From Escherichia phage vB_EcoM_P8: a stretch of DNA of 64,000 nucleotides. A program made the position numbers and the translations under genes. Location: the sequence record PV390659.2; one strand, 5' to 3'. The notes under the pieces are model-generated. The model worked only from the letters and a program-made list of their open reading frames with translations. It was not told where the DNA came from and ran no database searches. Positions 1 to 64,000 of this stretch are shown here, in pieces. Numbering within the stretch: the stretch's first letter is position 1; every line of letters begins with the position of its first letter.

Positions 1-168
1 GAAAAAGGTGATAATATTACTGTAAGTTTACGTCCTTTCGACGTAAAACAGACATTGTTTGATAATATTGTTTGGTTCTTTGGGATGGTATTAGTTCAAT
101 CCGTGTGTGGCGCTTATGTAGTCTGTTCAATCATATTCTGTGTATTTAGTAAAATTGAAATTGAGTGA
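1..168 (+). CDS. 3' end of an upstream ORF (partial, C-terminal 55 codons, hydrophobic tail)
   Basis: Open frame 1 from window edge to TGA at 166-168; no internal stops; product unknown. Confidence 0.3.
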   Translation, partial: EKGDNITVSLRPFDVKQTLFDNIVWFFGMVLVQSVCGAYVVCSIIFCVFSKIEIE

Positions 169-175
169 GGAAAAT

Positions 176-1066
176 ATGTCAGTAGTAATTAATAATGTCA
201 ATGCAGTAATTAAATCATTAGTTAATAAAAAAATGATGAATGAATGGACTGTACTTCGCCGTGGAGAGCCAGATAAATTTTTTCATAGATTTAACCCAAC
301 TTTGGATTTGAATGTTATCGACAAAGATGTTCATGCAGAAATTTTAGATAAGTTTAAAGTTGATATTGGATTTGGATTAGAAAAACATTTGCAGCGAACA
401 AGCGGATCTGGAATGAGTTTATCTAATCGCATTATGAAAGCCCTTAATAAAATTGGAGCATTGTCTCGTATTAATGCGAGTGAAATCCTTCGTAATTATA
501 ATAAAGGATATGACCTTTATGGTCGACTGATGCCAAAATTATCATTCGATCAAATGATAGCGGATTTGTGGGAAAATCAAAGACGATTATTAGCATTAGG
601 CGCTCGATTAGCTAAAGGTCTAGATAAACAAATGATTTTTAAGACCAATAATACAGAAGACCTTAAATGCTTTAAATTTAGTATTCGCGGAGATGATTAT
701 TACATCAGAGCTCGCTCTACAGATTATGTTAATATGGGACATCATCTCTGTTTAGCTTTTGAAGTTTTAAAAGAAGCTGGAACATTAGAATATTCATCTG
801 GTGCAAAATGCCCTATTGGTTCAAGTTGTATTTTAATTTATCGCCCGGATGAATCCAGTTCAACTAAATTGCCTACGAAACCTGTGCTAGTTCGTAGTAA
901 CGAAAAACATTCTGAACAAATTGATTATTTTAATAAGCAGATTGAAGAGCTGAATATTTCTATTCAACAATATGACGATGAAATTTTCAGACTATCTGGA
1001 TTGAGTAGTAAAGCTAAATCTGAGCGTGAAAAGTTAATTAAAATTGTTGATTTACTTAAATCTTAA
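176..1066 (+). CDS. hypothetical protein, member A of four-paralog array, C-terminal coiled coil
   Basis: ORF track 140..1066; ATG at 176 follows GAGG RBS; E/K/L-rich heptad-like C-terminus. Confidence 0.6.
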   Translation: MSVVINNVNAVIKSLVNKKMMNEWTVLRRGEPDKFFHRFNPTLDLNVIDKDVHAEILDKFKVDIGFGLEKHLQRTSGSGMSLSNRIMKALNKIGALSRINASEILRNYNKGYDLYGRLMPKLSFDQMIADLWENQRRLLALGARLAKGLDKQMIFKTNNTEDLKCFKFSIRGDDYYIRARSTDYVNMGHHLCLAFEVLKEAGTLEYSSGAKCPIGSSCILIYRPDESSSTKLPTKPVLVRSNEKHSEQIDYFNKQIEELNISIQQYDDEIFRLSGLSSKAKSEREKLIKIVDLLKS

Positions 1067-1074
1067 GGAACACT

Positions 1075-2103
1075 ATGAAAACTCGTTCTCAAATTGAAGA
1101 TATGGTTCGTAATGCCAGCTATACTCGTGATGTTATGACATTTTTGTGTGAAAATAATTTAGACCCTGATAAAGTTAATCGTGTTATTCATCACTTTAAG
1201 TATACGAATAGCAGTGAATGGGTGCGTAATTTTAGTAAAGCAGGGTATATTACACAAATGACGGCTCGTGAGCAGCTCACCGATTTCTGTAAAACTATTG
1301 ATTATAAAAATCCTCTATTTGTTCAAGGCGTCGGTCAAAGTAAGGTCGATTTATCATCTGGATTTTTCAATCCAAATCATTATCGTATTGAATGGAGATT
1401 TATTGCTCTGTTCCGTAGACAATTAAAGCAAATTTTATCAACTGCGAGTCGATTAAAAGGTTCTGATATTAACTTAAAGAATCTGAAATTTGATGGTTAT
1501 ACTCTTCAGATGGAAGTAAGACCATTAAAAGAAAATAATAGAACTGCACGAATTAGCTTTAAACCTAATACAAAAAATTCTCTTTCAATTTGCGAATGCC
1601 TTAAATCGCAGTTGACAGAAGCATTTAAGTATATGGATGTTGTTGCCGCTGTTCAGTCTAAGATTTTACCTCGTTTTGAGCGATTTAAATTAGACACAAC
1701 AACATATGAACTTGATATGATCGTTTCATTTAAATACGATTTTTTGAGAAAGGACGAAGTCCCGCAAGAGAAAAAGCAGGAAGTGCAAGATAACTTAAAT
1801 TTAAATTTATCCAATTACTCATCAAACGATCCTAAATTTTGGATGTATAGCTCAGGTAATGAAGATGCATGGAAATTCAATAAAGTGAATTTTCTTCCTG
1901 TTGAAAATCCGAGTCTTAAACCTGTTGAAAAATGGCATGCAGATGCGATTGAAAAGTCTATCAAGGCAGTAGATGATGAACTCGTTAAAGCAACTAATGA
2001 AGTGTTAGAAGCTGAAAAGATGCTAGAAAAAGCTCAAGAAAAAGTCAAAAATCTCACGAAGCAACGTTCTAAACTGAACAATGCACTAAATGCACTGAAC
2101 TAG
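1075..2103 (+). CDS. hypothetical protein, member B of four-paralog array, C-terminal coiled coil
   Basis: 342-aa ORF, AAGGA RBS; N-terminus MKTR.. as in member D; coiled-coil C-terminus. Confidence 0.65.
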   Translation: MKTRSQIEDMVRNASYTRDVMTFLCENNLDPDKVNRVIHHFKYTNSSEWVRNFSKAGYITQMTAREQLTDFCKTIDYKNPLFVQGVGQSKVDLSSGFFNPNHYRIEWRFIALFRRQLKQILSTASRLKGSDINLKNLKFDGYTLQMEVRPLKENNRTARISFKPNTKNSLSICECLKSQLTEAFKYMDVVAAVQSKILPRFERFKLDTTTYELDMIVSFKYDFLRKDEVPQEKKQEVQDNLNLNLSNYSSNDPKFWMYSSGNEDAWKFNKVNFLPVENPSLKPVEKWHADAIEKSIKAVDDELVKATNEVLEAEKMLEKAQEKVKNLTKQRSKLNNALNALN

Positions 2104-2132
2104 TTTACTTTACCACAAGGATGTGGTATAAT
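2103..2132 (+). promoter_or_regulatory. T4-type early promoter (GTTTAC -35, 18 bp spacer, TATAAT -10)
   Basis: gtttac at 2103-2108, tataat at 2127-2132; 30 bp identical to 48035-48064. Confidence 0.6.
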
Positions 2133-2160
2133 GTTCTTACTTTCTACTGAGGAGATTAAT

Positions 2161-3162
2161 ATGACTCGTAACGAATATATCAAATCATTCAATAGCGTTA
2201 TTGATGATAAAGTTAAACCTATGTCTAGTCAGAATAGTGTTCTTTCTATTATCAATCAATGGCTCAATAATATTGATGTAAGCATTGTTTCTTCCAGCAG
2301 ATTTATTCACGAAGTTCGTGAAATTTCTAGTCGTACAGATAAAGATGACATTAAGAAAACCTTTAAAGGGTCTCGTCTTCTTTCATACTTAGTCAACAGA
2401 GATATTCTTGGTAAATTTGGGAAAGAAATTAAACGAACTAAAGATGTAGTAGGATATAATTGGTTCGGTGATGTTAATTCTTATCATCTTAATAATAAAG
2501 AAGACCCTGAGAATATTTTTACTCGTCGTTGGATTAGTAATTTCAGGCTTTTCAAAGGACAGATTCTAAAATCAGCTTCTAAATTATGTTATGGCGATTA
2601 TCGTCAAATTCATCCTTTGGCTTCTGATATGGTTATCGTAAAAGAATATGAGCTTGATAAAAATAAAGTAGCTATTTTTGTGAATTATGGATTTTTTACA
2701 CCAAACGCTAACCAAAAGAATATTAATAAATTTTTCTCAATTGCTAGCACTATAACTTATCAATTAGAGGCGGCTTTGGGCTGTATGGAAACCGTAAAAA
2801 GTATTCATACATATCCTTTCAAAAATATGTGTGGTTGGGAAGGATATAAAATTATAATTAGCCTTCGTGAAGTGAAACGTACGTACTCACCGACTGATAA
2901 AGAAATTTACCAACAAAAATGTGATGAAATTGTGAATACTCCTAAAGAAGAAACTACCCTTGAAGAACTAATGGATAATCTTGACGATTCGCCTGAACCG
3001 ATAGAAATTCGTCCAGAAGTTATTGCACTAGAAAAAGCTTATAAAGAAGTTCTAGAAATTTCTAATAAAGCGCAGAAAGAATATGAGAAGGCTAAAAGGA
3101 TTTGGGAAGAATCTGTTAATCGCCTTGATCGTTTGGAACAAGCTTTACAGTTAATTAAGTAA
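2161..3162 (+). CDS. hypothetical protein, member C of four-paralog array, C-terminal coiled coil
   Basis: ORF track 2131..3162; ATG 2161 follows GAGGAG RBS and lies downstream of promoter; N-terminus TRNEYIKSFNSVI resembles member D TRKHYIDYFDSLI. Confidence 0.65.
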   Translation: MTRNEYIKSFNSVIDDKVKPMSSQNSVLSIINQWLNNIDVSIVSSSRFIHEVREISSRTDKDDIKKTFKGSRLLSYLVNRDILGKFGKEIKRTKDVVGYNWFGDVNSYHLNNKEDPENIFTRRWISNFRLFKGQILKSASKLCYGDYRQIHPLASDMVIVKEYELDKNKVAIFVNYGFFTPNANQKNINKFFSIASTITYQLEAALGCMETVKSIHTYPFKNMCGWEGYKIIISLREVKRTYSPTDKEIYQQKCDEIVNTPKEETTLEELMDNLDDSPEPIEIRPEVIALEKAYKEVLEISNKAQKEYEKAKRIWEESVNRLDRLEQALQLIK

Positions 3163-3214
3163 TTTAAAGCCAAGGATGGCTCGGAGCATAAATCATTAAC
3201 CAAGTGAGAAGAAC

Positions 3215-4144
3215 ATGAAAACTCGTAAACATTATATTGATTATTTTGATAGTCTTATTACTAAACATCGTAATTATCAGATAGGACACAGAGCAGTAAT
3301 CAATAATATTCTTCGTGATTTTTTAGACTATATTGGATGGGAAAACCATATTTGTAAAGATACACAAAATGCGTATTCACATTCTCTTGGTTCTTTGCTA
3401 GAGTGGTTCAAACGTTCCCGATTACTATCTTCTGTGATAGCTCGTGATAACATTAAAAACTTTATGAAGCCGAGCTTTATTAAATCTGAGACATCTATAA
3501 CTGATTTGGTTGAATTTACTATTGTTAACGATGTTAAAAAGACCCATTTGGCTGATTGGTTATCTACCATTCCTGAAACTAAATTTGCTGATAAATTTGC
3601 TTGTCAATTCAATGACCAAGTGAATATGCTTTTTAAGCATGCTCGCAGACTATTTACCGCAGGCGATGACCGTACAAATACAGTTCATGTTAAGGATTGG
3701 GTTATTGCTGATGAAGTAACACACAAGCCAGGTGGTTCATCAGTATTAATTAATATCCAGGTTCCTTATTATTACTCACGTAATCTTGGCACCATGACAG
3801 CTAGAGAAATTAATAAGCACAACAAAACTATTCGTTCGTTGTCTTATAAACTCTGCACGATGGTGGAGATGATGGACGTAGTGGAAATGTATGACGAAAC
3901 CGAAGATAATGGTTCAATGTTATACAGCTCACGCATTCTAATTAAACTGAAGAATCCTAATACATATAAGCCAGTTGTAAAAGAACCTAAAGTAGAAAAG
4001 GTTGATAACCTGAGCGAAGAACGTGAATATCTCAATGCTCGTTTGATTGAAGTTGAAGCTCAGATTGCCGAACATACCAAATTGTTAAAAGCTCTTAATG
4101 CAAAAGCAAATGGTTTACGTAATGCTATTGAGGTACTGAAATGA
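3215..4144 (+). CDS. hypothetical protein, member D of four-paralog array, C-terminal coiled coil
   Basis: 309-aa ORF; shared N-terminal motif with member C; coiled-coil C-terminus. Confidence 0.65.
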   Translation: MKTRKHYIDYFDSLITKHRNYQIGHRAVINNILRDFLDYIGWENHICKDTQNAYSHSLGSLLEWFKRSRLLSSVIARDNIKNFMKPSFIKSETSITDLVEFTIVNDVKKTHLADWLSTIPETKFADKFACQFNDQVNMLFKHARRLFTAGDDRTNTVHVKDWVIADEVTHKPGGSSVLINIQVPYYYSRNLGTMTAREINKHNKTIRSLSYKLCTMVEMMDVVEMYDETEDNGSMLYSSRILIKLKNPNTYKPVVKEPKVEKVDNLSEEREYLNARLIEVEAQIAEHTKLLKALNAKANGLRNAIEVLK

Positions 4145-4458
4145 AAAAGCGCTTATTAGAAGATATTGCAGCTTCAAGTAATTCCAGTCTAATTAAAATT
4201 ATTATGGCTGGTGAAGAAGACGATCTAGAAATGCGTGGAAAGATTCATGGCGATGATGATCTAGACTTTAAACCTCCTGCTTGGGATGCCATTATGGTTA
4301 TGGTTGAACGCCGCGAAAGGGCTTCTAAGAATGTTCCGAACTGCCCAAAATGTGGTACTGAACAGGTTCAATTAATTCATTGGCAGACTAGTAATCTTCG
4401 TTATAAATGTCGTCATTGCAAACACCGATTTAACCGAGAAGAAAATGACCAAGCGTAA
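4141..4458 (+). CDS. small zinc-ribbon protein
   Basis: 105-aa ORF, ATGA stop-start overlap; C-terminal CPKCG..17..CRHC motif. Confidence 0.55.
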
Positions 4459-4687
4459 AGAATATATGGAGATTGCTGAAAAGGCAGTCCGTGAATTAGC
4501 AATAGCGTATTATAATGAACACGGTAAATTTCCTGATAGATACAGCGTGCTTAAATCAGCTTTAACTCGTTCATATAAAAATATGCTATCAGAAGTAAGT
4601 GATATTATATACAAACATAAAGAACAAACAGGTCAAAGTCTTGATTACGACGAGACTTTTAAACAAGTACTAGGAATTAAGGAATAA
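4445..4687 (+). CDS. hypothetical protein
   Basis: 80-aa ORF tightly packed upstream of nrdC. Confidence 0.5.
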
Positions 4688-4688
4688 T

Positions 4689-4952
4689 ATGTTTAAAGTA
4701 TATGGTTATGATAGCAACATCCACAAATGTGTGTATTGCGATAATGCAAAACGTCTTTTGACTGTGAAGAAACAGCCGTTTGAATTTATCAACATTATGC
4801 CGGAAAAAGGTGTTTTTGATGATGAGAAAATTGCTGAGCTTCTGACGAAACTAGGTCGTGATACTCAAATTGGCTTGACGATGCCTCAGGTATTTGCTCC
4901 TGATGGAAGTCATATTGGTGGATTTGACCAATTGCGGGAATACTTTAAATGA
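4689..4952 (+). CDS. nrdC: phage thioredoxin/glutaredoxin NrdC
   Basis: 87 aa, CVYC redox motif, sequence matches remembered T4 NrdC. Confidence 0.9.
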   Translation: MFKVYGYDSNIHKCVYCDNAKRLLTVKKQPFEFINIMPEKGVFDDEKIAELLTKLGRDTQIGLTMPQVFAPDGSHIGGFDQLREYFK

Positions 4953-5164
4953 TGCTCGAAGGAACTGATTATATCCATGACTACCGCGGAAGCGCGGTAT
5001 ATGTGGGTGATGAGGTTGCAGTTTATTATGGTTATGGAACTTTGATGACAGCAAAGGTTATTCAAATTAAAAATGGCCGCGCTAAACTCGAAGTTTATTA
5101 TTCTAATGGTGAAAAGTCTATTTCTAAATGGAAATACGGCGATTGTATCGTCAAATTGGGGTAA
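4949..5164 (+). CDS. hypothetical protein
   Basis: 71-aa ORF, ATGA overlap with nrdC stop. Confidence 0.5.
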   Translation: MMLEGTDYIHDYRGSAVYVGDEVAVYYGYGTLMTAKVIQIKNGRAKLEVYYSNGEKSISKWKYGDCIVKLG

Positions 5165-5166
5165 AT

Positions 5167-5337
5167 ATGATTTACGATATTAGTGTATCAAGAACTCCGT
5201 CAATGGTTACTATTCCAGCTGAAGAATTAGATCGTCTTCAGAAAATTGAAGAGCTTCTTTGGGAAATTGAATCTGATTTGCCATCAGGATTAGAATCCTG
5301 GATTGATTATGAAGAACTTAATAAGCTTCGGGGTTAA
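5167..5337 (+). CDS. hypothetical small protein
   Basis: ATG at 5167 just after previous stop; track gives longer overlapping alternative 5128..5337. Confidence 0.4.
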   Translation: MIYDISVSRTPSMVTIPAEELDRLQKIEELLWEIESDLPSGLESWIDYEELNKLRG

Positions 5338-5459
5338 ACCCTGGTGGGCGGTTAGATGGGAAACTGTAGAGCCAGAGCCGGAAGAACCGGTTTACACTGA
5401 TGAAGAAACAGTATATAATGAACCAACGATAAATGACTTAATTGATATGGAGATGGGAC

Positions 5460-5906
5460 ATGATTACAGTAGATAAGTGGTTTAGAATTAATCGTGCTGA
5501 TAAGGGGCTGTGTAATTACTGGCCGGAACTTAGTGCAGGTACTGTCTTTAAAGTTCGTGAACTTGCAAAAGAATGTGAAGATGATATAGAACCTGATACT
5601 AGAATTATTGAAATTGAACTTTCTGATGGAAAGATTATTAACATCTATGATAAGCCAATTACGTATTGGTGCTTGTGGAATACTGAATCAGTAGAAAATG
5701 GCGAAATTGAAGAAGTTGTAGAACGAGTTGATCAAGCTATTCATAAACCTAAAGCAGCTTTTCAAGGTGAACGCATTTCATATGCATTAGCTAAATTAGC
5801 TGCACAAGAAAATAACGATGGCTATGAAGGAAATTTGATGCAAGCTGCAGCAGAATATATTGAATGGCTTGAAACTCAAATTTCTTTTTCTGACCGAGCA
5901 TTTTAA
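5460..5906 (+). CDS. hypothetical protein, possibly Pin (protease inhibitor) by position and size
   Basis: ORF track 5442..5906; first ATG at 5460 after GGAG; sits between nrdC and gene 49 as pin does in T4; sequence not recognised. Confidence 0.4.
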   Translation: MITVDKWFRINRADKGLCNYWPELSAGTVFKVRELAKECEDDIEPDTRIIEIELSDGKIINIYDKPITYWCLWNTESVENGEIEEVVERVDQAIHKPKAAFQGERISYALAKLAAQENNDGYEGNLMQAAAEYIEWLETQISFSDRAF

Positions 5907-6082
5907 TGAAAACTGAATTGATTTATACTGAAAAGTTAAATGGTGGTAAGGTTTGGAAACTTTTTATTAAAGGAAATTCTACAGACCCTAATATGACCAC
6001 TTGTGTAGGAACTTATTCTCGTCCTACTAAAAAGATGATTCGGCAATATAAGCGATTGCATCGAATGTTTTACAATACTTGA
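5906..6082 (+). CDS. hypothetical small protein (58 aa)
   Basis: ATG overlaps preceding stop (TAATG); followed by hairpin accctta..taagggt plus T-run. Confidence 0.3.
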   Translation: MKTELIYTEKLNGGKVWKLFIKGNSTDPNMTTCVGTYSRPTKKMIRQYKRLHRMFYNT

Positions 6083-6124
6083 AAATAATAAATACCCTTA
6101 TCTATTTAAGGTAAGGGTTTTATT

Positions 6125-6598
6125 ATGTTATTGACTGGCAAATTATACAAAGAAGAAAAACAAAAATTTTATAATGCACAAAACGGTAAATGCTTAATTT
6201 GCCAACGAGAATTAAATCCTGATGTTCAAGCTAATCACCTTGACCATGACCATGAATTAAATGGACCAAAAGCAGGAAAGGTACGTGGGTTGCTATGTAA
6301 TCTCTGTAATGCTGCAGAAGGTCAAATGAAGCATAAATTCAATCGTTCTGGCTTAAAGGGACAAGGTGTTGATTATCTTGAATGGTTAGAAAATTTACTT
6401 ACTTATTTAAAATCCGATTACACCCAAAATAATATTCACCCTAACTTTGTTGGAGATAAATCAAAGGAATTTTCTCGTTTAGGAAAAGAGGAAATGATGG
6501 CTGAGATGCTTCAAAGAGGATTTGAATATAATGAATCTGACACTAAAACACAATTAATAGCTTCATTTAAGAAGCAGCTTAGAAAGAGTTTAAAATGA
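6125..6598 (+). CDS. 49: endonuclease VII (Holliday junction resolvase)
   Basis: 157 aa, matches remembered T4 gp49 (MLLTGKLYKEEKQKFY.., Cys-rich zinc site). Confidence 0.9.
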   Translation: MLLTGKLYKEEKQKFYNAQNGKCLICQRELNPDVQANHLDHDHELNGPKAGKVRGLLCNLCNAAEGQMKHKFNRSGLKGQGVDYLEWLENLLTYLKSDYTQNNIHPNFVGDKSKEFSRLGKEEMMAEMLQRGFEYNESDTKTQLIASFKKQLRKSLK

Positions 6599-8412
6599 CA
6601 ATTGAAAAAGAAATTGAAGGATTGATTCATAAAACTAATAAAGACCTTTTAAACGAGAATGCTAATAAAGATTCTCGTGTTTTTCCAACTCAACGGGACC
6701 TTATGGCTGGTATTGTGTCTAAACACATTGCCAAAAATATGGTCCCGTCTTTTATTATGAAAGCGCATGAAAGCGGAATTATCCATTTCCATGATATTGA
6801 TTATTCCCCTGCTCTTCCATTTACTAATTGCTGTTTAGTAGATTTAAAAGGAATGCTTGAGAACGGATTTAAGCTCGGTAATGCGCAGATTGAAACTCCT
6901 AAATCAATTGGCGTTGCTACTGCAATTATGGCACAAATTACTGCACAGGTTGCTTCTCATCAATATGGCGGAACGACTTTTGCGAATGTAGATAAAGTCC
7001 TTTCTCCTTATGTTAAACGCACCTATGCAAAACATATTGAGGATGCAGAAAAATGGCAAATCGCAGATGCATTGAATTATGCCCAATCTAAAACAGAAAA
7101 AGACGTATACGATGCATTCCAAGCTTACGAATATGAAGTAAATACTCTCTTTAGTTCAAATGGACAGACTCCTTTTGTAACAATTACATTTGGTACGGGA
7201 ACTGACTGGACTGAACGAATGATTCAGAAAGCAATTCTGAAAAATCGCATTAAAGGTCTTGGCCGTGACGGGATAACTCCTATTTTCCCTAAGCTTGTTA
7301 TGTTCGTTGAAGAAGGCGTTAATCTTTATAAAGACGATCCGAACTATGATATTAAACAGCTTGCTCTAGAGTGTGCAAGCAAAAGAATGTATCCTGACAT
7401 CATTTCGGCTAAGAACAATAAAGCTATCACCGGTTCATCTATTCCTGTTTCTCCAATGGGTTGTCGTAGTTTCTTGAGTGTATGGAAAGATTCGACTGGT
7501 AATGAAATTCTTGATGGACGCAATAATCTTGGCGTTGTAACACTGAATCTTCCTCGTATTGCGTTAGATTCTTATATTGGAACACAGTTCAATGAACAGA
7601 AATTTGCCGAATTGTTCAATGAACGAATGGATTTGTGTTTTGAAGCTTTGATGTGTAGAATTAGTTCATTAAAAGGAGTTAAAGCGACTGTTGCTCCTAT
7701 TCTTTACCAAGAAGGTGCATTCGGGGTTCGTCTTAAACCTGATGATGACATAATTGAGTTATTTAAAAATGGTAGAAGTTCAGTGTCCCTAGGATACATC
7801 GGTATTCACGAATTGAATATTCTTGTCGGTCGTGATATTGGACAGGAAATTTTAACTAAAATGAATGCTCGTCTTAAGCAGTGGACTGAAAGAACTGGTT
7901 TTGCTTTTAGCTTGTATTCTACACCTGCTGAAAACCTGTGCTATCGCTTCTGTAAACTTGATACCGAAAAATATGGAAGTGTAAAGGATGTTACTGATAA
8001 AGGATGGTACACTAATAGTTTCCACGTTTCAGTAGAAGAAAATATCACTCCGTTTGAAAAGATTTCTCGAGAAGCCCCATATCATTTCATTGCGACAGGT
8101 GGTCACATTTCTTATGTTGAACTTCCTGATATGAAAAATAACCTAAAAGGTCTTGAGGCTGTATGGGATTATGCTGCACAACATTTAGATTATTTTGGTG
8201 TTAATATGCCAGTAGATAAATGTTTTACATGTGGAAGTACCCATGAAATGACTCCAACCGAGAACGGATTTGTTTGTTCTATTTGTGGAGAAACTGATCC
8301 TAAAAAGATGAACACAATAAGAAGAACTTGTGGTTATTTGGGAAATCCGAATGAACGCGGATTTAATCTCGGCAAAAATAAAGAAATCATGCATAGGGTT
8401 AAACACCAATGA
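6595..8412 (+). CDS. nrdD: anaerobic ribonucleoside-triphosphate reductase NrdD, uninterrupted
   Basis: 605-aa continuous ORF with C-terminal CxxC..CxxC glycyl-radical region; no intron-sized interruption. Confidence 0.95.
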   Translation: MTIEKEIEGLIHKTNKDLLNENANKDSRVFPTQRDLMAGIVSKHIAKNMVPSFIMKAHESGIIHFHDIDYSPALPFTNCCLVDLKGMLENGFKLGNAQIETPKSIGVATAIMAQITAQVASHQYGGTTFANVDKVLSPYVKRTYAKHIEDAEKWQIADALNYAQSKTEKDVYDAFQAYEYEVNTLFSSNGQTPFVTITFGTGTDWTERMIQKAILKNRIKGLGRDGITPIFPKLVMFVEEGVNLYKDDPNYDIKQLALECASKRMYPDIISAKNNKAITGSSIPVSPMGCRSFLSVWKDSTGNEILDGRNNLGVVTLNLPRIALDSYIGTQFNEQKFAELFNERMDLCFEALMCRISSLKGVKATVAPILYQEGAFGVRLKPDDDIIELFKNGRSSVSLGYIGIHELNILVGRDIGQEILTKMNARLKQWTERTGFAFSLYSTPAENLCYRFCKLDTEKYGSVKDVTDKGWYTNSFHVSVEENITPFEKISREAPYHFIATGGHISYVELPDMKNNLKGLEAVWDYAAQHLDYFGVNMPVDKCFTCGSTHEMTPTENGFVCSICGETDPKKMNTIRRTCGYLGNPNERGFNLGKNKEIMHRVKHQ

Positions 8413-8879
8413 ATTACGATAGATTTTATCCCTGTGATTTTGTGAATGGCCCTGGATGCAGGGTCGTTCTTTTCGTTACAGGTTGTTTGCATAAATGCGA
8501 AGGGTGTTATAATAAATCAACATGGAACGCTAGAAATGGCGTTCCATTCACTGGTGAAACACTAGAACAATTAATTGAATGTTTGAATAATGATTATATA
8601 GAAGGATTAACTATAACTGGAGGAGACCCTCTCTATCCTGATAACCGAGATGTTATTCATTGCATTGTTCAAACAGTAAAAAATCTTTATCCCAATAAAA
8701 GCATTTGGTTGTGGACAGGATATAAATTTGAAGATATTAAACAACTAGAAATGCTTAAATATGTTGATGTTATTATTGATGGGAAGTATGAGAAAAATCT
8801 TCCGACCAAAAAGTTGTGGCGAGGTTCAGATAATCAGCGACTTTGGTCAAATACCGATGGGGTGTGGAAACATGATTAA
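8409..8879 (+). CDS. nrdG: anaerobic RNR activating enzyme NrdG (radical SAM)
   Basis: 156 aa, CxxxCxxC-like N-terminal cluster, ATGA coupling to nrdD. Confidence 0.9.
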   Translation: MNYDRFYPCDFVNGPGCRVVLFVTGCLHKCEGCYNKSTWNARNGVPFTGETLEQLIECLNNDYIEGLTITGGDPLYPDNRDVIHCIVQTVKNLYPNKSIWLWTGYKFEDIKQLEMLKYVDVIIDGKYEKNLPTKKLWRGSDNQRLWSNTDGVWKHD

Positions 8880-8993
8880 ACTGAATTATATTATTGATAC
8901 TATAAATGATATGATTTTTCATTTTGGTCCAGAATTTTATTCGCAGTATAGTTTAGTACTTATCAATGCTTGGTTAATCAATTAAGGGTAAAT

Positions 8994-9206
8994 ATGTATA
9001 AATTTCGTAAAGGTTTAGCTGATTTTCTTACAACTGTAACGTTCTTTTTGTTTATGGCAGTTGGTGCTATTTTTCTTATTCCTTTTATTGCTATATTTTT
9101 CGTGATTAGTTTGATTTCTCCAGAAAAAGGACTATCTTCTAGCGAGTTCAATGAGCGTCTGGATAAAATTACTAACAAGCTGAATGCTGCTCTTAGTAAG
9201 GAATAG
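8994..9206 (+). CDS. small membrane protein
   Basis: ATG 8994 after AAGGG; long hydrophobic stretch. Confidence 0.5.
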   Translation: MYKFRKGLADFLTTVTFFLFMAVGAIFLIPFIAIFFVISLISPEKGLSSSEFNERLDKITNKLNAALSKE

Positions 9207-9208
9207 TT

Positions 9209-9517
9209 GTGAAACAAAACAAGATTGAAGTCTATGGAATTCCAGATGAAGTAGGTCGTTGTCCTGGATGTCAATCAGTTACAAAACTTCTAAAGGAGCT
9301 CAATGCTCCTTTTACTTTCTATAAAGTTCTTACAAATAATGGTAAGATTGAGTATGATCGTCCACTGATTGTATCTCTTGCTAAACGCGCTGGATTCACA
9401 TCTCTTAACATTCGTTATCCAGTCATTTTCATCAATGATTCTAGACAAAAGAACATTAAACACTTCAAAGAAACTCTCATTTCACTTGGATATGATAGAG
9501 ATATCATAGAAGACTAA
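9209..9517 (+). CDS. nrdH: glutaredoxin-like protein NrdH
   Basis: 102 aa, CPGC redox motif, GTG start after AGGA. Confidence 0.7.
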   Translation: MKQNKIEVYGIPDEVGRCPGCQSVTKLLKELNAPFTFYKVLTNNGKIEYDRPLIVSLAKRAGFTSLNIRYPVIFINDSRQKNIKHFKETLISLGYDRDIIED

Positions 9518-9615
9518 GACGGGCCCTCTGGGCCTTTCTTTCTCGCATTCTGTATATTACCATTCTAAGCTATCGTTCCCTTCTTATCGTTCCCTAAAAT
9601 AATTTTCACAAAGTT

Positions 9616-9645
9616 GTTTACAGGAAGTTCAAACTGTGGTATTAT
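9616..9645 (+). promoter_or_regulatory. T4-type early promoter
   Basis: gtttac 9616-9621, tattat 9640-9645, 18 bp spacer. Confidence 0.55.
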
Positions 9646-9675
9646 TAACATGTGAATTGCCTTTGAGGATTTGAT

Positions 9676-9852
9676 ATGGTTGATAAAGAGATTAAAAAGG
9701 ATCAGTATTATCGTGTTAACGGACATATTGTTATTGTTACAGCAGTAGATGATCTAGATGTTCATTATACTATACTTAAATGGAACAAACACATGATTTG
9801 TGATCGTGCTGTATTTAGTTCAGTTGCTAAGGAAATTAAACTCCATGGGTAA
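9676..9852 (+). CDS. hypothetical small protein (58 aa)
   Basis: ATG after GAGGA RBS downstream of promoter; below ORF-track size cutoff. Confidence 0.35.
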   Translation: MVDKEIKKDQYYRVNGHIVIVTAVDDLDVHYTILKWNKHMICDRAVFSSVAKEIKLHG

Positions 9853-10138
9853 AACGTATCGTCGTAAAGATTTAAAAGTACGTGATTATGACTATTTCGG
9901 AAAGCGTAAAGCTCCTGATGGTGTAAGTCATAAAGATATGGTTGAAAACATTTTTCGCTCTGATAAATGGCGTAGAATGAAAGGCATCGATTCAGAAGTT
10001 AAAGATGAGCTAAATCGCCAATTACGTGGTGAAGTAAGAAAGTTGAAAAAATCAGTTTACATTGACGATGATTTTGATTACAATACTTCTCAACGAGTTG
10101 CTAAGCGCAAATCAAACGAGTGTTATCGTTATAGCTGA
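9845..10138 (+). CDS. hypothetical highly basic protein
   Basis: ORF track 9800..10138; in-frame ATG at 9845; K/R-rich. Confidence 0.5.
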   Translation: MGKTYRRKDLKVRDYDYFGKRKAPDGVSHKDMVENIFRSDKWRRMKGIDSEVKDELNRQLRGEVRKLKKSVYIDDDFDYNTSQRVAKRKSNECYRYS

Positions 10139-10145
10139 GGAAAAT

Positions 10146-10277
10146 ATGAATATCAAACGCATGCTTTTTAAACAGGGATTATATACTTTAAACGTTGCTC
10201 CAAAAGGCGATACGACCAAGTGGTCAGTAAATGACTGGATTAAATTCATTGATGAAAACGGTAACTGGAAAATTTAA
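10146..10277 (+). CDS. hypothetical small protein (43 aa)
   Basis: ATG after GAGGA RBS; track shows longer overlapping alternative. Confidence 0.35.
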   Translation: MNIKRMLFKQGLYTLNVAPKGDTTKWSVNDWIKFIDENGNWKI

Positions 10278-10478
10278 ATGAATCCTGAATCTAAATTATC
10301 GCAACGAATTGCTGAAGCTCGTCGCCAGTTCTTTGAAAATATGATAGCCCAAGGTATTGATGACGAAGTTTTTCTGAACTGGTTTTGGAATCACAAATAT
10401 TCAAAATGCGCAGGAGCAATATTAATATCAGCTGCAATGATGTACGAAGGCTGGAAGGGTGCCAAACAGTTTAGCTAA
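10278..10478 (+). CDS. hypothetical protein
   Basis: 66-aa ORF ending in terminator hairpin. Confidence 0.5.
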   Translation: MNPESKLSQRIAEARRQFFENMIAQGIDDEVFLNWFWNHKYSKCAGAILISAAMMYEGWKGAKQFS

Positions 10479-10495
10479 GGGCTTCGGCCCTTTTT
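10478..10495 (+). terminator. intrinsic terminator hairpin (AGGGC-UUCG-GCCCU + T5)
   Basis: perfect stem, UUCG tetraloop and TTTTT run. Confidence 0.7.
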
Positions 10496-10530
10496 GGATA
10501 ATAAAATTTTAACGTAATTGAGGATAATGT

Positions 10531-10857
10531 ATGACTATTCAAATTAAAAACGCCATCAATTCTTACGCATATGATAAAGTAGTTTCTTTGCTAGAAAAGG
10601 GCGATATTGTAACTCCTCAAATTTTGGATAAATGGGAAAAAGAGCTTCATCAGACGATGAAACAGAATGATCAGAAGATTGGACGAAATACTGTCCGTGA
10701 ATTGTTGGTTCAATATATTTTGTCAGAATTTGATGTTAAAGCTTTTGGTGTAGAATCTAAAGCTTATCAAAAACATGAAATTTCCGATAAAACTATTCGT
10801 CGTATGAAAAATCAACGCAAGAAAAAATTTGCTGACCTGAAAATTGCTAAGGTATGA
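10531..10857 (+). CDS. hypothetical protein
   Basis: 108-aa ORF with GAGGA RBS. Confidence 0.55.
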   Translation: MTIQIKNAINSYAYDKVVSLLEKGDIVTPQILDKWEKELHQTMKQNDQKIGRNTVRELLVQYILSEFDVKAFGVESKAYQKHEISDKTIRRMKNQRKKKFADLKIAKV

Positions 10858-11075
10858 ATATGAACGAAGCTCTTATTAACGATTTACGTCTTGCCGGATA
10901 TGAAGTAAATACAAATGGCATTGGTTTAACTCAAATTGAAGGAAATGGATTCATCCTTGAGTATGAATTTAGCCAATGGTGGTTATACGCTAATTATGGC
11001 GAATTGATTGAATACGTTGACCAATTTGATTCACTAGATGCAGCTCTTGAAGCGGCTAAGTTGATGAATGCATGA
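10854..11075 (+). CDS. hypothetical protein
   Basis: 73-aa ORF, stop-start overlap. Confidence 0.5.
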   Translation: MNMNEALINDLRLAGYEVNTNGIGLTQIEGNGFILEYEFSQWWLYANYGELIEYVDQFDSLDAALEAAKLMNA

Positions 11076-11341
11076 AATTTATTAATATTTCTATTACTAT
11101 TGAAAATTATGGAATTTTCTATGTTGACCAATATATGAAAATTTCATTTTTCCCAAATAAGACTGGTGTTGGATATTGGGAAAGCCATGTTTCTGAATTA
11201 AATGAAAGTGAATATGCTAGCACACATGAAAAGTTTTTAGACTTTTTATATCATGCTGATTTAACTAGTCATTACATAGATATTCATGAATTTAAAAAGA
11301 TGATGGAGAAAGTGTTCCAAGCATACTGTTTACTTAGATAA
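11072..11341 (+). CDS. hypothetical protein
   Basis: 89-aa ORF, stop-start overlap. Confidence 0.5.
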   Translation: MKFINISITIENYGIFYVDQYMKISFFPNKTGVGYWESHVSELNESEYASTHEKFLDFLYHADLTSHYIDIHEFKKMMEKVFQAYCLLR

Positions 11342-11353
11342 CTGATATCCTCT

Positions 11354-11382
11354 ATGCTTTAAGATAGATCTTCAAATATTAT
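11354..11382 (+). promoter_or_regulatory. possible MotA-dependent middle promoter
   Basis: Mot box atgcttta 11354-11361 and tattat 11377-11382; spacer longer than ideal. Confidence 0.35.
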
Positions 11383-11419
11383 GATATAATAGATCTATGA
11401 ATTGAGCTAAGAGGTGAAA

Positions 11420-11977
11420 ATGTCAGAAACTAAGCCTAAATATAATTACGTAAACAATAAAGAGCTTTTACAAGCTATTATTGATTGGAAAACAGAATTA
11501 GCAAATAATAAAGACCCAAATAAAGTAGTTCGTCAGAATGATACTATCGGATTAGCCATTATGCTTATTGCAGAAGGCTTATCTAAACGTTTCAACTTTT
11601 CAGGATACACCCAATCTTGGAAACAAGAAATGATTGCAGATGGTATAGAAGCTTCTATTAAGGGGCTTCATAATTTTGATGAAACGAAATATAAAAACCC
11701 ACATGCGTATATAACTCAAGCTTGTTTTAATGCATTCGTCCAACGTATTAAAAAAGAACGTAAGGAAGTTGCAAAGAAATATAGTTACTTCGTTCACAAT
11801 GTCTATGACAGTCGTGACGACGATATGGTTGCGTTAGTAGATGAAACTTTTATTCAAGACATCTACGATAAAATGACGCATTACGAAGAATCAACCTATA
11901 GAACACCGGGGGCTGAAAAGAAAAGTGTTGTAGATGATTCTCCTAGTTTGGATTTTTTATATGAGGCTAACGATTAA
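11420..11977 (+). CDS. 55: late sigma factor gp55
   Basis: 185 aa from ATG 11420 ([17 protein letters not shown]..), matches remembered T4 gp55. Confidence 0.9.
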
Positions 11978-12179
11978 CCTCTCCGGATTCTTGGAAGAAA
12001 TACCTGAAGTTGAAGCTATTCCCTATTTACTTAAAATGTATCTCAGGGAAGTTTTAGCTCTTGACATTGATATTGATCCAGAAAATCCGTATGATACCGC
12101 TTTTAAATCTAATGGTGTAGAATTAAACTATCGGTATCATTTAACAGATGATGATTTTTATTTTATATTAGAGAAATAA
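11961..12179 (+). CDS. hypothetical protein
   Basis: ORF track 11934..12179; start uncertain, overlaps end of gene 55. Confidence 0.35.
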
Positions 12180-12180
12180 T

Positions 12181-12498
12181 ATGACTGATAAACCCGAAAT
12201 TAATGATGAAGTGGAAAAGCTTATTTCTTCTATTGAAGAAAAGAACCGTCTTGAAGCAGAAAGAAAAGCAAATAAGTTATTGTCTAAAAACAAACGCGAA
12301 CTGAACCGTCTTTATAAACACGCTCAGATTGCAGCTGAAAACAATAATTTTGCTCAATACGAATATGCTATCAAGAAAAGTCGGGATATTCTAAAACAGC
12401 CATATAACGATGAACTTATTAGTATTCTTTGGAAGACTACTAGATCGCAGATTGAGGATATGATTGATGCTTACACGCGTAAAATTCAAGCGTCTTAA
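12181..12498 (+). CDS. hypothetical protein
   Basis: 105-aa ORF. Confidence 0.5.
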   Translation: MTDKPEINDEVEKLISSIEEKNRLEAERKANKLLSKNKRELNRLYKHAQIAAENNNFAQYEYAIKKSRDILKQPYNDELISILWKTTRSQIEDMIDAYTRKIQAS

Positions 12499-12670
12499 AA
12501 TTAATGCAGGATTTACTGAATCTTTGAACGGTCATCTTTGTGTGAAAATTTCTGAAAAAGAATACCATGATAGTTCAATTAAAGAAGTTAATCCTCCTAT
12601 TGTAAGAGCAGACCCTAATATGAAAGTGTGGGTTGATTCTTATCAAGTCAAAAAATGGTGGCAACTGTGA
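12464..12670 (+). CDS. hypothetical protein
   Basis: 68-aa ORF overlapping previous. Confidence 0.4.
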   Translation: MMLTRVKFKRLKINAGFTESLNGHLCVKISEKEYHDSSIKEVNPPIVRADPNMKVWVDSYQVKKWWQL

Positions 12671-12843
12671 AAGATGAACACCCAGACTTCTGAAATAGAT
12701 TATAATAAAATTCGTTCCTCTAAAGTAGAAATGATGAGGCGCTTTAAAGAGTCTCATGATAAAGCTAAAGCAGAAGGAACTATAGCATATAAACGTATAA
12801 AATTTAGAAGCTCTAATGAGCCTCTGTATGGTGTATTATGCGG

Positions 12844-12863
12844 ATAGGAGCTTCGGCTCCTAT
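12844..12863 (+). terminator. hairpin UAGGAGC-UUCG-GCUCCUA
   Basis: perfect 7-bp stem with UUCG loop; weak T tract. Confidence 0.5.
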
Positions 12864-12865
12864 AT

Positions 12866-12889
12866 TGCTTTATAAATTTTTGGTAAAAT
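12866..12889 (+). promoter_or_regulatory. MotA-dependent middle promoter upstream of a-gt
   Basis: Mot box tgcttta 12866-12872, 11 bp spacer, taaaat 12884-12889. Confidence 0.5.
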
Positions 12890-12913
12890 AAACCAAAACA
12901 ATGAGGATATTAA

Positions 12914-14116
12914 ATGAAAGTATGCATTTTTATGGCTCGAGGTCTTGAAGGTTGTGGCGTAACTAAATTTTCTCTTGAGCAACGTGATTGGTTTATTAAA
13001 AATGGTCATGAAGTAACTTTGGTTTATGCTAAAGATAAATCATTTACTCGTAATTGCGCGCATGATTATAAATCATTTTCAATTCCGGTTTTATTGGCAA
13101 AAGAATACGATAAAACCCTTAAGCTGGTAAATGATTGTGATATTCTAATTATCAATTCAGTTCCTGCTACTTCAGTAGAAGAAGACACCATTAATAACTA
13201 TAAAAAAATTATTGATAACATTAAACCTTCGGTTCGTGTTGTAGTTTACCAGCATGACCATTCTTCTCTTTCTTTACGCCGAAATTTGGGATTAGAAGAA
13301 ACTGTTCGTCGAGCTGATGTTATTTTTAGCCATTCTGATAATGGTGATTTTAATAAAGTTCTGATGAAAGAATGGTATCCAGAAACAGTTTCTCTGTTTG
13401 ATGATATTGAAGAAGCACCGACCGTATATAACTTTCAGCCTCCTATGGATATTGCGAAGGTTCGATCAACCTACTGGAAAGATGTTTCTGAAATTAACAT
13501 GAATATCAACCGTTGGATTGGTCGTACTACTACATGGAAAGGCTTTTATCAGATGTTTGATTTTCATGAAAAACATCTTAAACCTGCAGGACTAAGTACT
13601 ATTATGGAAGGTCTGGAACGTTCTCCAGCTTTCATTCCTATTAAAGAAAAGGGAATTCCATACGAGTATTATCGTCTTCATCAAGTAGACCAAATTAAAA
13701 TTGCTCCTAATTTGCCAACGCAAATTCTTGACCGTTATGTAAATAGTGAAATGCTTGAACGCATGAGTAAATCCGGATTTGGTTATCAGCTGAGTAAATT
13801 AGATAAAAAATATCTACAACGTTCTTTAGAATATACTCATCTAGAGCTTGGTGCATGCGGAACAATTCCAGTATTTTGGAAATCTACTGGCGAAAATTTA
13901 AAATTTCGTGTTGATAATACTCCGTTAATTTCTCATGATAGCGGTATCGTTTGGTTTGATGAAAATGACATGGAATCAACATTTGAACGTATTAAAGAAC
14001 TGTCATCTGACCGAGCTCTTTATGACCGCGAACGCGAAAAAGCTTATGAATTTTTGTATCAGCATCAAGATTCAAGCTTCTGCTTTAAAGAACAATTTGA
14101 CATTATTACAAAATAA
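12914..14116 (+). CDS. a-gt: DNA alpha-glucosyltransferase
   Basis: 400 aa, matches remembered T4 alpha-gt. Confidence 0.85.
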   Translation: MKVCIFMARGLEGCGVTKFSLEQRDWFIKNGHEVTLVYAKDKSFTRNCAHDYKSFSIPVLLAKEYDKTLKLVNDCDILIINSVPATSVEEDTINNYKKIIDNIKPSVRVVVYQHDHSSLSLRRNLGLEETVRRADVIFSHSDNGDFNKVLMKEWYPETVSLFDDIEEAPTVYNFQPPMDIAKVRSTYWKDVSEINMNINRWIGRTTTWKGFYQMFDFHEKHLKPAGLSTIMEGLERSPAFIPIKEKGIPYEYYRLHQVDQIKIAPNLPTQILDRYVNSEMLERMSKSGFGYQLSKLDKKYLQRSLEYTHLELGACGTIPVFWKSTGENLKFRVDNTPLISHDSGIVWFDENDMESTFERIKELSSDRALYDREREKAYEFLYQHQDSSFCFKEQFDIITK

Positions 14117-14133
14117 AGGGCTTCGGCCCTTTA
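14115..14133 (+). terminator. terminator hairpin AAAGGGC-UUCG-GCCCUUU
   Basis: perfect stem, UUCG loop. Confidence 0.65.
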
Positions 14134-14157
14134 GCTTTATACGGAGTTTGATATAAT
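14133..14157 (+). promoter_or_regulatory. possible middle promoter (Mot-like box AGCTTTA, TATAAT)
   Basis: agcttta 14133-14139, 12 bp spacer, tataat 14152-14157; same module recurs at 46166-46190. Confidence 0.4.
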
Positions 14158-14296
14158 GATATTTCTTGGATATGTGATACTTTTTCTTGCATTTTATCTA
14201 TTTACTAGAGCATGTTGGATTGGGTTCTTTAGTACTCCAGATGGATTTATTTCAATAATTTTATTTTGCATTTCAATGACGGTTCTTGATATATGA
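14156..14296 (+). CDS. small membrane protein (46 aa)
   Basis: hydrophobic ORF with ATGA overlap to gene 47. Confidence 0.4.
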   Translation: MIFLGYVILFLAFYLFTRACWIGFFSTPDGFISIILFCISMTVLDI

Positions 14297-15312
14297 AAAT
14301 TTTAAATTTAGGTGATTGGCATTTAGGTGTTAAAGCCGATGATGAGTGGGTTCAATCAATCCAGTTGGATGGAATTAAGCAGGCGATAGAATATTCTAAG
14401 AAAAATGGAATTACTACATGGATTCAATACGGTGATATTTTTGATGTGCGAAAAGCAATCACGCATAAAACTATGGAGTTCGCCCGTGAAATAGTTCAAA
14501 TGCTTGATGATGCTGGTATTACCCTGCATACTGTTGTAGGAAACCATGATATGCACTTTAAAAATACTTTAACTCCAAATGCTTCTACTGAGCTTTTGGC
14601 TAAATATCCTAATGTTAAAGTATATGATAAGCCTACTACAGTAGATTTTGACGGATGTTTGATTGATTTAATTCCTTGGATGTGCGAAGAAAATACTGGT
14701 GAAATTCTTGAACACATCAAAACTTCATCTGCTTCTTTTTGTGTCGGTCACTGGGAGCTGAATGGATTTTATTTTTATAAAGGAATGAAATCTCACGGTC
14801 TTGAACCTGATTTCCTTAAGACTTATAAAGAGGTGTGGTCTGGTCACTTCCATACTATCTCTGAGGCTGCTAACGTCAGATATATTGGGACACCATGGAC
14901 ACTAACTGCAGGTGACGAGAATGACCCTCGTGGGTTCTGGATGTTTGATACAGAAACAGAACGAATGGAATTTATTCCAAACAACACCACCTGGCATCGT
15001 CGAATTCAATATCCATTTAAGGGAAAAATTGACTATAAAGATTTTACAAATCTATCAGTACGTGTTATAGTAACTGAAGTAGACAAAAATCTAACGAAGT
15101 TCGAATCTGAACTAGAAAAAGTTGTGCATTCATTACGAGTTGTGTCAAAGATTGATAACTCTGTCGAGTCAGATGATAGTGAAGAAGTTGAAGTTCAATC
15201 TCTTCAGACATTGATGGAAGAATACATTAATGCAATTCCAGACATCACTGATTCTGATCGCGAAGCACTTATTCAATATGCAAATCAGTTATATGTAGAG
15301 GCAACACAATGA
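14293..15312 (+). CDS. 47: recombination nuclease subunit gp47 (Mre11-like phosphoesterase)
   Basis: 339 aa; metallophosphoesterase motifs GDWH, GNHD. Confidence 0.9.
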   Translation: MKILNLGDWHLGVKADDEWVQSIQLDGIKQAIEYSKKNGITTWIQYGDIFDVRKAITHKTMEFAREIVQMLDDAGITLHTVVGNHDMHFKNTLTPNASTELLAKYPNVKVYDKPTTVDFDGCLIDLIPWMCEENTGEILEHIKTSSASFCVGHWELNGFYFYKGMKSHGLEPDFLKTYKEVWSGHFHTISEAANVRYIGTPWTLTAGDENDPRGFWMFDTETERMEFIPNNTTWHRRIQYPFKGKIDYKDFTNLSVRVIVTEVDKNLTKFESELEKVVHSLRVVSKIDNSVESDDSEEVEVQSLQTLMEEYINAIPDITDSDREALIQYANQLYVEATQ

Positions 15313-15572
15313 CTTTTGATGAATTTAAAAATGTTATGATGAGTCAGCATTTTGAATGCGAAGTAAAAGATGATATTGGGCATAAAGAAATTATTGAATA
15401 TTGGTTTGAACCGCTAGAGGTTGAAGATAATTGTATTAAAAAGGTTACGGTCTGCACTGACTGGGCTGTATCTTTTAACTTCAACATTTTAGATAATGAT
15501 ACACCTAAATCATTACAAGATATGGCTGTATCTTGTATTAAGGATGCATACTGTGAAGTTTTCGACATTTGA
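15309..15572 (+). CDS. hypothetical protein
   Basis: 87-aa ORF with ATGA overlap. Confidence 0.5.
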   Translation: MTFDEFKNVMMSQHFECEVKDDIGHKEIIEYWFEPLEVEDNCIKKVTVCTDWAVSFNFNILDNDTPKSLQDMAVSCIKDAYCEVFDI

Positions 15573-15759
15573 CATTAACGATGAATTCATAGCAAATATT
15601 GATTACACCGAAGAAGATTCTAGATATGTTGGAATAATTTATATCACATCAAAAGCAGCACAAGGCGTTGTTTGCATGGCTGAATTTGATGAATACTTTT
15701 TAGATTATGATGATATGATAGAATGGTCTAAAAGATACATTAAAAGGAATCTTTTGTGA
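15547..15759 (+). CDS. hypothetical protein with N-terminus homologous to start of downstream HNH ORF
   Basis: ATG 15547; VKFSTFDINDEFI resembles KNFKLDINDEFL at 15756. Confidence 0.4.
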   Translation, partial: HTVKFSTFDINDEFIANIDYTEEDSRYVGIIYITSKAAQGVVCMAEFDEYFLDYDDMIEWSKRYIKRNLL

Positions 15760-16610
15760 AGAATTTTAAACTTGACATTAATGATGAATTTTTAATAAAG
15801 GAATTAGTTGAAAAATTAGCGTTGAGTGAAGAAGACGCCAAGTCTTACATTAATTTTATTTCTATGAATTCAACTGTTAAAACTCCAGGTAAAACGGAAG
15901 CACACCACGTGCTTCCTAAATCAATATTTCCTGAATATTTAAAATCTACATGGAATTTAGTTAATTTAAGTCATTTTAATCATTTTAAAGCACACTTCTT
16001 ATTAGCAAAAGGTAAAAATGGAAAAATGCTAAATGCTTTAAATAGAATGATGTCAGGAAAAACATATAAAAATTTATCTTTAGCCGAAGTTGATTTAATA
16101 GCTGCTGAATATAGTTTTATAAAACAAGATGTAAGTGACACAATATCAAAAAGGCTTCAACAGTATTATTCAAATCCGCAAAATAGAAATGCTGCTAGAG
16201 AAAGGGCATTAAAATATTTTTCAGTAGCAAAAAATAGGAAAGATAACAAAGAAAGATTAAATAATTTTAAAACAAAACAAAAAATTTCAATGGCTTCAAG
16301 GGAATGGTTTAATAACGAAGAAAATAAAATTAAACACCAAAAGGCTGTTCGTGCTGCTTTATCAAAACCTGAATATAAAATAGCTATATCAAATTCAGTA
16401 GCTGCTAGTTGGAAAAATCCGGAGATTAGAAAAGCTCATATAGCATCTCGACGAAAAGGCTATCATTGGGATAATAAAGATAAATTGTATGAATTGTGGA
16501 TATCATATAATCGTCCTAAACATGTGATGTTTAGGAAAATGCTAGTTAAGAATGGATATCCAATAGAGGCTTCATTACAGGCTTTAGTTAAAGAATTTTC
16601 TTCATTGTGA
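15756..16610 (+). CDS. free-standing HNH homing endonuclease (Mob-like)
   Basis: 284 aa, GTG start; HH..N..H motif (EAHHVLPKS..NLVNLSHFNH); repetitive basic C-terminus; AT-rich codon usage. Confidence 0.7.
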   Translation: MKNFKLDINDEFLIKELVEKLALSEEDAKSYINFISMNSTVKTPGKTEAHHVLPKSIFPEYLKSTWNLVNLSHFNHFKAHFLLAKGKNGKMLNALNRMMSGKTYKNLSLAEVDLIAAEYSFIKQDVSDTISKRLQQYYSNPQNRNAARERALKYFSVAKNRKDNKERLNNFKTKQKISMASREWFNNEENKIKHQKAVRAALSKPEYKIAISNSVAASWKNPEIRKAHIASRRKGYHWDNKDKLYELWISYNRPKHVMFRKMLVKNGYPIEASLQALVKEFSSL

Positions 16611-16625
16611 ACAATTGGATACAAA

Positions 16626-18308
16626 ATGAAATCATTTAAACTTAATAGAGTAAAATATAAAAATATAATGTCAGTTGGTCAAAATGGAGTTGACATTCAA
16701 CTAGATAAGGTTCAAAAAACTCTTATTACTGGACGAAATGGCGGTGGTAAGTCTACTATGTTAGAAGCCATCACATTTGGGCTTTTTGGCAAGCCATTCC
16801 GTGATGTAAAGAAAGGTCAATTAATAAACAGCACGAATAAGAAAGAACTTTTAGTTGAATTGTGGATGGAATATGATGAAAAAAAGTACTATATCAAAAG
16901 AGGACAAAAACCGAATGTTTTTGAAATCACCGTTAACGGTACACGTCTTAATGAATCTGCCAGCAGTAAAGATTTCCAAGCAGAATTTGAACAGCTTATC
17001 GGAATGTCATACGCCAGTTTCAAACAAATCGTCGTACTCGGCACGGCTGGATATACCCCTTTTATGGGCCTATCCACTCCTGCAAGAAGAAAACTCGTCG
17101 AAGACCTGCTCGAGGTAGGAACATTAGCTGAAATGGATAAGCTTAATAAAGCACTAATACGTGAATTAAATTCACAAAACCAAGTGCTTGATGTTAAAAA
17201 AGATAGTATTATCCAACAAATTAAAATATATAATGATAACGTTGAACGCCAGAAAAAATTAACTGGTGATAACCTTACTCGTCTACAGAATATGTATGAT
17301 GATTTGGCAAAAGAAGCTAGAACGCTAAAATCGGAAATAGAAGAAGCTAATGAAAGATTAGTTAATATTGTTTTGGATGAAGACCCGACTGATGCATTTA
17401 ATAAAATCGGTCAAGAAGCATTTTTAATTAAATCAAAAATTGACTCGTATAATAAAGTCATTAATATGTATCACGAAGGTGGATTATGTCCAACCTGTTT
17501 GTCACAATTAAGTTCCGGTGATAAAGTTGTTTCTAAAATTAAAGATAAAGTTTCTGAATGTACGCATTCGTTTGAACAGCTTTCAACGCATCGTGATAAT
17601 TTAAAAGTTCTTGTTGATGAATACCGAGATAATATTAAAACCCAGCAGACGTTGGCAAATGATATTCGCAATAAAAAGCAATCCTTAATCACGACGGTAG
17701 ATAAAGCTAAAAAGGTTAAAGCGGCTATAGAAAAAGCATCATCTGAGTTTATTGACCATGCTGATGAAATAGCATTGCTTCAAGAAGAACTTGATAAAAT
17801 TGTTAAGACAAAAACTAATTTAGTAATGGAAAAATACCACAGAGGAATTTTGACTGACATGCTCAAAGATTCTGGTATTAAAGGTGCTATTATTAAAAAG
17901 TACATTCCATTATTTAATAAGCAGATTAACCATTATCTTAAAATAATGGAAGCGGATTATGTGTTTACATTAGATGAAGAATTTAATGAGACAATTAAAT
18001 CTCGTGGTCGTGAAGATTTTAGTTATGCTTCATTTAGTCAAGGTGAAAAAGCACGAATTGATATTGCTCTTTTATTTACTTGGCGTGATATTGCTGAAAA
18101 AGTTTCAGGTGTTAAAATAAACACACTAATTCTTGATGAAGTTTTTGATTCAGCAACCGATGTTGAAGGTGTAAAAGCTATTTCAACTATTTTAGATAGT
18201 TTAAAAAATACTAATGTTTTTGTTATTTCACATAGAGACCATGACCCACAAGCATATGGTCAGCATCTTCAAATGAAGAAAGTTGGTCGATTTACTGTAA
18301 TGGTTTAA
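16626..18308 (+). CDS. 46: recombination nuclease subunit gp46 (Rad50/SbcC-like ATPase)
   Basis: 560 aa; Walker A GRNGGGKST, zinc hook CPTC, signature and D-loop motifs. Confidence 0.9.
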   Translation: MKSFKLNRVKYKNIMSVGQNGVDIQLDKVQKTLITGRNGGGKSTMLEAITFGLFGKPFRDVKKGQLINSTNKKELLVELWMEYDEKKYYIKRGQKPNVFEITVNGTRLNESASSKDFQAEFEQLIGMSYASFKQIVVLGTAGYTPFMGLSTPARRKLVEDLLEVGTLAEMDKLNKALIRELNSQNQVLDVKKDSIIQQIKIYNDNVERQKKLTGDNLTRLQNMYDDLAKEARTLKSEIEEANERLVNIVLDEDPTDAFNKIGQEAFLIKSKIDSYNKVINMYHEGGLCPTCLSQLSSGDKVVSKIKDKVSECTHSFEQLSTHRDNLKVLVDEYRDNIKTQQTLANDIRNKKQSLITTVDKAKKVKAAIEKASSEFIDHADEIALLQEELDKIVKTKTNLVMEKYHRGILTDMLKDSGIKGAIIKKYIPLFNKQINHYLKIMEADYVFTLDEEFNETIKSRGREDFSYASFSQGEKARIDIALLFTWRDIAEKVSGVKINTLILDEVFDSATDVEGVKAISTILDSLKNTNVFVISHRDHDPQAYGQHLQMKKVGRFTVMV

Positions 18309-18321
18309 TTTATAAGAGATT

Positions 18322-18346
18322 ATGCTTTAATTTATTAGAGTATAAT
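18322..18346 (+). promoter_or_regulatory. MotA-dependent middle promoter
   Basis: Mot box atgcttta 18322-18329, 11 bp spacer, tataat 18341-18346. Confidence 0.5.
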
Positions 18347-18363
18347 CTCTATGGAGGAAAAAC

Positions 18364-18552
18364 ATGGAATATTCAACCGGACAGCATCTATTAACTATTC
18401 CTGAAATAAAACGATATATTCTGAGAAATAATTTTTCTAATGAAGAGCATATAGTTACTGAATCTATGCTTAGGAATGCATTTAAATCAGAATATACGAA
18501 AATAATGTCCAACAGAAATGAAGCTTGGACTGTTACTGATTATTATGACTAA
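18364..18552 (+). CDS. hypothetical protein
   Basis: 62-aa ORF after GGAGGA RBS. Confidence 0.5.
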   Translation: MEYSTGQHLLTIPEIKRYILRNNFSNEEHIVTESMLRNAFKSEYTKIMSNRNEAWTVTDYYD

Positions 18553-18561
18553 AGGTGTATT

Positions 18562-18951
18562 ATGACTAAAATTACTGTGAATTATACTGTTGATGTAAAA
18601 GATATTCAGCCAAAACACGTGCGTTCTGAATCAAATCCACAAAACCAAAATAAAATTCGTCGAGCATGGGTTTTGTCTCTTTCTGATAACGCAATGGAAG
18701 TTATTCAGAACAAAATTAAATCTGCGCCTGCTCGTCATGCATATTATGAAGCTATCGATCGTGAAGTGAGTGATAAATGGATTGAACTGATGCGCAAACA
18801 TACGGCAGAATCTCTAAATGCCGGTGCTAAATTTATTATGACTTCATGCGGTGAACGCCTTGAAGATGGTTATTGCGGTAATGCAGATGAACGTCTAATT
18901 GTTGCTGCTCAAATTGTTGCGGAAACAATTGCTGCTGATTTTAATCGTTAA
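18562..18951 (+). CDS. rpbA: RNA polymerase binding protein RpbA
   Basis: 129 aa, position between 46 and 45 as in T4. Confidence 0.75.
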
Positions 18952-19006
18952 TTGCTTTATTAAATTAGTTATAAAATTAAATCTCATTTGAATTGAAGGA
19001 AATTAC

Positions 19007-19693
19007 ATGAAACTGTCTAAAGATACTACTGCTCTGCTTAAAAATTTCGCTACTATTAACTCTGGTATTATGCTTAAATCTGGTCAATTTATTATGACTC
19101 GCGCGGTTAATGGTACAACTTATGCAGAAGCAAATATTTCTGACACTATTGATTTTGATGTAGCGATTTACGATTTGAACGGTTTTCTCGGTATTCTGTC
19201 TCTAGTTAATGACGATGCAGAAATTTCCCAGTCAGAAGATGGAAATATTAAAATTGCTGATGCCCGTTCAACAATTTTTTGGCCAGCAGCTGATCCGAGT
19301 ACAGTAGTTGCTCCTAATAAACCAATTCCATTTCCGGTAGCATCTGTTGTTACTGAAATTAAAGCTGAAGACCTTCAACAGTTGTTGCGTGTATCTCGCG
19401 GTCTGCAGATTGATACAATTGCTATCACAGTAAAAGAAGGTAAAATCGTAATTAACGGTTTTAATAAAGTAGAAGATTCTGCTTTGACCCGTGTTAAATA
19501 TTCTTTGACTCTTGGTGATTATGATGGTGAAAATACATTTAATTTCATTATCAATATGGCAAATATGAAAATGCAACCAGGAAATTATAAACTTCTGCTC
19601 TGGGCAAAAGGTAAACAAGGTGCTGCTAAATTTGAAGGTGAACACGCGAATTATGTAGTAGCTCTTGAAGCTGATTCTACCCACGACTTTTAA
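19007..19693 (+). CDS. 45: sliding clamp gp45
   Basis: 228 aa, matches remembered T4 gp45. Confidence 0.95.
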   Translation: MKLSKDTTALLKNFATINSGIMLKSGQFIMTRAVNGTTYAEANISDTIDFDVAIYDLNGFLGILSLVNDDAEISQSEDGNIKIADARSTIFWPAADPSTVVAPNKPIPFPVASVVTEIKAEDLQQLLRVSRGLQIDTIAITVKEGKIVINGFNKVEDSALTRVKYSLTLGDYDGENTFNFIINMANMKMQPGNYKLLLWAKGKQGAAKFEGEHANYVVALEADSTHDF

Positions 19694-19694
19694 T

Positions 19695-19712
19695 AAAGGG
19701 CTTCGGCCCTTT
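19695..19712 (+). terminator. terminator hairpin AAAGGGC-UUCG-GCCCUUU
   Basis: perfect stem and UUCG loop directly after gene 45 stop. Confidence 0.65.
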
Positions 19713-19744
19713 ATAATTTACACTAAAACTTGAATGAGGAAATT

Positions 19745-20704
19745 ATGATTACTGTAAATGAAAAAGAACACATTCTTGAACAGAAATATCGTCCATCTAC
19801 TATCGATGAATGTATTCTTCCCGCCTTTGATAAAGAAACCTTTAAATCTATTACAAGTAAAGGTAAGATTCCACATATTATTCTTCATTCTCCTTCTCCA
19901 GGAACAGGTAAAACAACCGTAGCAAAAGCATTGTGCCATGATGTAAATGCTGATATGATGTTTGTGAATGGGTCAGATTGTAAAATTGATTTCGTTCGCG
20001 GTCCTTTGACTAATTTTGCTAGTGCAGCTTCATTTGATGGTCGTCAAAAAGTAATTGTTATTGATGAATTTGACCGTTCAGGATTAGCAGAGTCTCAGCG
20101 ACATCTTCGTTCCTTTATGGAAGCTTATAGTTCAAACTGTAGTATTATTATTACTGCTAACAATATTGATGGTATTATTAAACCGCTTCAGTCACGCTGC
20201 CGAGTTATTACGTTCGGTCAACCGACCGATGAAGATAAAATTGAAATGATGAAGCAGATGATTCGTCGATTGACTGAAATCTGCAAGCATGAAGGAATTG
20301 CTATAGCTGATATGAAAGTTGTAGCAGCTTTGGTTAAAAAGAATTTTCCTGATTTTCGTAAAACTATTGGTGAGCTCGATAGTTATTCGTCTAAAGGTGT
20401 TTTGGATGCTGGTATTTTATCACTGGTTACTAACGATCGTGGTGCTATTGATGATGTTCTTGAATCTCTCAAAAATAAAGATGTTAAACAACTCAGAGCT
20501 TTAGCACCAAAATATGCAGCTGATTATTCGTGGTTCGTAGGTAAACTTGCCGAAGAAATCTATACACGCGTAACTCCACAAAGTATTATTCGTATGTATG
20601 AAATTGTTGGTGAAAATAACCAGTATCATGGAATTGCGGCTAATACGGAATTACATTTAGCATATCTTTTCATTCAATTGGCATGCGAAATGCAGTGGAA
20701 GTGA
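19745..20704 (+). CDS. 44: clamp loader large subunit gp44 (AAA+)
   Basis: 319 aa from ATG 19745 ([11 protein letters not shown]..), Walker A GTGKTT. Confidence 0.9.
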
Positions 20705-20705
20705 T

Positions 20706-21269
20706 ATGAGCTTATTTGAAGATGATATTCAATTAAACGAGCATCAAGTTGCTTGGTATTCAAAAGATTGGACAGCTGTCCAATCTTCTGCTGATTCTTT
20801 TAAAGAAAAAGCTGAAAATGAGTTTTTTGAAATAATTGGAGCTATTAATAATAAAACTAAATGCTCTATTGCTCAAAAAGATTATTCAAAATACATGGTT
20901 GAGAATGCATTATCACAATTTCCTGAATGCATGCCAGCTGTATATGCTATGAATTTAATTGGATCAGGTTTAAGCGATGAAGCCCATTTTAATTATCTGA
21001 TGGCTGCTGTTCCTCGGGGTAAAAGATATGGTAAATGGGCAAAACTGGTTGAAGATTCTACCGAAGTATTGATTATTAAGTTACTTGCTAAGCGGTATCA
21101 AGTTAATACAAATGATGCAATTAACTATAAATCAATTCTTACTAAAAATGGAAAACTTCCTTTAGTATTAAAAGAACTAAAAGGTTTAGTCACGGATGAT
21201 TTTTTGAAAGAAGTGACTAAGAACGTAAAAGAACAGAAACAACTTAAAAAACTAGCATTGGAATGGTAA
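20706..21269 (+). CDS. 62: clamp loader small subunit gp62
   Basis: 187 aa, position after 44. Confidence 0.9.
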
Positions 21270-21270
21270 A

Positions 21271-21639
21271 ATGATTGAAATTACTCTTAAAAAACCTGAA
21301 GATTTTCTGAAAGTAAAAGAAACCTTGACTCGTATGGGAATTGCTAATAATAAAGATAAAGTTCTGTATCAGTCCTGCCACATTCTTCAGAAAAAAGGAC
21401 TATACTATATCGTTCATTTTAAAGAAATGCTTCGTATGGATGGTCGCCAAGTTGAAATGACAGAAGAAGATGAAGTTCGTCGTGATTCGATTGCATGGCT
21501 GTTAGAAGATTGGGGATTGATTGAAATCGTTCCTGGTCAAAGAACTTTTATGAAAGATTTAACTAATAACTTCCGAGTTATTTCTTTTAAACAAAAACAT
21601 GAATGGAAACTCGTTCCTAAATATACGATTGGAAATTAA
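21271..21639 (+). CDS. regA: translational repressor RegA
   Basis: 122 aa, matches remembered T4 RegA. Confidence 0.9.
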   Translation: MIEITLKKPEDFLKVKETLTRMGIANNKDKVLYQSCHILQKKGLYYIVHFKEMLRMDGRQVEMTEEDEVRRDSIAWLLEDWGLIEIVPGQRTFMKDLTNNFRVISFKQKHEWKLVPKYTIGN

Positions 21640-21641
21640 GC

Positions 21642-21661
21642 AAGGGGCTTCGGCCCCTTAT
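21642..21661 (+). terminator. terminator hairpin AAGGGGC-UUCG-GCCCCUU
   Basis: perfect stem and UUCG loop after regA. Confidence 0.6.
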
Positions 21662-21717
21662 TTGGAGTATAATATATCAAGAGCCTAATAACTCGGGCTA
21701 TAAACTAAGGAATATCT

Positions 21718-24414
21718 ATGAAAGAATTTTATATCTCTATCGAAACAGTCGGAAATAACATTGTTGAGCGTTACATTGATGAAAACGGAAAGGAACGTAC
21801 TCGTGAAGTAGAATATCTTCCGACTATGTTTAGGCATTGTAAGGAAGAGTCAAAATACAAAGACATTTATGGTAAAAATTGCGCTCCTCAAAAATTTCCA
21901 TCAATGAAAGATGCACGAGACTGGATGAAGCGAATGGAAGACATCGGTCTCGAAGCTCTCGGTATGAACGATTTTAAACTCACTTATATCAGTGATACAT
22001 ATGGTTCAGAAATTGTTTATGACCGAAAATTTGTTCGTGTAGCTAACTGTGACATTGAGGTTACTGGCGATAAATTTCCTGACCCAATGAAAGCAGAATA
22101 TGAAATTGATGCTATCACTCATTATGATTCAATTGACGACCGTTTTTACGTTTTTGATTTGTTGAATTCAATGTATGGTTCAGTATCAAAATGGGATGCA
22201 AAGTTAGCTGCTAAGCTTGACTGTGAAGGTGGTGATGAAGTTCCTCAAGAAATTCTTGACCGAGTAATTTATATGCCATTTGATAATGAGCGTGATATGC
22301 TCATGGAATATATTAATCTCTGGGAACAGAAACGACCTGCTATTTTTACCGGTTGGAATATTGAGGGATTTGACGTTCCGTATATCATGAATCGTGTTAA
22401 AATGGTTCTCGGCGAACGTAGTATGAAACGCTTCTCTCCAATCGGTCGAGTAAAATCTAAATTAATTCAAAATATGTACGGTAGCAAAGAAATTTATTCT
22501 ATTGATGGCGTATCTATTCTTGATTATTTAGATTTGTATAAGAAATTCGCATTTACTAATTTGCCGTCATTTTCTTTGGAATCAGTTGCTCAACATGAAA
22601 CCAAAAAAGGTAAATTACCATATGATGGTCCTATTAATAAACTTCGTGAGACTAATCATCAACGATACATTAGTTATAACATCATTGACGTAGAATCAGT
22701 TCAAGCAATTGATAAAATTCGTGGGTTTATCGATCTAGTTTTAAGTATGTCCTATTACGCTAAAATGCCTTTTTCTGGTGTAATGAGTCCTATTAAAACT
22801 TGGGATGCTATTATTTTTAACTCGTTGAAAAGTGAACATAAGGTTATTCCTCAACAAGGTTCACACGTTAAACAGAGTTTTCCGGGTGCATTTGTGTTTG
22901 AACCTAAACCGATTGCTCGTCGATACATTATGAGTTTTGACTTGACGTCTCTGTATCCTAGCATTATTCGTCAGGTTAACATTAGTCCTGAGACTATTCG
23001 TGGACAGTTTAAAGTTCATCCAATTCATGAATATATCGCAGGAACAGCTCCTAAGCCAAGTGATGAGTATTCATGTTCTCCGAATGGATGGATGTATGAT
23101 AAGCATCAAGAAGGTATCATTCCAAAGGAAATCGCTAAAGTATTTTTCCAGCGTAAATATTGGAAAAAGAAAATGTTCGCCGAAGAAATGAATGCCGAAG
23201 CTATTAAAAAGATTATTATGAAAGGTGCAGGGTCTTGTTCAACTAAACCAGAAGTTGAACGATATGTTAAGTTTAATGATGATTTCTTAAACGAATTATC
23301 GAATTACACCGAATCTGTTCTTAATAGTCTGATCGAAGAGTGCGAAAAAGCAGCTACACTTGCTAATACAAATCAGCTGAACCGTAAAATTCTTATTAAC
23401 AGTCTTTATGGTGCTCTTGGTAATATTCATTTCCGTTACTATGATTTGCGAAATGCTACTGCTATCACAATTTTTGGTCAAGTTGGTATTCAGTGGATTG
23501 CTCGTAAAATTAATGAATACCTGAATAAGGTGTGTGGAACTAATGGTGAAGATTTCATCGCAGCAGGTGATACTGATTCGGTATATGTTTGTGTAGATAA
23601 AGTAATTGAAAAAGTAGGTCTTGACCGCTTTAAAGAACAAAATGATTTAGTTGAATTCATGAATCAGTTTGGTAAGAAAAAGATGGAACCTATGATTGAT
23701 GTTGCATATCGTGAGTTATGTGATTATATGAATAACCGCGAGCATCTGATGCATATGGACCGTGAAGCTATTTCTTGTCCTCCGCTTGGTTCAAAGGGTG
23801 TCGGTGGATTTTGGAAAGCGAAAAAACGTTATGCTCTGAACGTTTATGATATGGAAGATAAGCGATTTGCTGAACCACATCTAAAAATCATGGGTATGGA
23901 AACTCAGCAGAGTTCAACACCAAAAGCAGTGCAAGAAGCTCTCGAAGAAAGTATTCGTCGTATTCTTCAGGAAGGTGAAGAGTCTGTCCAAGAATACTAT
24001 AAGAACTTTGAGAAAGAATATCGTCAACTTGACTATAAAGTTATTGCTGAAGTAAAAACCGCGAATGATATAGCGAAATATGATGATAAAGGTTGGCCAG
24101 GATTTAAATGTCCGTTCCACATTCGTGGGGTGCTAACTTATCGTCGAGCTGTTAGTGGTTTAGGTGTAGCTCCAATTTTGGATGGAAATAAGGTAATGGT
24201 TCTTCCATTACGTGAAGGAAATCCATTTGGTGACAAGTGCATTGCTTGGCCATCAGGCACAGAACTTCCAAAAGAAATTCGTTCTGATGTACTGTCTTGG
24301 ATTGACTACTCAACTTTGTTCCAAAAATCGTTTGTTAAACCGCTTGCGGGTATGTGTGAATCGGCAGGTATGGACTATGAGGAAAAAGCTTCGTTAGACT
24401 TCCTGTTTGGCTGA
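21718..24414 (+). CDS. 43: DNA polymerase gp43 (family B)
   Basis: 898 aa, matches remembered T4 gp43 including exo and pol motifs. Confidence 0.95.
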   Translation: MKEFYISIETVGNNIVERYIDENGKERTREVEYLPTMFRHCKEESKYKDIYGKNCAPQKFPSMKDARDWMKRMEDIGLEALGMNDFKLTYISDTYGSEIVYDRKFVRVANCDIEVTGDKFPDPMKAEYEIDAITHYDSIDDRFYVFDLLNSMYGSVSKWDAKLAAKLDCEGGDEVPQEILDRVIYMPFDNERDMLMEYINLWEQKRPAIFTGWNIEGFDVPYIMNRVKMVLGERSMKRFSPIGRVKSKLIQNMYGSKEIYSIDGVSILDYLDLYKKFAFTNLPSFSLESVAQHETKKGKLPYDGPINKLRETNHQRYISYNIIDVESVQAIDKIRGFIDLVLSMSYYAKMPFSGVMSPIKTWDAIIFNSLKSEHKVIPQQGSHVKQSFPGAFVFEPKPIARRYIMSFDLTSLYPSIIRQVNISPETIRGQFKVHPIHEYIAGTAPKPSDEYSCSPNGWMYDKHQEGIIPKEIAKVFFQRKYWKKKMFAEEMNAEAIKKIIMKGAGSCSTKPEVERYVKFNDDFLNELSNYTESVLNSLIEECEKAATLANTNQLNRKILINSLYGALGNIHFRYYDLRNATAITIFGQVGIQWIARKINEYLNKVCGTNGEDFIAAGDTDSVYVCVDKVIEKVGLDRFKEQNDLVEFMNQFGKKKMEPMIDVAYRELCDYMNNREHLMHMDREAISCPPLGSKGVGGFWKAKKRYALNVYDMEDKRFAEPHLKIMGMETQQSSTPKAVQEALEESIRRILQEGEESVQEYYKNFEKEYRQLDYKVIAEVKTANDIAKYDDKGWPGFKCPFHIRGVLTYRRAVSGLGVAPILDGNKVMVLPLREGNPFGDKCIAWPSGTELPKEIRSDVLSWIDYSTLFQKSFVKPLAGMCESAGMDYEEKASLDFLFG

Positions 24415-24427
24415 TAGAATAAATCTA

Positions 24428-24448
24428 GGGACCTCCGGGTCCCTTTTT
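24428..24448 (+). terminator. intrinsic terminator (GGGACC-UCCG-GGUCCC + T5)
   Basis: perfect 6-bp GC stem and T run after gene 43. Confidence 0.7.
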
Positions 24449-24531
24449 CATACAAGTAATATAAATCTATACTTAGGAAAAATAGATGATTCTGGACCTC
24501 TGGAATTCATTAAAAAATTTTTCACAAAATG

Positions 24532-24561
24532 GTTTACAAGACTGTTCCTCTGTGGTACTAT
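24532..24561 (+). promoter_or_regulatory. T4-type early promoter with A/T-rich upstream element
   Basis: gtttac 24532-24537, tactat 24556-24561; member of conserved cassette family (also 52529, 53045, 56171). Confidence 0.6.
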
Positions 24562-24595
24562 ACAACTATCAACCAATACAGATTTGGAGAATGAA

Positions 24596-24976
24596 ATGAA
24601 AATCGCTATTTTAGTTATTGCATTGGGTCTTACTGGTTGTGTAGCTCAAGGACCAGTAGTAAATCAGTCTGATGCAGGAAAAATTGTAAACTGTTCAAGC
24701 AAATTTTATAATCCTAACGTCAAGTGTTATAAAGAAGCTCCAAAACAGACAGTAGAAGAAATGCAGGCGAATTTTGACGAAGCTATTCGTCCAGATGAAT
24801 CTGCTCAAGCATATCGTAATTCAGATGTGATTACGCGTGAAGAAAAAATTGAAAACTACTGCGCTGAACTTTGGGCTAATTGGGCTAATAATTACCAATG
24901 GCGTACTGGTAAAAATGCTCCGATGGAGTATGTAGTAAATTCTTACAATTCATGCGTAAAAAATTTGACTAAGTGA
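24596..24976 (+). CDS. predicted lipoprotein (signal peptide with lipobox LTGC)
   Basis: ATG 24596 after GGAG; MKIAILVIALGLTGC; track ORF 24407..24976 is an N-terminal over-extension across the promoter. Confidence 0.55.
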   Translation: MKIAILVIALGLTGCVAQGPVVNQSDAGKIVNCSSKFYNPNVKCYKEAPKQTVEEMQANFDEAIRPDESAQAYRNSDVITREEKIENYCAELWANWANNYQWRTGKNAPMEYVVNSYNSCVKNLTK

Positions 24977-24982
24977 GGAAAC

Positions 24983-25234
24983 ATGGAAACTTTAGTAGCA
25001 GGTTCAATTTTTATGGTTTTAGTTTCAGGCGTGTTGGCTATTATTATATACATGCTTCCGTGGTTCATCGCCTTGATGCGTGGGTCAAAATCGACAGTAG
25101 GAATCTTTTTCACATCTTTACTGTTTAACTGGTCAATTATTGGTTGGTTTATTACATTTATTTGGTCAATTGCGGGTGAAACTAAAAAGTCAACACAGCC
25201 AAATCAAGTAATTATCATCAGAGAGAAGGAATGA
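24983..25234 (+). CDS. imm: immunity to superinfection membrane protein Imm
   Basis: 83 aa, two TM segments, matches remembered T4 Imm. Confidence 0.85.
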   Translation: METLVAGSIFMVLVSGVLAIIIYMLPWFIALMRGSKSTVGIFFTSLLFNWSIIGWFITFIWSIAGETKKSTQPNQVIIIREKE

Positions 25235-25380
25235 AAAGCAAAATTATAACAGTGTTGCTTTTAATCTTGATGATTATAATAAGTATATACTATAGTGTAA
25301 CGGTTCCTCTTATGATTCCAACTATTATTTTAGGTTGGGGTTTATTACTGTTACAAGTTAAATATGAATGTATCAATTGA
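25231..25380 (+). CDS. small membrane protein (49 aa)
   Basis: ATGA overlap with imm stop; entirely hydrophobic. Confidence 0.35.
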   Translation: MKSKIITVLLLILMIIISIYYSVTVPLMIPTIILGWGLLLLQVKYECIN

Positions 25381-25387
25381 GGTTTAA

Positions 25388-26128
25388 ATGATTAATGACT
25401 CTATGACAGTTGAAGAAATTCGTCTTCATTTGGGAATTGCATTAAAGGAAAAAGATTTTGTAATTGACAAAACCGGGGTTAAAACTATTGAAATTATTGG
25501 TGCATCATTTGTAGCAGATGAACCTTTTATTTTTGGTGCTCTTAATGATGAATACATTCAGCGTGAACTTGAATGGTATAAGTCTCAAAGTCTGTGTGTT
25601 AAAGATATTCCAGGTGAAACACCAAAGATTTGGCAGCAGGTAGCATCTTCTAAAGGCGAAATTAACTCGAATTATGGTTGGGCCATCTGGTCAGAAGATA
25701 ACTATGCTCAGTATGACATGTGTTTAGCTGAACTTGGTCAAAATCCTGATTCTCGACGTGGTATCATGATTTATACTCGTCCATCCATGCAGTTTGACTA
25801 CAATAAAGATGGTATGTCAGATTTCATGTGTACGAATACAGTACAGTACCTGATTCGTGATAAGAAAGTCAATGCAGTGGTTAATATGCGCTCAAATGAC
25901 GTAGTCTTCGGATTCCGTAATGATTATGCATGGCAAAAATACGTACTAGATAAATTAGTATCTGATTTGAATGCAGGTGATTCAACTCGTCAGTATAAAG
26001 CAGGTTCCATTATATGGAATGTCGGAAGCCTTCATGTGTATTCCCGTCATTTTTATTTGGTTGACCATTGGTGGAAAACTGGCGAAACTCATATTGCGAA
26101 AAAAGATTATAACGGTGAGTGGAAATGA
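25388..26128 (+). CDS. 42: dCMP hydroxymethylase gp42
   Basis: 246 aa, thymidylate-synthase-like. Confidence 0.9.
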   Translation: MINDSMTVEEIRLHLGIALKEKDFVIDKTGVKTIEIIGASFVADEPFIFGALNDEYIQRELEWYKSQSLCVKDIPGETPKIWQQVASSKGEINSNYGWAIWSEDNYAQYDMCLAELGQNPDSRRGIMIYTRPSMQFDYNKDGMSDFMCTNTVQYLIRDKKVNAVVNMRSNDVVFGFRNDYAWQKYVLDKLVSDLNAGDSTRQYKAGSIIWNVGSLHVYSRHFYLVDHWWKTGETHIAKKDYNGEWK

Positions 26129-26967
26129 TTCAATTCGTAATTCCAAGCTATCAGCGCGTAGGGGCAGTTTCTGCCCTTGATATGTTTCCGACTGATTATG
26201 AACCTCATATTGTAGTACGTGAACACGAAGAAAAAGCTTATTATGACGCTTACGGGTCTAGAGCTAAAATTATAACTATTCCTGATGATGTTAATGGAAT
26301 TGCTGGTACTCGTAAAGCAATTACTGATATGTATGCAGGTCAACGAATCTGGATGATCGATGATGATACTACTATTCGTATGAGTTCAATGCGAAAGAAA
26401 GATGATCGTCGCTGTGTAGATAAAATTAATCAGTTAACCCGTGAACAGTTCTATGAATTGATTCAATACGTTGAAGATGCTATGGATTGCGGGTATTATC
26501 ATGGTCATGCTCGCCTACCAATTTTTAAAATTACTTCATCTTGGGGTAATTATCGTGAAAATTCATATGGATTCACGAATACATGGTATGACCTTGGAAA
26601 ACTTACGACAGAACAAATTGGGTATGGAAAAATTGATTTGTGCGAAGATATGTATGCATTTCTCAATTTAATTAATCAAGGTTATCCGCATTTGGCCTTG
26701 TTCAAATATCTGGTTGTATCTGGAAAAGCACAAGCTCCCGGTGGATGCAGCTCAATTCGTAGTAATTCAAAACATAATAGAGCTCTCGAGCAAATCAATA
26801 GAGAGTTTCCAGAGCAAACTCGTTGGAAAACTTCTAATATTGAAAAACGAAAATCATTAGGTGAAGAAGACGAGCCATTAAAGGTTCTTCGCATGTGTGT
26901 TTCGCGCAAAGAAAAATCAGAAGCGTTTCATAAGTTTAATGCTATTCATCCAATAGCAGTTGATTAA
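26119..26967 (+). CDS. DNA glycosyltransferase (GT-A-like, DxD), probable beta-glucosyl-HMC-alpha-glucosyltransferase of T2/T6 type
   Basis: 280-282 aa in the slot held by 351-aa beta-gt in T4; IDDDTT motif. Confidence 0.55.
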   Translation: MEMIQFVIPSYQRVGAVSALDMFPTDYEPHIVVREHEEKAYYDAYGSRAKIITIPDDVNGIAGTRKAITDMYAGQRIWMIDDDTTIRMSSMRKKDDRRCVDKINQLTREQFYELIQYVEDAMDCGYYHGHARLPIFKITSSWGNYRENSYGFTNTWYDLGKLTTEQIGYGKIDLCEDMYAFLNLINQGYPHLALFKYLVVSGKAQAPGGCSSIRSNSKHNRALEQINREFPEQTRWKTSNIEKRKSLGEEDEPLKVLRMCVSRKEKSEAFHKFNAIHPIAVD

Positions 26968-27044
26968 TGCCTAAATTTATTGTGTTATAATTACCCTATC
27001 TTTAACCAGTGAGGAAAATATAATGATGCCTATGGAAAAAATGA

Positions 27045-28226
27045 ATGTCTATTGCAGATTTAAAATCCCGTTTGATTAAAGCTTCCACTTCTAAAATGAC
27101 TGCTGAACTGACTACATCTAAATTCTTTAATGAAAAGGATGTAATCCGTACAAAAATCCCAATGCTTAATATCGCTATTTCCGGTGCGATTGATGGTGGA
27201 ATGCAGTCTGGTTTAACTATTTTTGCAGGTCCTTCTAAACACTTTAAATCAAATATGTCTTTGACTATGGTTGCGGCGTATTTGAACAAATATCCTGATG
27301 CGGTTTGTTTATTCTATGATAGCGAATTTGGTATCACTCCAGCTTATTTGCGATCCATGGGAGTCGACCCGGAACGAGTAATTCATACACCAATTCAGTC
27401 AGTTGAACAGCTGAAAATTGATATGGTGAATCAGCTTGAAGCCATTGAGCGCGGTGAAAAGGTTATTGTATTCATCGACTCAATCGGTAATATGGCTTCT
27501 AAGAAAGAAACGGAAGATGCCTTGAATGAAAAATCTGTGGCAGATATGACTCGTGCTAAATCGCTGAAGTCATTATTCCGTATTGTTACTCCTTATTTTA
27601 GCATTAAAAATATTCCATGTGTTGCGGTTAACCATACAATTGAAACAATTGAAATGTTTAGTAAAACCGTGATGACAGGTGGTACAGGCGTAATGTATTC
27701 AGCTGATACTGTATTCATTATCGGTAAGCGTCAGATTAAAGATGGTTCTGATCTTCAGGGGTATCAATTTGTTCTAAATGTAGAAAAATCTCGTACCGTC
27801 AAAGAAAAAAGTAAATTCTTTATTGATGTTAAATTTGACGGTGGTATCGATCCTTATTCTGGATTGTTAGATATGGCTCTTGAATTAGGATTTGTAGTAA
27901 AACCTAAAAATGGTTGGTATGCTCGTGAATTTCTTGACGAAGAAACCGGCGAGATGATTCGCGAAGAAAAATCTTGGCGTGCAAAAGATACCAACTGTAC
28001 TACATTCTGGGGTCCTTTATTTAAGCATCAACCATTCCGAGATGCTATTAAACGCGCTTATCAGTTAGGTGCTATTGATAGTAATGAAATTGTTGAAGCT
28101 GAAGTTGATGAATTGATTAACTCAAAGGTTGAAAAATTTAAATCTCCAGAAAGTAAAAGTAAATCAGCAGCTGATTTAGAAACTGACCTAGAACAGTTAA
28201 GTGATATGGAAGAATTTAATGAATAA
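27045..28226 (+). CDS. uvsX: RecA-like recombinase UvsX
   Basis: 393 aa, matches remembered T4 UvsX. Confidence 0.95.
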   Translation: MSIADLKSRLIKASTSKMTAELTTSKFFNEKDVIRTKIPMLNIAISGAIDGGMQSGLTIFAGPSKHFKSNMSLTMVAAYLNKYPDAVCLFYDSEFGITPAYLRSMGVDPERVIHTPIQSVEQLKIDMVNQLEAIERGEKVIVFIDSIGNMASKKETEDALNEKSVADMTRAKSLKSLFRIVTPYFSIKNIPCVAVNHTIETIEMFSKTVMTGGTGVMYSADTVFIIGKRQIKDGSDLQGYQFVLNVEKSRTVKEKSKFFIDVKFDGGIDPYSGLLDMALELGFVVKPKNGWYAREFLDEETGEMIREEKSWRAKDTNCTTFWGPLFKHQPFRDAIKRAYQLGAIDSNEIVEAEVDELINSKVEKFKSPESKSKSAADLETDLEQLSDMEEFNE

Positions 28227-28557
28227 AGATGATTTAGATTTAGAAATTATCGATGAATCCCCCTCTTCGGAGGGGGAAGAAGAAAGAAAAGAACGTCTTT
28301 TTAATGAATCTCTTAAGATAATTAAATCTGCCATGGAAAATGTTATCCAGGAGATTGTCATTAAACTAGAAGATGGTTCTACACACATTGTGTATGTGAC
28401 AAAATTAGATTGGGTTGATGGAAAAGTCGTAATGGACTTTGCTGTTCTTGACCAAGAAAGAAAAGCTGAGTTAGCTCCTCATGTAGAAAAATGTATTACA
28501 ATGCAACTACAAGATGCATTTAATAAAAGGTCAAAGAAAAAATTTAAATTCTTTTAA
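28219..28557 (+). CDS. 40: head vertex assembly chaperone gp40
   Basis: ORF track 28201..28557; ATG 28219 overlaps uvsX stop; position as in T4. Confidence 0.65.
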   Translation: MNKDDLDLEIIDESPSSEGEEERKERLFNESLKIIKSAMENVIQEIVIKLEDGSTHIVYVTKLDWVDGKVVMDFAVLDQERKAELAPHVEKCITMQLQDAFNKRSKKKFKFF

Positions 28558-28566
28558 GGAGTAAGT

Positions 28567-29994
28567 GTGGTAGAAATTATTCTTTCTCATCTCATATTTG
28601 ATCAAGCTTATTTTTCAAAAGTTTGGCCATATATGGATTCAGAATATTTTGAAAGTGGTCCAGCTAAAAATACATTCAAATTAATTAAATCTCATGTCAA
28701 TGAGTACCATAGCGTTCCATCTATTAATGCGTTAAATGTTGCATTAGAAAATAGTTCATTTACTGAAACAGAATATTCTGGTGTAAAAACACTTATTTCA
28801 AAACTGGCCGATTCTCCGGAAGACCATAGCTGGTTAGTAAAAGAAACAGAAAAATATGTTCAGCAAAGGGCGATGTTTAACGCCACATCTAAAATAATTG
28901 AAATTCAAACCAATGCTGAGCTTCCTCCGGAAAAACGCAATAAGAAAATGCCAGATGTAGGTGCTATTCCTGACATCATGCGCCAAGCATTATCAATTTC
29001 ATTTGATAGTTACGTTGGTCATGATTGGATGGATGACTACGAAGCACGTTGGCTATCTTATATGAATAAAGCTCGTAAGGTTCCATTTAAACTCAAAATT
29101 CTAAATAAAATTACTAAAGGCGGAGCTGAGACTGGAACACTGAACGTTTTAATGGCTGGTGTTAACGTTGGTAAGTCATTAGGTCTGTGTTCATTGGCAG
29201 CAGATTATTTACAGCTCGGTCATAATGTTCTTTACATTTCAATGGAAATGGCAGAAGAAGTCTGTGCTAAACGTATTGATGCTAATATGCTTGACGTTTC
29301 TCTTGATGACATTGATGATGGGCATATTTCTTACGCTGAATATAAAGGAAAAATGGAAAAATGGCGTGAGAAATCTACTCTTGGACGTTTAATCGTTAAA
29401 CAGTATCCTACTGGTGGAGCAGACGCTAATACATTTCGTTCTCTTTTGAACGAATTGAAGCTCAAGAAGAATTTTGTTCCAACAATCATTATTGTCGACT
29501 ATCTAGGTATTTGTAAATCTTGTCGCATCAGAGTTTATTCAGAAAATAGTTACACAACTGTTAAAGCTATCGCAGAGGAATTGCGTGCTCTGGCTGTTGA
29601 AACCGAAACTGTTCTTTGGACTGCAGCGCAGGTTGGTAAGCAAGCTTGGGATTCTTCTGATGTTAACATGAGCGATATTGCAGAATCTGCCGGTCTTCCA
29701 GCAACAGCCGATTTTATGCTTGCGGTCATTGAAACCGAGGAGTTAGCAGCTGCTGAACAACAACTAATTAAGCAAATCAAATCACGATATGGTGATAAGA
29801 ATAAATGGAATAAGTTTTTGATGGGTGTTCAAAAAGGAAATCAGAAATGGGTAGAAATTGAACAAGATTCTACTCCAACTGAAGTGAACGAAGTAGCAGG
29901 TTCACAACAGATACAAGCTGAGCAGAATCGCTATCAAAGAAATGAATCTACTCGAGCCCAGTTAGATGCTTTGGCAAATGAATTAAAATTTTAG
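28567..29994 (+). CDS. 41: replicative helicase gp41 (DnaB-like)
   Basis: 475 aa, GTG start, Walker A GVNVGKS. Confidence 0.95.
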   Translation: MVEIILSHLIFDQAYFSKVWPYMDSEYFESGPAKNTFKLIKSHVNEYHSVPSINALNVALENSSFTETEYSGVKTLISKLADSPEDHSWLVKETEKYVQQRAMFNATSKIIEIQTNAELPPEKRNKKMPDVGAIPDIMRQALSISFDSYVGHDWMDDYEARWLSYMNKARKVPFKLKILNKITKGGAETGTLNVLMAGVNVGKSLGLCSLAADYLQLGHNVLYISMEMAEEVCAKRIDANMLDVSLDDIDDGHISYAEYKGKMEKWREKSTLGRLIVKQYPTGGADANTFRSLLNELKLKKNFVPTIIIVDYLGICKSCRIRVYSENSYTTVKAIAEELRALAVETETVLWTAAQVGKQAWDSSDVNMSDIAESAGLPATADFMLAVIETEELAAAEQQLIKQIKSRYGDKNKWNKFLMGVQKGNQKWVEIEQDSTPTEVNEVAGSQQIQAEQNRYQRNESTRAQLDALANELKF

Positions 29995-30023
29995 TTTACA
30001 AGCTGACAAGACTATGGTATAGT
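29994..30023 (+). promoter_or_regulatory. T4-type early promoter
   Basis: gtttac 29994-29999, tatagt 30018-30023. Confidence 0.55.
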
Positions 30024-30052
30024 AGTCTTGTTGGTTAAATGAGGAGATTGTT

Positions 30053-30235
30053 ATGGAATTGGTAAAGGTAGTTTTTATGGGGTGGTTTAAGAATGAAAGC
30101 ATGTTTACTAAAGAAATTACAATGATGAAAGATGACGTTCAATGGGCTACTACTCAATATGCTGAAGTTAATAAAGCTTTAGTTAAAGCTTTCATTGATG
30201 ACAAGAAAGTATGCGAAGTGGATTGCCGAGGATAA
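30053..30235 (+). CDS. dmd: Dmd, antitoxin against host RnlA/LsoA
   Basis: 60 aa, matches remembered T4 Dmd. Confidence 0.85.
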   Translation: MELVKVVFMGWFKNESMFTKEITMMKDDVQWATTQYAEVNKALVKAFIDDKKVCEVDCRG

Positions 30236-30236
30236 T

Positions 30237-30458
30237 ATGCATATCGTTTTATTTAAACCTACTCCATATAATGTCAGGAAAAATACTCAATTCAAGGCAC
30301 TTATTGCGGATACGTGGGAATTGGTGTTAGATATTCCAGCAGAAGAAAGCCCTCCATTTGGTCGAGTGGAATTTATTAAGTTTGCTGTGCGCCCTACGAA
30401 GCGACAGATTCGTCAATGCAAAAGATACTTTCGTAAAATCGTCAAGTTAGAGAAATAG
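30237..30458 (+). CDS. hypothetical protein (61.x region)
   Basis: ATG 30237 two nt after dmd stop; track alternative 30195. Confidence 0.5.
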   Translation: MHIVLFKPTPYNVRKNTQFKALIADTWELVLDIPAEESPPFGRVEFIKFAVRPTKRQIRQCKRYFRKIVKLEK

Positions 30459-30481
30459 TTATTGATGCTAGTAAAATAGTA

Positions 30482-30511
30482 GTTTACAAGCTGATAGAGT
30501 TGTGTTATAGT
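30482..30511 (+). promoter_or_regulatory. T4-type early promoter
   Basis: gtttac 30482-30487, tatagt 30506-30511; near copy of promoter at 29994. Confidence 0.55.
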
Positions 30512-30542
30512 AATTCTATCAGCTAATCGCGGAGAAAAGAAA

Positions 30543-30785
30543 ATGATGCTAGTTAATAGAGAATATCAGTTTAAATCAGAAGAAGATTTGGAAAAATTCG
30601 CAAGTGGTTGTGAACTGAATAGACGCACAGCTAAAGTCATAGGATTAAAACCCTTTACAGTTCTAGATTGTGAAGTTTCTAAATTCCGCAGAGGGTGTTC
30701 TATTAGCGGTCATGCTCTGGTTGATGGGAACACATTTTTCTTTGTTTTTAGCGTCAGAGAACTTTTATTGATTAACGAACTCTAG
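30543..30785 (+). CDS. hypothetical protein (61.x region)
   Basis: 80-aa ORF. Confidence 0.5.
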   Translation: MMLVNREYQFKSEEDLEKFASGCELNRRTAKVIGLKPFTVLDCEVSKFRRGCSISGHALVDGNTFFFVFSVRELLLINEL

Positions 30786-30854
30786 GAAATAAAATAGTTT
30801 ACTTTTGTTGGAAATTGAGATACTATATAAACATAAACTACTGAGGAGATTATC

Positions 30855-31148
30855 ATGAAAAAATTTGTTTTTGCTGCAATTTTTGCTTTAGCTTCTTGTG
30901 CTGCTCAGCCTGCTATGGCAGGTTATGATAAAGATTTGTGCGAATGGTCTATGACTGCAGATCAGACTGAGGTTGAAACTCAGATTGAAGCAGATATTAT
31001 GAATATCGTTGAGCGTGATCGCCCTGAAATGAAAGCTGAAGTACAAAAACAGCTTAAGTCTGGTGGTGTAATGCAGTATAATTACGTTCTGTATTGTGAT
31101 AAAAACTTCAATAATAAAAATATCATCGCTGAAGTGGTAGGTGAATAA
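30855..31148 (+). CDS. sp: Spackle (Sp) periplasmic superinfection exclusion protein
   Basis: 97 aa with signal peptide; GAGGAG RBS. Confidence 0.8.
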   Translation: MKKFVFAAIFALASCAAQPAMAGYDKDLCEWSMTADQTEVETQIEADIMNIVERDRPEMKAEVQKQLKSGGVMQYNYVLYCDKNFNNKNIIAEVVGE

Positions 31149-31774
31149 TGCTTTATCAAATGCACAAGTGCAAAGACACGTACAAATATAAAGGTGCCCA
31201 GTGTTATATCATTAATCGTGAAAACGCAGGTCCAGGTCATTCGCATCAATCACGGTTTGTATTCGTTAAAAACAACGAAATTATAGCAGTTGCTAATTAC
31301 GTGCTTGTGACTAATGATGTTAATCCGGTGCCTTTTACATATTATAATCTAATGGACTTGGCGTACGATTATAATTGGTTTAATCATGATACTTTGGCTC
31401 ATATTGAAGGTGTAGGATTTGACATCTCTTATTCTAGTTACTCGTTGTGTCCTATGAGCCGAGCTCATAAAGAGCCTGAATATTTTTCATTTCGTCGGCG
31501 TGTAGACTTTAAACGCAGCGCAGAGTATGTCGGTGGAATCTTTGTTAAAGGTAATCGAATTACTCGCATTATTTATCCTTTGGGTTGCGGTCAAAAAGAT
31601 ATTGATGTTGATTTAGACTTTACTGAAAACATCATTAATCATATTGCTTCTGTGTATTTTGATATTGATCACAAAATTGTAATATGTGGATATGAATTAC
31701 CATCAGAAAAACAATCTAAAGTGAAAGTTTCTATTGACGATCAAATTTTTAACGCTTTTATGAATAGAGGTTAA
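31148..31774 (+). CDS. hypothetical protein (61.2-like position)
   Basis: 208-aa ORF with ATGA coupling to sp. Confidence 0.6.
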   Translation: MLYQMHKCKDTYKYKGAQCYIINRENAGPGHSHQSRFVFVKNNEIIAVANYVLVTNDVNPVPFTYYNLMDLAYDYNWFNHDTLAHIEGVGFDISYSSYSLCPMSRAHKEPEYFSFRRRVDFKRSAEYVGGIFVKGNRITRIIYPLGCGQKDIDVDLDFTENIINHIASVYFDIDHKIVICGYELPSEKQSKVKVSIDDQIFNAFMNRG

Positions 31775-31775
31775 T

Positions 31776-31940
31776 ATGAAAACATATAAAGAATTTATCA
31801 AAGAAGATATGGTAGCTGGAGATTCAGGTGGTAATCCTGAAAATATCTCTACTGGAACAACGTCAGGCGCTGTAGTAAATAAAGGTCCTGAACAGATTCC
31901 TAAAAAGAAAAAAGAGGAATCTAAAGAAAAAGAAGAGTAA
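31776..31940 (+). CDS. hypothetical small protein (54 aa)
   Basis: ATG after GAGG; lysine/glutamate-rich tail. Confidence 0.4.
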   Translation: MKTYKEFIKEDMVAGDSGGNPENISTGTTSGAVVNKGPEQIPKKKKEESKEKEE

Positions 31941-31943
31941 AAA

Positions 31944-32972
31944 ATGTCATCAATACCTTGGATTGATAATGAGTTTGCATATCGTGCGCTAGCTCATTTA
32001 CCTAAATTCACACAAGTAAATAATAGTTCAACTTTTAAATTACGGTTTAGATGCCCTGTTTGTGGAGATTCAAAAACCGACCAAAATAAAGCTCGTGGAT
32101 GGTATTATGGCGATAATAATGAAGGAAATATTCATTGCTATAACTGTAACTATCATGCACCAATCGGAATATATTTAAAGGAGTTTGAACCTGATTTATA
32201 TCGTGAGTATATCTTTGAAATAAGAAAAGAAAAAGGTAAAAGTCGTCCAGTAGAAAAACCTAAAGAACTTCCTAAACAACCCGAGAAGAAAATAATTAAA
32301 TCTCTTCCGTCATGCATTAGATTAGATAAACTGACGGAAGACCATCCAATTATAAAATACGTAAAAGCTCGTTGTATTCCAAAGGATAAATGGAAATATC
32401 TTTGGTTTACAACCGAATGGCCTAAATTAGTTAATAGTATAGCACCAGGAACATATAAAAAGGAAATACCTGAGCCTCGTCTTGTTATTCCAATTTATAA
32501 TGCTAATGGAAAAGCTGAGTCTTTTCAAGGACGTGCATTAAAGAAAGATGCTCCTCAAAAATATATCACCATCAAAGCTTATCCTGAGGCAACAAAAATC
32601 TATGGTGTTGAACGAGTTAAAGATGGTGATGTATATGTTCTAGAAGGACCTATAGATTCACTTTTTATTGAAAATGGTATAGCTATTACAGGCGGTCAAT
32701 TAGACCTAGAAATTGTTCCATTTAAAGATAGACGAGTATGGGTTTTGGATAATGAACCTCGTCATCCTGATACTATTAAACGAATGACTAAATTAGTTGA
32801 CGCAGGAGAAAGGGTTATGTTTTGGGATAAATCTCCCTGGAAATCAAAAGATGTTAATGATATGATTAGAAAGGAAGGTGCAACCCCTGAACAAATTATG
32901 GAATATATGAAAAATAATATTGCCCAAGGGTTGATGGCTAAAATGCGGCTATCTAAATATGCTAAGATTTAA
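31944..32972 (+). CDS. 61: DNA primase gp61
   Basis: 342 aa, zinc ribbon CPVCGD..CYNC, TOPRIM-like core. Confidence 0.9.
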   Translation: MSSIPWIDNEFAYRALAHLPKFTQVNNSSTFKLRFRCPVCGDSKTDQNKARGWYYGDNNEGNIHCYNCNYHAPIGIYLKEFEPDLYREYIFEIRKEKGKSRPVEKPKELPKQPEKKIIKSLPSCIRLDKLTEDHPIIKYVKARCIPKDKWKYLWFTTEWPKLVNSIAPGTYKKEIPEPRLVIPIYNANGKAESFQGRALKKDAPQKYITIKAYPEATKIYGVERVKDGDVYVLEGPIDSLFIENGIAITGGQLDLEIVPFKDRRVWVLDNEPRHPDTIKRMTKLVDAGERVMFWDKSPWKSKDVNDMIRKEGATPEQIMEYMKNNIAQGLMAKMRLSKYAKI

Positions 32973-33169
32973 ATTAATCCAACTAAAGCAAATGCTAAAT
33001 CTACGAATGTATCGAGAGTAATTACTGGAATACTAACGCCATGAGCAATAGCAATTGGCGATAAAATAAAGTTCCATAGTAAAATTCCTATCATAGCAGA
33101 AATAGTAAAAGCTATACGTTTTTTATTACCTTTTATGGCATTAACAAGTGCCATTAATTTTTGTACCAT
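32969..33169 (-). CDS. small membrane protein on the opposite strand (66 aa, two predicted TM helices)
   Basis: strong AGGAGG RBS 7 nt before ATG; convergent 4-nt overlap with gene 61 stop; + strand here is otherwise a 300-nt non-coding gap. Confidence 0.5.
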   Translation of the reverse strand: MVQKLMALVNAIKGNKKRIAFTISAMIGILLWNFILSPIAIAHGVSIPVITLDTFVDLAFALVGLI

Positions 33170-33218
33170 GCGTCGTCCTCCTTTAAATTAAATATTTATC
33201 GCAAATTTTACAAAATTT

Positions 33219-33248
33219 GTTTACTTTCTCAGCTTGCTGTGGTATTAT
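33219..33248 (+). promoter_or_regulatory. T4-type early promoter driving 186-aa ORF and dam
   Basis: gtttac 33219-33224, tattat 33243-33248; GAGGA RBS before ATG 33274. Confidence 0.6.
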
Positions 33249-33273
33249 AAAATAAACTGCTGAGGATAATATA

Positions 33274-34613
<1,340 letters not shown>

Positions 34614-34673
34614 CTGCTTATATATTCAAATGATATAATTATTTAACTTATTAATGAATTGAAAGGAAAAATA

Positions 34674-35192
34674 ATGGCATACTTTAATGAATGTTCACAG
34701 CTGATCGAAGGCGCTGATAAAGCTCAAAATGAATACTGGGATATTCTCGGTGATGAAAAAGACCCGCTGCAGGTTATGCTTGATATGCAGAAATCTCTGC
34801 AGGTTCGTTTAGCTAAAGATAAACCTGAATATAACCGTCATCCTGATGATTTGGCTACTGCAGGTGAAGTTGTTGATTGGCTGCGTAATCAGAAAGATTA
34901 TATTGACGATGAATTCCGTGAACTTCTAACTTCTCTTGGCGGTATGAGCAATGGCGAAAAAGATGCATCTGCTGTATGGAAGCCTTGGAAGTCACAGCAT
35001 GGTGAACGCCGTGAAACTCTAATTACTGATTTGTCTCCACAAGACCAGTTGGAAATTAAATTCGAAATGATTGATATTCTTCATTTCGTTCTGAACATGT
35101 TCCAAGGTCTCGGCCTTACTGCTGAAGAAATCTTTAAACTTTATTATCTGAAGAATGCTGAAAACTTCGCTCGTCAAGACCGAGGTTATTAA
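34674..35192 (+). CDS. 56: dCTPase/dUTPase gp56
   Basis: ORF track 34659..35192; ATG 34674 gives MAYFNECSQ.. as in T4 gp56. Confidence 0.85.
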   Translation: MAYFNECSQLIEGADKAQNEYWDILGDEKDPLQVMLDMQKSLQVRLAKDKPEYNRHPDDLATAGEVVDWLRNQKDYIDDEFRELLTSLGGMSNGEKDASAVWKPWKSQHGERRETLITDLSPQDQLEIKFEMIDILHFVLNMFQGLGLTAEEIFKLYYLKNAENFARQDRGY

Positions 35193-35236
35193 TAGCTCGT
35201 TTATTTAAACGACGACTTAAAAGCCGCGAGAATTAT

Positions 35237-35244
35237 TATAAATA
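35237..35244 (+). promoter_or_regulatory. late promoter TATAAATA for soc
   Basis: exact TATAAATA about 30 nt upstream of soc ATG. Confidence 0.6.
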
Positions 35245-35274
35245 ATCATGTAATTTAAATAAAAGGAGAATTAC

Positions 35275-35520
35275 ATGGCTAGTACTCGCGGTTATGTTAA
35301 TATCAAAACGTTTGAGCAGAAATTAGATGGAAATAAGAAAATTGAAGGAAAGGAAATTTCTGTAGCTTTCCCTCTTTATTCTGACGTTCACAAAATTTCT
35401 GGCGCTCATTACCAGACATTCCCTTCAGAAAAAGCAGCATATACTACTGTATATGAAGAAAATCAACGTACTGAATGGATTGCCGCAAACGAAGATTTGT
35501 GGAAAGTAACTGGTGGTTAA
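35275..35520 (+). CDS. soc: small outer capsid protein Soc
   Basis: 81 aa, matches remembered T4 Soc. Confidence 0.9.
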   Translation: MASTRGYVNIKTFEQKLDGNKKIEGKEISVAFPLYSDVHKISGAHYQTFPSEKAAYTTVYEENQRTEWIAANEDLWKVTGG

Positions 35521-35528
35521 TAATTCAA

Positions 35529-35552
35529 GGACTCCTTCGGGAGTCCTTTTTT
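35529..35552 (+). terminator. intrinsic terminator (GGACUCC-UUCG-GGAGUCC + T6)
   Basis: perfect 7-bp stem, UUCG loop, TTTTTT. Confidence 0.75.
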
Positions 35553-35562
35553 CATTTTACTG

Positions 35563-35592
35563 GTTTACTTTCCAAAATGAGTATGGTATAAT
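35563..35592 (+). promoter_or_regulatory. T4-type early promoter
   Basis: gtttac 35563-35568, tataat 35587-35592. Confidence 0.6.
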
Positions 35593-35618
35593 AAAATTAT
35601 CTTATAGAGGAGAGCACT

Positions 35619-35831
35619 ATGTTAAATCGCTGGATTAAACCAAATGAAGACCTTCAGAAGGTTCTTGATAAAGCTATCTCTGATAAATGGGGTATGAAAA
35701 GCTGGGATTGTGATATCGTCACGCATTCATTCATGATGCATGCAGATGGTTCAGTCGAGTTCAATGCTGAAATGCGATACACTGACTGGGGTGGATTTCA
35801 AAGAGTCGAATTTCAAAGAGGCTTTTTGTAA
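35619..35831 (+). CDS. hypothetical protein
   Basis: 70-aa ORF after GAGGAG RBS. Confidence 0.5.
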   Translation: MLNRWIKPNEDLQKVLDKAISDKWGMKSWDCDIVTHSFMMHADGSVEFNAEMRYTDWGGFQRVEFQRGFL

Positions 35832-36172
35832 TGTTTATCTTCAATTGGTTTAAAAGTTTCTTTACGGATTTTTTCTCTACGACTCCTGGAGAAGGTGTAG
35901 TTCCTATTTCAAATGACTACCTTCCTTTAACTGTAGTTGAATATGTTTATATGGGAGATGGAACAGTAGAAGCAGTTACTATGACTTATGAAGAAGCCCA
36001 GGAATATTATAAAAATCCCTGGCGCTGGTCAACACCTACTACATCATCTAATACACAGAATATACAGTCTAATTCTGATTCATATGATACTAATGTTCCT
36101 GTTCATGTATGGACGGGTGATTCATGTGGAAGTTCTTGTGATTCTAGTTGTTCATCTACATCTTGTGATTGA
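35831..36172 (+). CDS. hypothetical protein with Cys/Ser-rich C-terminal tail
   Basis: 113 aa; C-terminus [18 protein letters not shown]. Confidence 0.5.
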
Positions 36173-36180
36173 GGAAAATT

Positions 36181-36666
36181 ATGGAAGCGATTTTGTTTGA
36201 AATGTATATTAGCAGTAATAGTTTGTCGTTTGCTAAAGATATTCCAATTACAGTAGCAGTAATGATTGATAAGGGTTATTGTGACCCAATGTATCTAGTA
36301 GAAAATTTCGTTTCAATGCCAGTTCCAGAAGATGCTGAAATAAAGCTTAAAAAGATTGGTATTATTGAAACTGTACCAAATATTCCGTTTAGAGCAATTG
36401 AAGCATTTACTAAATCCGAATACATTAATGTTAGTGCAGAACAATATAATGATAAACCTTTATCTTTCTATTCGTATGATTCATTATATAGTTGGAAAAT
36501 AGATAAAGGAAATAAATTTATAATTGCGAGTGAAGATGCTTTATCATACTTTATTTCTTCTGTATGGAATAGTTTACATCCAAATTTGCTAAAAATTCAT
36601 GAATTTGATGATGCTCCTACTGTTGTTTTAGGTAAAACAAATGAAAGTTCTGAAGAAAATGTTTGA
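36181..36666 (+). CDS. hypothetical protein, possibly Mrh by size (161 aa) and position
   Basis: ORF track 36169..36666; ATG 36181 after GAGGA. Confidence 0.45.
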
Positions 36667-36844
36667 ATGGTTCAATAGACCAAACTCAATGTACATTGAT
36701 GATGGTTGGGTTGAACAGGCAAATAAAGAAATGCAGAACGAATCAGAAGAATGGATGAAATCAATGATTAGTGCCGAGAAAGAAAAGAAATTAGAACGCT
36801 CAGCGCTTAAATTGATGAGAGACATCTATGGGGATAAATCGTGA
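36641..36844 (+). CDS. hypothetical protein
   Basis: 67-aa ORF overlapping previous. Confidence 0.4.
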
Positions 36845-36997
36845 ACAGAGATATGACGCTAGAAGAGGCCAAGGCTAAAGCAAATGAAGCATTGGATTTG
36901 CTTCTTAAAATCGGTAGTAAAATGATGGAAGAAAATGAAAAATATATCCAGGAAAACAAAATTCCTGACGGTCCATTAGTAGGCAAGAGGAAATCGA

Positions 36998-37468
36998 ATG
37001 ATTGAAGTAGCAAAACATTATTCAATAGAATTTATGTCTAAAGAAGGTAAATCAGTAAATACACTTGATAAAAAATGCTCATTAATTATTCCTTTAGCAG
37101 AAAATCCAGATATTTTAATTAAAGATATAAAAGAAAGAAAATATCCAGAAAATGTTATTCTAATTATAAAGCATACTGAAGATATTTTGCAGAATACTGA
37201 TTCACCATTTTCTTCTTCTGAAGCTTTAACTATTAAAGGCTATAAAAGAGCTCATGAATATGGTCTTTTTGACCTGTTTGAAGACGATAAAGTTAAATTA
37301 GCGAGTCAACCTTCTAAAAGTAAAACATTCATTATTGAAGATATTAAAGATATAAATGCATTTGTTAAGATGGTCTGGGCTCATTTTGATGTTGGACTAC
37401 GCTGGAGAATGTCCGAAGAAGAAAGAAAGATTATTGAAGCTAATCGTTATTTTGGTTTTTACCGCTAG
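36998..37468 (+). CDS. hypothetical protein
   Basis: 156-aa AT-rich ORF. Confidence 0.5.
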
Positions 37469-37476
37469 GAATTAAT

Positions 37477-37659
37477 ATGGATTTATTTGAGATGTTAGAA
37501 GATAATCATTCTACGAATATCCAGAATGATTCTAGTGATTATAAGAAAGAGTACCGTATAGTATTACAGAATTATGGAATTGAAGCCCCAGATGCTCTTC
37601 TAGAAGAACTAGCTTCATACCATCTTGACCCTCCGCCCTGGGCTCCCTGGGCAAAATAA
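37477..37659 (+). CDS. hypothetical protein
   Basis: 60-aa ORF. Confidence 0.4.
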   Translation: MDLFEMLEDNHSTNIQNDSSDYKKEYRIVLQNYGIEAPDALLEELASYHLDPPPWAPWAK

Positions 37660-37670
37660 TTCAAAAAGTT

Positions 37671-37700
37671 GTTTACTTTCCTTCCTAACAATGATATGAT
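37671..37700 (+). promoter_or_regulatory. T4-type early promoter
   Basis: gtttac 37671-37676, tatgat 37695-37700. Confidence 0.55.
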
Positions 37701-37726
37701 AGTTTCTGAAGTATATGGAGGCTATC

Positions 37727-38350
37727 ATGATTATTAATCTCGCAGATGTTGAACAGTTATCTATAAAAGCTGAAAGTGTCGATTTTCAATATGATATGTA
37801 TAAAAAGGTCTGTGAAAAATTTACTGACTTTGAACAGTCAGTTCTTTGGCAGTGTATGGAAGCCAAAAAGAATGAAGCTCTTCATCGGCAGTTGAATAAA
37901 ATCGTTAAAAAGCATTTAACTAAATCGCCGTATCAGCTATATCGTGGTATATCAAAATCGACAAAAGAACTCATTAAAGATTTACAAGTTGGAGAAGTGT
38001 TTTCAACGAACAGAGTAGATTCATTTACTACTAGTTTGCATACAGCGTGTTCTTTTTCTTATGCTGAATATTTCACTGAAATAGTACTTCGCTTAAAAAC
38101 TGATAAAGCTTTTAATTACTCTGACCATATCAGCGATATTATACTTTCTTCTCCTAATACTGAGTTTAAGTATACATATGAAGATACTGATGGATTAGAT
38201 TCAGAACGTACTGATAACTTAATGATGATTGTGCGTGAACAAGAATGGATGATTCCAATTGGAAAGTATAAAATAACTTCTATTTCAAAAGAAAAATTAC
38301 ACGATTCATTTGGAACATTTAAAGTGTATGATATTGAGGTAGTTGAATGA
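37727..38350 (+). CDS. modB: mono-ADP-ribosyltransferase ModB
   Basis: ORF track 37715..38350; R-S-E motif (YRG, STN, EQEWMIP). Confidence 0.7.
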   Translation: MIINLADVEQLSIKAESVDFQYDMYKKVCEKFTDFEQSVLWQCMEAKKNEALHRQLNKIVKKHLTKSPYQLYRGISKSTKELIKDLQVGEVFSTNRVDSFTTSLHTACSFSYAEYFTEIVLRLKTDKAFNYSDHISDIILSSPNTEFKYTYEDTDGLDSERTDNLMMIVREQEWMIPIGKYKITSISKEKLHDSFGTFKVYDIEVVE

Positions 38351-38949
38351 AATATTCAGCAATGCAATTAAAAGATTTTAAAATCAAATCAATGGATGCA
38401 TCGGTGCGTGCTTCTATTCGTGAAGAATTACTTTCTGAAGGATTTAATTTATCCGAAATTGAACTTTTAATTCATTGTATTACTAATAAGCCAGACGATC
38501 ATTCTTGGTTAAATGAAATAATCAAATCTCGTTTGGTTCCAAACGATAAACCTCTTTGGAGAGGTGTTCCAGTTGAGACTAAACAGGTGTTAAATCAAGG
38601 AATTGATATTATTACATTTGATAAAGTAGTATCAGCTTCATATGATAAAAATATAGCTCTGCATTTTGCTTCTGGATTAGAATACAACACGCAAGTTATT
38701 TTTGAATTCAAAGCTCCTATGGTATTTAATTTTCAGGAGTATGCTATAAAAGCTCTACGTTGTAAAGAATACAGTCCAAGTTTTAAGTTTCCGGATAGTC
38801 ATCGCTATCGTAATATGGAATTAGTTTCAGATGAACAAGAAGTAATGATACCAGCTGGAAGTGTATTTAGAATTGCAGATAGATATGAGTATAAAAAGTA
38901 TTCAACATACACTATCTATACTCTTGATTTTGAAGGATTTAATCTATAA
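38347..38949 (+). CDS. modA: mono-ADP-ribosyltransferase ModA
   Basis: 200 aa, R-S-E motif (WRG, SAS, EQEVMIP), paralog of preceding gene. Confidence 0.7.
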   Translation: MKYSAMQLKDFKIKSMDASVRASIREELLSEGFNLSEIELLIHCITNKPDDHSWLNEIIKSRLVPNDKPLWRGVPVETKQVLNQGIDIITFDKVVSASYDKNIALHFASGLEYNTQVIFEFKAPMVFNFQEYAIKALRCKEYSPSFKFPDSHRYRNMELVSDEQEVMIPAGSVFRIADRYEYKKYSTYTIYTLDFEGFNL

Positions 38950-39005
38950 TGGAAGGACTTAGATTCATTATACCATGAAAGTTTTAAAGCATTTTTCATA
39001 AAGTT

Positions 39006-39035
39006 GTTTACAAGCTGAAGTAAAAATGTTATAGT
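39006..39035 (+). promoter_or_regulatory. T4-type early promoter
   Basis: gtttac 39006-39011, tatagt 39030-39035. Confidence 0.55.
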
Positions 39036-39065
39036 ATAAGTAGTTAACCCGTCCGTGAGAAAAAT

Positions 39066-39812
39066 ATGAAACTGTCTAAAAATCAAATTCGTAAAATTAC
39101 ACGTCGTTTAGAGCATACTCAGGCATCTGCCAAAAGACGTTCTAAAGATTTTAACTTAGACTTCAATTACATTAAGAACATTTTAGATCAGAAAGTTTGT
39201 GCTTACTCGGGAGAACCTTTTGATAATCGTATTGAAGGAGAGAAATTATCATTAGAACGTTTTGATAATAACGTTGGATACATTAAAGGGAATGTTATTG
39301 CAGTAAAGAAAAAGTACAATACATTTCGTTCTGATTATACTTTAGAAGAGTTGATTGAAAAGCGTGATTTATTTGCTTTGCGAATTGGTCGTTCATCTGC
39401 GAAAAAAGTTCATAAACTAAATTTAGATGAAAAGAAATGGGCTAAAATCAAAAAGACTTATAATCAAATTAAAGCTATACAGAAAAAACGTGAAAACCGA
39501 ATTGAGCACATTTCTCAGCTTTCTAAATCAAAACAAACTTCTGACGTTAAGCTAACGATTATAGCACTCAAAGCTCGTATTGATGGTTCACGTATAGCAG
39601 AAGGCGCTGAAGTTGTTAAACTGAACGTTCTTCTTAAAGGCTCGGATTGGAAAACTGTGAAAAAGTTGTCAGAAGCAGAAATGCAATATGATATGTGTGA
39701 TAAAATTATTCAAGGTGTAGAGCGGTATCAAAACTTGTCTTTTATTGATAAACTTAAACTGAAAAGAGGATACCCGCTAAATTGTTCAATTTTTAAACTT
39801 ATCCGAGGATAA
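39066..39812 (+). CDS. hypothetical protein, possibly Srd by position
   Basis: 248-aa basic ORF between modA and dda. Confidence 0.45.
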   Translation: MKLSKNQIRKITRRLEHTQASAKRRSKDFNLDFNYIKNILDQKVCAYSGEPFDNRIEGEKLSLERFDNNVGYIKGNVIAVKKKYNTFRSDYTLEELIEKRDLFALRIGRSSAKKVHKLNLDEKKWAKIKKTYNQIKAIQKKRENRIEHISQLSKSKQTSDVKLTIIALKARIDGSRIAEGAEVVKLNVLLKGSDWKTVKKLSEAEMQYDMCDKIIQGVERYQNLSFIDKLKLKRGYPLNCSIFKLIRG

Positions 39813-39813
39813 T

Positions 39814-40125
39814 ATGTTTTATGTATATGCGATAGTGTATAGAGATAAAGATGGATTTGCGGTGCCTGTTCCTCTTGATGAACATCGTCCTGCTGTATTT
39901 TTTGAAAGGGAGATTGCTGATAAAGTATTTACTACTCTTAAAGAGCAGTATCGACTAGCTTTAGGTATGGGAATTCCGAGATTAGTTGAGACTCCACGCA
40001 AGTTTTGGTTTAATAAAATAGAAGTTAAACATGTTAAGCCTGATGTAGACACGCAAAGATTATATCGGCGAATTTTAGATACTGGGCGTATTGTTAGTAT
40101 ACCAATTGCAGGGAATTTACGATGA
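39814..40125 (+). CDS. hypothetical protein
   Basis: 103-aa ORF with ATGA coupling to dda. Confidence 0.5.
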   Translation: MFYVYAIVYRDKDGFAVPVPLDEHRPAVFFEREIADKVFTTLKEQYRLALGMGIPRLVETPRKFWFNKIEVKHVKPDVDTQRLYRRILDTGRIVSIPIAGNLR

Positions 40126-41441
40126 CATTTGATGATTTGACAGAAGGCCAGAAAAATGCCTTTAACATCGTTATGAGGGCTATTAAAGAAAAGAAACATC
40201 ATGTAACTATTAATGGACCTGCTGGTACCGGTAAGACTACTCTTACTAAGTTCATCATTGAAGCTTTAATATCTACAGGCGAAACTGGAATTATTTTAGC
40301 AGCTCCTACACATGCAGCTAAAAAGATTCTTTCAAAACTGTCAGGGAAAGAAGCGAGTACTATTCACAGTATTCTTAAAATTAACCCAGTAACATACGAA
40401 GAAAACGTTCTTTTTGAACAAAAAGAAATACCTGATTTAGCTAAATGCAGGGTATTAATCTGCGATGAAGTGTCAATGTATGATAGAAAGCTATTTAAAA
40501 TTTTGCTTTCAACTATCCCGCCGTGGTGTACTATAATTGGAATAGGCGATAATAAGCAAATTAGACCTGTTGACCCAGGAGAAAACACTGCTTATATCAG
40601 TCCATTCTTTACGCACAAAGATTTTTATCAATGTGAACTCACTGAAGTTAAACGCAGTAATGCTCCTATTATTGATGTAGCTACTGATGTTCGTAACGGT
40701 AAGTGGATTTATGATAAAATTATTGACGGACATGGAGTACGTGGATTTACCGGTGATACCGCTTTACGCGATTTTATGGTAAATTATTTTTCAATCGTAA
40801 AATCACTAGATGATTTGTTTGAAAATCGTGTAATGGCATTTACGAATAAATCTGTTGATAAGTTAAATAACATTATTCGCAAAAAGATTTTTGAAACTGA
40901 TAAAGATTTTATCGTTGGTGAAATTATTGTAATGCAGGAACCATTAATTAAAACATATAAAATTGATGGAAAGCCTGTGTCAGAAATTATTTTTAATAAC
41001 GGACAATTAGTTCGTATTATAGAAGCGGAGTATACATCGACGTTTGTTAAAGCTCGTGGTGTTTCTGGAGAATATCTAATTCGTCATTGGGATTTAACAG
41101 TAGAAACTTACGGCGATGATGAATATTATCGTGAAAAGATTAAAATAATTTCATCTGATGAAGAGCTGTATAAGTTTAACTTATTTTTAGGTAAAACGGC
41201 AGAAACTTATAAAAATTGGAATAAAGGTGGAAAAGCTCCGTGGAGTGATTTTTGGGATGCTAAATCGCAGTTTAGTAAAGTGAAAGCACTTCCTGCATCA
41301 ACATTCCATAAAGCTCAGGGCATGTCTGTAGACCGTGCTTTTATCTATACGCCTTGTATCCATTATACAGATGCTGAACTAGCTCAGCAGCTTCTTTATG
41401 TTGGTGTCACTCGTGGTCGTTATGATGTGTTTTACGTATGA
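40122..41441 (+). CDS. dda: Dda DNA helicase (SF1)
   Basis: 439 aa, Walker A GPAGTGKT. Confidence 0.9.
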   Translation: MTFDDLTEGQKNAFNIVMRAIKEKKHHVTINGPAGTGKTTLTKFIIEALISTGETGIILAAPTHAAKKILSKLSGKEASTIHSILKINPVTYEENVLFEQKEIPDLAKCRVLICDEVSMYDRKLFKILLSTIPPWCTIIGIGDNKQIRPVDPGENTAYISPFFTHKDFYQCELTEVKRSNAPIIDVATDVRNGKWIYDKIIDGHGVRGFTGDTALRDFMVNYFSIVKSLDDLFENRVMAFTNKSVDKLNNIIRKKIFETDKDFIVGEIIVMQEPLIKTYKIDGKPVSEIIFNNGQLVRIIEAEYTSTFVKARGVSGEYLIRHWDLTVETYGDDEYYREKIKIISSDEELYKFNLFLGKTAETYKNWNKGGKAPWSDFWDAKSQFSKVKALPASTFHKAQGMSVDRAFIYTPCIHYTDAELAQQLLYVGVTRGRYDVFYV

Positions 41442-41462
41442 TTAAATTCGAGGAAGCTATTC

Positions 41463-41708
41463 GTGGAAATAACTAAAGACCAGTTTTATCTACTTCAAGA
41501 TAAAGTGAGCGAAATTTATGAAATAGCTTATAGTAAAAATCGCAAAAACGTGAAAATTGAATCGGGAAAGTTAATGCTTCAATTGGAAGAAATTGAACGA
41601 GATTTGATTGCATTAGAATTCTTTTGCGGTGAAGTGAAAACTGTTACAATCAGTGATTATGTTTTAGGTGAAATTAGCCATCTTTATAAGGCGGTTATTA
41701 ATGATTGA
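41463..41708 (+). CDS. hypothetical protein, tandem paralog 1
   Basis: 81 aa, GTG start; C-terminus ISDYVLGEISHLYK resembles next ORF. Confidence 0.45.
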   Translation: MEITKDQFYLLQDKVSEIYEIAYSKNRKNVKIESGKLMLQLEEIERDLIALEFFCGEVKTVTISDYVLGEISHLYKAVIND

Positions 41709-41943
41709 ATTAAGTTTGCATCAGTTTAAATCTCTTATGGCAAATGTTAAAGCTGTCATTCAAGAAAATTCAGGACCTGATAATGTTACTATTCGCGAAA
41801 AAGCTTTAAAGATAGTATACAGTCTTGAAGAGATACAAAAAGATATTGAATCTATGGCAAAATTTATTGATGAGCCCATTAATAAAGTTTATATCCAAGA
41901 TTATACTGTAGGTCAAATTCGTGATTTAGCGAGGAAAATTTAA
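41701..41943 (+). CDS. hypothetical protein, tandem paralog 2
   Basis: ORF track 41668..41943; ATG 41701; C-terminus IQDYTVGQIRDLARK. Confidence 0.45.
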   Translation: MIELSLHQFKSLMANVKAVIQENSGPDNVTIREKALKIVYSLEEIQKDIESMAKFIDEPINKVYIQDYTVGQIRDLARKI

Positions 41944-42626
41944 TGTTTGATTTTATTATAGATTTTGAAACAATGGGAAGCGGTGAAAAGGCAGCTGTTA
42001 TTGATTTGGCTGTTATTGCCTTTGACCCTAATCCAGAAGTAGTTGAAACATTCGATGAATTAGTTTCACGCGGCATTAAAATCAAGTTTGATTTAAAAAG
42101 CCAAAAAGGACATCGTCTTTTTACTAAAAGCACTATCGAATGGTGGAAAAATCAGTCTCCTGAAGCTCGAAAAAATATTGCGCCATCAGATGAAGATGTA
42201 AGCACTATCGATGGTATTGTAAAATTTAATGATTACATCAATGCGCATAATATCGATCCTTGGAAATCTCAGGGTTGGTGCCGTGGAATGTCGTTTGATT
42301 TTCCAATTTTAGTCGATCTCATTCGCGATATTCAACGTCTTAACGGCGTTTCCGAGAATGAGCTTGACACGTTTAAGTTAGAACCATGTAAATTCTGGAA
42401 TCAGCGTGATATTCGTACCAGAATTGAAGCACTTCTTCTTGTTCGTGATATGACCACATGTCCTCTTCCAAAGGGAACTTTAGATGGATTCGTTGCACAT
42501 GATTCTATTCATGACTGTGCGAAAGACATCCTGATGATGAAGTATGCTTTGCGATATGCTATGGGTCTTGAAGATGCTCCGTCAGAGGAAGAGTGCGATC
42601 CTCTGTCTCTTCCAACAAAACGATAA
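41943..42626 (+). CDS. dexA: exonuclease A DexA (DEDDh 3'-5' exonuclease)
   Basis: 227 aa, matches remembered T4 DexA. Confidence 0.85.
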   Translation: MFDFIIDFETMGSGEKAAVIDLAVIAFDPNPEVVETFDELVSRGIKIKFDLKSQKGHRLFTKSTIEWWKNQSPEARKNIAPSDEDVSTIDGIVKFNDYINAHNIDPWKSQGWCRGMSFDFPILVDLIRDIQRLNGVSENELDTFKLEPCKFWNQRDIRTRIEALLLVRDMTTCPLPKGTLDGFVAHDSIHDCAKDILMMKYALRYAMGLEDAPSEEECDPLSLPTKR

Positions 42627-42632
42627 AAAGTT

Positions 42633-42662
42633 GTTTACTTCCTCGGTTAGTTGTGGTATTAT
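42633..42662 (+). promoter_or_regulatory. T4-type early promoter
   Basis: gtttac 42633-42638, tattat 42657-42662. Confidence 0.6.
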
Positions 42663-42689
42663 AACATCATAGCTACTGAGGATAATAAA

Positions 42690-43190
42690 ATGAAAATTTA
42701 TCGTGTTGAATCATCTTTTAGTATTCTTAATTATGAAGATGCTATAACAATACGTCGAAATCTTTGTGTTCAAATAACGCCGTACAGGAGTATAATAGAT
42801 TCATGGAGCGAAGAGTGGTTATTACACGTAGGTTATGATAGACCTAATTTTATGCATCATAGCGATAATAATAAAAGAATTCCTTTACCACACGAAGATA
42901 AACTATTAGTTAAAAACGCTAATATAGTAATTAATACTAAGTTCAAGAAAGATTATGTTGGAGTAGAATATCATATTCCAGGATGGTTTATAGCTCTTTA
43001 TCATTTTGCTTTCGCTAGTGAATATGATATGATGAGATGGTTCACACGAGAAGAACGTGAAGAATTATCTTCTAAAGGATTTTATCTTGCTGTATATGAA
43101 GTTCCTGAAGATGAAGTTATCATTGGCGGGCACCAAGTAATGTTCCGCAAATCGCATGCTGAACTCGTAGATTTTATTGAAATGAGATAA
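42690..43190 (+). CDS. hypothetical protein, possibly MotB by position
   Basis: ORF track 42651..43190; ATG 42690 after GAGGA. Confidence 0.4.
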   Translation: MKIYRVESSFSILNYEDAITIRRNLCVQITPYRSIIDSWSEEWLLHVGYDRPNFMHHSDNNKRIPLPHEDKLLVKNANIVINTKFKKDYVGVEYHIPGWFIALYHFAFASEYDMMRWFTREEREELSSKGFYLAVYEVPEDEVIIGGHQVMFRKSHAELVDFIEMR

Positions 43191-43192
43191 AT

Positions 43193-43735
43193 ATGAAATT
43201 TAATTATAATCCTGAATACACACCAAACCCGGTAGCTAAACTGATTGATTTTGATGTTGTAAGCACTTATGTATGCCCTGTTAAACCACTGGAAATTAAG
43301 GAACCTACTATGACTACCGCTATTGAAATCGGCAAAACCTACAAATTGGTTGAACCTGAAATTAAAACTAAGGCCTTGATTTCTGGTTATAAAACTCTGA
43401 CTGATGTTTTTGGCGAAGGCGAATTTATTGTTGAAGAATTTGCCAAAAGTGGCTGGTTTGCCAAATCTTACGTCATTCACGGTCGTCGTTTAGACAATAA
43501 CAAAATAGAGAAAATCCTGGTTTATGAAGCAGAGTTCATCCTGTTCCAAGAAGTTGAAGAACAAGACCCTACCGACCTTTTAACTCGTGCTGTAGCTATC
43601 AAGACCCCATTTATTTCGGTCTATGGTTGGGTAACAGACCAATGGATTGAAGATGGCGTTGAACTTCTGAATGTTGTGCATGCAGGCGATTTTAGTGTAG
43701 TACCTCGTAGTGCGGTGGTAGCTATTTTAAATTAA
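43193..43735 (+). CDS. hypothetical protein, paralog pair member 1
   Basis: 180 aa; C-terminal TDQWIEDGVELLN shared with next ORF. Confidence 0.5.
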   Translation: MKFNYNPEYTPNPVAKLIDFDVVSTYVCPVKPLEIKEPTMTTAIEIGKTYKLVEPEIKTKALISGYKTLTDVFGEGEFIVEEFAKSGWFAKSYVIHGRRLDNNKIEKILVYEAEFILFQEVEEQDPTDLLTRAVAIKTPFISVYGWVTDQWIEDGVELLNVVHAGDFSVVPRSAVVAILN

Positions 43736-43737
43736 TA

Positions 43738-43767
43738 GTTTACAAACTCTTGGGATCAGAGTATAAT
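43738..43767 (+). promoter_or_regulatory. T4-type early promoter
   Basis: gtttac 43738-43743, tataat 43762-43767. Confidence 0.55.
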
Positions 43768-43811
43768 GGTCCCGTGGAGTATAAAATCTTTTTAACAAGT
43801 GAGAGATAACT

Positions 43812-44309
43812 ATGATTATTAATATTGGTGAAATTGCTCGTGTATCTGATAAATCCCGTTCTAAAGCAGCAGGAAAATTGGTCGAAATTGTAAGCATTCA
43901 GCTTAAACATGGCGTTAAAGATGAAGATTCTGAAGTAAAAGTGCGTATCATTCCTAAAGATGGAAAGTCTAAACCTCAGTTTGGCTATGTTCGTGCGAAA
44001 TTTCTTGAGTCTGCTTTTTTGAAAGCTGTTCCTGCTAAAGGAATTGAAACGATTGATACTTCGCATGTAGGCGTAGACTTTAAGTGGAAACTCGGTCAAG
44101 CTATTAAGTTCGTCGCTCCTTATGAATTTGAATTTACCGAAGACGAAGAAGGGGTTGTTCAAAAACGTCGTACTCGCGCTATGTGTGCATACATTACCGA
44201 TCAATGGGTAGAAGATGGCGTTAAGTTGTACAACGCGGTATTTTTAGGAACATACAAAGCCATTCCTGAAAGTTGGATTAAACACTATAGCAAAGCCCGC
44301 TGTGCATAA
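43812..44309 (+). CDS. hypothetical protein, paralog pair member 2
   Basis: 165 aa; C-terminal TDQWVEDGVKLYN. Confidence 0.5.
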   Translation: MIINIGEIARVSDKSRSKAAGKLVEIVSIQLKHGVKDEDSEVKVRIIPKDGKSKPQFGYVRAKFLESAFLKAVPAKGIETIDTSHVGVDFKWKLGQAIKFVAPYEFEFTEDEEGVVQKRRTRAMCAYITDQWVEDGVKLYNAVFLGTYKAIPESWIKHYSKARCA

Positions 44310-44406
44310 AGTTTAAAATTTTTTCATAAAACTATATACATCAGTAGTTGATTATGGTACTATATCAATATCAACTACTGATACAGAAAATAACTTGGAG
44401 AATAAA

Positions 44407-44676
44407 ATGGAAAACTTAATTATCATCGAACAATCTTTCAACGATTATGGTATGGCTTATGGTTATCGTGCGATAATGGAAGATTCTCGTGGATGTGTTA
44501 TCGATATTGCTGAATGTAAAGATTTACTGCAGCTTTTGAAGATTGTTCGCAAAAATTGGGATTGTGAAAACATTAAAGTTCGTGTTGTAACGGAAGAAGA
44601 AACTGTTTTTCATGATGTAAAATTTGCCAAAGGTGCTGCTACTCTTCTGAAACGCATCACTCCAATGTTCAATTAA
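44407..44676 (+). CDS. hypothetical protein
   Basis: ORF track 44395..44676; ATG 44407. Confidence 0.45.
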   Translation: MENLIIIEQSFNDYGMAYGYRAIMEDSRGCVIDIAECKDLLQLLKIVRKNWDCENIKVRVVTEEETVFHDVKFAKGAATLLKRITPMFN

Positions 44677-44689
44677 CGAGGAAATTGTA

Positions 44690-44905
44690 ATGAAACGTAA
44701 AATTGTTCAGAACTGCACTAATGACGAATTTGAAGATGTGTTATTCGATCCAGATTTGGTAGTAGTTCAAAAGGAACACACTGCTAAGTTTACTCACTTG
44801 ACTTCGGTTTATGTGTATGAAAAGGTTGGGGATAAACAACCAATTTACGGTGTATTTCGTGAAATCACTGAAGACGGTACGACTTACTGGAAGGAAATTT
44901 ATTAA
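44690..44905 (+). CDS. hypothetical protein
   Basis: 71-aa ORF. Confidence 0.45.
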
Positions 44906-45330
44906 TGGCTATTAAATTTGAAGTTAATAAATGGTATCAATTTAAAAATAAACAAGCTCAAGAAAAATTTATTAAATATCATACTGAAAACGGAATTTAT
45001 GCACGACGTTTAGGTATGGAACCTTTTAAAGTTATAGATATTGACTATCTTGGTCGTCCTACTAAAATTGTGACATCTACTGGAATATTGGCATTATCCT
45101 CCGGTAAAGATATTTTGGATGAAGATTTTATTTGGCTTTCTACTAGCGAAGCTGAATTCTTTGATGAAGTTGAAAATCCATACCAGGCAGCTGAAGAGCA
45201 AGAGCAGGAAGAGAAAGAGCAAGAACAAATAGAAGATTTCACAGAATTTCCTGTCATGAAAGTTACTATTGAAAATAATGAACAGGCATGGTCCTTGTAT
45301 CAGATGTTGAAAGCACACTTTAAGGAATAA
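44905..45330 (+). CDS. hypothetical protein with acidic [11 protein letters not shown] tract
   Basis: 141-aa ORF. Confidence 0.5.
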
Positions 45331-45332
45331 TT

Positions 45333-45509
45333 ATGCCAATGTATGATTATAAATGCCAATCCGAAGATTGCGGGCATGAATATGAAAAAATTAAAAAGAT
45401 TTCTGAACGAGAAAATGATGTTTGCCCTAAATGTCATCGTTTGTCTACTCGTCGGCCTTCTGCTCCTAAGCATGTGAATGGTGGATTTTACGACTTACTT
45501 AAAGGGTAA
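45333..45509 (+). CDS. small zinc-ribbon protein (58 aa)
   Basis: CxxC..17..CPKC motif. Confidence 0.4.
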   Translation: MPMYDYKCQSEDCGHEYEKIKKISERENDVCPKCHRLSTRRPSAPKHVNGGFYDLLKG

Positions 45510-45511
45510 TT

Positions 45512-45883
45512 ATGTTTAAAATCGGTAAGAAATATCGTGTTCGCGAAGGCAAAGAAAAGAAATATCTACTTTCTTCTATTTATAGGAATAGTTCTATTAA
45601 TACTGTAATATCTACAAGCGAATTTATCGTTGAAGATATGAAAGGTCATAATGTTACAATGATTAGTACAGCATCTGGAAATGATGGAAAAATTCTTCAT
45701 AGTTTTCAGAGTAATGTTCTAATTTATGATGAAGAATTTGACTTCTTCGAAGAAGTTACAGAAGATTTTGATTTTGAATGCACTATCACTATGAAATCTG
45801 GCGACCCTCTTTCTTTTACAGTTAAAGATGAAAGAAGTCGCTTGAGAATTATTAGTCTTCTTCAAGCCATTAAATTTGAGTGA
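45512..45883 (+). CDS. hypothetical protein
   Basis: 123-aa ORF. Confidence 0.5.
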   Translation: MFKIGKKYRVREGKEKKYLLSSIYRNSSINTVISTSEFIVEDMKGHNVTMISTASGNDGKILHSFQSNVLIYDEEFDFFEEVTEDFDFECTITMKSGDPLSFTVKDERSRLRIISLLQAIKFE

Positions 45884-45887
45884 AATT

Positions 45888-46148
45888 ATGAAATATGTTA
45901 ATCGTTCTATCGCGGCATTAGTATTAGCAGTATCTTTAGTAGGATGTACTGATGCTGATAATGCAACCAAAGTTTTGTCTTCAAGTGGGTTTACTAATAT
46001 TGAAATCACTGGATACAATTGGTTTGGTTGCTCTGAAAATGATTTCCAACACACTGGATTTCGTGCTATTGGACCTACTGGGCAGAAAGTAGAAGGAACC
46101 GTGTGTTCTGGTCTATTCTTCAAGGATTCGACTATCCGTTTTAAATAA
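45888..46148 (+). CDS. predicted lipoprotein (lipobox LVGC)
   Basis: ORF track 45876..46148; ATG 45888; MKYVNRSIAALVLAVSLVGC. Confidence 0.5.
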   Translation: MKYVNRSIAALVLAVSLVGCTDADNATKVLSSSGFTNIEITGYNWFGCSENDFQHTGFRAIGPTGQKVEGTVCSGLFFKDSTIRFK

Positions 46149-46165
46149 AAGGCCTTCGGGCCTTT
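46148..46165 (+). terminator. terminator hairpin AAAGGCC-UUCG-GGCCUUU
   Basis: perfect stem, UUCG loop. Confidence 0.65.
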
Positions 46166-46190
46166 AGCTTTATGATTACCGGAGTATAAT
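46166..46190 (+). promoter_or_regulatory. possible middle promoter for gene 39
   Basis: agcttta 46166-46172, 12 bp spacer, tataat 46185-46190. Confidence 0.4.
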
Positions 46191-46217
46191 ATTCCCAAAA
46201 CCAAACGAGGATAAGTG

Positions 46218-48035
46218 ATGATTAAGAATGAAATTAAAATTCTGAGCGATATTGAACATATCAAAAAGCGTAGCGGCATGTACATTGGTTCTTCTGCTAA
46301 TGAAATGCATGAGCGCTTTCTGTTTGGTAAATGGGAAAGTGTTCAGTATGTACCTGGTCTTGTTAAGCTTATTGATGAAATTATCGATAACTCGGTAGAT
46401 GAAGGTATTCGTACTAAGTTTAAATTCGCAAATAAAATTAATGTTACTATCAAAAACAATCAAGTAACAGTTGAAGATAACGGTCGTGGTATTCCACAGG
46501 CGATGGTTAAAACACCTACTGGTGAAGAAATTCCTGGTCCAGTTGCTGCATGGACTATTCCAAAAGCAGGTGGTAACTTTGGTGATGATAAAGAACGCGT
46601 CACTGGCGGTATGAACGGTGTTGGTTCTAGTTTAACTAACATTTTTTCTGTGATGTTTGTCGGTGAAACTGGCGACGGTCAAAATAATATTGTGGTTCGT
46701 TGTTCAAATGGCATGGAAAATAAATCATGGGAAACTATTCCTGGAAAATGGAAAGGAACTCGCGTTACTTTCATTCCTGATTTTATGTCATTTGAAACTA
46801 ATGAGCTATCTCAAGTTTATCTTGACATTACACTAGATCGTCTCCAGACACTTGCAGTAGTTTATCCTGATATTCAATTTACCTTTAATGGTAAAAAGGT
46901 TCAGGGTAATTTTAAGAAATATGCACGCCAATATGATGAACATGCTATCGTTCAAGAACAAGAAAACTGTTCTATTGCGGTTGGTCGTTCACCCGATGGT
47001 TTTCGTCAATTAACATACGTCAATAACATTCATACTAAGAATGGTGGCCATCACATTGACTGTGTTATGGATGATATTTGTGAAGACCTTATTCCACAAA
47101 TCAAACGTAAATTTAAAATTGACGTAACTAAAGCACGTGTTAAAGAATGTTTGACTATCGTTATGTTTGTTCGTGATATGAAAAACATGCGATTTGATTC
47201 TCAAACTAAAGAGCGTCTGACTTCTCCATTTGGTGAAATCCGTAGTCATATTCAGCTTGATGCTAAAAAGATTTCACGTGCTATTTTAAATAATGAAGCA
47301 ATTTTAATGCCAATCATTGAAGCTGCCTTGGCTCGTAAATTGGCGGCAGAAAAAGCAGCAGAAACTAAAGCAGCTAAAAAGGCTTCTAAAGCTAAGGTTC
47401 ATAAACATATTAAAGCGAATCTTTGTGGTAAAGATGCTGACACTACTCTTTTCTTGACTGAGGGTGATTCCGCTATCGGATATCTTATTGATGTTCGTGA
47501 TAAAGAACTTCATGGTGGTTATCCATTACGTGGTAAAGTTCTCAACAGTTGGGGTATGTCATATGCTGATATGCTTAAAAACAAAGAACTGTTTGATATT
47601 TGCGCAATCACTGGATTAGTTCTTGGTGAAAAAGCCGAAAACTTGAATTATCATAATATTGCTATTATGACTGACGCTGACCACGATGGTCTAGGAAGCA
47701 TTTATCCTTCTCTGCTCGGATTTTTCAGTAATTGGCCAGAACTGTTTGAACAAGGAAGAATTCGCTTTGTCAAAACTCCTGTAATCATCGCTCAGGTCGG
47801 TAAAAAACAAGAATGGTTTTATACAGTCGCTGAATATGAGAGTGCTAAAGATGCTCTACCTAAACATAGCATCCGTTATATTAAGGGACTTGGCTCTTTG
47901 GAAAAATCTGAATATCGTGAGATGATTCAAAACCCAGTATATGATGTTGTTAAACTTCCTGAGAACTGGAAAGAGCTTTTTGAAATGCTTATGGGAGATA
48001 ATGCTGATCTTCGTAAAGAATGGATGAGCCAGTAG
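46218..48035 (+). CDS. 39: topoisomerase II large subunit gp39 (GyrB-like ATPase), unsplit
   Basis: 605-aa continuous ORF; no separate gene 60 or bypass element downstream. Confidence 0.9.
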   Translation: MIKNEIKILSDIEHIKKRSGMYIGSSANEMHERFLFGKWESVQYVPGLVKLIDEIIDNSVDEGIRTKFKFANKINVTIKNNQVTVEDNGRGIPQAMVKTPTGEEIPGPVAAWTIPKAGGNFGDDKERVTGGMNGVGSSLTNIFSVMFVGETGDGQNNIVVRCSNGMENKSWETIPGKWKGTRVTFIPDFMSFETNELSQVYLDITLDRLQTLAVVYPDIQFTFNGKKVQGNFKKYARQYDEHAIVQEQENCSIAVGRSPDGFRQLTYVNNIHTKNGGHHIDCVMDDICEDLIPQIKRKFKIDVTKARVKECLTIVMFVRDMKNMRFDSQTKERLTSPFGEIRSHIQLDAKKISRAILNNEAILMPIIEAALARKLAAEKAAETKAAKKASKAKVHKHIKANLCGKDADTTLFLTEGDSAIGYLIDVRDKELHGGYPLRGKVLNSWGMSYADMLKNKELFDICAITGLVLGEKAENLNYHNIAIMTDADHDGLGSIYPSLLGFFSNWPELFEQGRIRFVKTPVIIAQVGKKQEWFYTVAEYESAKDALPKHSIRYIKGLGSLEKSEYREMIQNPVYDVVKLPENWKELFEMLMGDNADLRKEWMSQ

Positions 48036-48064
48036 TTTACTTTACCACAAGGATGTGGTATAAT
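48035..48064 (+). promoter_or_regulatory. T4-type early promoter
   Basis: gtttac 48035-48040, tataat 48059-48064; identical 30 bp to 2103-2132. Confidence 0.6.
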
Positions 48065-48089
48065 TAATTGGGCAAATGAGGACATTGAA

Positions 48090-48293
48090 ATGAAATCATA
48101 CAGAGTAAATTTAGAACTTTTTGATAAAGCAGTTCATCGAGAATATAGAATCATTCAACGCTTTTTCGATATGGGAGAAGCCGAAGAGTTTAAAAACCGC
48201 TTTAAGGATATTAGAGATAAAATTCAATCCGACACCGCAACTAAAGATGAACTACTAGAAGTTGCTGAAGTTATTAAACGCAATATGAATTAA
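48090..48293 (+). CDS. hypothetical protein
   Basis: 67-aa ORF upstream of rIIA. Confidence 0.5.
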
Positions 48294-48303
48294 TGAGGAA
48301 ATT

Positions 48304-50481
48304 ATGATTATCACCACTGAAAAAGAAACAATTCTTGGCAATGGTTCTAAATCAAAAGCATTTAGCATCACAGCATCTCCTAAAGTATTTAAAATTCTGT
48401 CATCTGATTTGTATACAAACAAGATTCGCGCAGTAGTCCGTGAATTGATTACCAACATGATTGATGCCCATGCTCTTAATGGAAATCCTGAAAAATTTAT
48501 CATTCAAGTTCCAGGACGATTAGATCCGCGATTTGTTTGCCGAGATTTTGGTCCAGGTATGAGCGATTTTGATATTCAGGGTGATGATAATTCTCCTGGG
48601 TTGTATAATTCATACTTTAGTTCATCTAAGGCTGAATCTAATGATTTCATTGGTGGATTTGGTTTAGGTTCTAAATCTCCGTTTAGTTATACTGATACAT
48701 TTAGTATTACTTCATATCATAAAGGTGAAATTCGTGGTTATGTAGCTTACATGGATGGTGACGGTCCGCAGATTAAACCTACATTCGTAAAAGAAATGGG
48801 TCCAGACGATAAAACTGGCATTGAAATCGTAGTTCCGGTTGAAGAAAAAGACTTTAGAAACTTTGCTTATGAAGTTTCTTATATCATGCGACCATTCAAA
48901 GATTTGGCTATTATTAATGGTCTTGACCGCGAAATTGATTATTTTCCGGATTTTGATGACTATTACGGTGTAAATCCAGAAAGATACTGGCCAGATCGTG
49001 GTGGATTGTACGCTATCTATGGTGGTATTGTTTATCCTATTGATGGTGTTATTAGAGACCGTAACTGGTTAAGCATTCGCAATGAAGTGAATTATATTAA
49101 GTTTCCAATGGGTTCACTTGATATTGCTCCATCGCGTGAGGCTCTTTCGCTGGATGATCGTACTCGTAAAAATATTATTGAGCGTGTTAAAGAGCTCAGT
49201 GAGCAGGCATTTAATGAAGATGTAAAACGATTTAAAGAATCTACATCTCCTCGTCATACATACCGTGAATTGATGAAGATGGGGTATTCTGCTCGAGATT
49301 ATATGATTAGTAATTCAGTCAAATTTACGACTAAAAATCTGTCATATAAAAAGATGCAGAGCATGTTTGAACCTGACAGTAAGTTATGCAATGCAGGGGT
49401 TGTGTATGAAGTAAATCTTGACCCTCGACTGAAACGCATTAAGCAAAGTCATGAAACTTCAGCCGTTGCATCAAGCTATCGTCTGTTTGGTATTAATACG
49501 ACAAAAATTAATATTGTTATTGATAATACTAAAAATCGTGTTAATATTGTCCGTGGATTAGCACGCGCGTTAGATGATAGTGAATTTAATAACGCATTAA
49601 ATATTCATCACAATGAGCGGCTTCTGTTTATTAATCCAGAAGTAGAATCGCAGATTGATTTGCTTCCTGATATTATGGCAATGTTTGAAAGTGATGAAGT
49701 TAACATTCATTATTTGTCAGAAATCGAAGCTTTAGTTAAAAGTTATATTCCAAAGGCAGTAAAAAGTACAGCTCCTCGTCCTAAAACTGCTACTGCATTT
49801 AAGTTTGAAATTAAAGACGGGCGCTGGGAAAAAGAGGAATTGTTTACACTTACGTCAGAAGCAGATGAAATTACTGGTTATGTAGCATACATGCATCGTT
49901 CTGATATTTTCTCTATGGATGGTACTACATCGCTTTGTCATCCATCTACGAATATTTTGATTCGTATGGCTAATCTTATTGGCATTAATGAATTTTATGT
50001 TATTCGTCCACTTTTACAGAAAAAGGTAAAAGAACTTGGTCAGTGTCAATGTATTTTTGAAACTTTGCGTGATTTATATGTAGATGCTTTTGATGATGTA
50101 GATTATGATAAGTATGTAGGTTATTCAAGTTCAGCTAAACGATATATTGATAAAATTATCAAGTATCCTGAGTTAGATTTTATGATGAAGTACTTCAGTG
50201 TAGATGAAGTTTCCGAAGAATATACACGACTCGCTAATATGGTTAGTTCATTACAGGGTGTATATTTCAACGGTGGAAAAGATACCATCGGTCATGACAT
50301 CTGGACGGTAACTAATCTTTTTGATGTATTATCAAATAATGCTTCAAAAAACAGTGATAAAATGGTTGCTGAGTTTACCAAGAAATTCCGTATTGTTTCC
50401 GACTTCATCGGTTATCGCAATTCTTTAAGTGATGATGAAGTTTCCCAAATCGCTAAAACTATGAAGGCCCTTGCGGCCTAA
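48304..50481 (+). CDS. rIIA: rIIA membrane-associated protein
   Basis: 725 aa, GHKL-like N-terminal motifs, position and length as T4 rIIA. Confidence 0.9.
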
Positions 50482-50492
50482 TAAGGAAAATT

Positions 50493-51431
50493 ATGTACAA
50501 TATTAAATGCCTGACCAAAAACGAACAAGCTGAAATTGTTAAATTGTATTCAAGTGGTAATTATACCCAACAGGAATTGGCTGATTGGCAAGGTGTATCG
50601 GTTGACACAATCCGTCGTGTTTTGAAAAATGCTGAAGAAGCTGAGCGCTCCAAAGTTACCATTAGCGGTGACATTACAGTTACAGTTAAGAGCGATGCAG
50701 CTATTGCTCCAGTTGCTAAATCTGACATTATTTGGAATGCATCTAAAAAATTCATTTCAATTACTGTTGACGGTGTAACTTATAACGCAACTCCTAATAC
50801 TCATTCAAACTTCCAAGAAATTCTTAATCTGCTTGTTGCAGATAAATTGGAAGAAGCAGCGCAAAAAATTAACGTTCGTCGCGCTGTTGAAAAATATATT
50901 TCCGGTGATGTTCGAATTGAAGGTGGAAGCTTGTTCTATCAAAATATTGAATTGCGATCTGGTTTAGTTGATCGTATTCTTGATTCGATGGAAAAAGGCG
51001 AAAACTTTGAATTTTATTTTCCGTTCTTGGAAAATCTGCTGGAAAACCCAAGCCAAAAAGCAGTATCTCGACTCTTTGATTTTTTGGTAGCAAACGATAT
51101 TGAAATTACAGAAGACGGTTACTTCTATGCTTGGAAAGTAGTTCGCAGTAATTACTTTGACTGTCATTCAAATACTTTTGATAACAGTCCTGGCGAAGTA
51201 GTTAAAATGCCACGTACTCGTGTGAATGACGATGATACACAAACTTGTTCTCGTGGTCTGCATGTGTGTTCTAAATCTTATATTCGTCACTTTGGCAGTT
51301 CAACCAGCCGAGTTGTAAAAGTTAAAGTACATCCTCGCGATGTAGTATCAATTCCGATTGATTACAACGATGCTAAAATGCGTACCTGCCAATACGAAGT
51401 AGTTGAAGACGTTACTGAACAATTTAAATAA
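50493..51431 (+). CDS. rIIB: rIIB protein
   Basis: 312 aa, follows rIIA. Confidence 0.9.
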   Translation: MYNIKCLTKNEQAEIVKLYSSGNYTQQELADWQGVSVDTIRRVLKNAEEAERSKVTISGDITVTVKSDAAIAPVAKSDIIWNASKKFISITVDGVTYNATPNTHSNFQEILNLLVADKLEEAAQKINVRRAVEKYISGDVRIEGGSLFYQNIELRSGLVDRILDSMEKGENFEFYFPFLENLLENPSQKAVSRLFDFLVANDIEITEDGYFYAWKVVRSNYFDCHSNTFDNSPGEVVKMPRTRVNDDDTQTCSRGLHVCSKSYIRHFGSSTSRVVKVKVHPRDVVSIPIDYNDAKMRTCQYEVVEDVTEQFK

Positions 51432-51445
51432 GGGCTTCGGCCCTT
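51431..51445 (+). terminator. hairpin AGGGC-UUCG-GCCCU after rIIB
   Basis: perfect stem with UUCG loop; no long T run. Confidence 0.5.
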
Positions 51446-51459
51446 AACTAAGGAAAATT

Positions 51460-51654
51460 ATGTTAGGTTATCAAGCACGAGTAAAAGAAGAATACGATCA
51501 ATTAATGCTCAAAATTAATGCACTGAGCAAATTTTTAGAAAGCACAAAGTTTCTAACGATTAATGAAGTTGAACAAGAATTACTGCTTTCACAGTTCATC
51601 TCAATGAAATCTTACGCAGATTGTTTAGAAAAAAGAATTGCACAATTCAAATAA
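51460..51654 (+). CDS. hypothetical protein (64 aa)
   Basis: ORF bracketed by two hairpins. Confidence 0.45.
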   Translation: MLGYQARVKEEYDQLMLKINALSKFLESTKFLTINEVEQELLLSQFISMKSYADCLEKRIAQFK

Positions 51655-51692
51655 AATAAGGTGCTTCGGCCCTTTTGTTTTAAGGAAAAAAT

Positions 51693-52022
51693 ATGATTTA
51701 TTGTATGAATATCGGTGATTCCGACATAAAAGAGATTAAACTGCACGGAAATCATCACGCTAATATTGTGTACTGCAATAAATTTGAGTTTGGTCACGAA
51801 AAACTTGGGTTTCTTTACTGTAATGATGTTATAGTCATGGATAAAAAGGAACTCGATGATCTCGACCATGAGTCTTTAGATGAAAATGATCGAATTTATT
51901 ATGGCACTCTTAAAATATATAACGCTTATCTCAGCGGTAAAAAGGAAAGTCTAAATGCAGAAAACGAATCCGGGTTTACAGAGACTATTTCAGATTCCGA
52001 CATTTACCCTATCGAACAATGA
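51693..52022 (+). CDS. hypothetical protein
   Basis: 109-aa ORF; 3' end overlaps next ORF by 68 nt, so one of the two starts may be wrong. Confidence 0.35.
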   Translation: MIYCMNIGDSDIKEIKLHGNHHANIVYCNKFEFGHEKLGFLYCNDVIVMDKKELDDLDHESLDENDRIYYGTLKIYNAYLSGKKESLNAENESGFTETISDSDIYPIEQ

Positions 52023-52512
52023 TTTGACTAGTGAAATGAAGGTCAAAATTGCTGATACAGCAAGATACTCTTTAAAACAAAATCCAAATCAGGATAAAGC
52101 AGAAGTTATCGAAAGATGCCGTATCGCGGTGTACGCAGAGTTTTTTGTAGCAGATTGGTTAAGCGGGTATGTTAACAAAGGCCAAGAGGATGTTAATGAC
52201 CCGTATACATACGCATGGGATGTATTGGCGCATCCAAGATATTGCGGGCTTCGTGTAGAAGTTAAGACACACCAAACTGACTCACGTTGGATTTCGGTAA
52301 CAACCGGATGCAGCGGAGAGTATCCATACGGTTCTGGAATAAATCTAGGGCCCATTCTGAATCATCAAGTCGCTGACTGTATAATTATATTCAACGCTAA
52401 AGAAATTCATCCAGGTGTCATCCAGTACACTCCGAAGTTCATCGGTGATAGAGAAGACCTTCGTAAGGTTGTAAGAAAAAGCAACTACAACGGATGGTAT
52501 CTTTCCATTTAA
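51955..52512 (+). CDS. denB: probable endonuclease IV DenB
   Basis: 185 aa, length and position match T4 denB; sequence not independently recognised. Confidence 0.55.
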   Translation: MQKTNPGLQRLFQIPTFTLSNNDLTSEMKVKIADTARYSLKQNPNQDKAEVIERCRIAVYAEFFVADWLSGYVNKGQEDVNDPYTYAWDVLAHPRYCGLRVEVKTHQTDSRWISVTTGCSGEYPYGSGINLGPILNHQVADCIIIFNAKEIHPGVIQYTPKFIGDREDLRKVVRKSNYNGWYLSI

Positions 52513-52528
52513 AAATTTTCACAAAACG

Positions 52529-52558
52529 GTTTACATACCACAAGGACTGTGGTACTAT
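52529..52558 (+). promoter_or_regulatory. T4-type early promoter (cassette family)
   Basis: gtttac 52529-52534, tactat 52553-52558. Confidence 0.6.
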
Positions 52559-52585
52559 ACAACTATCAGCTACGGAGGAGTAAAA

Positions 52586-52849
52586 ATGAAATTTAAATTT
52601 TATTACGCTAAACATAAAATAACTGATGAGTTTGTGTCAGTTGAATATTCTAGCGATGATGAAGGTATGATTTATACTCGCTTAGGGTTATCGCGCTGGG
52701 AGTCTGATACGCCTTATTTTTCAACTCCCGAAGAAATTACACGTTTAGTTAATGGTCATATGAATGACCACTGGGATGTAATTCTTTCAGATAGTCTTAA
52801 AGCAGCTATTAATAGTAATGAAATGAAAATCGCTGAGATTGAACTATGA
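52586..52849 (+). CDS. hypothetical protein
   Basis: 87-aa ORF after GGAGGAG RBS. Confidence 0.45.
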   Translation: MKFKFYYAKHKITDEFVSVEYSSDDEGMIYTRLGLSRWESDTPYFSTPEEITRLVNGHMNDHWDVILSDSLKAAINSNEMKIAEIEL

Positions 52850-53044
52850 GTTCATTATGGTGGTGTTTTGTTTGGTTAATTAGTATTCCATTAATTTGTT
52901 TAACATTTACTTTTGTGATGAGGTTATTATGAAAATTTTGAATTCTGTACTTATTGCTTGTGCGTGGTGGGTTGCACAAGTTTCGGCAGTAGTGATTGGT
53001 ATTCACATTTATTACGAATATTTTTAAAAAAGTTGTTTACAAGA

Positions 53045-53074
53045 CTGTTCCTCTGTGGTATTATTACCCTATCA
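53045..53074 (+). promoter_or_regulatory. T4-type early promoter (cassette family)
   Basis: gtttac 53045-53050, tattat 53069-53074. Confidence 0.6.
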
Positions 53075-53213
53075 ACTACGGAGGAACAGAAAATGAAAAA
53101 GATTGTTAAAGCTATATGGAATGTAGTTATAATACTAGTAGTTTTGAGTATATTCCCAATCGTTTTAATGATTGATGTATTAAACGCTTACTTTGGATTT
53201 ATGTGAGGAAAAT

Positions 53214-53411
53214 ATGAAGCGTAAACGTAGTGCTTTTACATTTATGGAATGGTTTTTCGATAATATTTTTCCAGCTTTATTCATTTTCATGCTGATTTTC
53301 GCCTTGGGTTCAGTTGTGGTTGGAATCTATTTGATGGCGGTTGTCGGAATGGACATTCATCAAAATGGCTTAAAATCTGTGGTTGAAACAATTTGGAATG
53401 GTGTAAAATGA
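53214..53411 (+). CDS. small membrane protein
   Basis: 65-aa ORF after GAGGA RBS. Confidence 0.4.
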   Translation: MKRKRSAFTFMEWFFDNIFPALFIFMLIFALGSVVVGIYLMAVVGMDIHQNGLKSVVETIWNGVK

Positions 53412-53526
53412 TGAATTTGCTGAGTGGTTGGTTTTATATTCTTATGTTTTACATTGGTGCAAATTTCCCATACTGGATGGGATGGTCAACAACTGCGTTT
53501 GGATTTTATACTCCTTGAGGTGAATT

Positions 53527-53742
53527 ATGAAAATTTTTAAAGATGTAAAGGTCGGTGAAATTTTCTGTTTAGATAATGGTGATCAGTTAATTCGTATTTC
53601 ACCTCTTAAAAGCACTAGCGAGAAAATGACAGTTAACGCTACTTTAGCAAATAACAGTAATGAACGTTTCTGTATTGAAAATGATACTGAAACTTATACC
53701 GTAGAAGAGTTCTGGGAATTGAGCGTCGACTGCGACGATTAA
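53527..53742 (+). CDS. hypothetical protein
   Basis: 71-aa ORF. Confidence 0.45.
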   Translation: MKIFKDVKVGEIFCLDNGDQLIRISPLKSTSEKMTVNATLANNSNERFCIENDTETYTVEEFWELSVDCDD

Positions 53743-53801
53743 TTTATCGGCCGTGTGTATTCATGCGGCCTTGGAGTAGAAAATAATTAGAGGAAAATAA
53801 C

Positions 53802-54257
53802 ATGAAATATATGACTGTTACTGATTTGAATAATGCAGGCGCAACTGTTATTGGTACAATCAAGGGCGGTGAATGGGTTTTTGGAACTCCACATAAAGAC
53901 ATTTTGTCTAACCCTGGATTTTACTTTTTAGTAAGCAAATTTGGTGGTCCATTTGATAGTCCGTGTGTATCTGCGCGATTTTATGTAGGTAATCAGCGTT
54001 CTAAGCAAGGATTCAGTGCAGTTCTAAGTCATATTCGCCAGCGTCGATCTCAGCTTGCGCGTACTATTGCAAATAACAATGTTCCATACACGGTATTTTA
54101 TCTACCTGCTTCTAAGATGAAACCTCTGACGACGGGATTTGGAAAAGGTCAGTTAGCTTTAGCGTTTACTCGTAATCATCATTCTGAGTATCAAACGCTT
54201 GAAGAAATGAATCGTCTGTTGGCTGATAACTTTAAATTTGTTTTGCAGGCATACTAA
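53802..54257 (+). CDS. ndd: nucleoid disruption protein Ndd
   Basis: 151 aa, matches remembered T4 Ndd. Confidence 0.75.
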
Positions 54258-54337
54258 TGAGTAATTTCCATAACGAACATGTAATGCAGTTCTATCGTAA
54301 CAATCTTAAAACTAAAGGCGTCTTCGGACGCCAGTGA
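54257..54337 (+). CDS. stp: Stp peptide (26 aa), activator of host PrrC anticodon nuclease
   Basis: [26 protein letters not shown]; 3' end contains GGCGUC-UUCG-GACGCC hairpin. Confidence 0.75.
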
Positions 54338-54344
54338 GGAAAAT

Positions 54345-54500
54345 ATGAATATTGCAAAACTATTAGGAGTTATTTCATTTATTTGTTGGATAGTAGCATG
54401 TGTTTTAACTATCTGTATCGATGCTAGCAGTGTGTTTTCACAAGCTTTAGCTCAGGGTATGTGTGCATATTTAACATTTGTGTTGTTATCTACCAATGAT
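54345..54500 (+). CDS. ac: small membrane protein, probable Ac
   Basis: 51-aa hydrophobic ORF between stp and 52. Confidence 0.5.
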
Positions 54501-54636
54501 TAAGAAAATCTTGGGCTATTCATTAGCCCTTGCTACTTTATTGGTAGCACTATATTATGGAGTAATGTTCGGATTAATTCAAGTCGTGCTTTTCATTTCT
54601 GATGTTATTATGGCACTACATTCACTAGTATGGTAA
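54496..54636 (+). CDS. small membrane protein (46 aa)
   Basis: ATGATTAA overlap. Confidence 0.35.
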   Translation: MIKKILGYSLALATLLVALYYGVMFGLIQVVLFISDVIMALHSLVW

Positions 54637-54640
54637 ATTT

Positions 54641-55969
54641 ATGCAACTGAATAATCGCGATTTAAAAAGTATCATTGATAATGAAGCATTGGCTTATGCT
54701 ATGTACACGGTTGAAAATCGTGCTATTCCAAATATGATTGATGGATTTAAGCCAGTTCAACGGTTTGTTATTGCTCGAGCCCTTGATTTAGCACGAGGAA
54801 ATAAAGATAAGTTTCACAAACTTGCTTCTATTGCAGGTGGTGTAGCTGACCTCGGATATCATCATGGTGAAAACTCTGCACAAGATGCGGGGGCTTTGAT
54901 GGCTAACACTTGGAATAATAACTTTCCTTTGTTAGATGGTCAAGGAAACTTTGGTTCTCGTACCGTTCAAAAAGCAGCGGCAAGTCGTTATATTTTTGCT
55001 CGTGTAAGTAAAAATTTCTATAGCGTATATAAAGATACTGAATATGCTCCGGTACATCAAGATAAAGAACACATTCCGCCTGCTTTCTATTTGCCTATTA
55101 TTCCTACTGTTCTTCTTAATGGTGTTTCCGGTATTGCAACTGGTTATGCAACTTACATTCTTCCTCATAGTGTTTCTTCTGTCAAGAAAGCTGTACTACA
55201 AGCTCTTCAAGGAAAGAAAGTAACTAAACCGAAGGTAGAATTCCCAGAATTTCGTGGTGAAGTCGTTGAAATTGACGGTCAATATGAAATTCGTGGAACG
55301 TACAAGTTTACTTCACGAACTCAAATGCATATCACTGAGATTCCGTATAAGTATGATCGTGAAACTTATGTGAGTAAAATCTTAGACCCGCTTGAAGATA
55401 AAGGCTTCATTACGTGGGATGATGCTTGTGGTGAGCATGGTTTTGGCTTTAAAATTAAATTCCGCAAAGAATACTCTTTGAGCAATAACGAAGAAGAACG
55501 CCATGCAAAAATTATGAAAGACTTTGGGTTGATTGAGCGTCGTTCCCAAAATATTACAGTCATCAACGAGAAAGGAAAGCTACAAGTTTACGATAACGTA
55601 GTTGATTTAATCAAAGACTTCGTTGAAGTTCGTAAAACTTATGTCCAAAAACGAATTGATAACAAAATCAAAGAAACTGAATCAGCATTTCGTTTAGCCT
55701 TTGCCAAGGCACATTTCATTAAGAAAGTAATTTCAGGTGAAATTGTTGTGCAAGGTAAAACTCGCAAAGAACTGACCGAAGAACTTTCTAAAATTGATAT
55801 GTATTCTTCTTATGTTGATAAACTAGTTGGAATGAATATTTTTCATATGACTTCCGACGAAGCAAAGAAACTTGCTGAAGAAGCTAAAGCTAAAAAAGAA
55901 GAAAACGAATATTGGAAAACTACTGATGTAGTTACAGAATACACCAAAGATTTAGAGGAAATCAAATGA
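54641..55969 (+). CDS. 52: topoisomerase II medium subunit gp52 (GyrA-like)
   Basis: 442 aa, length and GyrA-like N-terminus. Confidence 0.9.
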   Translation: MQLNNRDLKSIIDNEALAYAMYTVENRAIPNMIDGFKPVQRFVIARALDLARGNKDKFHKLASIAGGVADLGYHHGENSAQDAGALMANTWNNNFPLLDGQGNFGSRTVQKAAASRYIFARVSKNFYSVYKDTEYAPVHQDKEHIPPAFYLPIIPTVLLNGVSGIATGYATYILPHSVSSVKKAVLQALQGKKVTKPKVEFPEFRGEVVEIDGQYEIRGTYKFTSRTQMHITEIPYKYDRETYVSKILDPLEDKGFITWDDACGEHGFGFKIKFRKEYSLSNNEEERHAKIMKDFGLIERRSQNITVINEKGKLQVYDNVVDLIKDFVEVRKTYVQKRIDNKIKETESAFRLAFAKAHFIKKVISGEIVVQGKTRKELTEELSKIDMYSSYVDKLVGMNIFHMTSDEAKKLAEEAKAKKEENEYWKTTDVVTEYTKDLEEIK

Positions 55970-56115
55970 GTCCATTCATAGGTATTACAAGCGCGGCATT
56001 AGTATCTGGTAGCATTTTACTGGCGGGTTTAGGTGTTGTTCCAGCCGTAGCAGGAGGTCTTCTTGCGTTCGGCATTCAACGTGTTATCATGACAGTTATC
56101 ACAGTCATGCAGTAA
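55966..56115 (+). CDS. small membrane protein (49 aa)
   Basis: ATGA overlap with gene 52 stop; glycine/alanine-rich hydrophobic. Confidence 0.35.
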   Translation: MSPFIGITSAALVSGSILLAGLGVVPAVAGGLLAFGIQRVIMTVITVMQ

Positions 56116-56120
56116 TTTTA

Positions 56121-56145
56121 GGGAGAGCCTCGGCTCTCCCTTTTT
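56121..56145 (+). terminator. intrinsic terminator (GGGAGAG stem + T5)
   Basis: stem gggagag/ctctccc followed by TTTTT. Confidence 0.7.
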
Positions 56146-56170
56146 ATTTTAAAATTTTTTTCACAAAACG

Positions 56171-56200
56171 GTTTACAACCAAAGCATACTGTGGTACTAT
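56171..56200 (+). promoter_or_regulatory. T4-type early promoter (cassette family)
   Basis: gtttac 56171-56176, tactat 56195-56200. Confidence 0.6.
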
Positions 56201-56241
56201 ACAACTATCAACTACTGATACAGAATTACGGAGATTAGAAA

Positions 56242-56877
56242 ATGTCTAAAGTAACTTACATCATCAAAGCTTCTAACGATGTTCTGAATGAAAAAACTGC
56301 TGCGATTTTAATTACCATTGCTAAGAAAGATTTCATTACAGCTGCAGAAGTTCGTGAGGTGCATCCAGATTTAGGTAATGCAGTAGTTAATAGTAATATT
56401 GGGGTATTGATTAAAAAAGGCCTGGTAGAGAAATCGGGTGATGGATTAATCATTACTGGTGAAGCTCAGGATATTATTTCAAATGCAGCAACTTTATACG
56501 CACAGGAAAATGCTCCGGAACTGCTGAAAAAACGAGCAACTCGTAAAGCTCGCGAGATTACTTCTGATATGGAAGAAGATAAAGACTTCATGCTAAAACT
56601 TTTAGATGAAAATGGATTTGTTCTTAAAAAGGTTGAAACTTATCGTAGTAACTATCTTGCTATTTTAGAAAAACGCACCCACGGAATTCGTAATTTTGAA
56701 ATTAATAACAATGGAAATATGCGAATTTTTGGATACAAAATGATGGAACATCATATTCAGAAATTTACTGACATTGGTATGTCATGTAAAATCGCTAAAA
56801 ACGGTAATGTGTATCTTGACATTAAACGCTCAGCAGAAAACATTGAAGCTGTAATCGCCGTAGCATCTGAACTGTGA
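56242..56877 (+). CDS. motA: middle transcription activator MotA
   Basis: 211 aa, matches remembered T4 MotA. Confidence 0.9.
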   Translation: MSKVTYIIKASNDVLNEKTAAILITIAKKDFITAAEVREVHPDLGNAVVNSNIGVLIKKGLVEKSGDGLIITGEAQDIISNAATLYAQENAPELLKKRATRKAREITSDMEEDKDFMLKLLDENGFVLKKVETYRSNYLAILEKRTHGIRNFEINNNGNMRIFGYKMMEHHIQKFTDIGMSCKIAKNGNVYLDIKRSAENIEAVIAVASEL

Positions 56878-56887
56878 GGAATAAATA

Positions 56888-57217
56888 ATGAACAAGTTAG
56901 AAATTATCAATGAACTTCGTCGTTGTGCAGAACCCACTCAAGAGGGGTGGGATATTTGGTACCATGGAGCTTATCTTGGAACCATCGTAAAGATTAAGAC
57001 TGGCAAATACATGATTATTCGTGAAAGTAAAGATGCTCCAGTAGGTATTCGCAATAATTTCATGGCAGCGATAAGTTCCTTTACAGATTCAGCTTACGAA
57101 ATTTACCTTGCTGATTATAAAGAATTCCAGGAATCTCAACCAGTTATTCGCTCAATTGGTGTTAACAAAGCTCAACAGAAAACTTTGTGGCAGCGTATTA
57201 AAGGATGGTTTAAATGA
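56888..57217 (+). CDS. hypothetical protein
   Basis: 109-aa ORF. Confidence 0.5.
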
Positions 57218-57675
57218 ATCCATTTATTAATCGTTTAAAAATGCTGAATGTTCCTTTATATCGTGAAACTCCAGAAAGTCTTGTTCAAAAATTTAAAGCG
57301 CATGGTTATAAATGCACAGAAGAAGATATTCTGAAAGAAGTTCCTGAAATCTGTTGGCAGACTGCGTACTGGGATGAAAACCAAAAGTATCAACGACGAA
57401 TTGTCTGTGCAGCTAATCGTTTTAAATTAAAAGATGGACGAACTCTTGTTATTCCAGGTGCTCGTCATTATTCTAAAGATATGGCAGAAGTTTTAGATGT
57501 AGTTAAACCTCAATTAGTTACTCAGCAAGTTTGTGATGATGACCAAGGGTTTATTGACCAATATAGTAATTATTGGACACGTGAAGAAGCAATGATTATT
57601 GCAACTTATGCTGGACAAGTGCGTATTGAACGTGGTGGTAGTGAAAAAGAACTTTACTCTGAGGACCTTTACTAA
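57214..57675 (+). CDS. hypothetical protein
   Basis: 153-aa ORF. Confidence 0.5.
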
Positions 57676-57971
57676 TGAATATTAAAAAGTTTCAAATTGA
57701 TGGAATTATGAATCAAATCCAGGCATTGGAATATGCCAATAAAATGATGTCAACTAATTGGGGAATTTATGCCAATGAACCGGGATTTAAGTTCTGTAAT
57801 ATGGAATTCACTAAAAAGCTCGTAGGAAAAGATTATGTATGTCCATTTAGTTCTCCAGTAAATGGAATGTTAAAACCTGCTTTACGCGATCTTTATATTG
57901 CGATGAACGAAGAAATGATAAAAGAACTAAAACGTCAACTGAAGGTGATTCAATTTGGCCAGGGAAATTAA
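57675..57971 (+). CDS. hypothetical protein
   Basis: 98-aa ORF. Confidence 0.5.
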   Translation: MNIKKFQIDGIMNQIQALEYANKMMSTNWGIYANEPGFKFCNMEFTKKLVGKDYVCPFSSPVNGMLKPALRDLYIAMNEEMIKELKRQLKVIQFGQGN

Positions 57972-58173
57972 TTCAAAATCCGATTATTTTAACTCTCTCA
58001 ATGATAAAGATAAAAATCTAATACGGCATTTTATTGTTGAGATGGGATATACTGACACACGTGATTTAAGAGAACATATATTTGAATGTGGTGTAGCTAA
58101 AAAGTTTTCATTCACATGCAAATGTTTAAGAGAGGTAATTCAGCACTATGAACAATTTAGTCGCAAAACATAA
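57955..58173 (+). CDS. hypothetical protein
   Basis: 72-aa ORF. Confidence 0.4.
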   Translation: MAREINSKSDYFNSLNDKDKNLIRHFIVEMGYTDTRDLREHIFECGVAKKFSFTCKCLREVIQHYEQFSRKT

Positions 58174-58256
58174 TTTTAATAAAGCTTCTGTCCATAAAGA
58201 TAAGAAGAAAGCGTTTAAAGAATCTAATCGCAAACAGAAACATAAGGGGAAGGTCT

Positions 58257-58535
58257 ATGATTATTGATTCTCAATCTGTGGTTCAATATACAATCAAAAT
58301 TGATATTCTAGAAAAGCTATATAAGCTTCTACCAAATTTATACCACTCAATTGTTAATGAATTAGTTGAAGAATTACATCTCGAGAATAATGATTTCTTG
58401 GTTGGAACTTATAAAGACCTCTCAAAAGCAGGATATTTTTACGTAATTCCAGCTCCAGGAAAAAGTATTGATGATGTATTAAAAACTATAATGATTTATG
58501 TCCATGATTACGAAATTGAAGATTATTTTGAATGA
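58257..58535 (+). CDS. arn: Arn, anti-restriction (McrBC inhibitor) protein
   Basis: 92 aa, acidic, position before asiA. Confidence 0.65.
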   Translation: MIIDSQSVVQYTIKIDILEKLYKLLPNLYHSIVNELVEELHLENNDFLVGTYKDLSKAGYFYVIPAPGKSIDDVLKTIMIYVHDYEIEDYFE

Positions 58536-58696
58536 GTCATAATCTTGAAATGGTAATCGAGCATAATGTAGCTCAGGAACGTAAGTCGTTCAAGGAATTC
58601 GTAGAAAAAATTTTTGAAGAAAATAACACAGACCAGTTTACAAATCAAGTGTCTGATGATATTATAATAAAGTCAACTAATTGAGTGGTATAGTTA

Positions 58697-58969
58697 ATGA
58701 ATAAAAACATTGATACAGTTCGTGAAATTATTACTGTTGCGTCTATTTTGATTAAATTTTCCAGAGAAGATATTGTTGAGAATCGTGCTAATTTTATCGC
58801 ATTTCTGAATGAGATTGGAGTAACGCATGAAGGTAGAAAGTTAAATCAGAATTCATTCCGTAAAATTGTTTCTGAATTAACCCAAGAAGATAAGAAAACC
58901 CTCATCGACGAATTCAACGAGGGTTTTGAGGGTGTATATCGATATCTAGAGATGTATACGAACAAATAA
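58697..58969 (+). CDS. asiA: anti-sigma70 factor AsiA
   Basis: 90 aa, matches remembered T4 AsiA. Confidence 0.9.
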   Translation: MNKNIDTVREIITVASILIKFSREDIVENRANFIAFLNEIGVTHEGRKLNQNSFRKIVSELTQEDKKTLIDEFNEGFEGVYRYLEMYTNK

Positions 58970-59626
58970 TTATTTAGCCCTTCCTAATATTCTGGCCGCC
59001 TGAGAACATATTGATTCAAGGCGGTCATTACTTATATGATCATTTCTATACCAGTACATGGTTATTGTTCCAGCATAGATATTATCCAAGTTAAAATATG
59101 GACAACTGTACATGTAATTTATTTCGGGAGTAGGCTTTTTAGTTGGTAAAAAAGCAAATTTTGAGTTGGAATAATAATGACGTCCATTTAAATGAACTGC
59201 ATATTCATCCATAGTTTTATCAACAGGATATCCTCCAAGTGATTTTTCGCTTATTGTTGAAGGTAATTTTCCTTCATATGCTATAATATCAACAAAATAG
59301 TTTAAGTTTTTAGGGCGGAAAGAATACACCGCACTAAAGTCTGCCTCAGATGATATGTGAACTATCTGGAGTTGTTCCAGGGCGACAGATTCAAAGCGTG
59401 CATTTCTTTCCTTTTCAATAATTTCACTGTATGTTTCATACTTTGATTGCTTATAGTACTCAAAGAAACTATCTCCCCTATACCAAACAATCGCCATTAT
59501 AAACAAAAGAATTACGACAGCTACCCGGGAAGCAAGAACTTTCCCGGTAGCGTTATCTTTGAACAAGCGATCTAGAACACCCAACAGAATATCAGAGGGC
59601 GAAAATGATATTCTAGGTGCTGCCAT
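58970..59626 (-). CDS. t: holin T
   Basis: 218 aa, single N-terminal TM, matches remembered T4 holin. Confidence 0.9.
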   Translation of the reverse strand: MAAPRISFSPSDILLGVLDRLFKDNATGKVLASRVAVVILLFIMAIVWYRGDSFFEYYKQSKYETYSEIIEKERNARFESVALEQLQIVHISSEADFSAVYSFRPKNLNYFVDIIAYEGKLPSTISEKSLGGYPVDKTMDEYAVHLNGRHYYSNSKFAFLPTKKPTPEINYMYSCPYFNLDNIYAGTITMYWYRNDHISNDRLESICSQAARILGRAK

Positions 59627-59656
59627 AGACCCTCCTTTTAAGGATATTTATTCAAA

Positions 59657-60433
59657 TTATACTCTTGGACCATATATTGCTCCAACGTTTTGCCACGTTG
59701 GCGTAGACCCTATGACGGCATAACCAGCAGCTCCGCCATCGTATTCATATCCTTGACCACGAATATTACATCTACCTCCTGCGGAGCCAACTTCACCACC
59801 AGACCCGCCGCTATAGATACCGTTCACAGACCCTGCGCCAGGCGCAGAAATAGTACCGGCAGTTGCTCCTGATTGCATATCAATAGATCCGCCCGGCGCG
59901 CCAAACGGACGACCGCCACCACCGCCAAATGTCAATCTCATTTGTGAAAAAGGAGAATAATATCCGCCACCGCCGCCGCCACCGCCGCCAGCAATAGCTC
60001 CGCCATTATTAATTCTTAGTCTCCCACCAATATCATTTTGAATACAATGACCTCCAGCTGAGCCAGGACTATTGCTACCGCCATTCCCGCCACGGCCATA
60101 CATCGTTACACCGTGTATATTCAGTTGAACATATTCATTTGGTGTATCTCCGTACATGAAGAATAAAGGAACATCTTTAGAATATGATACTAAATCTCCG
60201 GTGATATTAAACACTATAGGTGCACTACCTGCCTCAAAACATCTATCTCGGAACCATTGACCATTGAAGTTATGGTCTGCTCCAAGCGTGTGAATTATTT
60301 CAACAGATCGACCTATCATATTACTCATCCAAAACGGAATGCCCATTCTTAATCGTTGGGCCGCGCCACCCATCCAATTTTGTCCTGTATTAACTACTGC
60401 AGACGATCCTACCCACGGTCCTGTTACTGCCAT
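59657..60433 (-). CDS. 38: gp38 receptor-recognising tail fibre tip adhesin (T2-type, polyglycine-delimited segments)
   Basis: ORF track 59657..60445; ATG at 60433; runs [22 protein letters not shown]. Confidence 0.8.
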
Positions 60434-60444
60434 ATAAACCCCCA

Positions 60445-60460
60445 AGGGGCCGAAGCCCCT
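60445..60460 (-). other. intergenic RNA hairpin (GGGGC-UUCG-GCCCC) between genes 37 and 38
   Basis: perfect stem and UUCG loop in the 31-nt 37-38 spacer; no T run. Confidence 0.45.
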
Positions 60461-60464
60461 CTTA

Positions 60465-63400
60465 TTATTTTAACAATGATTTAACTAATGCTTTAAGTTC
60501 TTCGATTTCTGATTTAAGTTCTGCAATTTCTGCAGTATGCTCATTGATTGCAGCTGTATTTAAACCAATTACACCGTTATAGTTCAAACGAAGTAAAGCT
60601 TCACCATCAGGGTCACCTTCAACTAATTCAGGTAAAATAGCTTGAACTTCTTGAGCTATCAAACCGGCGTTAGGTTCCCATTTCTGATTTCCTTCTTCAT
60701 CTAGGCCTCGCTTCTGCATATAAGTGTAACCGTTAATTTTAGAAAGCTTCTCAGAAGCATTTTCAAATTTAACAAGGTCTTTTTTAACACGAATATCAGA
60801 ACGGACATAAACATCGCGGACAAATGTGGAATAGGCATCGCTTTGTTGGACTAAATGACCAAAAGAAATAATAGCTCTTCCTTGTTCAGTCCACAAAGCA
60901 CCAGTGGTATCCCAAAGACCTTCATGGAGATGGTAAGCGGACGACCATGAAGCAATATGCATTCCATTTGCAACCATGTTAATACGACCGTCACCGCCAT
61001 GAACTAACCCAGTGTCATTATCACCAATAACAACACATGCGCCTGTCCATGCAGGGTCACCTCCACCAGCTGATATTCTTACTCCAGCTTTAACCATGTC
61101 AGGAACGTACATGTTTCCATTATGGTGGAATTCGAAGATAGCTTGCGGATCGCTAGCATTTTCCTGGTTACCAACACGGATAATAGCCTGAGCCCATTGG
61201 TTAGTGATACGGCGCATACCGAAATCAACACCAGATACGTATCCTTCATTCGTAATAACAGATTTTCCTTTAATAATAGGATAATAGCAGTCATTGCCGA
61301 CGTAGCCAAAATCTACAAATATCGGCGCTTCTTGTCGCCATTGGTTTGCCCAATCGCCAGCTTGGTGCGCAGTCCACTGTGTACCGTTTATATGAAGGCG
61401 GTCTCTATTAAAATTAAATGTTCCTTGACCTTGAGGAGAAAGCGATATTTCGCCGTTATTTGTTATGTATACACCGCCTTGTGTAATGTAACTGTAAAAA
61501 CCTAGACCATTATCGCCGCCGCCTTTGCCTATATACCAGTTACCTGTACCACCTACATCACTACGGATGTGCGATGAAGCACCCACGCCTGCAGTTAAAA
61601 CAAGAGCATCATTGCCTGCCGATAAAGTCAATTTACCGGTCATCGTGTCGCCTTCTTTCGAAACACGAGTCGCAATAGCATCGCGAATATTTGTAGTATC
61701 ACCGGCAGAAGTAAACGGTTTCCAAATATCAGACCAGATATTACCATTTCGAGCAATAGTAGCTTCACCACCACCGACCTGAACGTTATCCGGGAAGTTA
61801 ACAGTACCGTCTTGATTAAAACGAGACGTATGGCCTTGTGATCCATCTTCTTTGATATGGTGTAAAACAAATGTACCCGAATTAATTTCAGTACCTAAAG
61901 ACCAAACCGCTTTACTGTTTAAAAACTTCTGTTTAACAATAGGATAATATTTGTTTATAGCATCATCATCATCAATTTCCTGGAAAATAGGAGCTGCTTG
62001 AACATACTGAATATCATAACCACCAGCGCCTGCACCGTGACCAGTAAATTTAATATAGCCGTTTGCTGCGAACGTATTGTAACTTGATTGTAAATCTGGA
62101 ATAGTAACTTTACCAGTATCTAAAGCCATACTAAACGGGCGAAGTGGACCGATATCGCCATGTTTACCTTCACCGTAAGCAGTTGGAATAATATGAAGAC
62201 TGCCTTCTGAACGTCTAAAAATGGCTCCATAATCTGCATTCCAAATGCGAAGCGCATTCACTGCTCCAGATGAAATTTCGCCTGTTGTGTGAACTCCTCT
62301 ATTTCCAGCAGTAACACCGGATGATTCAAATGAACCATTGACGTTCATTTCTACTTCACCGGTAGTAAGTCTTTGAATATAACTCATCCAGCTAGTTGCG
62401 TCAGAAATTTCCATGACATTTTTACGATTACCTACACTAGGATTAGTAAACGTATTACCCCATACAGAAATTGTCATATTATCAACTGAACTGCTACCAG
62501 TTGTGTTACCTCTAAACATCAGCGTAGAAGCATTATTACGACCATCAATATTAACAGAACCACCAATAACGTCAATATTACCGGGAGTAACTAACAAACC
62601 GCCGTGAGTATTAATGTTTGTAGTACCTTTACCACGGAAATAGTGATGATAATTACCACCTTGATAATAACCTAAAAGAGTCTGACCGTCGCCATACGCG
62701 TTATTATCATGATAAGTAACAACAGTGGCTAATGCATAGTTTTCTGTCGGTGGCGTTGTCATAAGAATCCCATCCGGAGAATAACCCATAACCATTTTTC
62801 TAAGGCTTTGTGTTTCCGCAGGACCGTAAATGAAAGTTCTTGTTCCGTTGTTTACTGTATGAAAATATCCGTCCTGATGCCATTTAAATCCGGTATCATT
62901 ATCACCAAGAGCAATTGAAGCAGTCCCTAATTCAGAATATCCTTTAGAGCCGCCCGGAAGACCTATAGAAATAGAATGGCCTGCTTTCAATCCACCGGAC
63001 CAGGTAAACGACCAAAGATAGGCATCTAACCCGTCACCGGCGTACCAGGTTATCCCGTCGTTATCTTTAACTTCATGGAATATACCAGATCCTACGGCAT
63101 TTCGCATAACACGGAGGTGGTTAATAGCCGTTTCGCTTTCTGCCAACGGAGTGTTATTTGCTAATGAATAGATATCATAATCGCCTGTCTTCTTCCCATT
63201 TGTAATAACTTTATCGGTCAGAATTTGTGGAGACGAAATAGATTTCCATGCTGATACTTCAGGTGAAGTAAATAGGCCACTGCCTGAAAATGCATAGGTG
63301 CTTTCATCACCAGCGGCGTAGTCTTGAACGCGGATATTAACTACTTGCGTAGTTAATCCATCATTAGCCGGGGCATAAATGATTCCACGTTCGCGGCTAT

Positions 63401-63779
63401 TGCCATCGAAAAAACGAACATGCGATGTACCTGAACTTTTTGTAATAAGTTCTCCACCCTCAGTCATAATCTGCCCGGCGGCAATAATATCGCGAGTTAC
63501 TCGAGCAATACCAGTTAAATTGAAATCACCGGTTTGAGTGAAGGTACCATTTAAAGTATAATCACCAGTTTGATTATAGTTTCCTATATGAATAACATTC
63601 CCGTCAATGCTACCGCCTTTAGCAAAACCAAGATCAATGATATTTCCTTGGTCATCTTTAGTAAAAAGTACGCGGTCTTTTAAGTTTATAGCCAATTCAC
63701 CTTCGGCTAATACTGAAGCGGCAGGACGTGCTCCTGCAGTTTTGCTTCTTTTAAATTGTATTTGTTTTAAAGTAGCCAT
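60465..63779 (-). CDS. 37: long tail fibre distal subunit gp37
   Basis: 1104 aa; N-terminus [13 protein letters not shown] as T4 gp37; C-terminal coiled-coil segment unlike T4. Confidence 0.9.
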
Positions 63780-63787
63780 AAGTCCTC

Positions 63788-64000
63788 TTAATAATAGCCG
63801 AAATCTTGAACAGAATCCTTAATAACAATTTGATCAAATCGTGGAACATGTGAGGGTTGAGATGCAGGATTCTGTGAAAAAAGGTTTGGCGCAGTTAAAT
63901 TTCCTGTCATAGTATCTCCAGAGCGTAATACCCTAGAGTTTGCGTTTGCTGTAACAATATTTATTGCTCCATCAACATAATCTTTCCGTGTAAGGTCATA
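63788..64000 (-). CDS. 36: tail fibre protein gp36, 3' part (partial at window edge)
   Basis: 70 codons open to window end on - strand, stop TAA at 63790-63788. Confidence 0.55.
   Translation of the reverse strand, partial: YDLTRKDYVDGAINIVTANANSRVLRSGDTMTGNLTAPNLFSQNPASQPSHVPRFDQIVIKDSVQDFGYY

Follow-up and report, generated by a model that had tools for sequence, protein, structure and literature searches.

A putative homing endonuclease gene lodged at the start of gene 46 in a T4-like phage, with a duplicated gene start as its scar

Free-standing homing endonucleases shape the genomes of the T-even phages and underlie the classical phenomenon of marker exclusion. Among the HNH enzymes of the "Mob" group, the target is, to our knowledge, known for MobE only. 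For T4 MobD, the activity is listed as "ND" and the target as "unknown" (PMC2988022, Table 1). The homing endonuclease gene (HEG) described in this work is a new, uncharacterised member of this already known class of elements; it is also found in T2 and T6, and is absent from T4. Petrov et al. count a single HEG in T2 (PMC2993671, Table 5). The gene 46 HEG is this only counted HEG of T2, and it is probably also the single "other HNH" entry for T2 and T6 in the same table. Our search of the literature found no report on cleavage or biased inheritance for it.

The window, by which we mean the whole stretch of 64,000 nucleotides analysed here (Escherichia phage vB_EcoM_P8, record PV390659.2), comes from a T4-like phage, a Tequatrovirus, and is 100% identical to Escherichia phage vB_EcoM_BMB16. 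The locus reads 47, 46.2, 46.1, HEG, and 46, in that order, and the genes around the insert are the following:

15309-15572, + strand: gene 46.2, 87 aa, one of the resident T4 genes, belonging to the left homology flank (Pfam T4_Y03C, E 1e-43; positioned as 46.2 in T4)
15553-15759, + strand: gene 46.1, 68 aa, GTG start, DUF5487, intact (Pfam DUF5487, E 2e-49)
15756-16610, + strand: MobD-like HNH homing endonuclease ORF, 284 aa, GTG start, intact (PHROG, BLASTP, and tblastn matches)
16626-18308, + strand: gene 46, 560 aa, Rad50/SbcC-like recombination nuclease subunit, 5' end invaded

Gene 46.1 has the same 207 nt as in T4 and can be aligned over its whole length with its counterparts in T4 and RB68; its length is the same in insert-bearing and insert-free genomes. 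Its stop codon, TGA, overlaps the GTG at 15756. A sequence-only reading of the window had given the endonuclease a span of 15547-16610. The HEG is indeed there, at 15756-16610, but the left coordinate of that span also covers 46.1. The same reading had called the gene more AT-rich than its neighbours, which is true to a modest degree, the GC content being 28.7% in the ORF against 30.4-36.3% in the neighbouring genes and 34.9% in the window.

The assignment of the ORF to the free-standing Mob-type HNH homing endonucleases, also made by the sequence-only reading, is borne out by the PHROG profiles, by the BLASTP match to MobD, and by the invariant HNH residues. PHROG 655 ("homing endonuclease") matches the 284-aa ORF with an E-value of 8e-45, and PHROG 12434 ("HNH endonuclease") with an E-value of 4e-15. 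In BLASTP, the ORF aligns with the MobD of RB10 at 30% identity over aa 47-281 (E 1e-18), a range that includes the basic C-terminal half. Searches by tblastn found T4 MobD (E 2e-11) and a gene of phage PST annotated as mobC (E 8e-22, 36% identity), and a protein homologue search gave 35% identity to the HEG between nrdD and nrdG of phage KK4. A product of the same 284 aa is encoded in T6, PhiZZ23, and Pu-Krd-SF2. The Pfam profile search of the ORF produced no HNH match at E <= 0.1, and the NCBIfam search no match at E <= 1; MobD itself stays below the threshold for Pfam PF01844, with 18.2 bits against a cut-off of 21.4. The core of the domain is the following:

15894-16007, + strand: HNH (beta-beta-alpha-metal) core, residues 47-84, TEAHHVLPKSIFPEY...WNLVNLSHFNHFKAHFLL

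Five residues of this region (H50, H51, N67, H76, and H80) are invariant across the aligned homologues, in the motif EAHHVLP...WNLVNLSHFNHFKAH. In an AlphaFold2 model, residues 47-51 and 68-72 form strands and residues 73-84 a helix, at pLDDT values of about 88-90. Judging from these matches, we regard the protein as a MobD-like member of the T-even "Mob" family of free-standing HNH enzymes, with a homology that extends beyond the HNH motif; its nuclease activity and its target are both predictions. The HEG is free-standing, with no intron involved, and gene 46 is simply restarted behind it.

How the gene came to sit where it does can be read in good part from the genomes in which the site is empty. 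Compared with T4 and other such genomes, the window has an 870-bp block added after codon 6 of gene 46, which in the empty-site comparison sits between GTGAAGAATTTTAAACTT and AATAGAG. The elements of this scar are:

15756-15773, + strand: native gene 46 start GTGAAGAATTTTAAACTT, MKNFKL, left copy, now codons 1-6 of the HEG
15774-16643, + strand: 870-bp block absent from empty-site genomes (three-way alignment of the window, T4, and RB68; junctions in 15 genomes)
16611-16625, + strand: 15-nt spacer ACAATTGGATACAAA, carried by the insert, upstream of the new gene 46 start (read from the sequence)
16626-16643, + strand: replacement gene 46 start ATGAAATCATTTAAACTT, MKSFKL, right copy

A 9-bp repeat, TTTAAACTT, is present at both ends of the block, so that the boundary can be moved by up to 9 nt. 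The HEG begins with the 18 nt that form the GTG start of T4 gene 46, including its overlap with the 46.1 stop, and GTGAAGAATTTTAAACTT is also identical in every sampled empty-site genome. The HEG frame opens at the resident gene 46 GTG, overlapping the 46.1 stop (TTGTGA), and because of this position it inherits the ribosome-binding context of gene 46 and the translational coupling to 46.1. The same 18 nt (15756-15773) form a direct repeat with the gene 46 start at 16626-16643; the pattern RTGAARNNNTTTAAACTT has two matches in the window, against 0.01 expected. This second direct repeat had been missed by the sequence-only reading. For gp46, the consequence is a single change in the first six residues, MKSFKL versus MKNFKL, and the protein is predicted to be still made, from the fresh start at the right end of the insert, with the GGA of the spacer as a possible, weak ribosome-binding site. 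The first 15 nt of the replacement start are those of the resident Mosigvirus gene 46 start, a likeness that would be weak evidence of where it came from. RNA folding of the two starts and of the T4 empty site gave z-scores of -0.05, +0.51, and -0.57, with no sign of a regulatory hairpin, and a scan for sigma-70 promoters and terminators stayed at background (16 sites versus 13.4 expected). It is worth pointing out that several GenBank records annotate gene 46 from an internal ATG; the record M10160 remarks "gtg start codon" for gene 46 of T4.

The repeat to which the sequence-only reading had drawn attention is a different one, between the N-terminus of the endonuclease and the preceding ORF, and it proved to be real and far above chance. 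It pairs 15552-15596 with 15755-15799 as a 45-nt direct repeat with 76% identity. Its core, TTGACATTAAYGATGAATT, is identical in 18 of 19 positions here, and the core pattern is found twice in the window, against 0.01 expected; none of 100 shuffles reached two matches. The two copies are:

15569-15587, + strand: core copy 1, codons 6-12 of 46.1, TTGACATTAACGATGAATT
15772-15790, + strand: core copy 2, codons 6-12 of the HEG ORF

Copy 2 matches the consensus 46.1 sequence (T4, T6, PhiZZ23, and others) in 19 of 19 positions, and in most relatives the two cores are identical throughout. The codon register of copy 2, counted from the common TGTGAAG, is that of 46.1, and codons 7-12 of the HEG duplicate codons 7-12 of 46.1 in register. 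The 19-mer resembling 46.1 is most simply read as an additional, older layer of the scar, the vestige of an earlier fusion of the HEG to the start of 46.1. In the AlphaFold2 model, the part that is folded with confidence does not include the borrowed residues 1-10, and the first helix begins at residue 11. We rejected the possibility that the N-terminus of the HEG and 46.1 are anciently homologous: each HEG matches only the 46.1 start of its own genus at the DNA level, and the 46.1 starts of the two genera are unrelated.

The comparison with relatives, which the sequence-only reading had proposed, revealed that insert-free alleles exist and are in the majority. Among 518 related records of the phage collection, the insert is present in 70 Tequatrovirus records and the site is uninterrupted in 446 (scored at 95-100% flank identity), counts that include duplicates and close relatives and do not stand for independent events. 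Searches with the body of the HEG returned 70 records by megablast and 71 by blastn. Just beside the insertion point, the alleles are of two kinds, called here A and B, of which the window has the former:

16643-16689, + strand: haplotype A of gene 46 codons 6-21, beside the insertion point (fixed A/B differences)

A and B are separated by 11 fixed differences. All of them fall at relative positions 0 to +44, and the rest of the 1465 aligned nt has none. The linkage of the HEG to haplotype A is complete (70 of 70 HEG-bearing records); A is also present in 74 records without the HEG, T4 included, B is found in about 360 records without it, and the combination of HEG and B is never seen. When PhiZZ23, which has the insert, is compared with Paracelsus, which does not, 22 of 1465 positions differ, and 14 of the 22 fall in the 47 nt that follow the insertion point. 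The HEG-bearing alleles are 98.6-100% identical to one another, and the sampled genomes that carry them have mixed flanking backgrounds. The T4-type A differs from every sampled HEG-bearing allele at +45/+46 (GGGATT versus GGAGTT). Intact copies are present in T6, the window, and PhiZZ23, and frameshifted copies in T2 (-2 nt, 204 aa), in RB51, RB68, and MLP2 (-1 nt; 208 aa in RB68), and in G2133 (+7 to +8 nt). From this distribution we infer that the A tract is a candidate immunity or co-conversion tract, with the corresponding B tract as the candidate target, and that haplotype A is probably resistant to cleavage.

A single record found by tblastn with 80-90% identity probably belongs to phage Ac3 (OK040907). 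At precisely the coordinates of RB51 its DNA is 71.9% identical, and it gives the impression of a copy of low quality more than of a distinct variant. No relatives of the HEG came up in scans of JGI metagenomes and of IMG/VR, and the exact-pattern scans of IMG/VR returned two Tequatrovirus contigs only.

The genus Mosigvirus has its own version of this arrangement. Of 163 Mosigvirus records, 10 have a HEG with 43% identity at this locus, where it takes the place of 46.1 and opens with the first 7 codons of that genus's 46.1 (MTKTDYE), a sequence unrelated to the 46.1 start of Tequatrovirus. Both sampled HEG-bearing genomes have the A-like gp46 N-terminus YKNIMSVGQN, and RB69, with an empty site, has the B-like form YQNIMSVGGNPI. 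Of the empty Mosigvirus records, 138 match the RB69-type (B-like) sequence at an identity of at least 95%, and 4 do so at 80-90%; these 4 appear to be A-like, judging by WFK, the one that was sampled. We also asked whether the final codons of the Tequatrovirus HEG and its spacer are a remnant of the 3' end of another genus's 46.1, and dropped the idea, the alignment being no better than with shuffles (p 0.37-0.80).

The reading we favour, with a probability of about 0.72, is that the gene is a free-standing, promoter-less, MobD-like HNH HEG which lodged after codon 6 of gene 46 and homes together with a linked target haplotype. In a mixed infection, the enzyme would nick or cut insert-free B alleles in or near codons 6-21 of gene 46, and repair off the HEG-bearing genome would pass on both the HEG and the adjoining resistant A tract, which amounts to intronless homing. 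At an earlier stage the HEG would have been fused to the start of 46.1 in place of that gene, as the Mosigvirus homologue still is, and an in-register exchange between similar gene starts (TGTGAAG...TT) would then have put it downstream of an intact 46.1. No HEG on a 46.1 start without 46.1 was seen in Tequatrovirus with a chimeric 298-nt query, which gave, among the matches listed, only two-piece ones split by 46.1; this query could not separate a fused intermediate from the present arrangement, and the HEG-body searches are silent on the presence of 46.1. As an argument against the earlier fusion, the missing intermediate is weak evidence. Empty A alleles such as that of T4 may have lost the HEG via the flanking TTTAAACTT repeats, or may stem from a repair event in which the A tract was copied but the HEG was not, and either route would reproduce the T4 sequence up to +44. 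The mismatch at +45/+46 implies that the T4-type alleles derive from a HEG-bearing allele inexactly or not recently, and that they are not fresh deletion products. The frameshifted copies of T2, RB51/RB68, MLP2, and G2133 would belong to the decay phase of the homing cycle, and the coexistence of presence and absence, of intact, decayed, and empty A alleles suggests a cycle of invasion, decay, and loss.

Other explanations have to be weighed against this one. The sequence-only reading took the repeat between 46.1 and the ORF as the primary footprint, left when the endonuclease entered or recombined with 46.1 and took its start. We consider this unlikely, even though the 19-nt core repeat is real and keeps the register of the 46.1 start and the Mosigvirus homologue is truly fused to such a start, replacing 46.1. 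In the window, 46.1 is complete, with a full-length DUF5487, and collinear with T4 to the stop codon; nothing is inserted there. The start codon and first 18 nt of the HEG are those of gene 46, and the missing block starts past gene 46 codon 6 and not within 46.1. For this genome, then, the capture of 46.1 is contradicted by the T4 and class-B alignments. What holds of the earlier claim is the captured start itself, as the endonuclease uses that of a resident gene and has no initiation region of its own; the gene so used is 46, not 46.1.

About as improbable is the view that the insert is ancestral to Tequatrovirus, that the empty sites of T4 and class B are deletions, and that the patchiness comes from repeated loss. 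A deletion between the TTTAAACTT repeats does yield the T4 junction with the A tract to +44, and the decayed copies in T2 and RB68 and the 74 empty A alleles would agree with such losses. The roughly 360 class-B alleles, however, could not be produced by deletion because of the 11 fixed differences in the adjoining 45 nt, and they are similar to the empty allele of RB69, which belongs to another genus; the near identity of the HEG-bearing alleles on mixed backgrounds suggests recent spread, and the HEG is more AT-rich than its surroundings. Slightly less credible still is a domesticated HNH protein with a role for the phage, such as competitor exclusion or DNA processing, in which case the A/B difference would be an unrelated polymorphism. 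In its favour, most carriers have an intact ORF with more than 99% conservation, its translation is tied into the 47-46 recombination nuclease operon, and homing activity has been demonstrated for no Mob protein but MobE (PMC2988022, Table 1). The independent frameshifts in T2, in RB51/RB68/MLP2, and in G2133 nevertheless show the HEG to be dispensable, and presence/absence with full linkage to an adjoining cluster of substitutions, repeated in a second genus, is what homing is expected to leave. The A/B dimorphism could alternatively be an old polymorphism where the HEG happened to land, and not a pair of resistant and sensitive alleles; this doubt arises from the 74 HEG-less A records of Tequatrovirus and the 4 empty-site records of Mosigvirus that appear to be A-like as well.

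A bolder extension of the homing reading is offered tentatively, at less than even odds: the HEG lineage may itself maintain the dimorphism of codons 12-21 in the two genera, with A as a cleavage-immune gp46 N-terminus that crosses between genera with, or occasionally without, the HEG. In both genera, all HEG-bearing alleles have YKNIMSVGQN and most of the empty ones have YQNIMSVGGNPI, and the Tequatrovirus cassette has a Mosigvirus-type gene 46 start, ATGAAATCATTTAAA. If this were true, the 5' end of T4 gene 46 would be the relic of a lost HEG, and every stage of the homing cycle would be on show at one locus in about 680 sequenced genomes.

The element belongs to an ordinary class, but its scar is unusually legible, base by base. 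It shows how a selfish gene with neither promoter nor start of its own can seize the initiation region of an essential gene, and how a spare start spares the host. It also confines the putative target to some 45 nt at the beginning of an essential Rad50-like gene, for which the standard laboratory phages offer putative alleles of each kind: sensitive (B), immune and empty (A, in T4), active (T6), and decayed (T2). For annotation, the insert explains why the first codons of gene 46 differ among T-even phages.

Of the known systems, T4 MobD resembles the present protein in sequence, with 30% identity from the HNH motif to the C-terminus (E 1e-18), the same repeated basic, NPE/K-rich segments, and a terminal G(Y/K)HW...LY.LWI..NRPK...GYP block, and it is likewise encoded by a free-standing gene within an early or middle operon. 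It differs in its locus, between nrdC.11 and mobD.1, and in its N-terminal 45 residues, and neither start-codon capture nor a duplicated target-gene start is described for it. The MobC-like gene between nrdD and nrdG (mobC of Yersinia phage PST; P0003 of Escherichia phage KK4) shares 35-36% identity, the core HHVLPKSIFPEY, and an N-terminal region of equal length (44 residues) ahead of that core. It overlaps both its neighbours; unlike our HEG, it sits at another locus and has another C-terminus, with weak NUMOD1/I-HmuI NUMOD-like matches.

MobE (HNH, nrdA/nrdB) and the GIY-YIG enzymes SegF and SegG provide the model for the behaviour we propose, as cases of intronless homing that comes with co-conversion and marker exclusion. 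They, too, are free-standing HEGs beside a conserved target gene (a candidate target in our case), they lack an initiation region of their own and overlap the upstream stop (UAAUGA in mobE, TTGTGA here; PMC2988022), and polymorphisms beside them are co-inherited with the HEG. Cleavage sites have been mapped and homing measured for these enzymes, whereas for the gene 46 HEG both are predictions; they are also intergenic, whereas ours lies within the first codons of the target gene and brings a replacement start. The closest non-identical relative is the "MobD-like homing endonuclease" of Mosigvirus (for example, that of phage vB_EcoM-pEK20, UAW07224.1); the two proteins share 43% identity when aligned pairwise, and their DNA about 70% over nt 148-842 of the insert. 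Like our HEG, it is found at this locus upstream of gene 46, uses a start borrowed from a resident gene, alters the codons with which gene 46 begins, and occurs in linkage with an A-like gp46 N-terminus. The two differ in that the Mosigvirus HEG replaces 46.1 rather than following it, has borrowed 7 codons of 46.1 as opposed to 6 of gene 46, and overlaps the gene 46 start with its 3' end, where the Tequatrovirus HEG has a 15-nt spacer.

The endonuclease gene (HEG) sits in a run of genes on one strand, the order of which was derived from the ORF listing, Pfam and PHROG scans and the T4 annotation:

12914-14116, + strand: a-gt
14156-14296, + strand: 47.1
14293-15312, + strand: gene 47
15309-15572, + strand: 46.2
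15553-15759, + strand: 46.1 (DUF5487)
15756-16610, + strand: the 284-aa ORF (HEG)
16626-18308, + strand: gene 46
3' of gene 46, + strand: 45.2, then rpbA, then gene 45

By megablast, 15200-16800 is matched at 100% by Escherichia phage vB_EcoM_BMB16; the search returned 518 related records, nearly all from Tequatrovirus. In T4, another HNH gene, mobB, lies directly upstream of a-gt. The region 5' of a-gt in the window (12674-12913) holds a 57-aa DUF5486 ORF ending 66 nt before a-gt, with DUF2654 and DUF5491 ORFs further upstream; the window phage thus appears to be without mobB, yet it has the gene 46 endonuclease.

The nature of the insertion becomes clear from the comparison with T4, which has no ORF at this locus. 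There, gene 46 begins with a GTG that overlaps the 46.1 stop (...AGGAATCTTTTGTGAAGAATTTTAAACTTAATAGAGTA...), a start already recorded in the original T4 entry M10160. In the alignment the window is identical to T4 up to and including GTGAAGAATTTTAAACTT, diverges thereafter, and rejoins it 870 bp later at the junction of ATGAAATCATTTAAACTT with AATAGAGTA. The ORF therefore uses the native gene 46 initiation region as its own start, and its first six codons (MKNFKL) are those of gene 46. Since the 870-bp block ends in a second copy of this start, gene 46 now begins from the insert-borne copy (MKSFKL), with a 15-nt spacer in front. As a direct repeat the two copies span 18 nt and are imperfect (13/18 nt identical), but their last 9 nt, TTTAAACTT, match exactly; the pattern occurs twice in the window versus 0.01 expected. 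Gene 46.1 is untouched by the insert. The sequence-only reading, in which a homing endonuclease had captured the start of the preceding ORF, was thus right in kind, but the captured gene is gene 46 and not 46.1.

Two observations concern the annotation and variation of this junction. Several GenBank/RefSeq records of class-B Tequatroviruses (L014, L015, L016, L018, L020) have gene 46 annotated from an internal ATG at codon 15 (locus position 958 versus 916); these genomes all keep the GTG that overlaps the stop of 46.1, so the internal starts are an annotation inconsistency. A 290-aa protein from Logan assemblies (P0021) is a 3'-end frameshift variant reading ...KEFLHCEQLDTK, corresponding roughly to window 16595-16628 and apparently caused by a 1-nt deletion. 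When its frame is read on the window sequence, the TGA stop overlaps the new gene 46 ATG (ATGA), an arrangement in which translation of gene 46 would be coupled to that of the endonuclease.

The 284-aa ORF is real and intact. Two PHROG families match its protein, 655 "homing endonuclease" (E 8e-45) and 12434 "HNH endonuclease" (E 4e-15), and the alignment with MobD (30% identity, E 1e-18) runs from the HNH motif as far as the C-terminus; H50, H51, N67, H76 and H80 are invariant across homologues. These results bear out the HNH core proposed earlier, as does the GC content (28.7% vs 30-36% in adjoining genes) the proposed AT-richness. The HNH models of Pfam and NCBIfam gave no match, and fold searches returned nothing informative. 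AlphaFold2 predicted residues 11-90 confidently (pLDDT about 88-90), in the order strand 47-51, strand 68-72, helix 73-84, while residues 1-10 and the C-terminal half were poorly predicted; the borrowed leader is not included in the domain modelled with confidence. The ORF belongs with the Mob-type HNH homing endonucleases, as a member not yet characterised.

The repeat between the starts of 46.1 and the ORF, also pointed out before, holds as well (45 nt, 76% identity). Its 19-nt core is matched at 18/19 positions in the window and 19/19 in most relatives, against a chance expectation of 0.01 per window. ORF codons 7-12 (GAC ATT AAT GAT GAA TT) are a copy of 46.1 codons 7-12, in the same register when counted from the TGTGAAG common to both starts. 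A homologue with 43% identity occupies the same locus in 10 of 163 Mosigvirus records (pEK20 and nine others), where it replaces 46.1. Its N-terminus, MTKTDYE, is that of the first seven codons of its own-genus 46.1, as in RB69, and the Mosigvirus 46.1 start is unrelated to the Tequatrovirus one. Each HEG thus matches, at the DNA level, only the 46.1 of its own genus, which excludes a common ancestry of the two N-termini and indicates that they arose by recombinational fusion. In the simplest history, the order would once have been 46.2, a fusion of 46.1 codons 1-12 with the HEG, and gene 46; the starts of 46.1 and gene 46, being similar, would then have exchanged in register, leaving the HEG behind an intact 46.1. 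Searches of Tequatrovirus records, which would not reliably tell such an intermediate from the present arrangement, turned up no example of it. Between the 3' tail of the HEG and the 3' ends of 46.1, the resemblance was not above chance.

The insert is present in 70 Tequatrovirus records, including T2, T6, RB51, RB68, PP01 and KIT03, and the site is uninterrupted in 446, although database records are not independent samples. Intact copies are found in T6, the window, PhiZZ23 and Pu-Krd-SF2. The T2 copy is frameshifted by -2 nt (204 aa), those of RB51/RB68/MLP2 by -1 nt in an A6 run (window 16279-16284; 208 aa), and that of G2133 by +7 to +8 nt; these are independent inactivations of one gene. 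The architecture, the start capture, the replacement gene 46 start and the presence/absence polymorphism are established. In phage Ac3 (OK040907.1, 34360-35228) the whole insert matches with no more than 71.9% DNA identity, although its coordinates are exactly those in RB51/RB68 and the genome is of almost equal length; poor sequence quality is a more probable cause than divergence of the allele.

The flanks of the insertion point (865 nt left, 600 nt right) were aligned for 6 carriers and 9 non-carriers. Through these 15 genomes, ordinary polymorphisms are scattered without association to the insert. Two haplotypes are separated by 11 fixed differences, all at 0 to +44 (gene 46 codons 6-21). 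Haplotype A (...AATAGAGTAAAATATAAAAATATAATGTCAGTTGGTCAAAATGG) is found in 6/6 carriers plus T4, fPS-2 and one IMG/VR contig, and haplotype B (...AAACCGAGTTAGGTATCAAAATATAATGTCAGTAGGTGGAAATCC) in the remaining six non-carriers. Database-wide there are 70 HEG+/A, 74 HEG-/A, about 360 HEG-/B and 0 HEG+/B. Between the carrier PhiZZ23 and the non-carrier Paracelsus, 22 of 1465 positions differ, 14 of them within 47 nt after the insertion point. Mosigvirus, on the genomes sampled, repeats this pattern: carriers are A-like (YKNIMSVGQNF; 2/2 sampled of 10 records), the 138 empty sites with at least 95% identity to the RB69-type are B-like (YQNIMSVGGNPI), and four at 80-90% identity are taken to be A-like on the basis of a single sampled genome, WFK. 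Also established are the complete linkage between insert and A tract, the existence of decayed copies and a parallel element in a second genus.

Gene 46 varies in other ways. In Gaprivervirus TH55 (L019, about 1040) the 46.1 3' end is the same as that of T4 over the 70 nt compared upstream of gene 46, and the gene 46 N-terminus is of a third type (VKTFKLKKVIYKNIMSVGAQPITVE), so the first 20 codons are unusually variable across the Tevenvirinae. At window 17012-17099 (about +369 to +456), pairwise comparison with two non-carriers, IME339 and Pu-Krd-SF4, gave some 24 dense substitutions, mostly 3 nt apart; the table of variable sites suggests that the alternative bases are common to all 14 other sampled Tequatroviruses. 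The patch resembles a short piece of mosaic sequence imported from some more distant relative, unrelated to the endonuclease.

We propose that empty alleles of the B type are the target of the enzyme, which would attack them in or close to gene 46 codons 6-21; these codons encode a conserved stretch of the Rad50-like ATPase head, immediately ahead of the Walker A motif GRNGGGKS. In the ensuing repair by recombination, the HEG and the A tract would be copied from the donor, that is, intronless homing. The immunity of carriers would come from the A tract, from disruption of the junction or from the two together. Alleles of the T4 type would be immune empties, left by a deletion between the TTTAAACTT repeats or by repair that used these repeats without bringing in the HEG. 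Both routes would reproduce the T4 sequence up to +44; at +45/+46 every sampled carrier departs from the T4-type A alleles. The A/B dimorphism may be older than the HEG. Expression of the HEG would be by translational coupling to 46.1 (TTGTGA).

Many GenBank/RefSeq records label the gene "homing endonuclease", and it is very probably the "other HNH" entry listed once for T2, as its only HEG, and once for T6 by Petrov et al. 2010 (Table 5, PMC2993671). No account of where the gene inserts, what it targets or how it captured a start turned up in PMC2993671, the Edgell review (PMC2988022) or full-text searches of literature open without subscription. The closest paralogous family, at 35-36% identity, consists of an HNH gene located between nrdD and nrdG in phages KK4 (L004 3001-3840) and PST ("mobC", L027 317-1156), whose start overlaps the nrdD stop and whose end overlaps the nrdG start; in a metagenomic contig (L003), nrdD is additionally split, with a SegE-like GIY-YIG gene alongside. 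As a natural system the gene 46 HEG is very clean, though not surprising. Intronless homing is established for SegF, SegG and MobE, as reviewed in PMC2988022, whereas for the gene 46 HEG we infer the same process; likewise, translational coupling was proposed there for mobE and nrdA, and a similar coupling would link the gene 46 HEG to 46.1.

What the first reader, a model, noticed from the sequence alone, without database searches (positions are those of the whole stretch)
24505..25380. Promoter-proximal lipoprotein and small membrane ORF flanking imm
Right after the gene 43 terminator, a strong early promoter cassette drives a lipoprotein (lipobox LTGC, ~127 aa mature ORF), then Imm, then a 49-aa fully hydrophobic ORF overlapping the imm stop. 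The six-frame track merges promoter and lipoprotein into one 189-aa ORF, which would hide the lipoprotein start. Three envelope proteins in a row look like an extended superinfection-exclusion or envelope-modifying module.
Basis: partly seen in the sequence, partly recalled or inferred. Interest (0 to 1): 0.4.

Follow-up and report, generated by a model that had tools for sequence, protein, structure and literature searches.

The report
T4 imm.1–imm–small-ORF envelope gene trio
The region holds exact counterparts of three already catalogued phage T4 early genes (a lipoprotein called imm.1, the superinfection-immunity gene imm, and a 49-residue membrane protein); only imm has a known function, and comparison of phage genomes gives suggestive, unproven support that the lipoprotein works with imm.

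Summary
The window is a Tequatrovirus, identical here to phage BMB16 and about 96% identical to T4.

Downstream of gene 43 lie, in order:
- a terminator hairpin
- a T4-type early promoter
- imm.1 (24596-24976; 126 aa; lipobox LTGC; Pfam DUF5481, PHROG 1754; 97.6% identical to T4 Imm.1)
- imm (24983-25234)
- a 49-aa hydrophobic ORF (25231-25380; PHROG 3610; named 42.1 in T4T; not annotated in the T4 RefSeq record)

All three ORFs are under purifying selection. The 24407 start is refuted: that frame is closed in T4.

New here is the comparative picture. Imm.1-family lipoproteins sit next to imm, or one tiny ORF away, in 7 of 8 Tevenvirinae lineages examined. This survives an order swap in Dhakavirus. 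It also survives a move in Mosigvirus, where imm.1, imm and spackle lie in a row, each with its own early promoter. Winklervirus keeps the lipoprotein with no imm nearby. The 49-aa ORF stays at the gene 43 locus rather than following imm.

Imm.1 has no structural or sequence relatives outside this family, and I found no functional study of it. A role in superinfection exclusion is plausible but untested.

The parts
24427..24449 (+). Intrinsic terminator after gene 43: 7-bp stem, UCCG loop, T5 run
   Evidence: -13.9 kcal/mol, z = -2.4. The hairpin is conserved in T4, L016 and L015.
24505..24561 (+). T4-type early promoter: A/T-rich upstream tract, -35 GTTTACA (24532-24538), 17-nt spacer, extended -10 TGgTACTAT (-10 hexamer 24556-24561)
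   Evidence: conserved in all imm.1 contexts; one of 16 same-type promoters in the window, all on the + strand. Consensus taken from PMC4122927.
24586..24589 (+). Shine-Dalgarno GGAG, 6 nt before the imm.1 ATG
24596..24976 (+). imm.1: 126-aa prolipoprotein. Signal peptide is aa 1-14, lipobox LTGC, and the lipidated Cys15 codon is at 24638-24640. The mature protein is 112 aa with 4 further Cys.
   Evidence: - Annotated in BMB16 and T4.
- DUF5481 at E = 1.7e-70; PHROG 1754 at E = 1.7e-43.
- Lipobox pattern match.
- dN/dS against T4 is 0.04.
- Lipobox Cys conserved in 21 of 22 full-length homologues.
24983..25234 (+). imm: 83-aa inner-membrane superinfection immunity protein with two hydrophobic segments
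   Evidence: - PF14373 at E = 7.6e-16; PHROG 1039 at E = 2.3e-32.
- 97.6% identical to T4 Imm.
- Hydropathy profile.
25231..25380 (+). 49-aa hydrophobic ORF ('42.1' in T4T). Its start overlaps the imm stop (ATGA). The conserved motif is P-x-MIPT...W....Q-x-K-x-x-C-x-N.
   Evidence: - PHROG 3610 at E = 5e-26.
- 761 phage records by tblastn.
- Precomputed PF26865 label.
- Alignment A2.
- pN of 0.22-0.34 against pS of 0.49-0.76 in comparisons with distant relatives.

Best explanation
This is the T4-type early transcription unit downstream of the DNA polymerase gene. A terminator ends gene 43. A sigma-70-type T4 early promoter then drives imm.1, imm, the 49-aa ORF and the genes that follow (42 and a glucosyltransferase).

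**Shown by sequence and comparison**
- Imm.1 is an exported prolipoprotein.
- Imm is the known two-segment inner-membrane exclusion protein.
- The 49-aa ORF is a real, conserved, very hydrophobic small protein.

**Inferred for Imm.1**
- It is cleaved and lipidated at Cys15. It is then sent by the Lol pathway to the inner face of the outer membrane, because no family member has Asp at position +2.
- It exposes a flexible N-terminal segment carrying the conserved Y-N-P-N-V-K-x-Y motif. It also exposes a C-terminal helical hairpin with an invariant Cys pair.
- It most likely acts in the periplasm as an accessory to the Imm and Spackle defence of the already infected cell against secondary T-even phages. 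That could mean interfering with the incoming tail tip or genome transfer from the outer-membrane side, or stabilising the envelope.

**Inferred for the 49-aa protein**
- It is a separate inner-membrane micro-protein that is a resident of the gene 43 locus.
- In Tequatrovirus it is translationally coupled to imm, but it is not an obligatory partner of imm.
For: **Identity with T4 genes:**

**Export and lipidation signal**
- The lipobox pattern is matched.
- The lipobox Cys is kept in 21 of 22 full-length homologues. The +2 residue is V, A, G, S or Q and never D.
- The single exception (P0004) has swapped the lipobox for a signal-peptidase-I site, AHA|SDK, so it is still exported.
- A Cys pair (C89/C120) is invariant, as expected for a periplasmic protein.

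**Expression**
- The promoter is conserved.
- T4 imm.1 is classed as early RNA and early protein.

**Linkage to exclusion genes**
- The lipoprotein lies directly upstream of imm in Tequatrovirus, three metagenomic lineages, Gelderlandvirus, Jiaodavirus and Moonvirus.
- In Dhakavirus the order is 43-imm-small ORF-lipoprotein.
- In Mosigvirus, imm.1, imm and spackle are contiguous between genes 41 and 61, and each has its own early promoter.
- imm also abuts a spackle homologue in a Gualtarvirus.

**Evolutionary rate:** Imm.1 diverges faster than Imm in 31 of 36 lineage pairs, as expected for a protein facing a phage-versus-phage contest.

**Small ORF:** conserved across at least 5 genera and under purifying selection.
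Against: **No functional data**
- I found no experiment on Imm.1.
- From my own recollection of Lu & Henning 1989, which I could not retrieve, plasmid-borne imm alone excludes T4. Imm.1 is therefore not required for Imm activity.

**The linkage may be inherited rather than functional**
- Adjacency may simply reflect common descent in the variable region after gene 43. Only one relocation (Mosigvirus) and one order swap (Dhakavirus) are independent events.
- Winklervirus Kc304 keeps the lipoprotein after gene 43, and I found no imm-like ORF in the 68 kb searched.
- Imm.1 and Imm divergences are uncorrelated (Spearman 0.09). This argues against tight physical co-evolution.

**No structural clue**
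- The AlphaFold models are mediocre (pLDDT 64-65). Only residues 81-125 are confident.
- Searches against viral models and the PDB found no relatives.
- There is no sequence similarity to Spackle.

Lipidation and outer-membrane sorting are predictions only.
Confidence: 0.4

Rival explanations
1. The three genes are neighbours only by descent. They are independent residents of the variable, promoter-rich region downstream of gene 43. Imm.1 has an envelope function unrelated to exclusion, for example countering a host periplasmic or envelope factor, or tuning lysis or lysis inhibition.
For: - Winklervirus has 43-lipoprotein-arabinose-5-P isomerase-small ORF with no adjacent imm, and no imm in the 68 kb searched.
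- Other cassettes insert freely in this region, such as the frd.3-like gene in L015 and the isomerase gene in Mosigvirus and Winklervirus.
- Imm.1 and Imm divergences are uncorrelated.
- Stem-loop plus early-promoter units are proposed to shuffle genes in T4-like phages (PMC4122927).
Against: - In Mosigvirus, imm.1 and imm left the gene 43 locus together although each has its own promoter, and they landed beside spackle.
- In Dhakavirus the order changed but the neighbourhood was kept.
- Overall, adjacency holds in 7 of 8 lineages.
Confidence: 0.35
2. Imm.1 is a receptor-blocking exclusion lipoprotein of the T5 Llp / Cor type. On this reading it binds the outer-membrane receptor of the phage and so prevents re-adsorption.
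For: It is an early-expressed lipoprotein predicted to reach the outer membrane, encoded next to a known exclusion gene. The Llp precedent is described in PMC9586334 (listed).
Against: - Imm.1 is 96.8-97.6% identical between this phage, T4 and T2. From my own knowledge, not checked here, T4 uses OmpC/LPS and T2 uses FadL/OmpF. Such conservation does not fit a receptor-specific blocker.
- There was no Pfam, PHROG or PADLOC hit to Llp- or Cor-type families.
- There was no structural match in the PDB.
Confidence: 0.07
3. The 49-aa ORF is not a gene. On this reading, its conservation reflects regulatory DNA for gene 42 that lies between imm and 42, such as a promoter or ribosome-binding region.
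For: - The ORF is not annotated in the T4 RefSeq record.
- A weak MotA-box-like TGCTTTTA (25256-25263) followed by TATAAT (25275-25280) lies inside it (read). My strict pattern scan did not score this site.
Against: - The reading frame is open in 761 phage records.
- Conservation is at the protein level. Against distant relatives pN is 0.22-0.34 and pS is 0.49-0.76, and ten residues are invariant across seven lineages.
- In Mosigvirus, Winklervirus and Dhakavirus the homologue is not followed by gene 42.
- It has its own PHROG family and a precomputed Pfam label.
Confidence: 0.05

Closest known systems
Phage T4 imm.1 (T4p046, UniProt P18057; Pfam DUF5481, PHROG 1754)
   Same: It is the ortholog: 97.6% identical, in the same position between genes 43 and imm, with the same promoter and terminator and the same lipobox position (T4 has LAGC, this phage LTGC).
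   Different: Three amino-acid changes and one extra C-terminal Lys. As in T4, the function is unknown.
Phage T4 Imm (PF14373), superinfection immunity protein
   Same: It is the ortholog: 83 aa, 97.6% identical, with two hydrophobic segments.
   Different: Nothing of note.
PHROG 3610 / PF26865 small membrane protein ('42.1' in phage T4T HM137666)
   Same: Full-length match at E = 5e-26. T4 encodes the same ORF with 3 substitutions.
   Different: It is not annotated in the T4 RefSeq record NC_000866. No function has been assigned.
T4 Spackle (gp61.3), periplasmic inhibitor of the gp5 tail lysozyme
   Same: What it works like: both are small, early, exported proteins that are largely helical and carry a conserved Cys pair, and both are encoded beside imm in Mosigvirus (Spackle properties from PMC7677548).
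   Different: There is no sequence similarity and no fold match to any PDB chain. Imm.1 is lipid-anchored, whereas Spackle is soluble. No target is known for Imm.1.
T5 Llp and lambdoid Cor exclusion lipoproteins
   Same: They are phage-encoded lipoproteins that protect the infected cell at the envelope.
   Different: There is no homology. Imm.1 is nearly invariant between T4 and T2, which argues against receptor-specific blocking if, as I recall, those phages use different receptors.
PeSL elements (stem-loop plus early promoter; Comeau et al. 2014, PMC4122927)
   Same: The layout is terminator stem-loop, A/T-rich tract, TTTACW-N17-TAYWAT promoter, Shine-Dalgarno and start codon. It lies next to non-essential adaptive genes.
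   Different: The stem-loop lies about 88 nt upstream of the -35 hexamer rather than immediately before the promoter. I did not test any role in recombination.

Membership tests
T4 Imm.1 / Pfam DUF5481 / PHROG 1754 | Sequence match above the curated threshold | tested here: met
   DUF5481 scores 234.3 bits against a cut-off of 27, E = 1.7e-70. PHROG 1754 matches at E = 1.7e-43.
T4 Imm.1 / Pfam DUF5481 / PHROG 1754 | Orthologous position between gene 43 and imm, behind the same terminator and early promoter | tested here: met
Bacterial-type lipoproteins (Lgt/LspA substrates) | N-terminal basic residue, hydrophobic core, and lipobox [LVI][ASTVI][GAS]C | tested here: met
   The protein starts MK-IAILVIALG-LTGC and matches a PROSITE-like pattern at residues 5-15.
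Bacterial-type lipoproteins (Lgt/LspA substrates) | Lipobox Cys conserved in homologues | tested here: met
   21 of 22 full-length family members keep it. The exception carries a signal-peptidase-I site instead.
Bacterial-type lipoproteins (Lgt/LspA substrates) | Actual lipid modification and signal peptidase II cleavage; membrane destination | not testable with these tools
   Outer-membrane sorting is inferred only from the absence of Asp at position +2.
Imm superinfection immunity (PF14373) | Pfam match and two hydrophobic segments | tested here: met
   58.2 bits against a cut-off of 27.9; hydropathy profile.
Imm superinfection immunity (PF14373) | Blocks DNA entry of a superinfecting T-even phage | not testable with these tools
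   Assumed from 97.6% identity to T4 Imm.
PHROG 3610 / PF26865 small membrane protein | Full-length profile match and the conserved MIPT...W...Q-K-x-x-C-x-N motif | tested here: met
   E = 5e-26 over residues 3-49; alignment A2; precomputed PF26865 label on 21 relatives. This model is absent from the local Pfam copy.
Receptor-blocking exclusion lipoproteins (T5 Llp, Cor) | Homology or fold similarity to Llp or Cor | tested here: not met
   No such Pfam, PHROG or PADLOC hit, and no match to any PDB chain.
Receptor-blocking exclusion lipoproteins (T5 Llp, Cor) | Binds and inactivates the phage's own receptor | not tested
   Indirect evidence against: Imm.1 is 96.8% identical in T2. From my own knowledge, T2 uses different receptors from T4.
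Spackle (PF25676) | Sequence or fold similarity to Spackle | tested here: not met
PeSL composite promoter-terminator element | Stem-loop directly upstream of an early promoter of consensus TTTACW-N17-TAYWAT, followed by a Shine-Dalgarno and a start codon | tested here: inconclusive
   The promoter, Shine-Dalgarno and start codon fit. The stem-loop, however, lies about 88 nt upstream of the -35 hexamer.

The most novel reading that the evidence does not exclude
The Imm.1-family lipoprotein is a third, so far untested component of T-even superinfection exclusion and envelope protection. On this reading it acts from the outer-membrane side together with Imm in the inner membrane and Spackle in the periplasm. 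The Mosigvirus imm.1-imm-sp row would then be a dedicated exclusion island. The 49-aa protein might be a fourth, dispensable membrane partner of Imm in Tequatrovirus and Dhakavirus.
Probability: 0.3. Interest if true: 0.55.

Novelty: already known. Interest (0 to 1): 0.27.

Why it matters
Phage biologists still do not know how Imm stops DNA entry. If the lipoprotein encoded beside imm in nearly all T-even relatives takes part, it gives a concrete new handle on that old question: a periplasmic, outer-membrane-anchored partner that can be deleted, expressed and pulled down.

As it stands, the region is an ordinary, already catalogued part of a T4-like genome. The useful outputs are:
- a clear annotation of the locus
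- the synteny table across lineages
- three annotation fixes: the start codon, the 'iduronate sulfatase' label on T4 imm.1, and the small ORF missing from the T4 RefSeq record

Tried and rejected
**The 24407 TTG start: rejected.**
- The frame is closed in T4.
- It would read through the terminator and promoter.
- A good Shine-Dalgarno precedes 24596.

**Structure-based function for Imm.1: nothing usable.**
- Two AlphaFold runs, with 6 and 23 sequences, gave pLDDT of 64-65.
- Foldseek against viral models found only family members.
- A profile search of PDB sequences was empty.
- The afdb50 library was unavailable.

**Homology outside phages: none.** Only 6 representatives appeared among 1.84 billion proteins, and all those whose context I checked came from T4-like contigs.

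**Other similarity tests**
- Spackle similarity: none.
- PADLOC: only noise.

**Literature**
- Full-text searches gave nothing on imm.1 or DUF5481 function.
- The CRISPRi-ART and HIDEN-SEQ papers do not mention imm or imm.1 in their main text.
- Miller 2003 and Lu & Henning 1989 are not held.

**Two of my own interim conclusions were wrong and were corrected.**
- L015 is not a new genomic context. It is the gene 43 locus with one inserted cassette.
- Dhakavirus does not lack the lipoprotein. It lies downstream of imm.

**MotA-type middle promoter inside the small ORF:** only a weak match, not scored by my strict pattern.

Full report
**What the window is.** The stretch 24300-25500 is 100% identical to Escherichia phage vB_EcoM_BMB16 (Tequatrovirus). 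It is 90-97% identical to about 500 other T4-like phages. The gene order on the + strand is gene 43 (21718-24414), a 126-aa ORF, imm, a 49-aa ORF, gene 42 (25388-26128) and a 282-aa glucosyltransferase. The T4 RefSeq record has the same order: 43, imm.1, imm, 42.

**Checking the observation.** All the elements exist.
- The terminator is a 7-bp GC-rich hairpin (24427-44) with a UCCG loop and a T-run. Its energy is -13.9 kcal/mol, z = -2.4.
- The promoter is GTTTACA-17 nt-TGgTACTAT (24532-24561), preceded by an A/T-rich tract.
- It fits the early-promoter consensus reported for the T4/PST pair, TTTACW-N17-TAYWAT (PMC4122927). That pattern occurs 16 times on the + strand of the window and never on the - strand.
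- The core sequence is conserved upstream of every imm.1 homologue aligned.
- GGAG lies 6 nt before the ATG at 24596.
- The six-frame ORF from TTG 24407 (189 aa) is an artefact. In T4 that frame is closed up to a TTG four codons before the ATG, and all annotators start at the ATG.

**The lipoprotein is T4 imm.1.**
- It is 97.6% identical to T4 Imm.1. It matches Pfam DUF5481 at 234 bits and PHROG 1754.
- The N-terminus MKIAILVIALGLTGC fits the lipobox rule.
- The family is small and confined to phages. There are six representatives among 1.84 billion proteins. A profile search added about 15 more clusters.
- In a 23-sequence alignment, 21 of 22 full-length members keep the lipobox Cys.
- The exception, P0004, has a signal-peptidase-I site instead (AHA|SDK), so it is still exported.
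- Position +2 is never Asp. By the established Lol-avoidance rule this predicts outer-membrane anchoring. That is an inference, not a test.
- C89 and C120 are invariant.
- Between this phage and T4, imm.1 has 16 synonymous and 3 non-synonymous differences, giving dN/dS of 0.04.
- In T4, imm.1 is classed as early RNA and early protein (PMC9697503 supplement).

**Structure gave no functional clue.**
- AlphaFold models are confident only for a C-terminal helical hairpin, residues 81-125.
- Neither fold search nor sequence search found relatives outside the family.
- There is no similarity to Spackle.

**Imm.** The 83-aa protein matches PF14373 and is 97.6% identical to T4 Imm.

**The 49-aa ORF.**
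- It matches PHROG 3610 at E = 5e-26. Its relatives carry a precomputed PF26865 label.
- It is annotated as hypothetical in BMB16 and as '42.1' in T4T.
- It is missing from the T4 RefSeq annotation, although T4 encodes it with three substitutions.
- tblastn finds it in 761 phage records across several genera.
- Ten residues are invariant across seven lineages.
- Against distant relatives, pN is 0.22-0.34 and pS is 0.49-0.76. It is a real gene.
- Residues 5-41 are continuously hydrophobic, with conserved prolines in the middle. This suggests a helical hairpin or one long kinked segment. The topology was not tested.

**Is it one module?** I compared arrangements across eight lineages.
- *Tequatrovirus and metagenomic L013:* 43-lipoprotein-imm-small ORF-42.
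- *L015:* the same, with an extra frd.3-like cassette inserted after gene 43.
- *L016, Gelderlandvirus, Jiaodavirus and Moonvirus:* 43-lipoprotein-imm-42, with no small ORF.
- *Dhakavirus and phage 212:* 43-imm-small ORF-lipoprotein. The lipoprotein matches PHROG 1754 at E = 9e-52 and aligns to the family by hhalign at 98% probability.
- *Mosigvirus:* the gene 43 locus keeps only an arabinose-5-phosphate isomerase gene and the small ORF. Meanwhile imm.1, imm and spackle lie in a row between genes 41 and 61, each behind its own early-type promoter.
- *Winklervirus Kc304:* 43-lipoprotein-isomerase-small ORF. No imm-like ORF was detectable in the 68 kb searched.
- *Outside the subfamily:* imm in a Gualtarvirus is overlapped by a spackle homologue. 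In a Chaseviridae phage and an Acinetobacter phage, imm stands without a lipoprotein.

What this shows:
- The lipoprotein is next to imm, or one tiny ORF away, in 7 of 8 lineages. It stayed with imm through one order swap and one relocation.
- The small ORF is next to imm in four lineages, is separated from it in two, and is absent in four.
- Imm.1 diverges faster than Imm in 31 of 36 pairs, and the two divergences are uncorrelated.

**Interpretation.**
- The safest statement is that the region is the known T4 imm.1-imm-42.1 early unit.
- The synteny gives suggestive, not conclusive, support for a functional tie between the lipoprotein and the Imm/Spackle exclusion system.
- The main rival is plain inheritance of neighbours in a variable region. 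Winklervirus and the uncorrelated divergence support that rival.
- A receptor-blocking role like T5 Llp is unlikely. Imm.1 is about 97% identical in T2 and T4, and by my own knowledge those phages use different receptors.
- The small ORF behaves as a resident of the gene 43 locus and is not part of a mobile imm unit.

**Literature.** I found no paper dealing with imm.1 function. My memory of Lu & Henning 1989 is that cloned imm alone excludes T4. I could not check this because the paper is not held.

**Verdict.** The genes are already known. Interest is low to moderate, resting on a cheap, testable hypothesis about a long-unexplained exclusion mechanism.

Noticed in passing
T4 NC_000866 26636-27013 (L003 5637-6014); also GEP001, fPS-2 and Jbel records: RefSeq labels T4 imm.1 'iduronate sulfatase', and the label has spread to other phage records. 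The protein matches only DUF5481 and has no sulfatase domain. The name looks like an annotation error.
   Followed up: partly
L003 5228-5377 (- strand) = T4 26227-26376: The T4 reference annotation leaves a 153-nt gap between imm and 42. That gap encodes the conserved 49-aa protein, which is annotated as 42.1 in T4T and as hypothetical in many relatives.
   Followed up: yes
L009 2495-3530 (Mosigvirus moskry): imm.1, imm and spackle are contiguous, each behind its own early-type promoter. They lie between dmd/61.4-like genes and 61.2-like genes.
   Followed up: yes
L021 1507-1940 (Morganella phage Rgz1): A 64-aa imm is overlapped at its stop by an 80-aa spackle homologue (PHROG 1586, E = 4e-17). 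This is a second lineage in which the two exclusion genes are adjacent.
   Followed up: partly
L015 718-1086 (protein P0004): One Imm.1 variant has replaced the lipobox (LAGF instead of L-x-G-C) with a signal-peptidase-I-type signal (AHA|SDK). Its Imm is still 83% identical to the window's, against 43% for Imm.1 itself.
   Followed up: partly
P0002 (4 metagenomic contigs); compare window 24837-24935: A 112-aa Imm.1 variant switches after residue 84 into the +1 frame seen at window 24837-24935. This is either a frameshifted imm.1 or a sequencing error.
   Followed up: no
window 53036-53064 versus 24533-24561: The imm.1 promoter core is repeated 28/29 identical at 53036, upstream of a small hydrophobic ORF (MKKIVKAIWNVVIILVV...). 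Several early promoters in the window share an extended consensus.
   Followed up: partly
window 26119-26967: The gene after 42 is a 282-aa glucosyltransferase (BMB16 annotates the start at 26125). It has a weak PF20691 match, and relatives label the equivalent gene beta-glucosyl-HMC-alpha-glucosyltransferase. T4 has the 351-aa beta-gt instead. The next large ORF (27045-28226, 393 aa) follows 77 nt later, leaving no room for a segA-sized gene like the one T4 carries between b-gt and uvsX.
   Followed up: no
window 25256-25280: Inside the 49-aa ORF there is a TGCTTTTA followed 12 nt later by TATAAT. This resembles a MotA-dependent middle promoter for gene 42, but it did not meet my strict pattern.
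   Followed up: partly
L010 1318-1953; L012 1324-1950: In Mosigvirus and Winklervirus an arabinose-5-phosphate isomerase gene (PHROG 5670, E = 2e-116) sits directly upstream of the small ORF homologue, and its stop overlaps the small ORF's start. A roughly 560-aa ORF follows.
   Followed up: no

Follow-up and report, generated by a model that had tools for sequence, protein, structure and literature searches.

Seventeen co-oriented sequence cassettes are dispersed along a 64,000-nucleotide stretch of Escherichia phage vB_EcoM_P8 (PV390659.2; the whole of this stretch is referred to as the window), and they are very probably sigma-70 early promoters (Pe) coupled to a RegB-type leader, which resemble one another through shared ancestry and recombination in the manner of the promoter-early stem-loop (PeSL) model. 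Each cassette would open with an UP element and a -35 element (GTTTACA), which a 17-bp spacer would set apart from an extended -10 element (TGnTAYTAT); a start region, (T)ATCAAC, would come next and lead through an unstructured leader of 20-40 nt to a RegB/S1-cleavable GGAG Shine-Dalgarno sequence and the first ORF. The A/T-rich UP element would offer a contact for the C-terminal domains of RNA polymerase alpha, the promoters would be fired by host RNA polymerase immediately upon infection, and a RegB cut at GGAG would later shut down the early messages. That whole blocks (spacer, start region and leader) are nearly identical, beyond what polymerase contact needs, is probably due to common ancestry and repeated homologous recombination among the dispersed cassettes, which under the PeSL model would swap modules and bring small ORFs into and out of variable regions.

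By sequence comparison, the phage is a T4-like Tequatrovirus. Escherichia phage vB_EcoM_BMB16 matches the window at 100% identity over the two stretches compared (24000-28000 and 52000-57000), which are also 93-97% identical to several hundred Tequatrovirus genomes. The window shares ~95% identity with T4 and is collinear with the T4 early region, spanning the T4 map from ~50 kb down past the map origin to ~156 kb, and its + strand is equivalent to the minus strand of T4, along which early transcription runs. Naming each site by the first base of its -35 element, site 24532 sits between gene 43 and imm.1, sites 52529 and 53035 fall within the denB-ndd cluster of tiny ORFs, and site 56171 is directly 5' of motA. 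The GenBank record of the phage contains coding sequences only, and promoter features are absent from the T4 GenBank and RefSeq records, so that there were no annotated promoter names to transfer.

The recurrence proposed in the initial annotation at 24505-24575, 52505-52570 and 56150-56215 was borne out by the pattern TTTTCACAAAAYGGTTTACA-N12-TGTGGTACTATACAACTATCA (53 bases, of which 41 are specified), which has three exact matches, each on the + strand (24519-24571, 52516-52568 and 56158-56210), against a chance expectation of 0 (no occurrence in 100 dinucleotide shuffles). The variant placed at 53033-53080 was recovered as 53017-53076, which is 83% identical over 60 nt to the copy at 24514-24573 and carries the same 14-nt spacer between the -35 and -10 elements with no differences. 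A blind repeat search of the whole window returned the cassettes as its largest dispersed repeat family (D1), with the 53017-53076 variant among the members, and extended the family beyond the copies first flagged to 9598-9657 and 44316-44375. Scanning with a position-weight matrix covering -48 to -6 identified 17 sites in the window, without exception on the + strand; in 65 kb of T4 the matrix gave 14 sites, and every one of these was on the early-transcription strand. At 17/17 window sites an ATG is found 20-45 nt downstream of the predicted start. Orthologous sites are present in T4 at 27080, 167086, 166807, 163673 (motA) and 6630, the motA promoter being identical base-for-base in the two phages, while sites 30482 and 33219 have no T4 counterpart. 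A generic sigma-70 consensus scan was uninformative in the AT-rich DNA of the window, with 97, 100 and 77 hits as compared to 89, 87 and 80 in shuffles, indicating that specificity resides in the extended T4-type consensus.

In the numbering used here, the G of GTTTAC is -36 and +1 therefore lies at G+36, the starts being placed by sigma-70 geometry; it is thus from geometry and the literature that we infer both the start sites and the polymerase contacts. A literature search for T4 start-site RNA-seq returned nothing relevant. The consensus extends from -60 to ~+20 and comprises the UP element, GTTTACA, TGnTAYTAT, the discriminator and the start sequence ATCAAC, with T followed by ATCAACTACTGAGGAG as the family consensus at the start region. 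GTTTAC (-36 to -31) is present at 16/17 sites, the exception being 44334 (ATATAC); the 17-bp spacer occurs at 17/17; an extended -10 of the form TGn plus TAnnnT is found at all sites save 30797, which is without TG; and an A/T-rich upstream region precedes every one of the 17, that of the focal cassette (site 24532) being one which we take to resemble the E. coli UP consensus. The initial annotation had claimed that conservation reaches past the hexamers into the A/T upstream element and the leader, and the information content of the 17-site alignment agrees, since every segment between -60 and +20 significantly exceeds the composition null and conservation is not limited to the -35 and -10 hexamers. 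The values are 5.1 bits for the distal UP (null 1.9), 6.3 for the proximal UP (null 1.4), 11.6 over 7 columns for GTTTACA, 14.2 over 11 columns for the extended -10, 2.2 for the discriminator (null 0.8), 5.6 for +1 to +10 (null 1.4) and 3.6 for +11 to +20 (null 1.4). The spacer is overall the least conserved segment, at 0.27 bits per column. The start-region signal persists when the five ATCAAC sites are left out (3.7 bits versus 2.0 +/- 0.5, p = 0.0025), and within this five-member subfamily the start region reaches 1.66 bits per column, as strong as the -35 and -10 elements. Together, the weight-matrix scan and the conservation of the segments uphold the assignment of the blocks as early-promoter cassettes (Table 1).

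Table 1. Positions of the early-promoter cassettes and associated elements in the window.
Feature	Position	Strand	Details
Terminator-like intrinsic hairpin, AGGGACCTCCGGGTCCCT plus T run	24427-24449	+	7 pairs, 5 GC, then TTTTCA; gene 43 end; 88 nt 5' of the focal cassette's -35 element
Focal cassette, UP element, A/T-rich, CATTAAAAAATTTTTCACAAAATG	24508-24531 (-60 to -37)	+	Based on sequence and information content
Focal cassette, -35 element GTTTACA	24532-24538 (-36 to -30)	+	T4-type early-promoter signature
Focal cassette, extended -10 element TGGTACTAT	24553-24561	+	TGn plus hexamer TACTAT, 17-bp spacer
Focal cassette, discriminator ACAACT, then start and leader	24562-24595	+	Predicted start A24568 (sigma-70 geometry); 28-nt leader AUCAACCAAUACAGAUUUGGAGAAUGAA, predicted unstructured (z +0.43); RegB-type site GGAGAATGAAA at 24586-24596; imm.1 start at 24596
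Second cassette	52505-52588	+	-35 at 52529-52535; extended -10 at 52550-52558; predicted start 52565; leader AUCAGCUACGGAGGAGUAAAA, after which a small ORF of the hyperplastic denB-ndd region starts at ATG 52586
Variant cassette	53011-53095	+	-35 at 53035-53041; extended -10 TGGTATTAT at 53056-53064; predicted start 53071; ATG 53093
motA early promoter cassette	56120-56244	+	Terminator 56120-56141; UP 56147-56170; -35 at 56171-56177; extended -10 at 56192-56200; predicted start 56207; 35-nt leader with GGAGATTAGAA at 56230-56240; motA start 56242
Fifth subfamily member, 3' of motB	44310-44409	+	Degenerate -35 ATATACA at 44334-44340; extended -10 at 44355-44363; predicted start 44370; perfect RegB consensus GGAGAATAAAA at 44396-44406; 13-bp inverted repeat 44340-44352/44370-44382 around the -10 box
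Further family member	9592-9678	+	-35 at 9616
Other sites (G of GTTTAC)	2103, 29994, 30482, 30797, 33219, 35563, 37671, 39006, 42633, 48035, 58636	+	Weight-matrix scan

Stem-loops of some description are found at ~12/17 sites and are varied in kind: 4 sites have an upstream terminator, ~5 a hairpin around the -10 box and 3 a spacer-internal hairpin, the others having none. A canonical terminator hairpin lies close upstream at 4/17 sites only (9521, 24427, 35527 and 56120), so that the 'SL' of PeSL takes a different form from site to site, or is absent. In several cassettes the hairpin encloses the -10 box, one arm belonging to the spacer and the other to the start region or leader. Such hairpins were predicted at 29994 (MFE -18.9 kcal/mol, z -5.2), 30482 (-18.0 kcal/mol, z -4.0), 42633 (-21.1 kcal/mol, z -5.5), 44334 (-20.2 kcal/mol, z -5.7) and 53035 (-15.4 kcal/mol, z -2.7). 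These structures raise the alternative, possible though doubtful, that the key function of the hairpin-bearing cassettes is exercised at the RNA level, through a stem that would form only in read-through RNA, which would be masked, processed or attenuated, and that would leave RNA from the cassette's own start open. Consistent with this are the z-scores of -2.7 or below at all five sites and the stronger pairing of spacers with their own leaders than in cross-pairings (mean -10.2 versus -7.1 kcal/mol, permutation p = 1e-4). Cassette 53035 provides the clearest example, with a predicted pairing of a spacer arm (53046-53060) to a leader/Shine-Dalgarno arm (53075-53089; own duplex -23.8), a predicted unpaired probability of its Shine-Dalgarno sequence of 0.66 in own-start RNA but 0.00, that is fully paired, in read-through RNA, a degree of masking equalled by 0/16 swapped upstream regions, and an inner stem of 13 pairs retained in 8 variants. 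The changes in these variants, however, were four one-sided, wobble-compatible substitutions, with no double compensatory change among the 8, and covariation support for the hairpin was dropped. Masking also failed to hold for the family as a whole: the apparent drop in Shine-Dalgarno accessibility from 0.58 in own-start RNA to 0.37 in read-through RNA (Wilcoxon p = 0.0003) was not upheld, since equal-length upstream regions that had been swapped or shuffled gave 0.40 (p = 0.5-0.6 against the real 0.37), and under these controls 53035 alone stood out, with 2103 and 33219 marginal. Further, the three main flagged cassettes (24532, 52529 and 56171) are without a -10-enclosing hairpin, site 52529 having a weak spacer hairpin only (z -0.6), recombinant cassettes that break the pairing exist, and stem-loops overlapping promoter boxes have already been described in the PeSL work (PMC2839356). 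For the subset at 29994, 30482, 42633, 44334 and 53035, it is unlikely that the stem forms only in transcripts derived from upstream and there masks the ribosome-binding site, as modelled for 53035, or marks the RNA for processing or attenuation; under such a reading the G.U pairs would be functional only in sense RNA, and expression of the ORF would be tied to the firing of its own promoter. If true, these hairpins would be to early promoters what the switches of T4 e, soc, 49 and I-TevI are to late ones, and the 'SL' in PeSL would gain a functional reason.

The initial annotation had further proposed that the conserved leader forms a shared 5' UTR element such as a nuclease site, and this proposal is only partly right. 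At its Shine-Dalgarno end the leader does hold a predicted nuclease site, namely the known RegB/S1 target (GGAGRAYARAA), whereas most of the quoted leader (ACAACT followed by ATCA) is the discriminator plus +1 to +4, which lies within the RNA polymerase footprint and so belongs to the promoter and not to the UTR. The RegB/S1 consensus has been published for T4 early translation-initiation regions by Durand et al. 2006 (PMC1702504), with a further source on the target in Uzan & Miller 2010 (PMC3014915). Matches to its 11 positions number 10 at 24586, 10 at 56230, 9 at 52574, 8 at 53080 and 11 at 44396. In the annotated part of the window, a GGAG Shine-Dalgarno sequence is carried by 10/15 promoter-proximal genes versus 2/63 others (Fisher p = 1.4e-7). 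The motA RNA of T4 is a published RegB substrate (PMC1702504), and for the sites other than motA we infer RegB cleavage from the literature and from geometry. The 16-nt leader string TCAACTACTGATACAG did not prove to be a family-wide element: it has two copies in the window, 44371-44386 and 56208-56223, that is, it is common to the leaders of the site 3' of motB and of the motA promoter only, and the second copy reported at 44378-44393 does exist but was placed 7 nt off.

It would appear improbable that the shared leader's 5' portion (AUCAACUACUGAUACAG and related strings) acts as a dedicated RNA element, be it for nuclease entry, as a translational operator or for the binding of a protein, and is under selection for that role. 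Such a role would account for a subfamily start region conserved as highly as the -35 and -10 elements and for the recurrence of entire leaders before unrelated genes, but positions +1 to ~+10 are within the polymerase footprint, for which a constraint on promoter escape is the simpler reading. Leaders also vary less among orthologues than synonymous sites: between orthologues of the same leader type, variable sites number 8/196 in leaders, 63/350 at third codon positions and 26/98 in spacers, so that the leader is constrained and not merely hitch-hiking, a constraint that follows from its being mostly start region, ribosome-binding site and RegB site. A shared structured element was sought by folding the flagged and common-type leaders, which gave no structure signal (z -1.0 to +1.3) and predicted the common leader to be unstructured, and an Rfam search returned no family match anywhere in the window; conserved RNA structure in the common leader was rejected on these two grounds. 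A 4-bp AUCA/UGAU hairpin would be impossible in the commonest leader type, where it would have a 2-nt loop, and close relatives give one and the same gene different leaders (motA, the ORF after 52529, and imm.1). With regard to the nuclease, motA RNA cut to begin at GGAG is still cleaved by RegB/S1, although more slowly than the full RNA (PMC1702504), which may be taken in favour of a contribution from the 5' part; RegB cleavage was nevertheless reported to need no specific sequence 5' of GGAG, motA RNA having been explicitly assayed in the published deletions, and 26 cleaved T4 RegB sites show no conservation 5' of GGAG (PMC1702504).

The reading of the cassettes as early promoters with a RegB-type leader, alike through descent and recombination, draws on the mosaic way in which their modules are shared. 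Sites 24532 and 53035 have identical spacers (14/14), as do 2103 and 48035; the discriminator and start region (+1 to +6) are identical (12/12) at 24532 and 56171; and the leader from +7 to +20 is identical at 2103 and 30797 and matches at 13/14 positions between 44334 and 56171. To capture the diversity of cassettes, 53 copies were assembled, the sources being the window, T4 and some dozen metagenome contigs; the metagenome scan was chosen for that diversity, IMG/VR having given only 13 motA loci and 8 cassette hits. Among the 53 copies, 6 types of spacer and 10 of leader were distinguished, with 15 different genes downstream. A single 28-nt leader, AUCAACUGAUACGGAUUUGGAGARUAAA, stands before 7 different genes, one gene occurs with three different spacers, and for two pairs of spacer and leader types all four combinations were seen (a four-gamete pattern, from ~12 genomes only). 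Promoter 52529 is likewise found in T4, but with another leader and another ORF, and homology between the window and T4 breaks at 52576, inside the leader of that cassette. Overall, 4/17 window-versus-T4 homology breaks end within a cassette, while cassettes make up 3% of the window (p = 0.017); two of these four breaks involve cassette-plus-ORF units missing from T4 (30461-30796 and 33206-33746).

Cassette swaps were also observed in close relatives. In three contigs whose MotA is 99% identical to that of the window, the region upstream of motA is altered, with the motA.1 terminator fused to a cassette without UP and -35 elements; this half-deleted cassette is followed by a 74-aa ORF and then by a second, different cassette, and the ORF is flanked on both sides by a direct repeat of the leader sequence ATCAAATAAATGAACTGAAAC. 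Divergent phages (MotA 67-70% identical) have a common spacer and leader of their own, tccgctttaaact...ATACCAAACAAA, as predicted by within-lineage homogenisation. Pure convergence, in which each position was selected for contact with host (possibly Alt-modified) RNA polymerase and neither recombination nor common descent contributed, would fit the conservation of UP, -35 and extended -10 elements over all 17 sites and the known consensus of T4 early promoters outside the canonical elements (PMC2988021), but is highly improbable, since two pairs of sites are 14/14 identical in the segment that is otherwise the least conserved, the module alleles are few, discrete and found in reassorted combinations that convergent selection cannot produce, divergent phages hold lineage-specific spacers and leaders, and indel edges are located inside cassettes. 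Similarity in excess of what RNA polymerase or RegB requires is best explained by recombination among cassettes, although recombination and purifying selection are not cleanly separated.

The strings that were flagged are thus a correct re-discovery of elements that are already known, and their first interpretation is partly supported, the special leader element being supported only as the known RegB site. The early promoters of T4, their extended consensus, the recombining cassettes and the RegB site in the leader have all appeared in the literature between 1989 and 2014. The value for annotation consists of 17 early promoters with predicted starts for a phage record having only coding sequences, and one window illustrates both the reassortment of regulatory-cassette modules and the carriage of small ORFs. 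For the engineering and transcriptomics of T4-like phages, the near-exclusive occurrence of GGAG ribosome-binding sites at promoter-proximal genes may be of use, and the -10-enclosing hairpins in some cassettes constitute a second point for follow-up.

The early promoters of T4 are reportedly treated in Liebig & Ruger 1989, Wilkens & Ruger 1996 and Miller et al. 2003. They have been reviewed as combining UP, -35, TGn and -10 elements with additional consensus regions, and as active right after infection with unmodified host sigma-70 polymerase, phage protein synthesis being unnecessary (Hinton 2010, PMC2988021). The T4 Pe consensus includes GTTTAC at -36 to -31, an A-rich segment at -40 to -44 and a GT-rich flank of -12 (PMC1524935). 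The window sites share with these promoters GTTTAC, the 17-bp spacer, a GT-rich extended -10 and an A/T-rich UP element, as well as their orientation along early transcription and their position 5' of early ORFs, and nothing substantial sets them apart, apart from some cassettes with other spacer or leader modules than their T4 orthologues. As for the RegB/S1 target, the five subfamily leaders of the window resemble it in having a GGAG predicted to be single-stranded and an A-rich stretch (8-11/11 matches), but the site occupies the 3' end of the leader only and not the block first flagged. Translational control by a promoter lying inside a hairpin has been described for T4 e, soc, 49 and I-TevI (PMC3014915). 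Cassette 53035, and perhaps 2103 and 33219, is similar in that the 5' arm of a predicted Shine-Dalgarno-masking hairpin lies upstream of the start, masking at 53035 being predicted for read-through RNA only; in the known cases, however, the promoter is a late one and the control keeps early and late expression apart, whereas the promoter in the window is early and the effect is confined to single sites and not family-wide.

T4-type phages harbour mobile regulatory cassettes, the PeSL elements (Arbiol et al. 2010, PMC2839356; Comeau et al. 2014, PMC4122927), and these give the closest parallel to the family as a whole. They are conserved composites of ~100 bp that combine an AT-rich stretch, an early promoter and a stem-loop with a Shine-Dalgarno sequence and an ATG, and they recombine and shuffle ORFs (PMC2839356, PMC4122927), and excised mini-circles formed by recombination between flanking PeSL cassettes have been assayed by inverse PCR (PMC2839356). 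An ndd.4/.5 exchange between T4 and PST is figured in Comeau et al. 2014 (PMC4122927), and it concerns the very region that holds window sites 52529 and 53035. The window cassettes differ from PeSL elements in their stem-loop, which varies in kind by site and is absent at some; they resemble them in ending 3' in a Shine-Dalgarno sequence and start codon within a conserved interval of ~100 bp, in being concentrated in hyperplastic regions, and in edging the insertions, deletions and swaps of ORFs between close relatives.

Ribosome-binding sites with the sequence GGAG are nearly confined to genes that stand first behind an early promoter. Among the 78 annotated plus-strand gene starts between 14001 and 64000 of the window, they were found at 10 of the 15 first genes versus 2 of the 63 others (p = 1.4e-7).

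Several of the early-promoter cassettes, designated here by the first base of their -35 element, contain complementary sequences. One type of spacer pairs with the conserved extended -10 box as the hairpin TACCACA-AGGA-TGTGGTA (2111-2128, 48043-48060 and 52537-52555), and promoters 2103 and 48035 share 32 nt without a mismatch. In each of the tandem promoters near dmd, the spacer and positions +1 to +13 form the arms of a hairpin of 13-15 bp, with several G.U pairs in the stems and z-scores of -5.2 (29984-30047) and -4.0 (30472-30535). Transcripts that begin at promoter 53035 itself are predicted to leave the Shine-Dalgarno sequence open, and read-through RNA arriving from upstream to have it fully paired; the inner 13 pairs of this stem are kept across 8 variants, the only changes being wobble-compatible. 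The inverted repeat at promoter 44334, which lies downstream of motB and has a degenerate -35 element (ATATACA), is predicted to form a stem of -20.2 kcal/mol (z -5.7). Separately, terminator-like hairpins with a UUCG tetraloop occur as a dispersed family, some of them being terminator-like on either strand.

Positions in the window of promoter-associated features and dispersed hairpins
Feature	Position	Details
Cassette 33219 with ORF	33206-33746	No T4 counterpart
Two tandem early promoters	29984-30047 and 30472-30535	488 bp apart; upstream of dmd / of an extra ORF
13-bp perfect inverted repeat	44340-44352 / 44370-44382	Arms ATCAGTAGTTGAT / ATCAACTACTGAT; encloses -10 box of promoter 44334
89-aa ORF	44407-44676	Between motB and cef, directly 3' of promoter 44334
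Complementary arms, promoter 53035	53046-53060 with 53075-53089	Spacer with own leader, Shine-Dalgarno included
AAGGGCTTCGGCCCTT hairpins	14110-14140, 19690-19720, 46143-46173, 51653-51683; also 10465, 21631, 51418	

Cassette content and sequence were also compared across related phages. In three contigs (L006, 4560-5010, IMG/VR contig 2974787500; also L007 and L008) whose motA is 99% identical to that of the window, the region 5' of motA comprises a half-deleted cassette, which has lost its UP element and -35 so that the terminator is joined to the spacer, an extra 74-aa ORF flanked on either side by the leader segment ATCAAATAAATGAACTGAAAC, and a second cassette. Contigs L011-L015 (~3980-4935, 7000-8280), from phages with 67-70% identical MotA, carry a cassette sequence of their own, aaccGTTTACAtccgctttaaact...TATTacctcATACCAAACAAA. 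This sequence is common to several of their paralogous promoters, which suggests that cassettes are homogenised within each lineage.

With respect to T4, the break in homology at cassette 33219 begins 14 nt upstream of GTTTAC, and the second tandem unit near dmd (30461-30796) has no T4 copy. The 89-aa ORF persists in T4 only as a remnant, with a break in homology at 44414-44615, and the layout of inverted repeat and -10 box at promoter 44334 is the same at T4 ~6630.

Follow-up and report, generated by a model that had tools for sequence, protein, structure and literature searches.

The gene 42–uvsX interval

The DNA analysed here, referred to as the window, is a 64,000-nucleotide stretch of Escherichia phage vB_EcoM_P8 (PV390659.2) and represents a segment of a Tequatrovirus (T-even phage) genome. 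On its plus strand, gene 42 (25388–26128), identified from its ORF, a Pfam Thymidylat_synt match and the gp42 annotation in T2 and T6, encodes the dCMP hydroxymethylase that provides the 5-hydroxymethylcytosine (hmC) precursor. It is followed by a gene that we assign, from its ORF, orthology, PHROG 842 and PF20691, to beta-glucosyl-HMC-alpha-glucosyltransferase (ba-gt, also ggt or TAGT; plus strand, 26125–26967, 280 aa plus stop). A spacer of 77 nt separates ba-gt from uvsX (plus strand, 27045–28226), an ORF annotated as such in BMB16, T2 and T6. The order gene 42–ba-gt–uvsX is common to the window, T2, T6, NR1, Geo and Escherichia phage vB_EcoM_BMB16 (BMB16).

A preliminary description of this DNA had reported an ORF of 280–282 aa with an IDDDTT motif after gene 42, and both lengths were recovered. 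In the ORF listing of the window, the longest ORF at the site (plus strand, 26119–26967) begins with GTG and encodes 282 aa, and an in-frame ATG at 26125 yields a 280-aa product beginning MIQFVIPSYQR. In the sequence ATGA, this ATG overlaps the gene 42 stop codon TGA, and it starts 6 nt 3′ of a Shine–Dalgarno-like GGTGA, and its equivalent is the start in all 280-aa homologue coding sequences checked (BMB16, three T2 records, NR1 and Geo). We therefore placed the start of ba-gt at 26125, on the strength of the homologues checked and of the overlap with the gene 42 stop codon. The GTG at 26119 was rejected as a start on the same two grounds, so that the two extra codons of the mechanical 282-aa ORF (GTG GAA, plus strand, 26119–26124) lie outside the gene.

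Scanning 24300–27300 for promoters and terminators gave nothing above shuffled sequence (16 promoter-like sites, where 12.5 ± 3.8 were expected), and no promoter of ba-gt's own was assignable in that interval. The terminator scan flagged a hairpin at 26159–26179 (plus strand; 9-bp stem, TAGGGGCAG TTT CTGCCCTTG) that is kept in T2 and T6 and lies inside ba-gt codons 12–19, just 5′ of the in-frame ATG of M20; it was not significant when the surrounding 101 nt were folded (z = -1.5). The base composition of the ba-gt cassette is the same as that of its neighbours and thus gives no sign of a recent foreign origin.

A TAGT-family glycosyltransferase

Database comparisons placed the ORF firmly within a widespread phage gene family. 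Its DNA is 100% identical to a BMB16 gene annotated 'glucosyl transferase' and matches 479 phage records, 474 of them at 90% nucleotide identity or more and many annotated as beta-glucosyl-HMC-alpha-glucosyltransferase; its protein product matches 690 records. These 479 nucleotide-level and 690 protein-level matches show that the reading frame is not there by chance. More distant homologues are found in Klebsiella, Enterobacter and Citrobacter phages (60–65% identical) and in Serratia phages (47%). The protein is identical to that of T2 at 275 of 280 positions (98.2%, in each of three independent T2 records) and to that of T6 at 273 of 280 (97.5%). It also matches PHROG 842, 'beta-glucosyl-HMC-alpha-glucosyltransferase' (E 4e-88, residues 1–275), and Pfam PF20691, TET-associated glycosyltransferase (TAGT), at 38.8 bits against a gathering cut-off of 27.5, with residues 3–207 covering positions 2–205 of the 205-position profile. 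The TAGT family is large, with 2139 representatives of 50%-identity clusters at E ≤ 1e-3 in an exhaustive profile search, the only search in which this wider family was visible; a simpler search for homologous proteins returned 11 cluster representatives.

Conservation was counted in an alignment of 61 diverse TAGT-family members, in which R11, D80, D81, D175, G186 and G207 are invariant (61/61) and D79, G206 and R212 are each present in 60 of 61; the window protein retains all of these residues. They cluster in four recognizable elements on the plus strand. IPSYQR (residues 6–11; 26140–26157, with the R11 codon at 26155–26157) lies on and after the first beta-strand, modelled at residues 2–6. 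The DDD of the IDDDTT motif (residues 78–83; 26356–26373) comprises D79–D81 (26359–26367) at the end of a modelled beta-strand (residues 74–79) and, from its conservation, is the predicted DxD motif binding metal and UDP-sugar. E174–D175 (26644–26649), within 'CEDMY', is the candidate catalytic base of an inverting GT-A enzyme, D175 being invariant and E174 present in 46 of 61 members; the base role is taken from what is generally known of GT2 'ED' motifs. GGCSSIR (residues 206–212; 26740–26760), a conserved family motif, falls in a low-confidence loop of the structural model (residues 200–210).

The predicted structure, a model of moderate confidence in which loops 87–99, 131–143 and 200–210 have pLDDT values below 50, has a GT-A fold with the DxD motif closing the fourth beta-strand. 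The earlier assignment of the ORF as a DxD-type glycosyltransferase is thereby upheld by the GT-A model together with the conserved DDD, PHROG 842 and Pfam TAGT, and the model predicts a glycosyltransferase fold rather than the lack of one. Sequence searches of the PDB, with the single protein and with the family profile, found no solved TAGT structure. The single-protein search returned only a chance match (E 0.76). The top matches of the family profile were de novo designed TIM barrels (6wvs, 7p12 and 6yqx), which we judged spurious and not homologous because their score comes from repeated short, low-scoring 'I..DD...deml' stretches in the designed proteins. The only natural match of the profile was 9jma, a GT2 beta-1,3-glucosyltransferase, at a weak E-value of 0.15; it pairs IPSYKR of the profile with IPTYNR and DDD with DDDD, so that R11 falls on the Arg of IPTYNR, the nucleotide-binding IPxYNR motif of GT2. 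Pfam Glycos_transf_2 gave no match. The T6 TAGT has been modelled as a GT-A enzyme, sister to GT2 (PMC13216743). Cellular GT2 enzymes of the GT-A type (the AvpGT beta-1,3-glucosyltransferase 9jma, BcsA and TarP) are just 8–15% identical to the window protein and differ from it in acceptor, using a lipid-linked or polymeric glycan where ba-gt uses a sugar on DNA.

The T4 beta-gt slot and the glucosylation pathway

In T4, the position after gene 42 is occupied by beta-gt, which, like ba-gt, is a UDP-glucose-dependent DNA-modifying enzyme forming a beta linkage. The proposal that the window gene is not this 351-aa enzyme was confirmed: blastp gave only fragments of 8–17 aa at E-values of at least 3.4, and PF09198, the T4 beta-gt domain, did not match at E ≤ 1. 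Homology to T4 beta-gt was rejected, being absent at both the protein (blastp) and DNA (blastn) levels. The folds differ as well, T4 beta-gt (Pfam PF09198, PDB 1JG7) being GT-B and the window protein GT-A (PMC13216743), in which the two-Rossmann-domain arrangement of GT-B is not found. At the DNA level, the imm–gene 42 region is 94.9% identical between the window and T4, and a blastn comparison showed that homology extends to 26110, leaving out the last 18 nt of gene 42, and picks up again at 27057, 12 nt into uvsX. The intervening 946 bp (plus strand, 26111–27056) has no DNA homology to T4 and therefore replaces T4's 1.9-kb beta-gt and segA block (NC_000866, 23556–25496). In T4, beta-gt is followed by the homing endonuclease gene segA, whereas the window has ba-gt and the spacer without segA. 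The syntenic positions of TAGT and T4 beta-gt have been explicitly noted (PMC13390438).

The window allele is the more frequent of the two. Near matches to T4 beta-gt were found in just 29 phage records, which mostly belong to T4 itself, RB55 or RB59, against the 479 records that match ba-gt. Twelve of 14 sequenced T4-like RB phages carry alpha-gt and ba-gt (PMC6024577), and alpha-gt is combined with beta-gt in only 6 of 753 glycosyltransferase-encoding phage genomes (PMC13216743). The combination of alpha-gt and TAGT is thus the common, majority state of Tequatrovirus, and T4 is the exception. In RB55 (KM607002.1) and RB59 (KM607003.1), a T4-type beta-gt that is 100% identical to T4 b-gt is labelled 'beta-glucosyl-HMC-alpha-glucosyl-transferase', and many records describe the true ba-gt simply as 'glucosyl transferase' or as a 'hypothetical protein'; the two genes are confused in public annotation. 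The identification of ba-gt is correct but ordinary and already known, the enzyme having been recognized in T2 and T6 for decades, and it brings no biological novelty. A paper of 2026 had already assigned the TAGT fold and described its distribution (PMC13216743).

The window also carries the partner genes. [quoted passage not shown] Gene 56 (plus strand, 34674–35192) encodes the dCTPase/dUTPase that keeps unmodified C out of phage DNA; it was located by the BMB16 annotation offset and a weak Pfam dUTPase_2 match, and occupies the position at which T6, T2 and Geo have an annotated dCTP pyrophosphatase. In the proposed pathway, gene 42 and gene 56 would cause phage DNA to be made with hmC, and alpha-gt would use UDP-glucose to attach an alpha-linked glucose to hmC. 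The inverting GT-A enzyme ba-gt would then add a second glucose, also from UDP-glucose, beta-1,6, onto the alpha-glucose to give gentiobiosyl-hmC, its DDD (residues 79–81) binding metal and UDP-sugar and E174/D175 being the likely base. In T2 and T6, alpha-gt glucosylates hmC and ba-gt/TAGT then adds the second glucose to form gentiobiosyl-hmC (PMC13216743, PMC6024577). This pathway predicts virion DNA containing hmC, alpha-glucosyl-hmC and gentiobiosyl-hmC and no beta-glucosyl-hmC, which is the composition found by LC-MS in Tequatroviruses with alpha-gt and TAGT (PMC13390438). Among the phages measured, NR1, whose ba-gt differs from the window protein at four positions (D24N, K92R, I101V and T232A), has about one-third hmC and two-thirds gentiobiosyl-hmC, and Geo, whose DNA runs collinear with that of the window and is about 93–97% identical to it, has hmC, glucosyl-hmC and gentiobiosyl-hmC in a 1:2:2 ratio (PMC13390438).

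Two other activities were weighed against this pathway. The window enzyme might be a non-homologous stand-in for T4 beta-gt, placing beta-glucose directly on the hmC that alpha-gt leaves free: the two genes share a genomic slot, and an inverting GT-A enzyme would give a beta linkage. T4 beta-gt acts on hmC directly, whereas ba-gt acts on alpha-glucosyl-hmC. In T2, T6 and the Durham phages with ba-gt, about 25–33% of hmC remains unglucosylated and beta-glucosyl-hmC goes undetected (PMC13390438, PMC11078745), and the DNA of T6 delta-ba-gt is reported to contain about 75% alpha-glucosyl-hmC (bioRxiv 10.64898/2026.02.25.707755), which together make a stand-in scarcely credible. The second candidate is a TAGT-family enzyme whose donor or acceptor is unlike that of T2/T6 ba-gt, using another sugar or glycosylating hmC directly. 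In its favour, the wider family, with its 2139 cluster representatives, is large and diverse, and it includes solitary TAGTs in phages without alpha- or beta-gt (PMC13216743); set against this, the window protein is 98% identical to the characterised T2/T6 enzymes, its gene shares their neighbours and alpha-gt partner, and in close relatives LC-MS detected only hmC, alpha-glucosyl-hmC and gentiobiosyl-hmC (PMC13390438). We regard a different substrate as very improbable.

We therefore read the ORF at 26125–26967 as the orthologue of T2/T6 ba-gt (ggt; Pfam TAGT), making gentiobiosyl-hmC with alpha-gt, with a probability of about 95%. Computation established the orthology and gene order, the class of fold, the integrity of the family-invariant residues and the presence of the partner genes, and the predicted chemistry is transferred from characterised orthologues. 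Nothing that we found contradicts the ba-gt identity of the ORF.

Alleles, gentiobiosyl content and defence sensitivity

T2/T6-style glucosylation had been predicted for this phage, and the computable parts of that prediction, namely the near-identity to both enzymes and the presence of alpha-gt, support it. 'T2/T6-style' spans a gentiobiosyl fraction of 5% in T2 to 72% in T6, and the fraction is not readable from sequence; the T2 and T6 ba-gt enzymes themselves differ at only a few residues. T2 ba-gt (UniProt Q06717, according to PMC6024577) has 280 aa and the gene 42–uvsX position and ATGA overlap seen in the window. All three deposited T2 records (MH751506, 7286–8128; AP018813, 2283–3125; LC348380, 2295–3137) carry R11H (CGY to CAT) and P251S, where the window has R11 and P251. 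K92, I101 and T232 set the window and BMB16 apart from most relatives compared, T2 included. T6 ba-gt occupies the same slot and has the same family-invariant motifs as the window protein, from which it differs by Y40N, D55G, K92R, I101V, R106H and T232A. The alpha-gt of T6 is a T4-like allele, whereas that of the window is T2-type (396/400 identical to T2 and 365/400 to T6).

T6 serves as the reference for the value of 72% gentiobiosyl-hmC, and both of its deposited genomes have an apparent ba-gt lesion, the window gene being intact. In MH550421 (7138–7980), CAG is changed to a TAG amber at codon 10, and the coding sequence is annotated from M20 (261 aa); in AP018814 (7135–7974), one GAT is missing from the GATGATGAT run, which reduces DDD to DD. 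These lesions reflect either drift of laboratory stocks or sequencing errors.

The R11H substitution is of modest interest as a possible source of the low T2 value, which has long been known. The window has R11 in common with NR1, Geo, both T6 records and five relatives from IMG/VR, and when ba-gt and alpha-gt alleles were compared across the phages of measured composition (T2, T6, NR1 and Geo), only the T2-specific R11H and P251S stood out. Because R11H hits a residue that is invariant in the family (61/61), T2 ba-gt may be a hypomorph. Pattern scans of the codon-11 context in IMG/VR gave no match with H11 and three with R11, too few to speak to the rarity of H11, and our literature search found no paper on R11H. 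The window enzyme, as judged from its residues, is more likely to be fully active, and since it keeps R11 where T2 has H, we infer a substantial rather than a T2-like trace gentiobiosyl fraction. We tentatively propose, at somewhat less than even odds, that diglucosylation is set by the allelic state of ba-gt and not by its mere presence, that R11H causes the approximately 5% of T2 against the 72% of T6, and that the R11-bearing window phage would be high in gentiobiosyl-hmC (T6/NR1-like) despite its T2-type alpha-gt. If this were true, one codon would suffice to predict sensitivity to defences such as Brig1 and BapA/Brig3. The ba-gt protein does not by itself account for the ratio, since R11 is shared by Geo (1:2:2) and NR1 (about two-thirds gentiobiosyl); other factors, for example expression and which alpha-gt allele is carried, also matter for the balance of mono- and diglucosylation.

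The same gene could instead operate as it does in T2, giving mostly mono-alpha-glucosyl-hmC with a few percent gentiobiosyl-hmC and a defence sensitivity (for example, to Brig1) like that of T2 and not T6. The slightly closer relationship of the window ba-gt to T2 (275/280) than to T6 (273/280) and the T2-type alpha-gt point in this direction, as does the gene for a dam DNA adenine methyltransferase in the window (plus strand, 33834–34613), which is also present in T2, T4 and Geo and absent from T6. In the Durham collection, the dam-carrying Tequatroviruses (Geo, EL and BGP) are those with the intermediate 1:2:2 ratio of hmC, glucosyl-hmC and gentiobiosyl-hmC (PMC13390438). A T2-like composition is nonetheless unlikely, as the window lacks the T2-specific R11H and P251S, the former at the family-invariant position, and as NR1, rich in gentiobiosyl-hmC, has a ba-gt that departs from the window protein only at the four positions given above (PMC13390438).

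The expectation that this modification changes sensitivity to host defences agrees with the literature on Brig1, BapA/Brig3 and GmrSD/BrxU (PMC11078745, bioRxiv 10.64898/2026.02.25.707755, PMC13216743, PMC13390438). Deletion of ba-gt from T6 abolished gentiobiosyl-hmC and increased Brig1 sensitivity, and the Brig1 glycosylase was unable to attack gentiobiosyl-hmC DNA in vitro (PMC11078745). Gentiobiosyl-hmC is likewise not deglucosylated by BapA (bioRxiv 10.64898/2026.02.25.707755), and DNA containing it is still cut by GmrSD and BrxU (PMC13216743, PMC13390438). In a phage with alpha-gt and ba-gt, gentiobiosyl-hmC is expected and beta-glucosyl-hmC is not, which matters mainly for annotation and for phenotype prediction, as the modification state affects susceptibility to Brig1-type glycosylases, BapA/Brig3, type IV enzymes of the GmrSD/BrxU type and restriction enzymes. 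Altered susceptibility to defences would in turn affect host range and therapeutic use.

Elsewhere in the window, the segment 15773–16634, between genes 47/46.2 and 46, is missing in phage Geo, which is collinear elsewhere. It contains a 248-aa ORF (plus strand, 15864–16610) for which Pfam gave no match. T2 and T6 carry other inserts at this site, annotated as mob-like homing endonuclease/T6ORF054, and the segment is likely to be a mobile or variable cassette.
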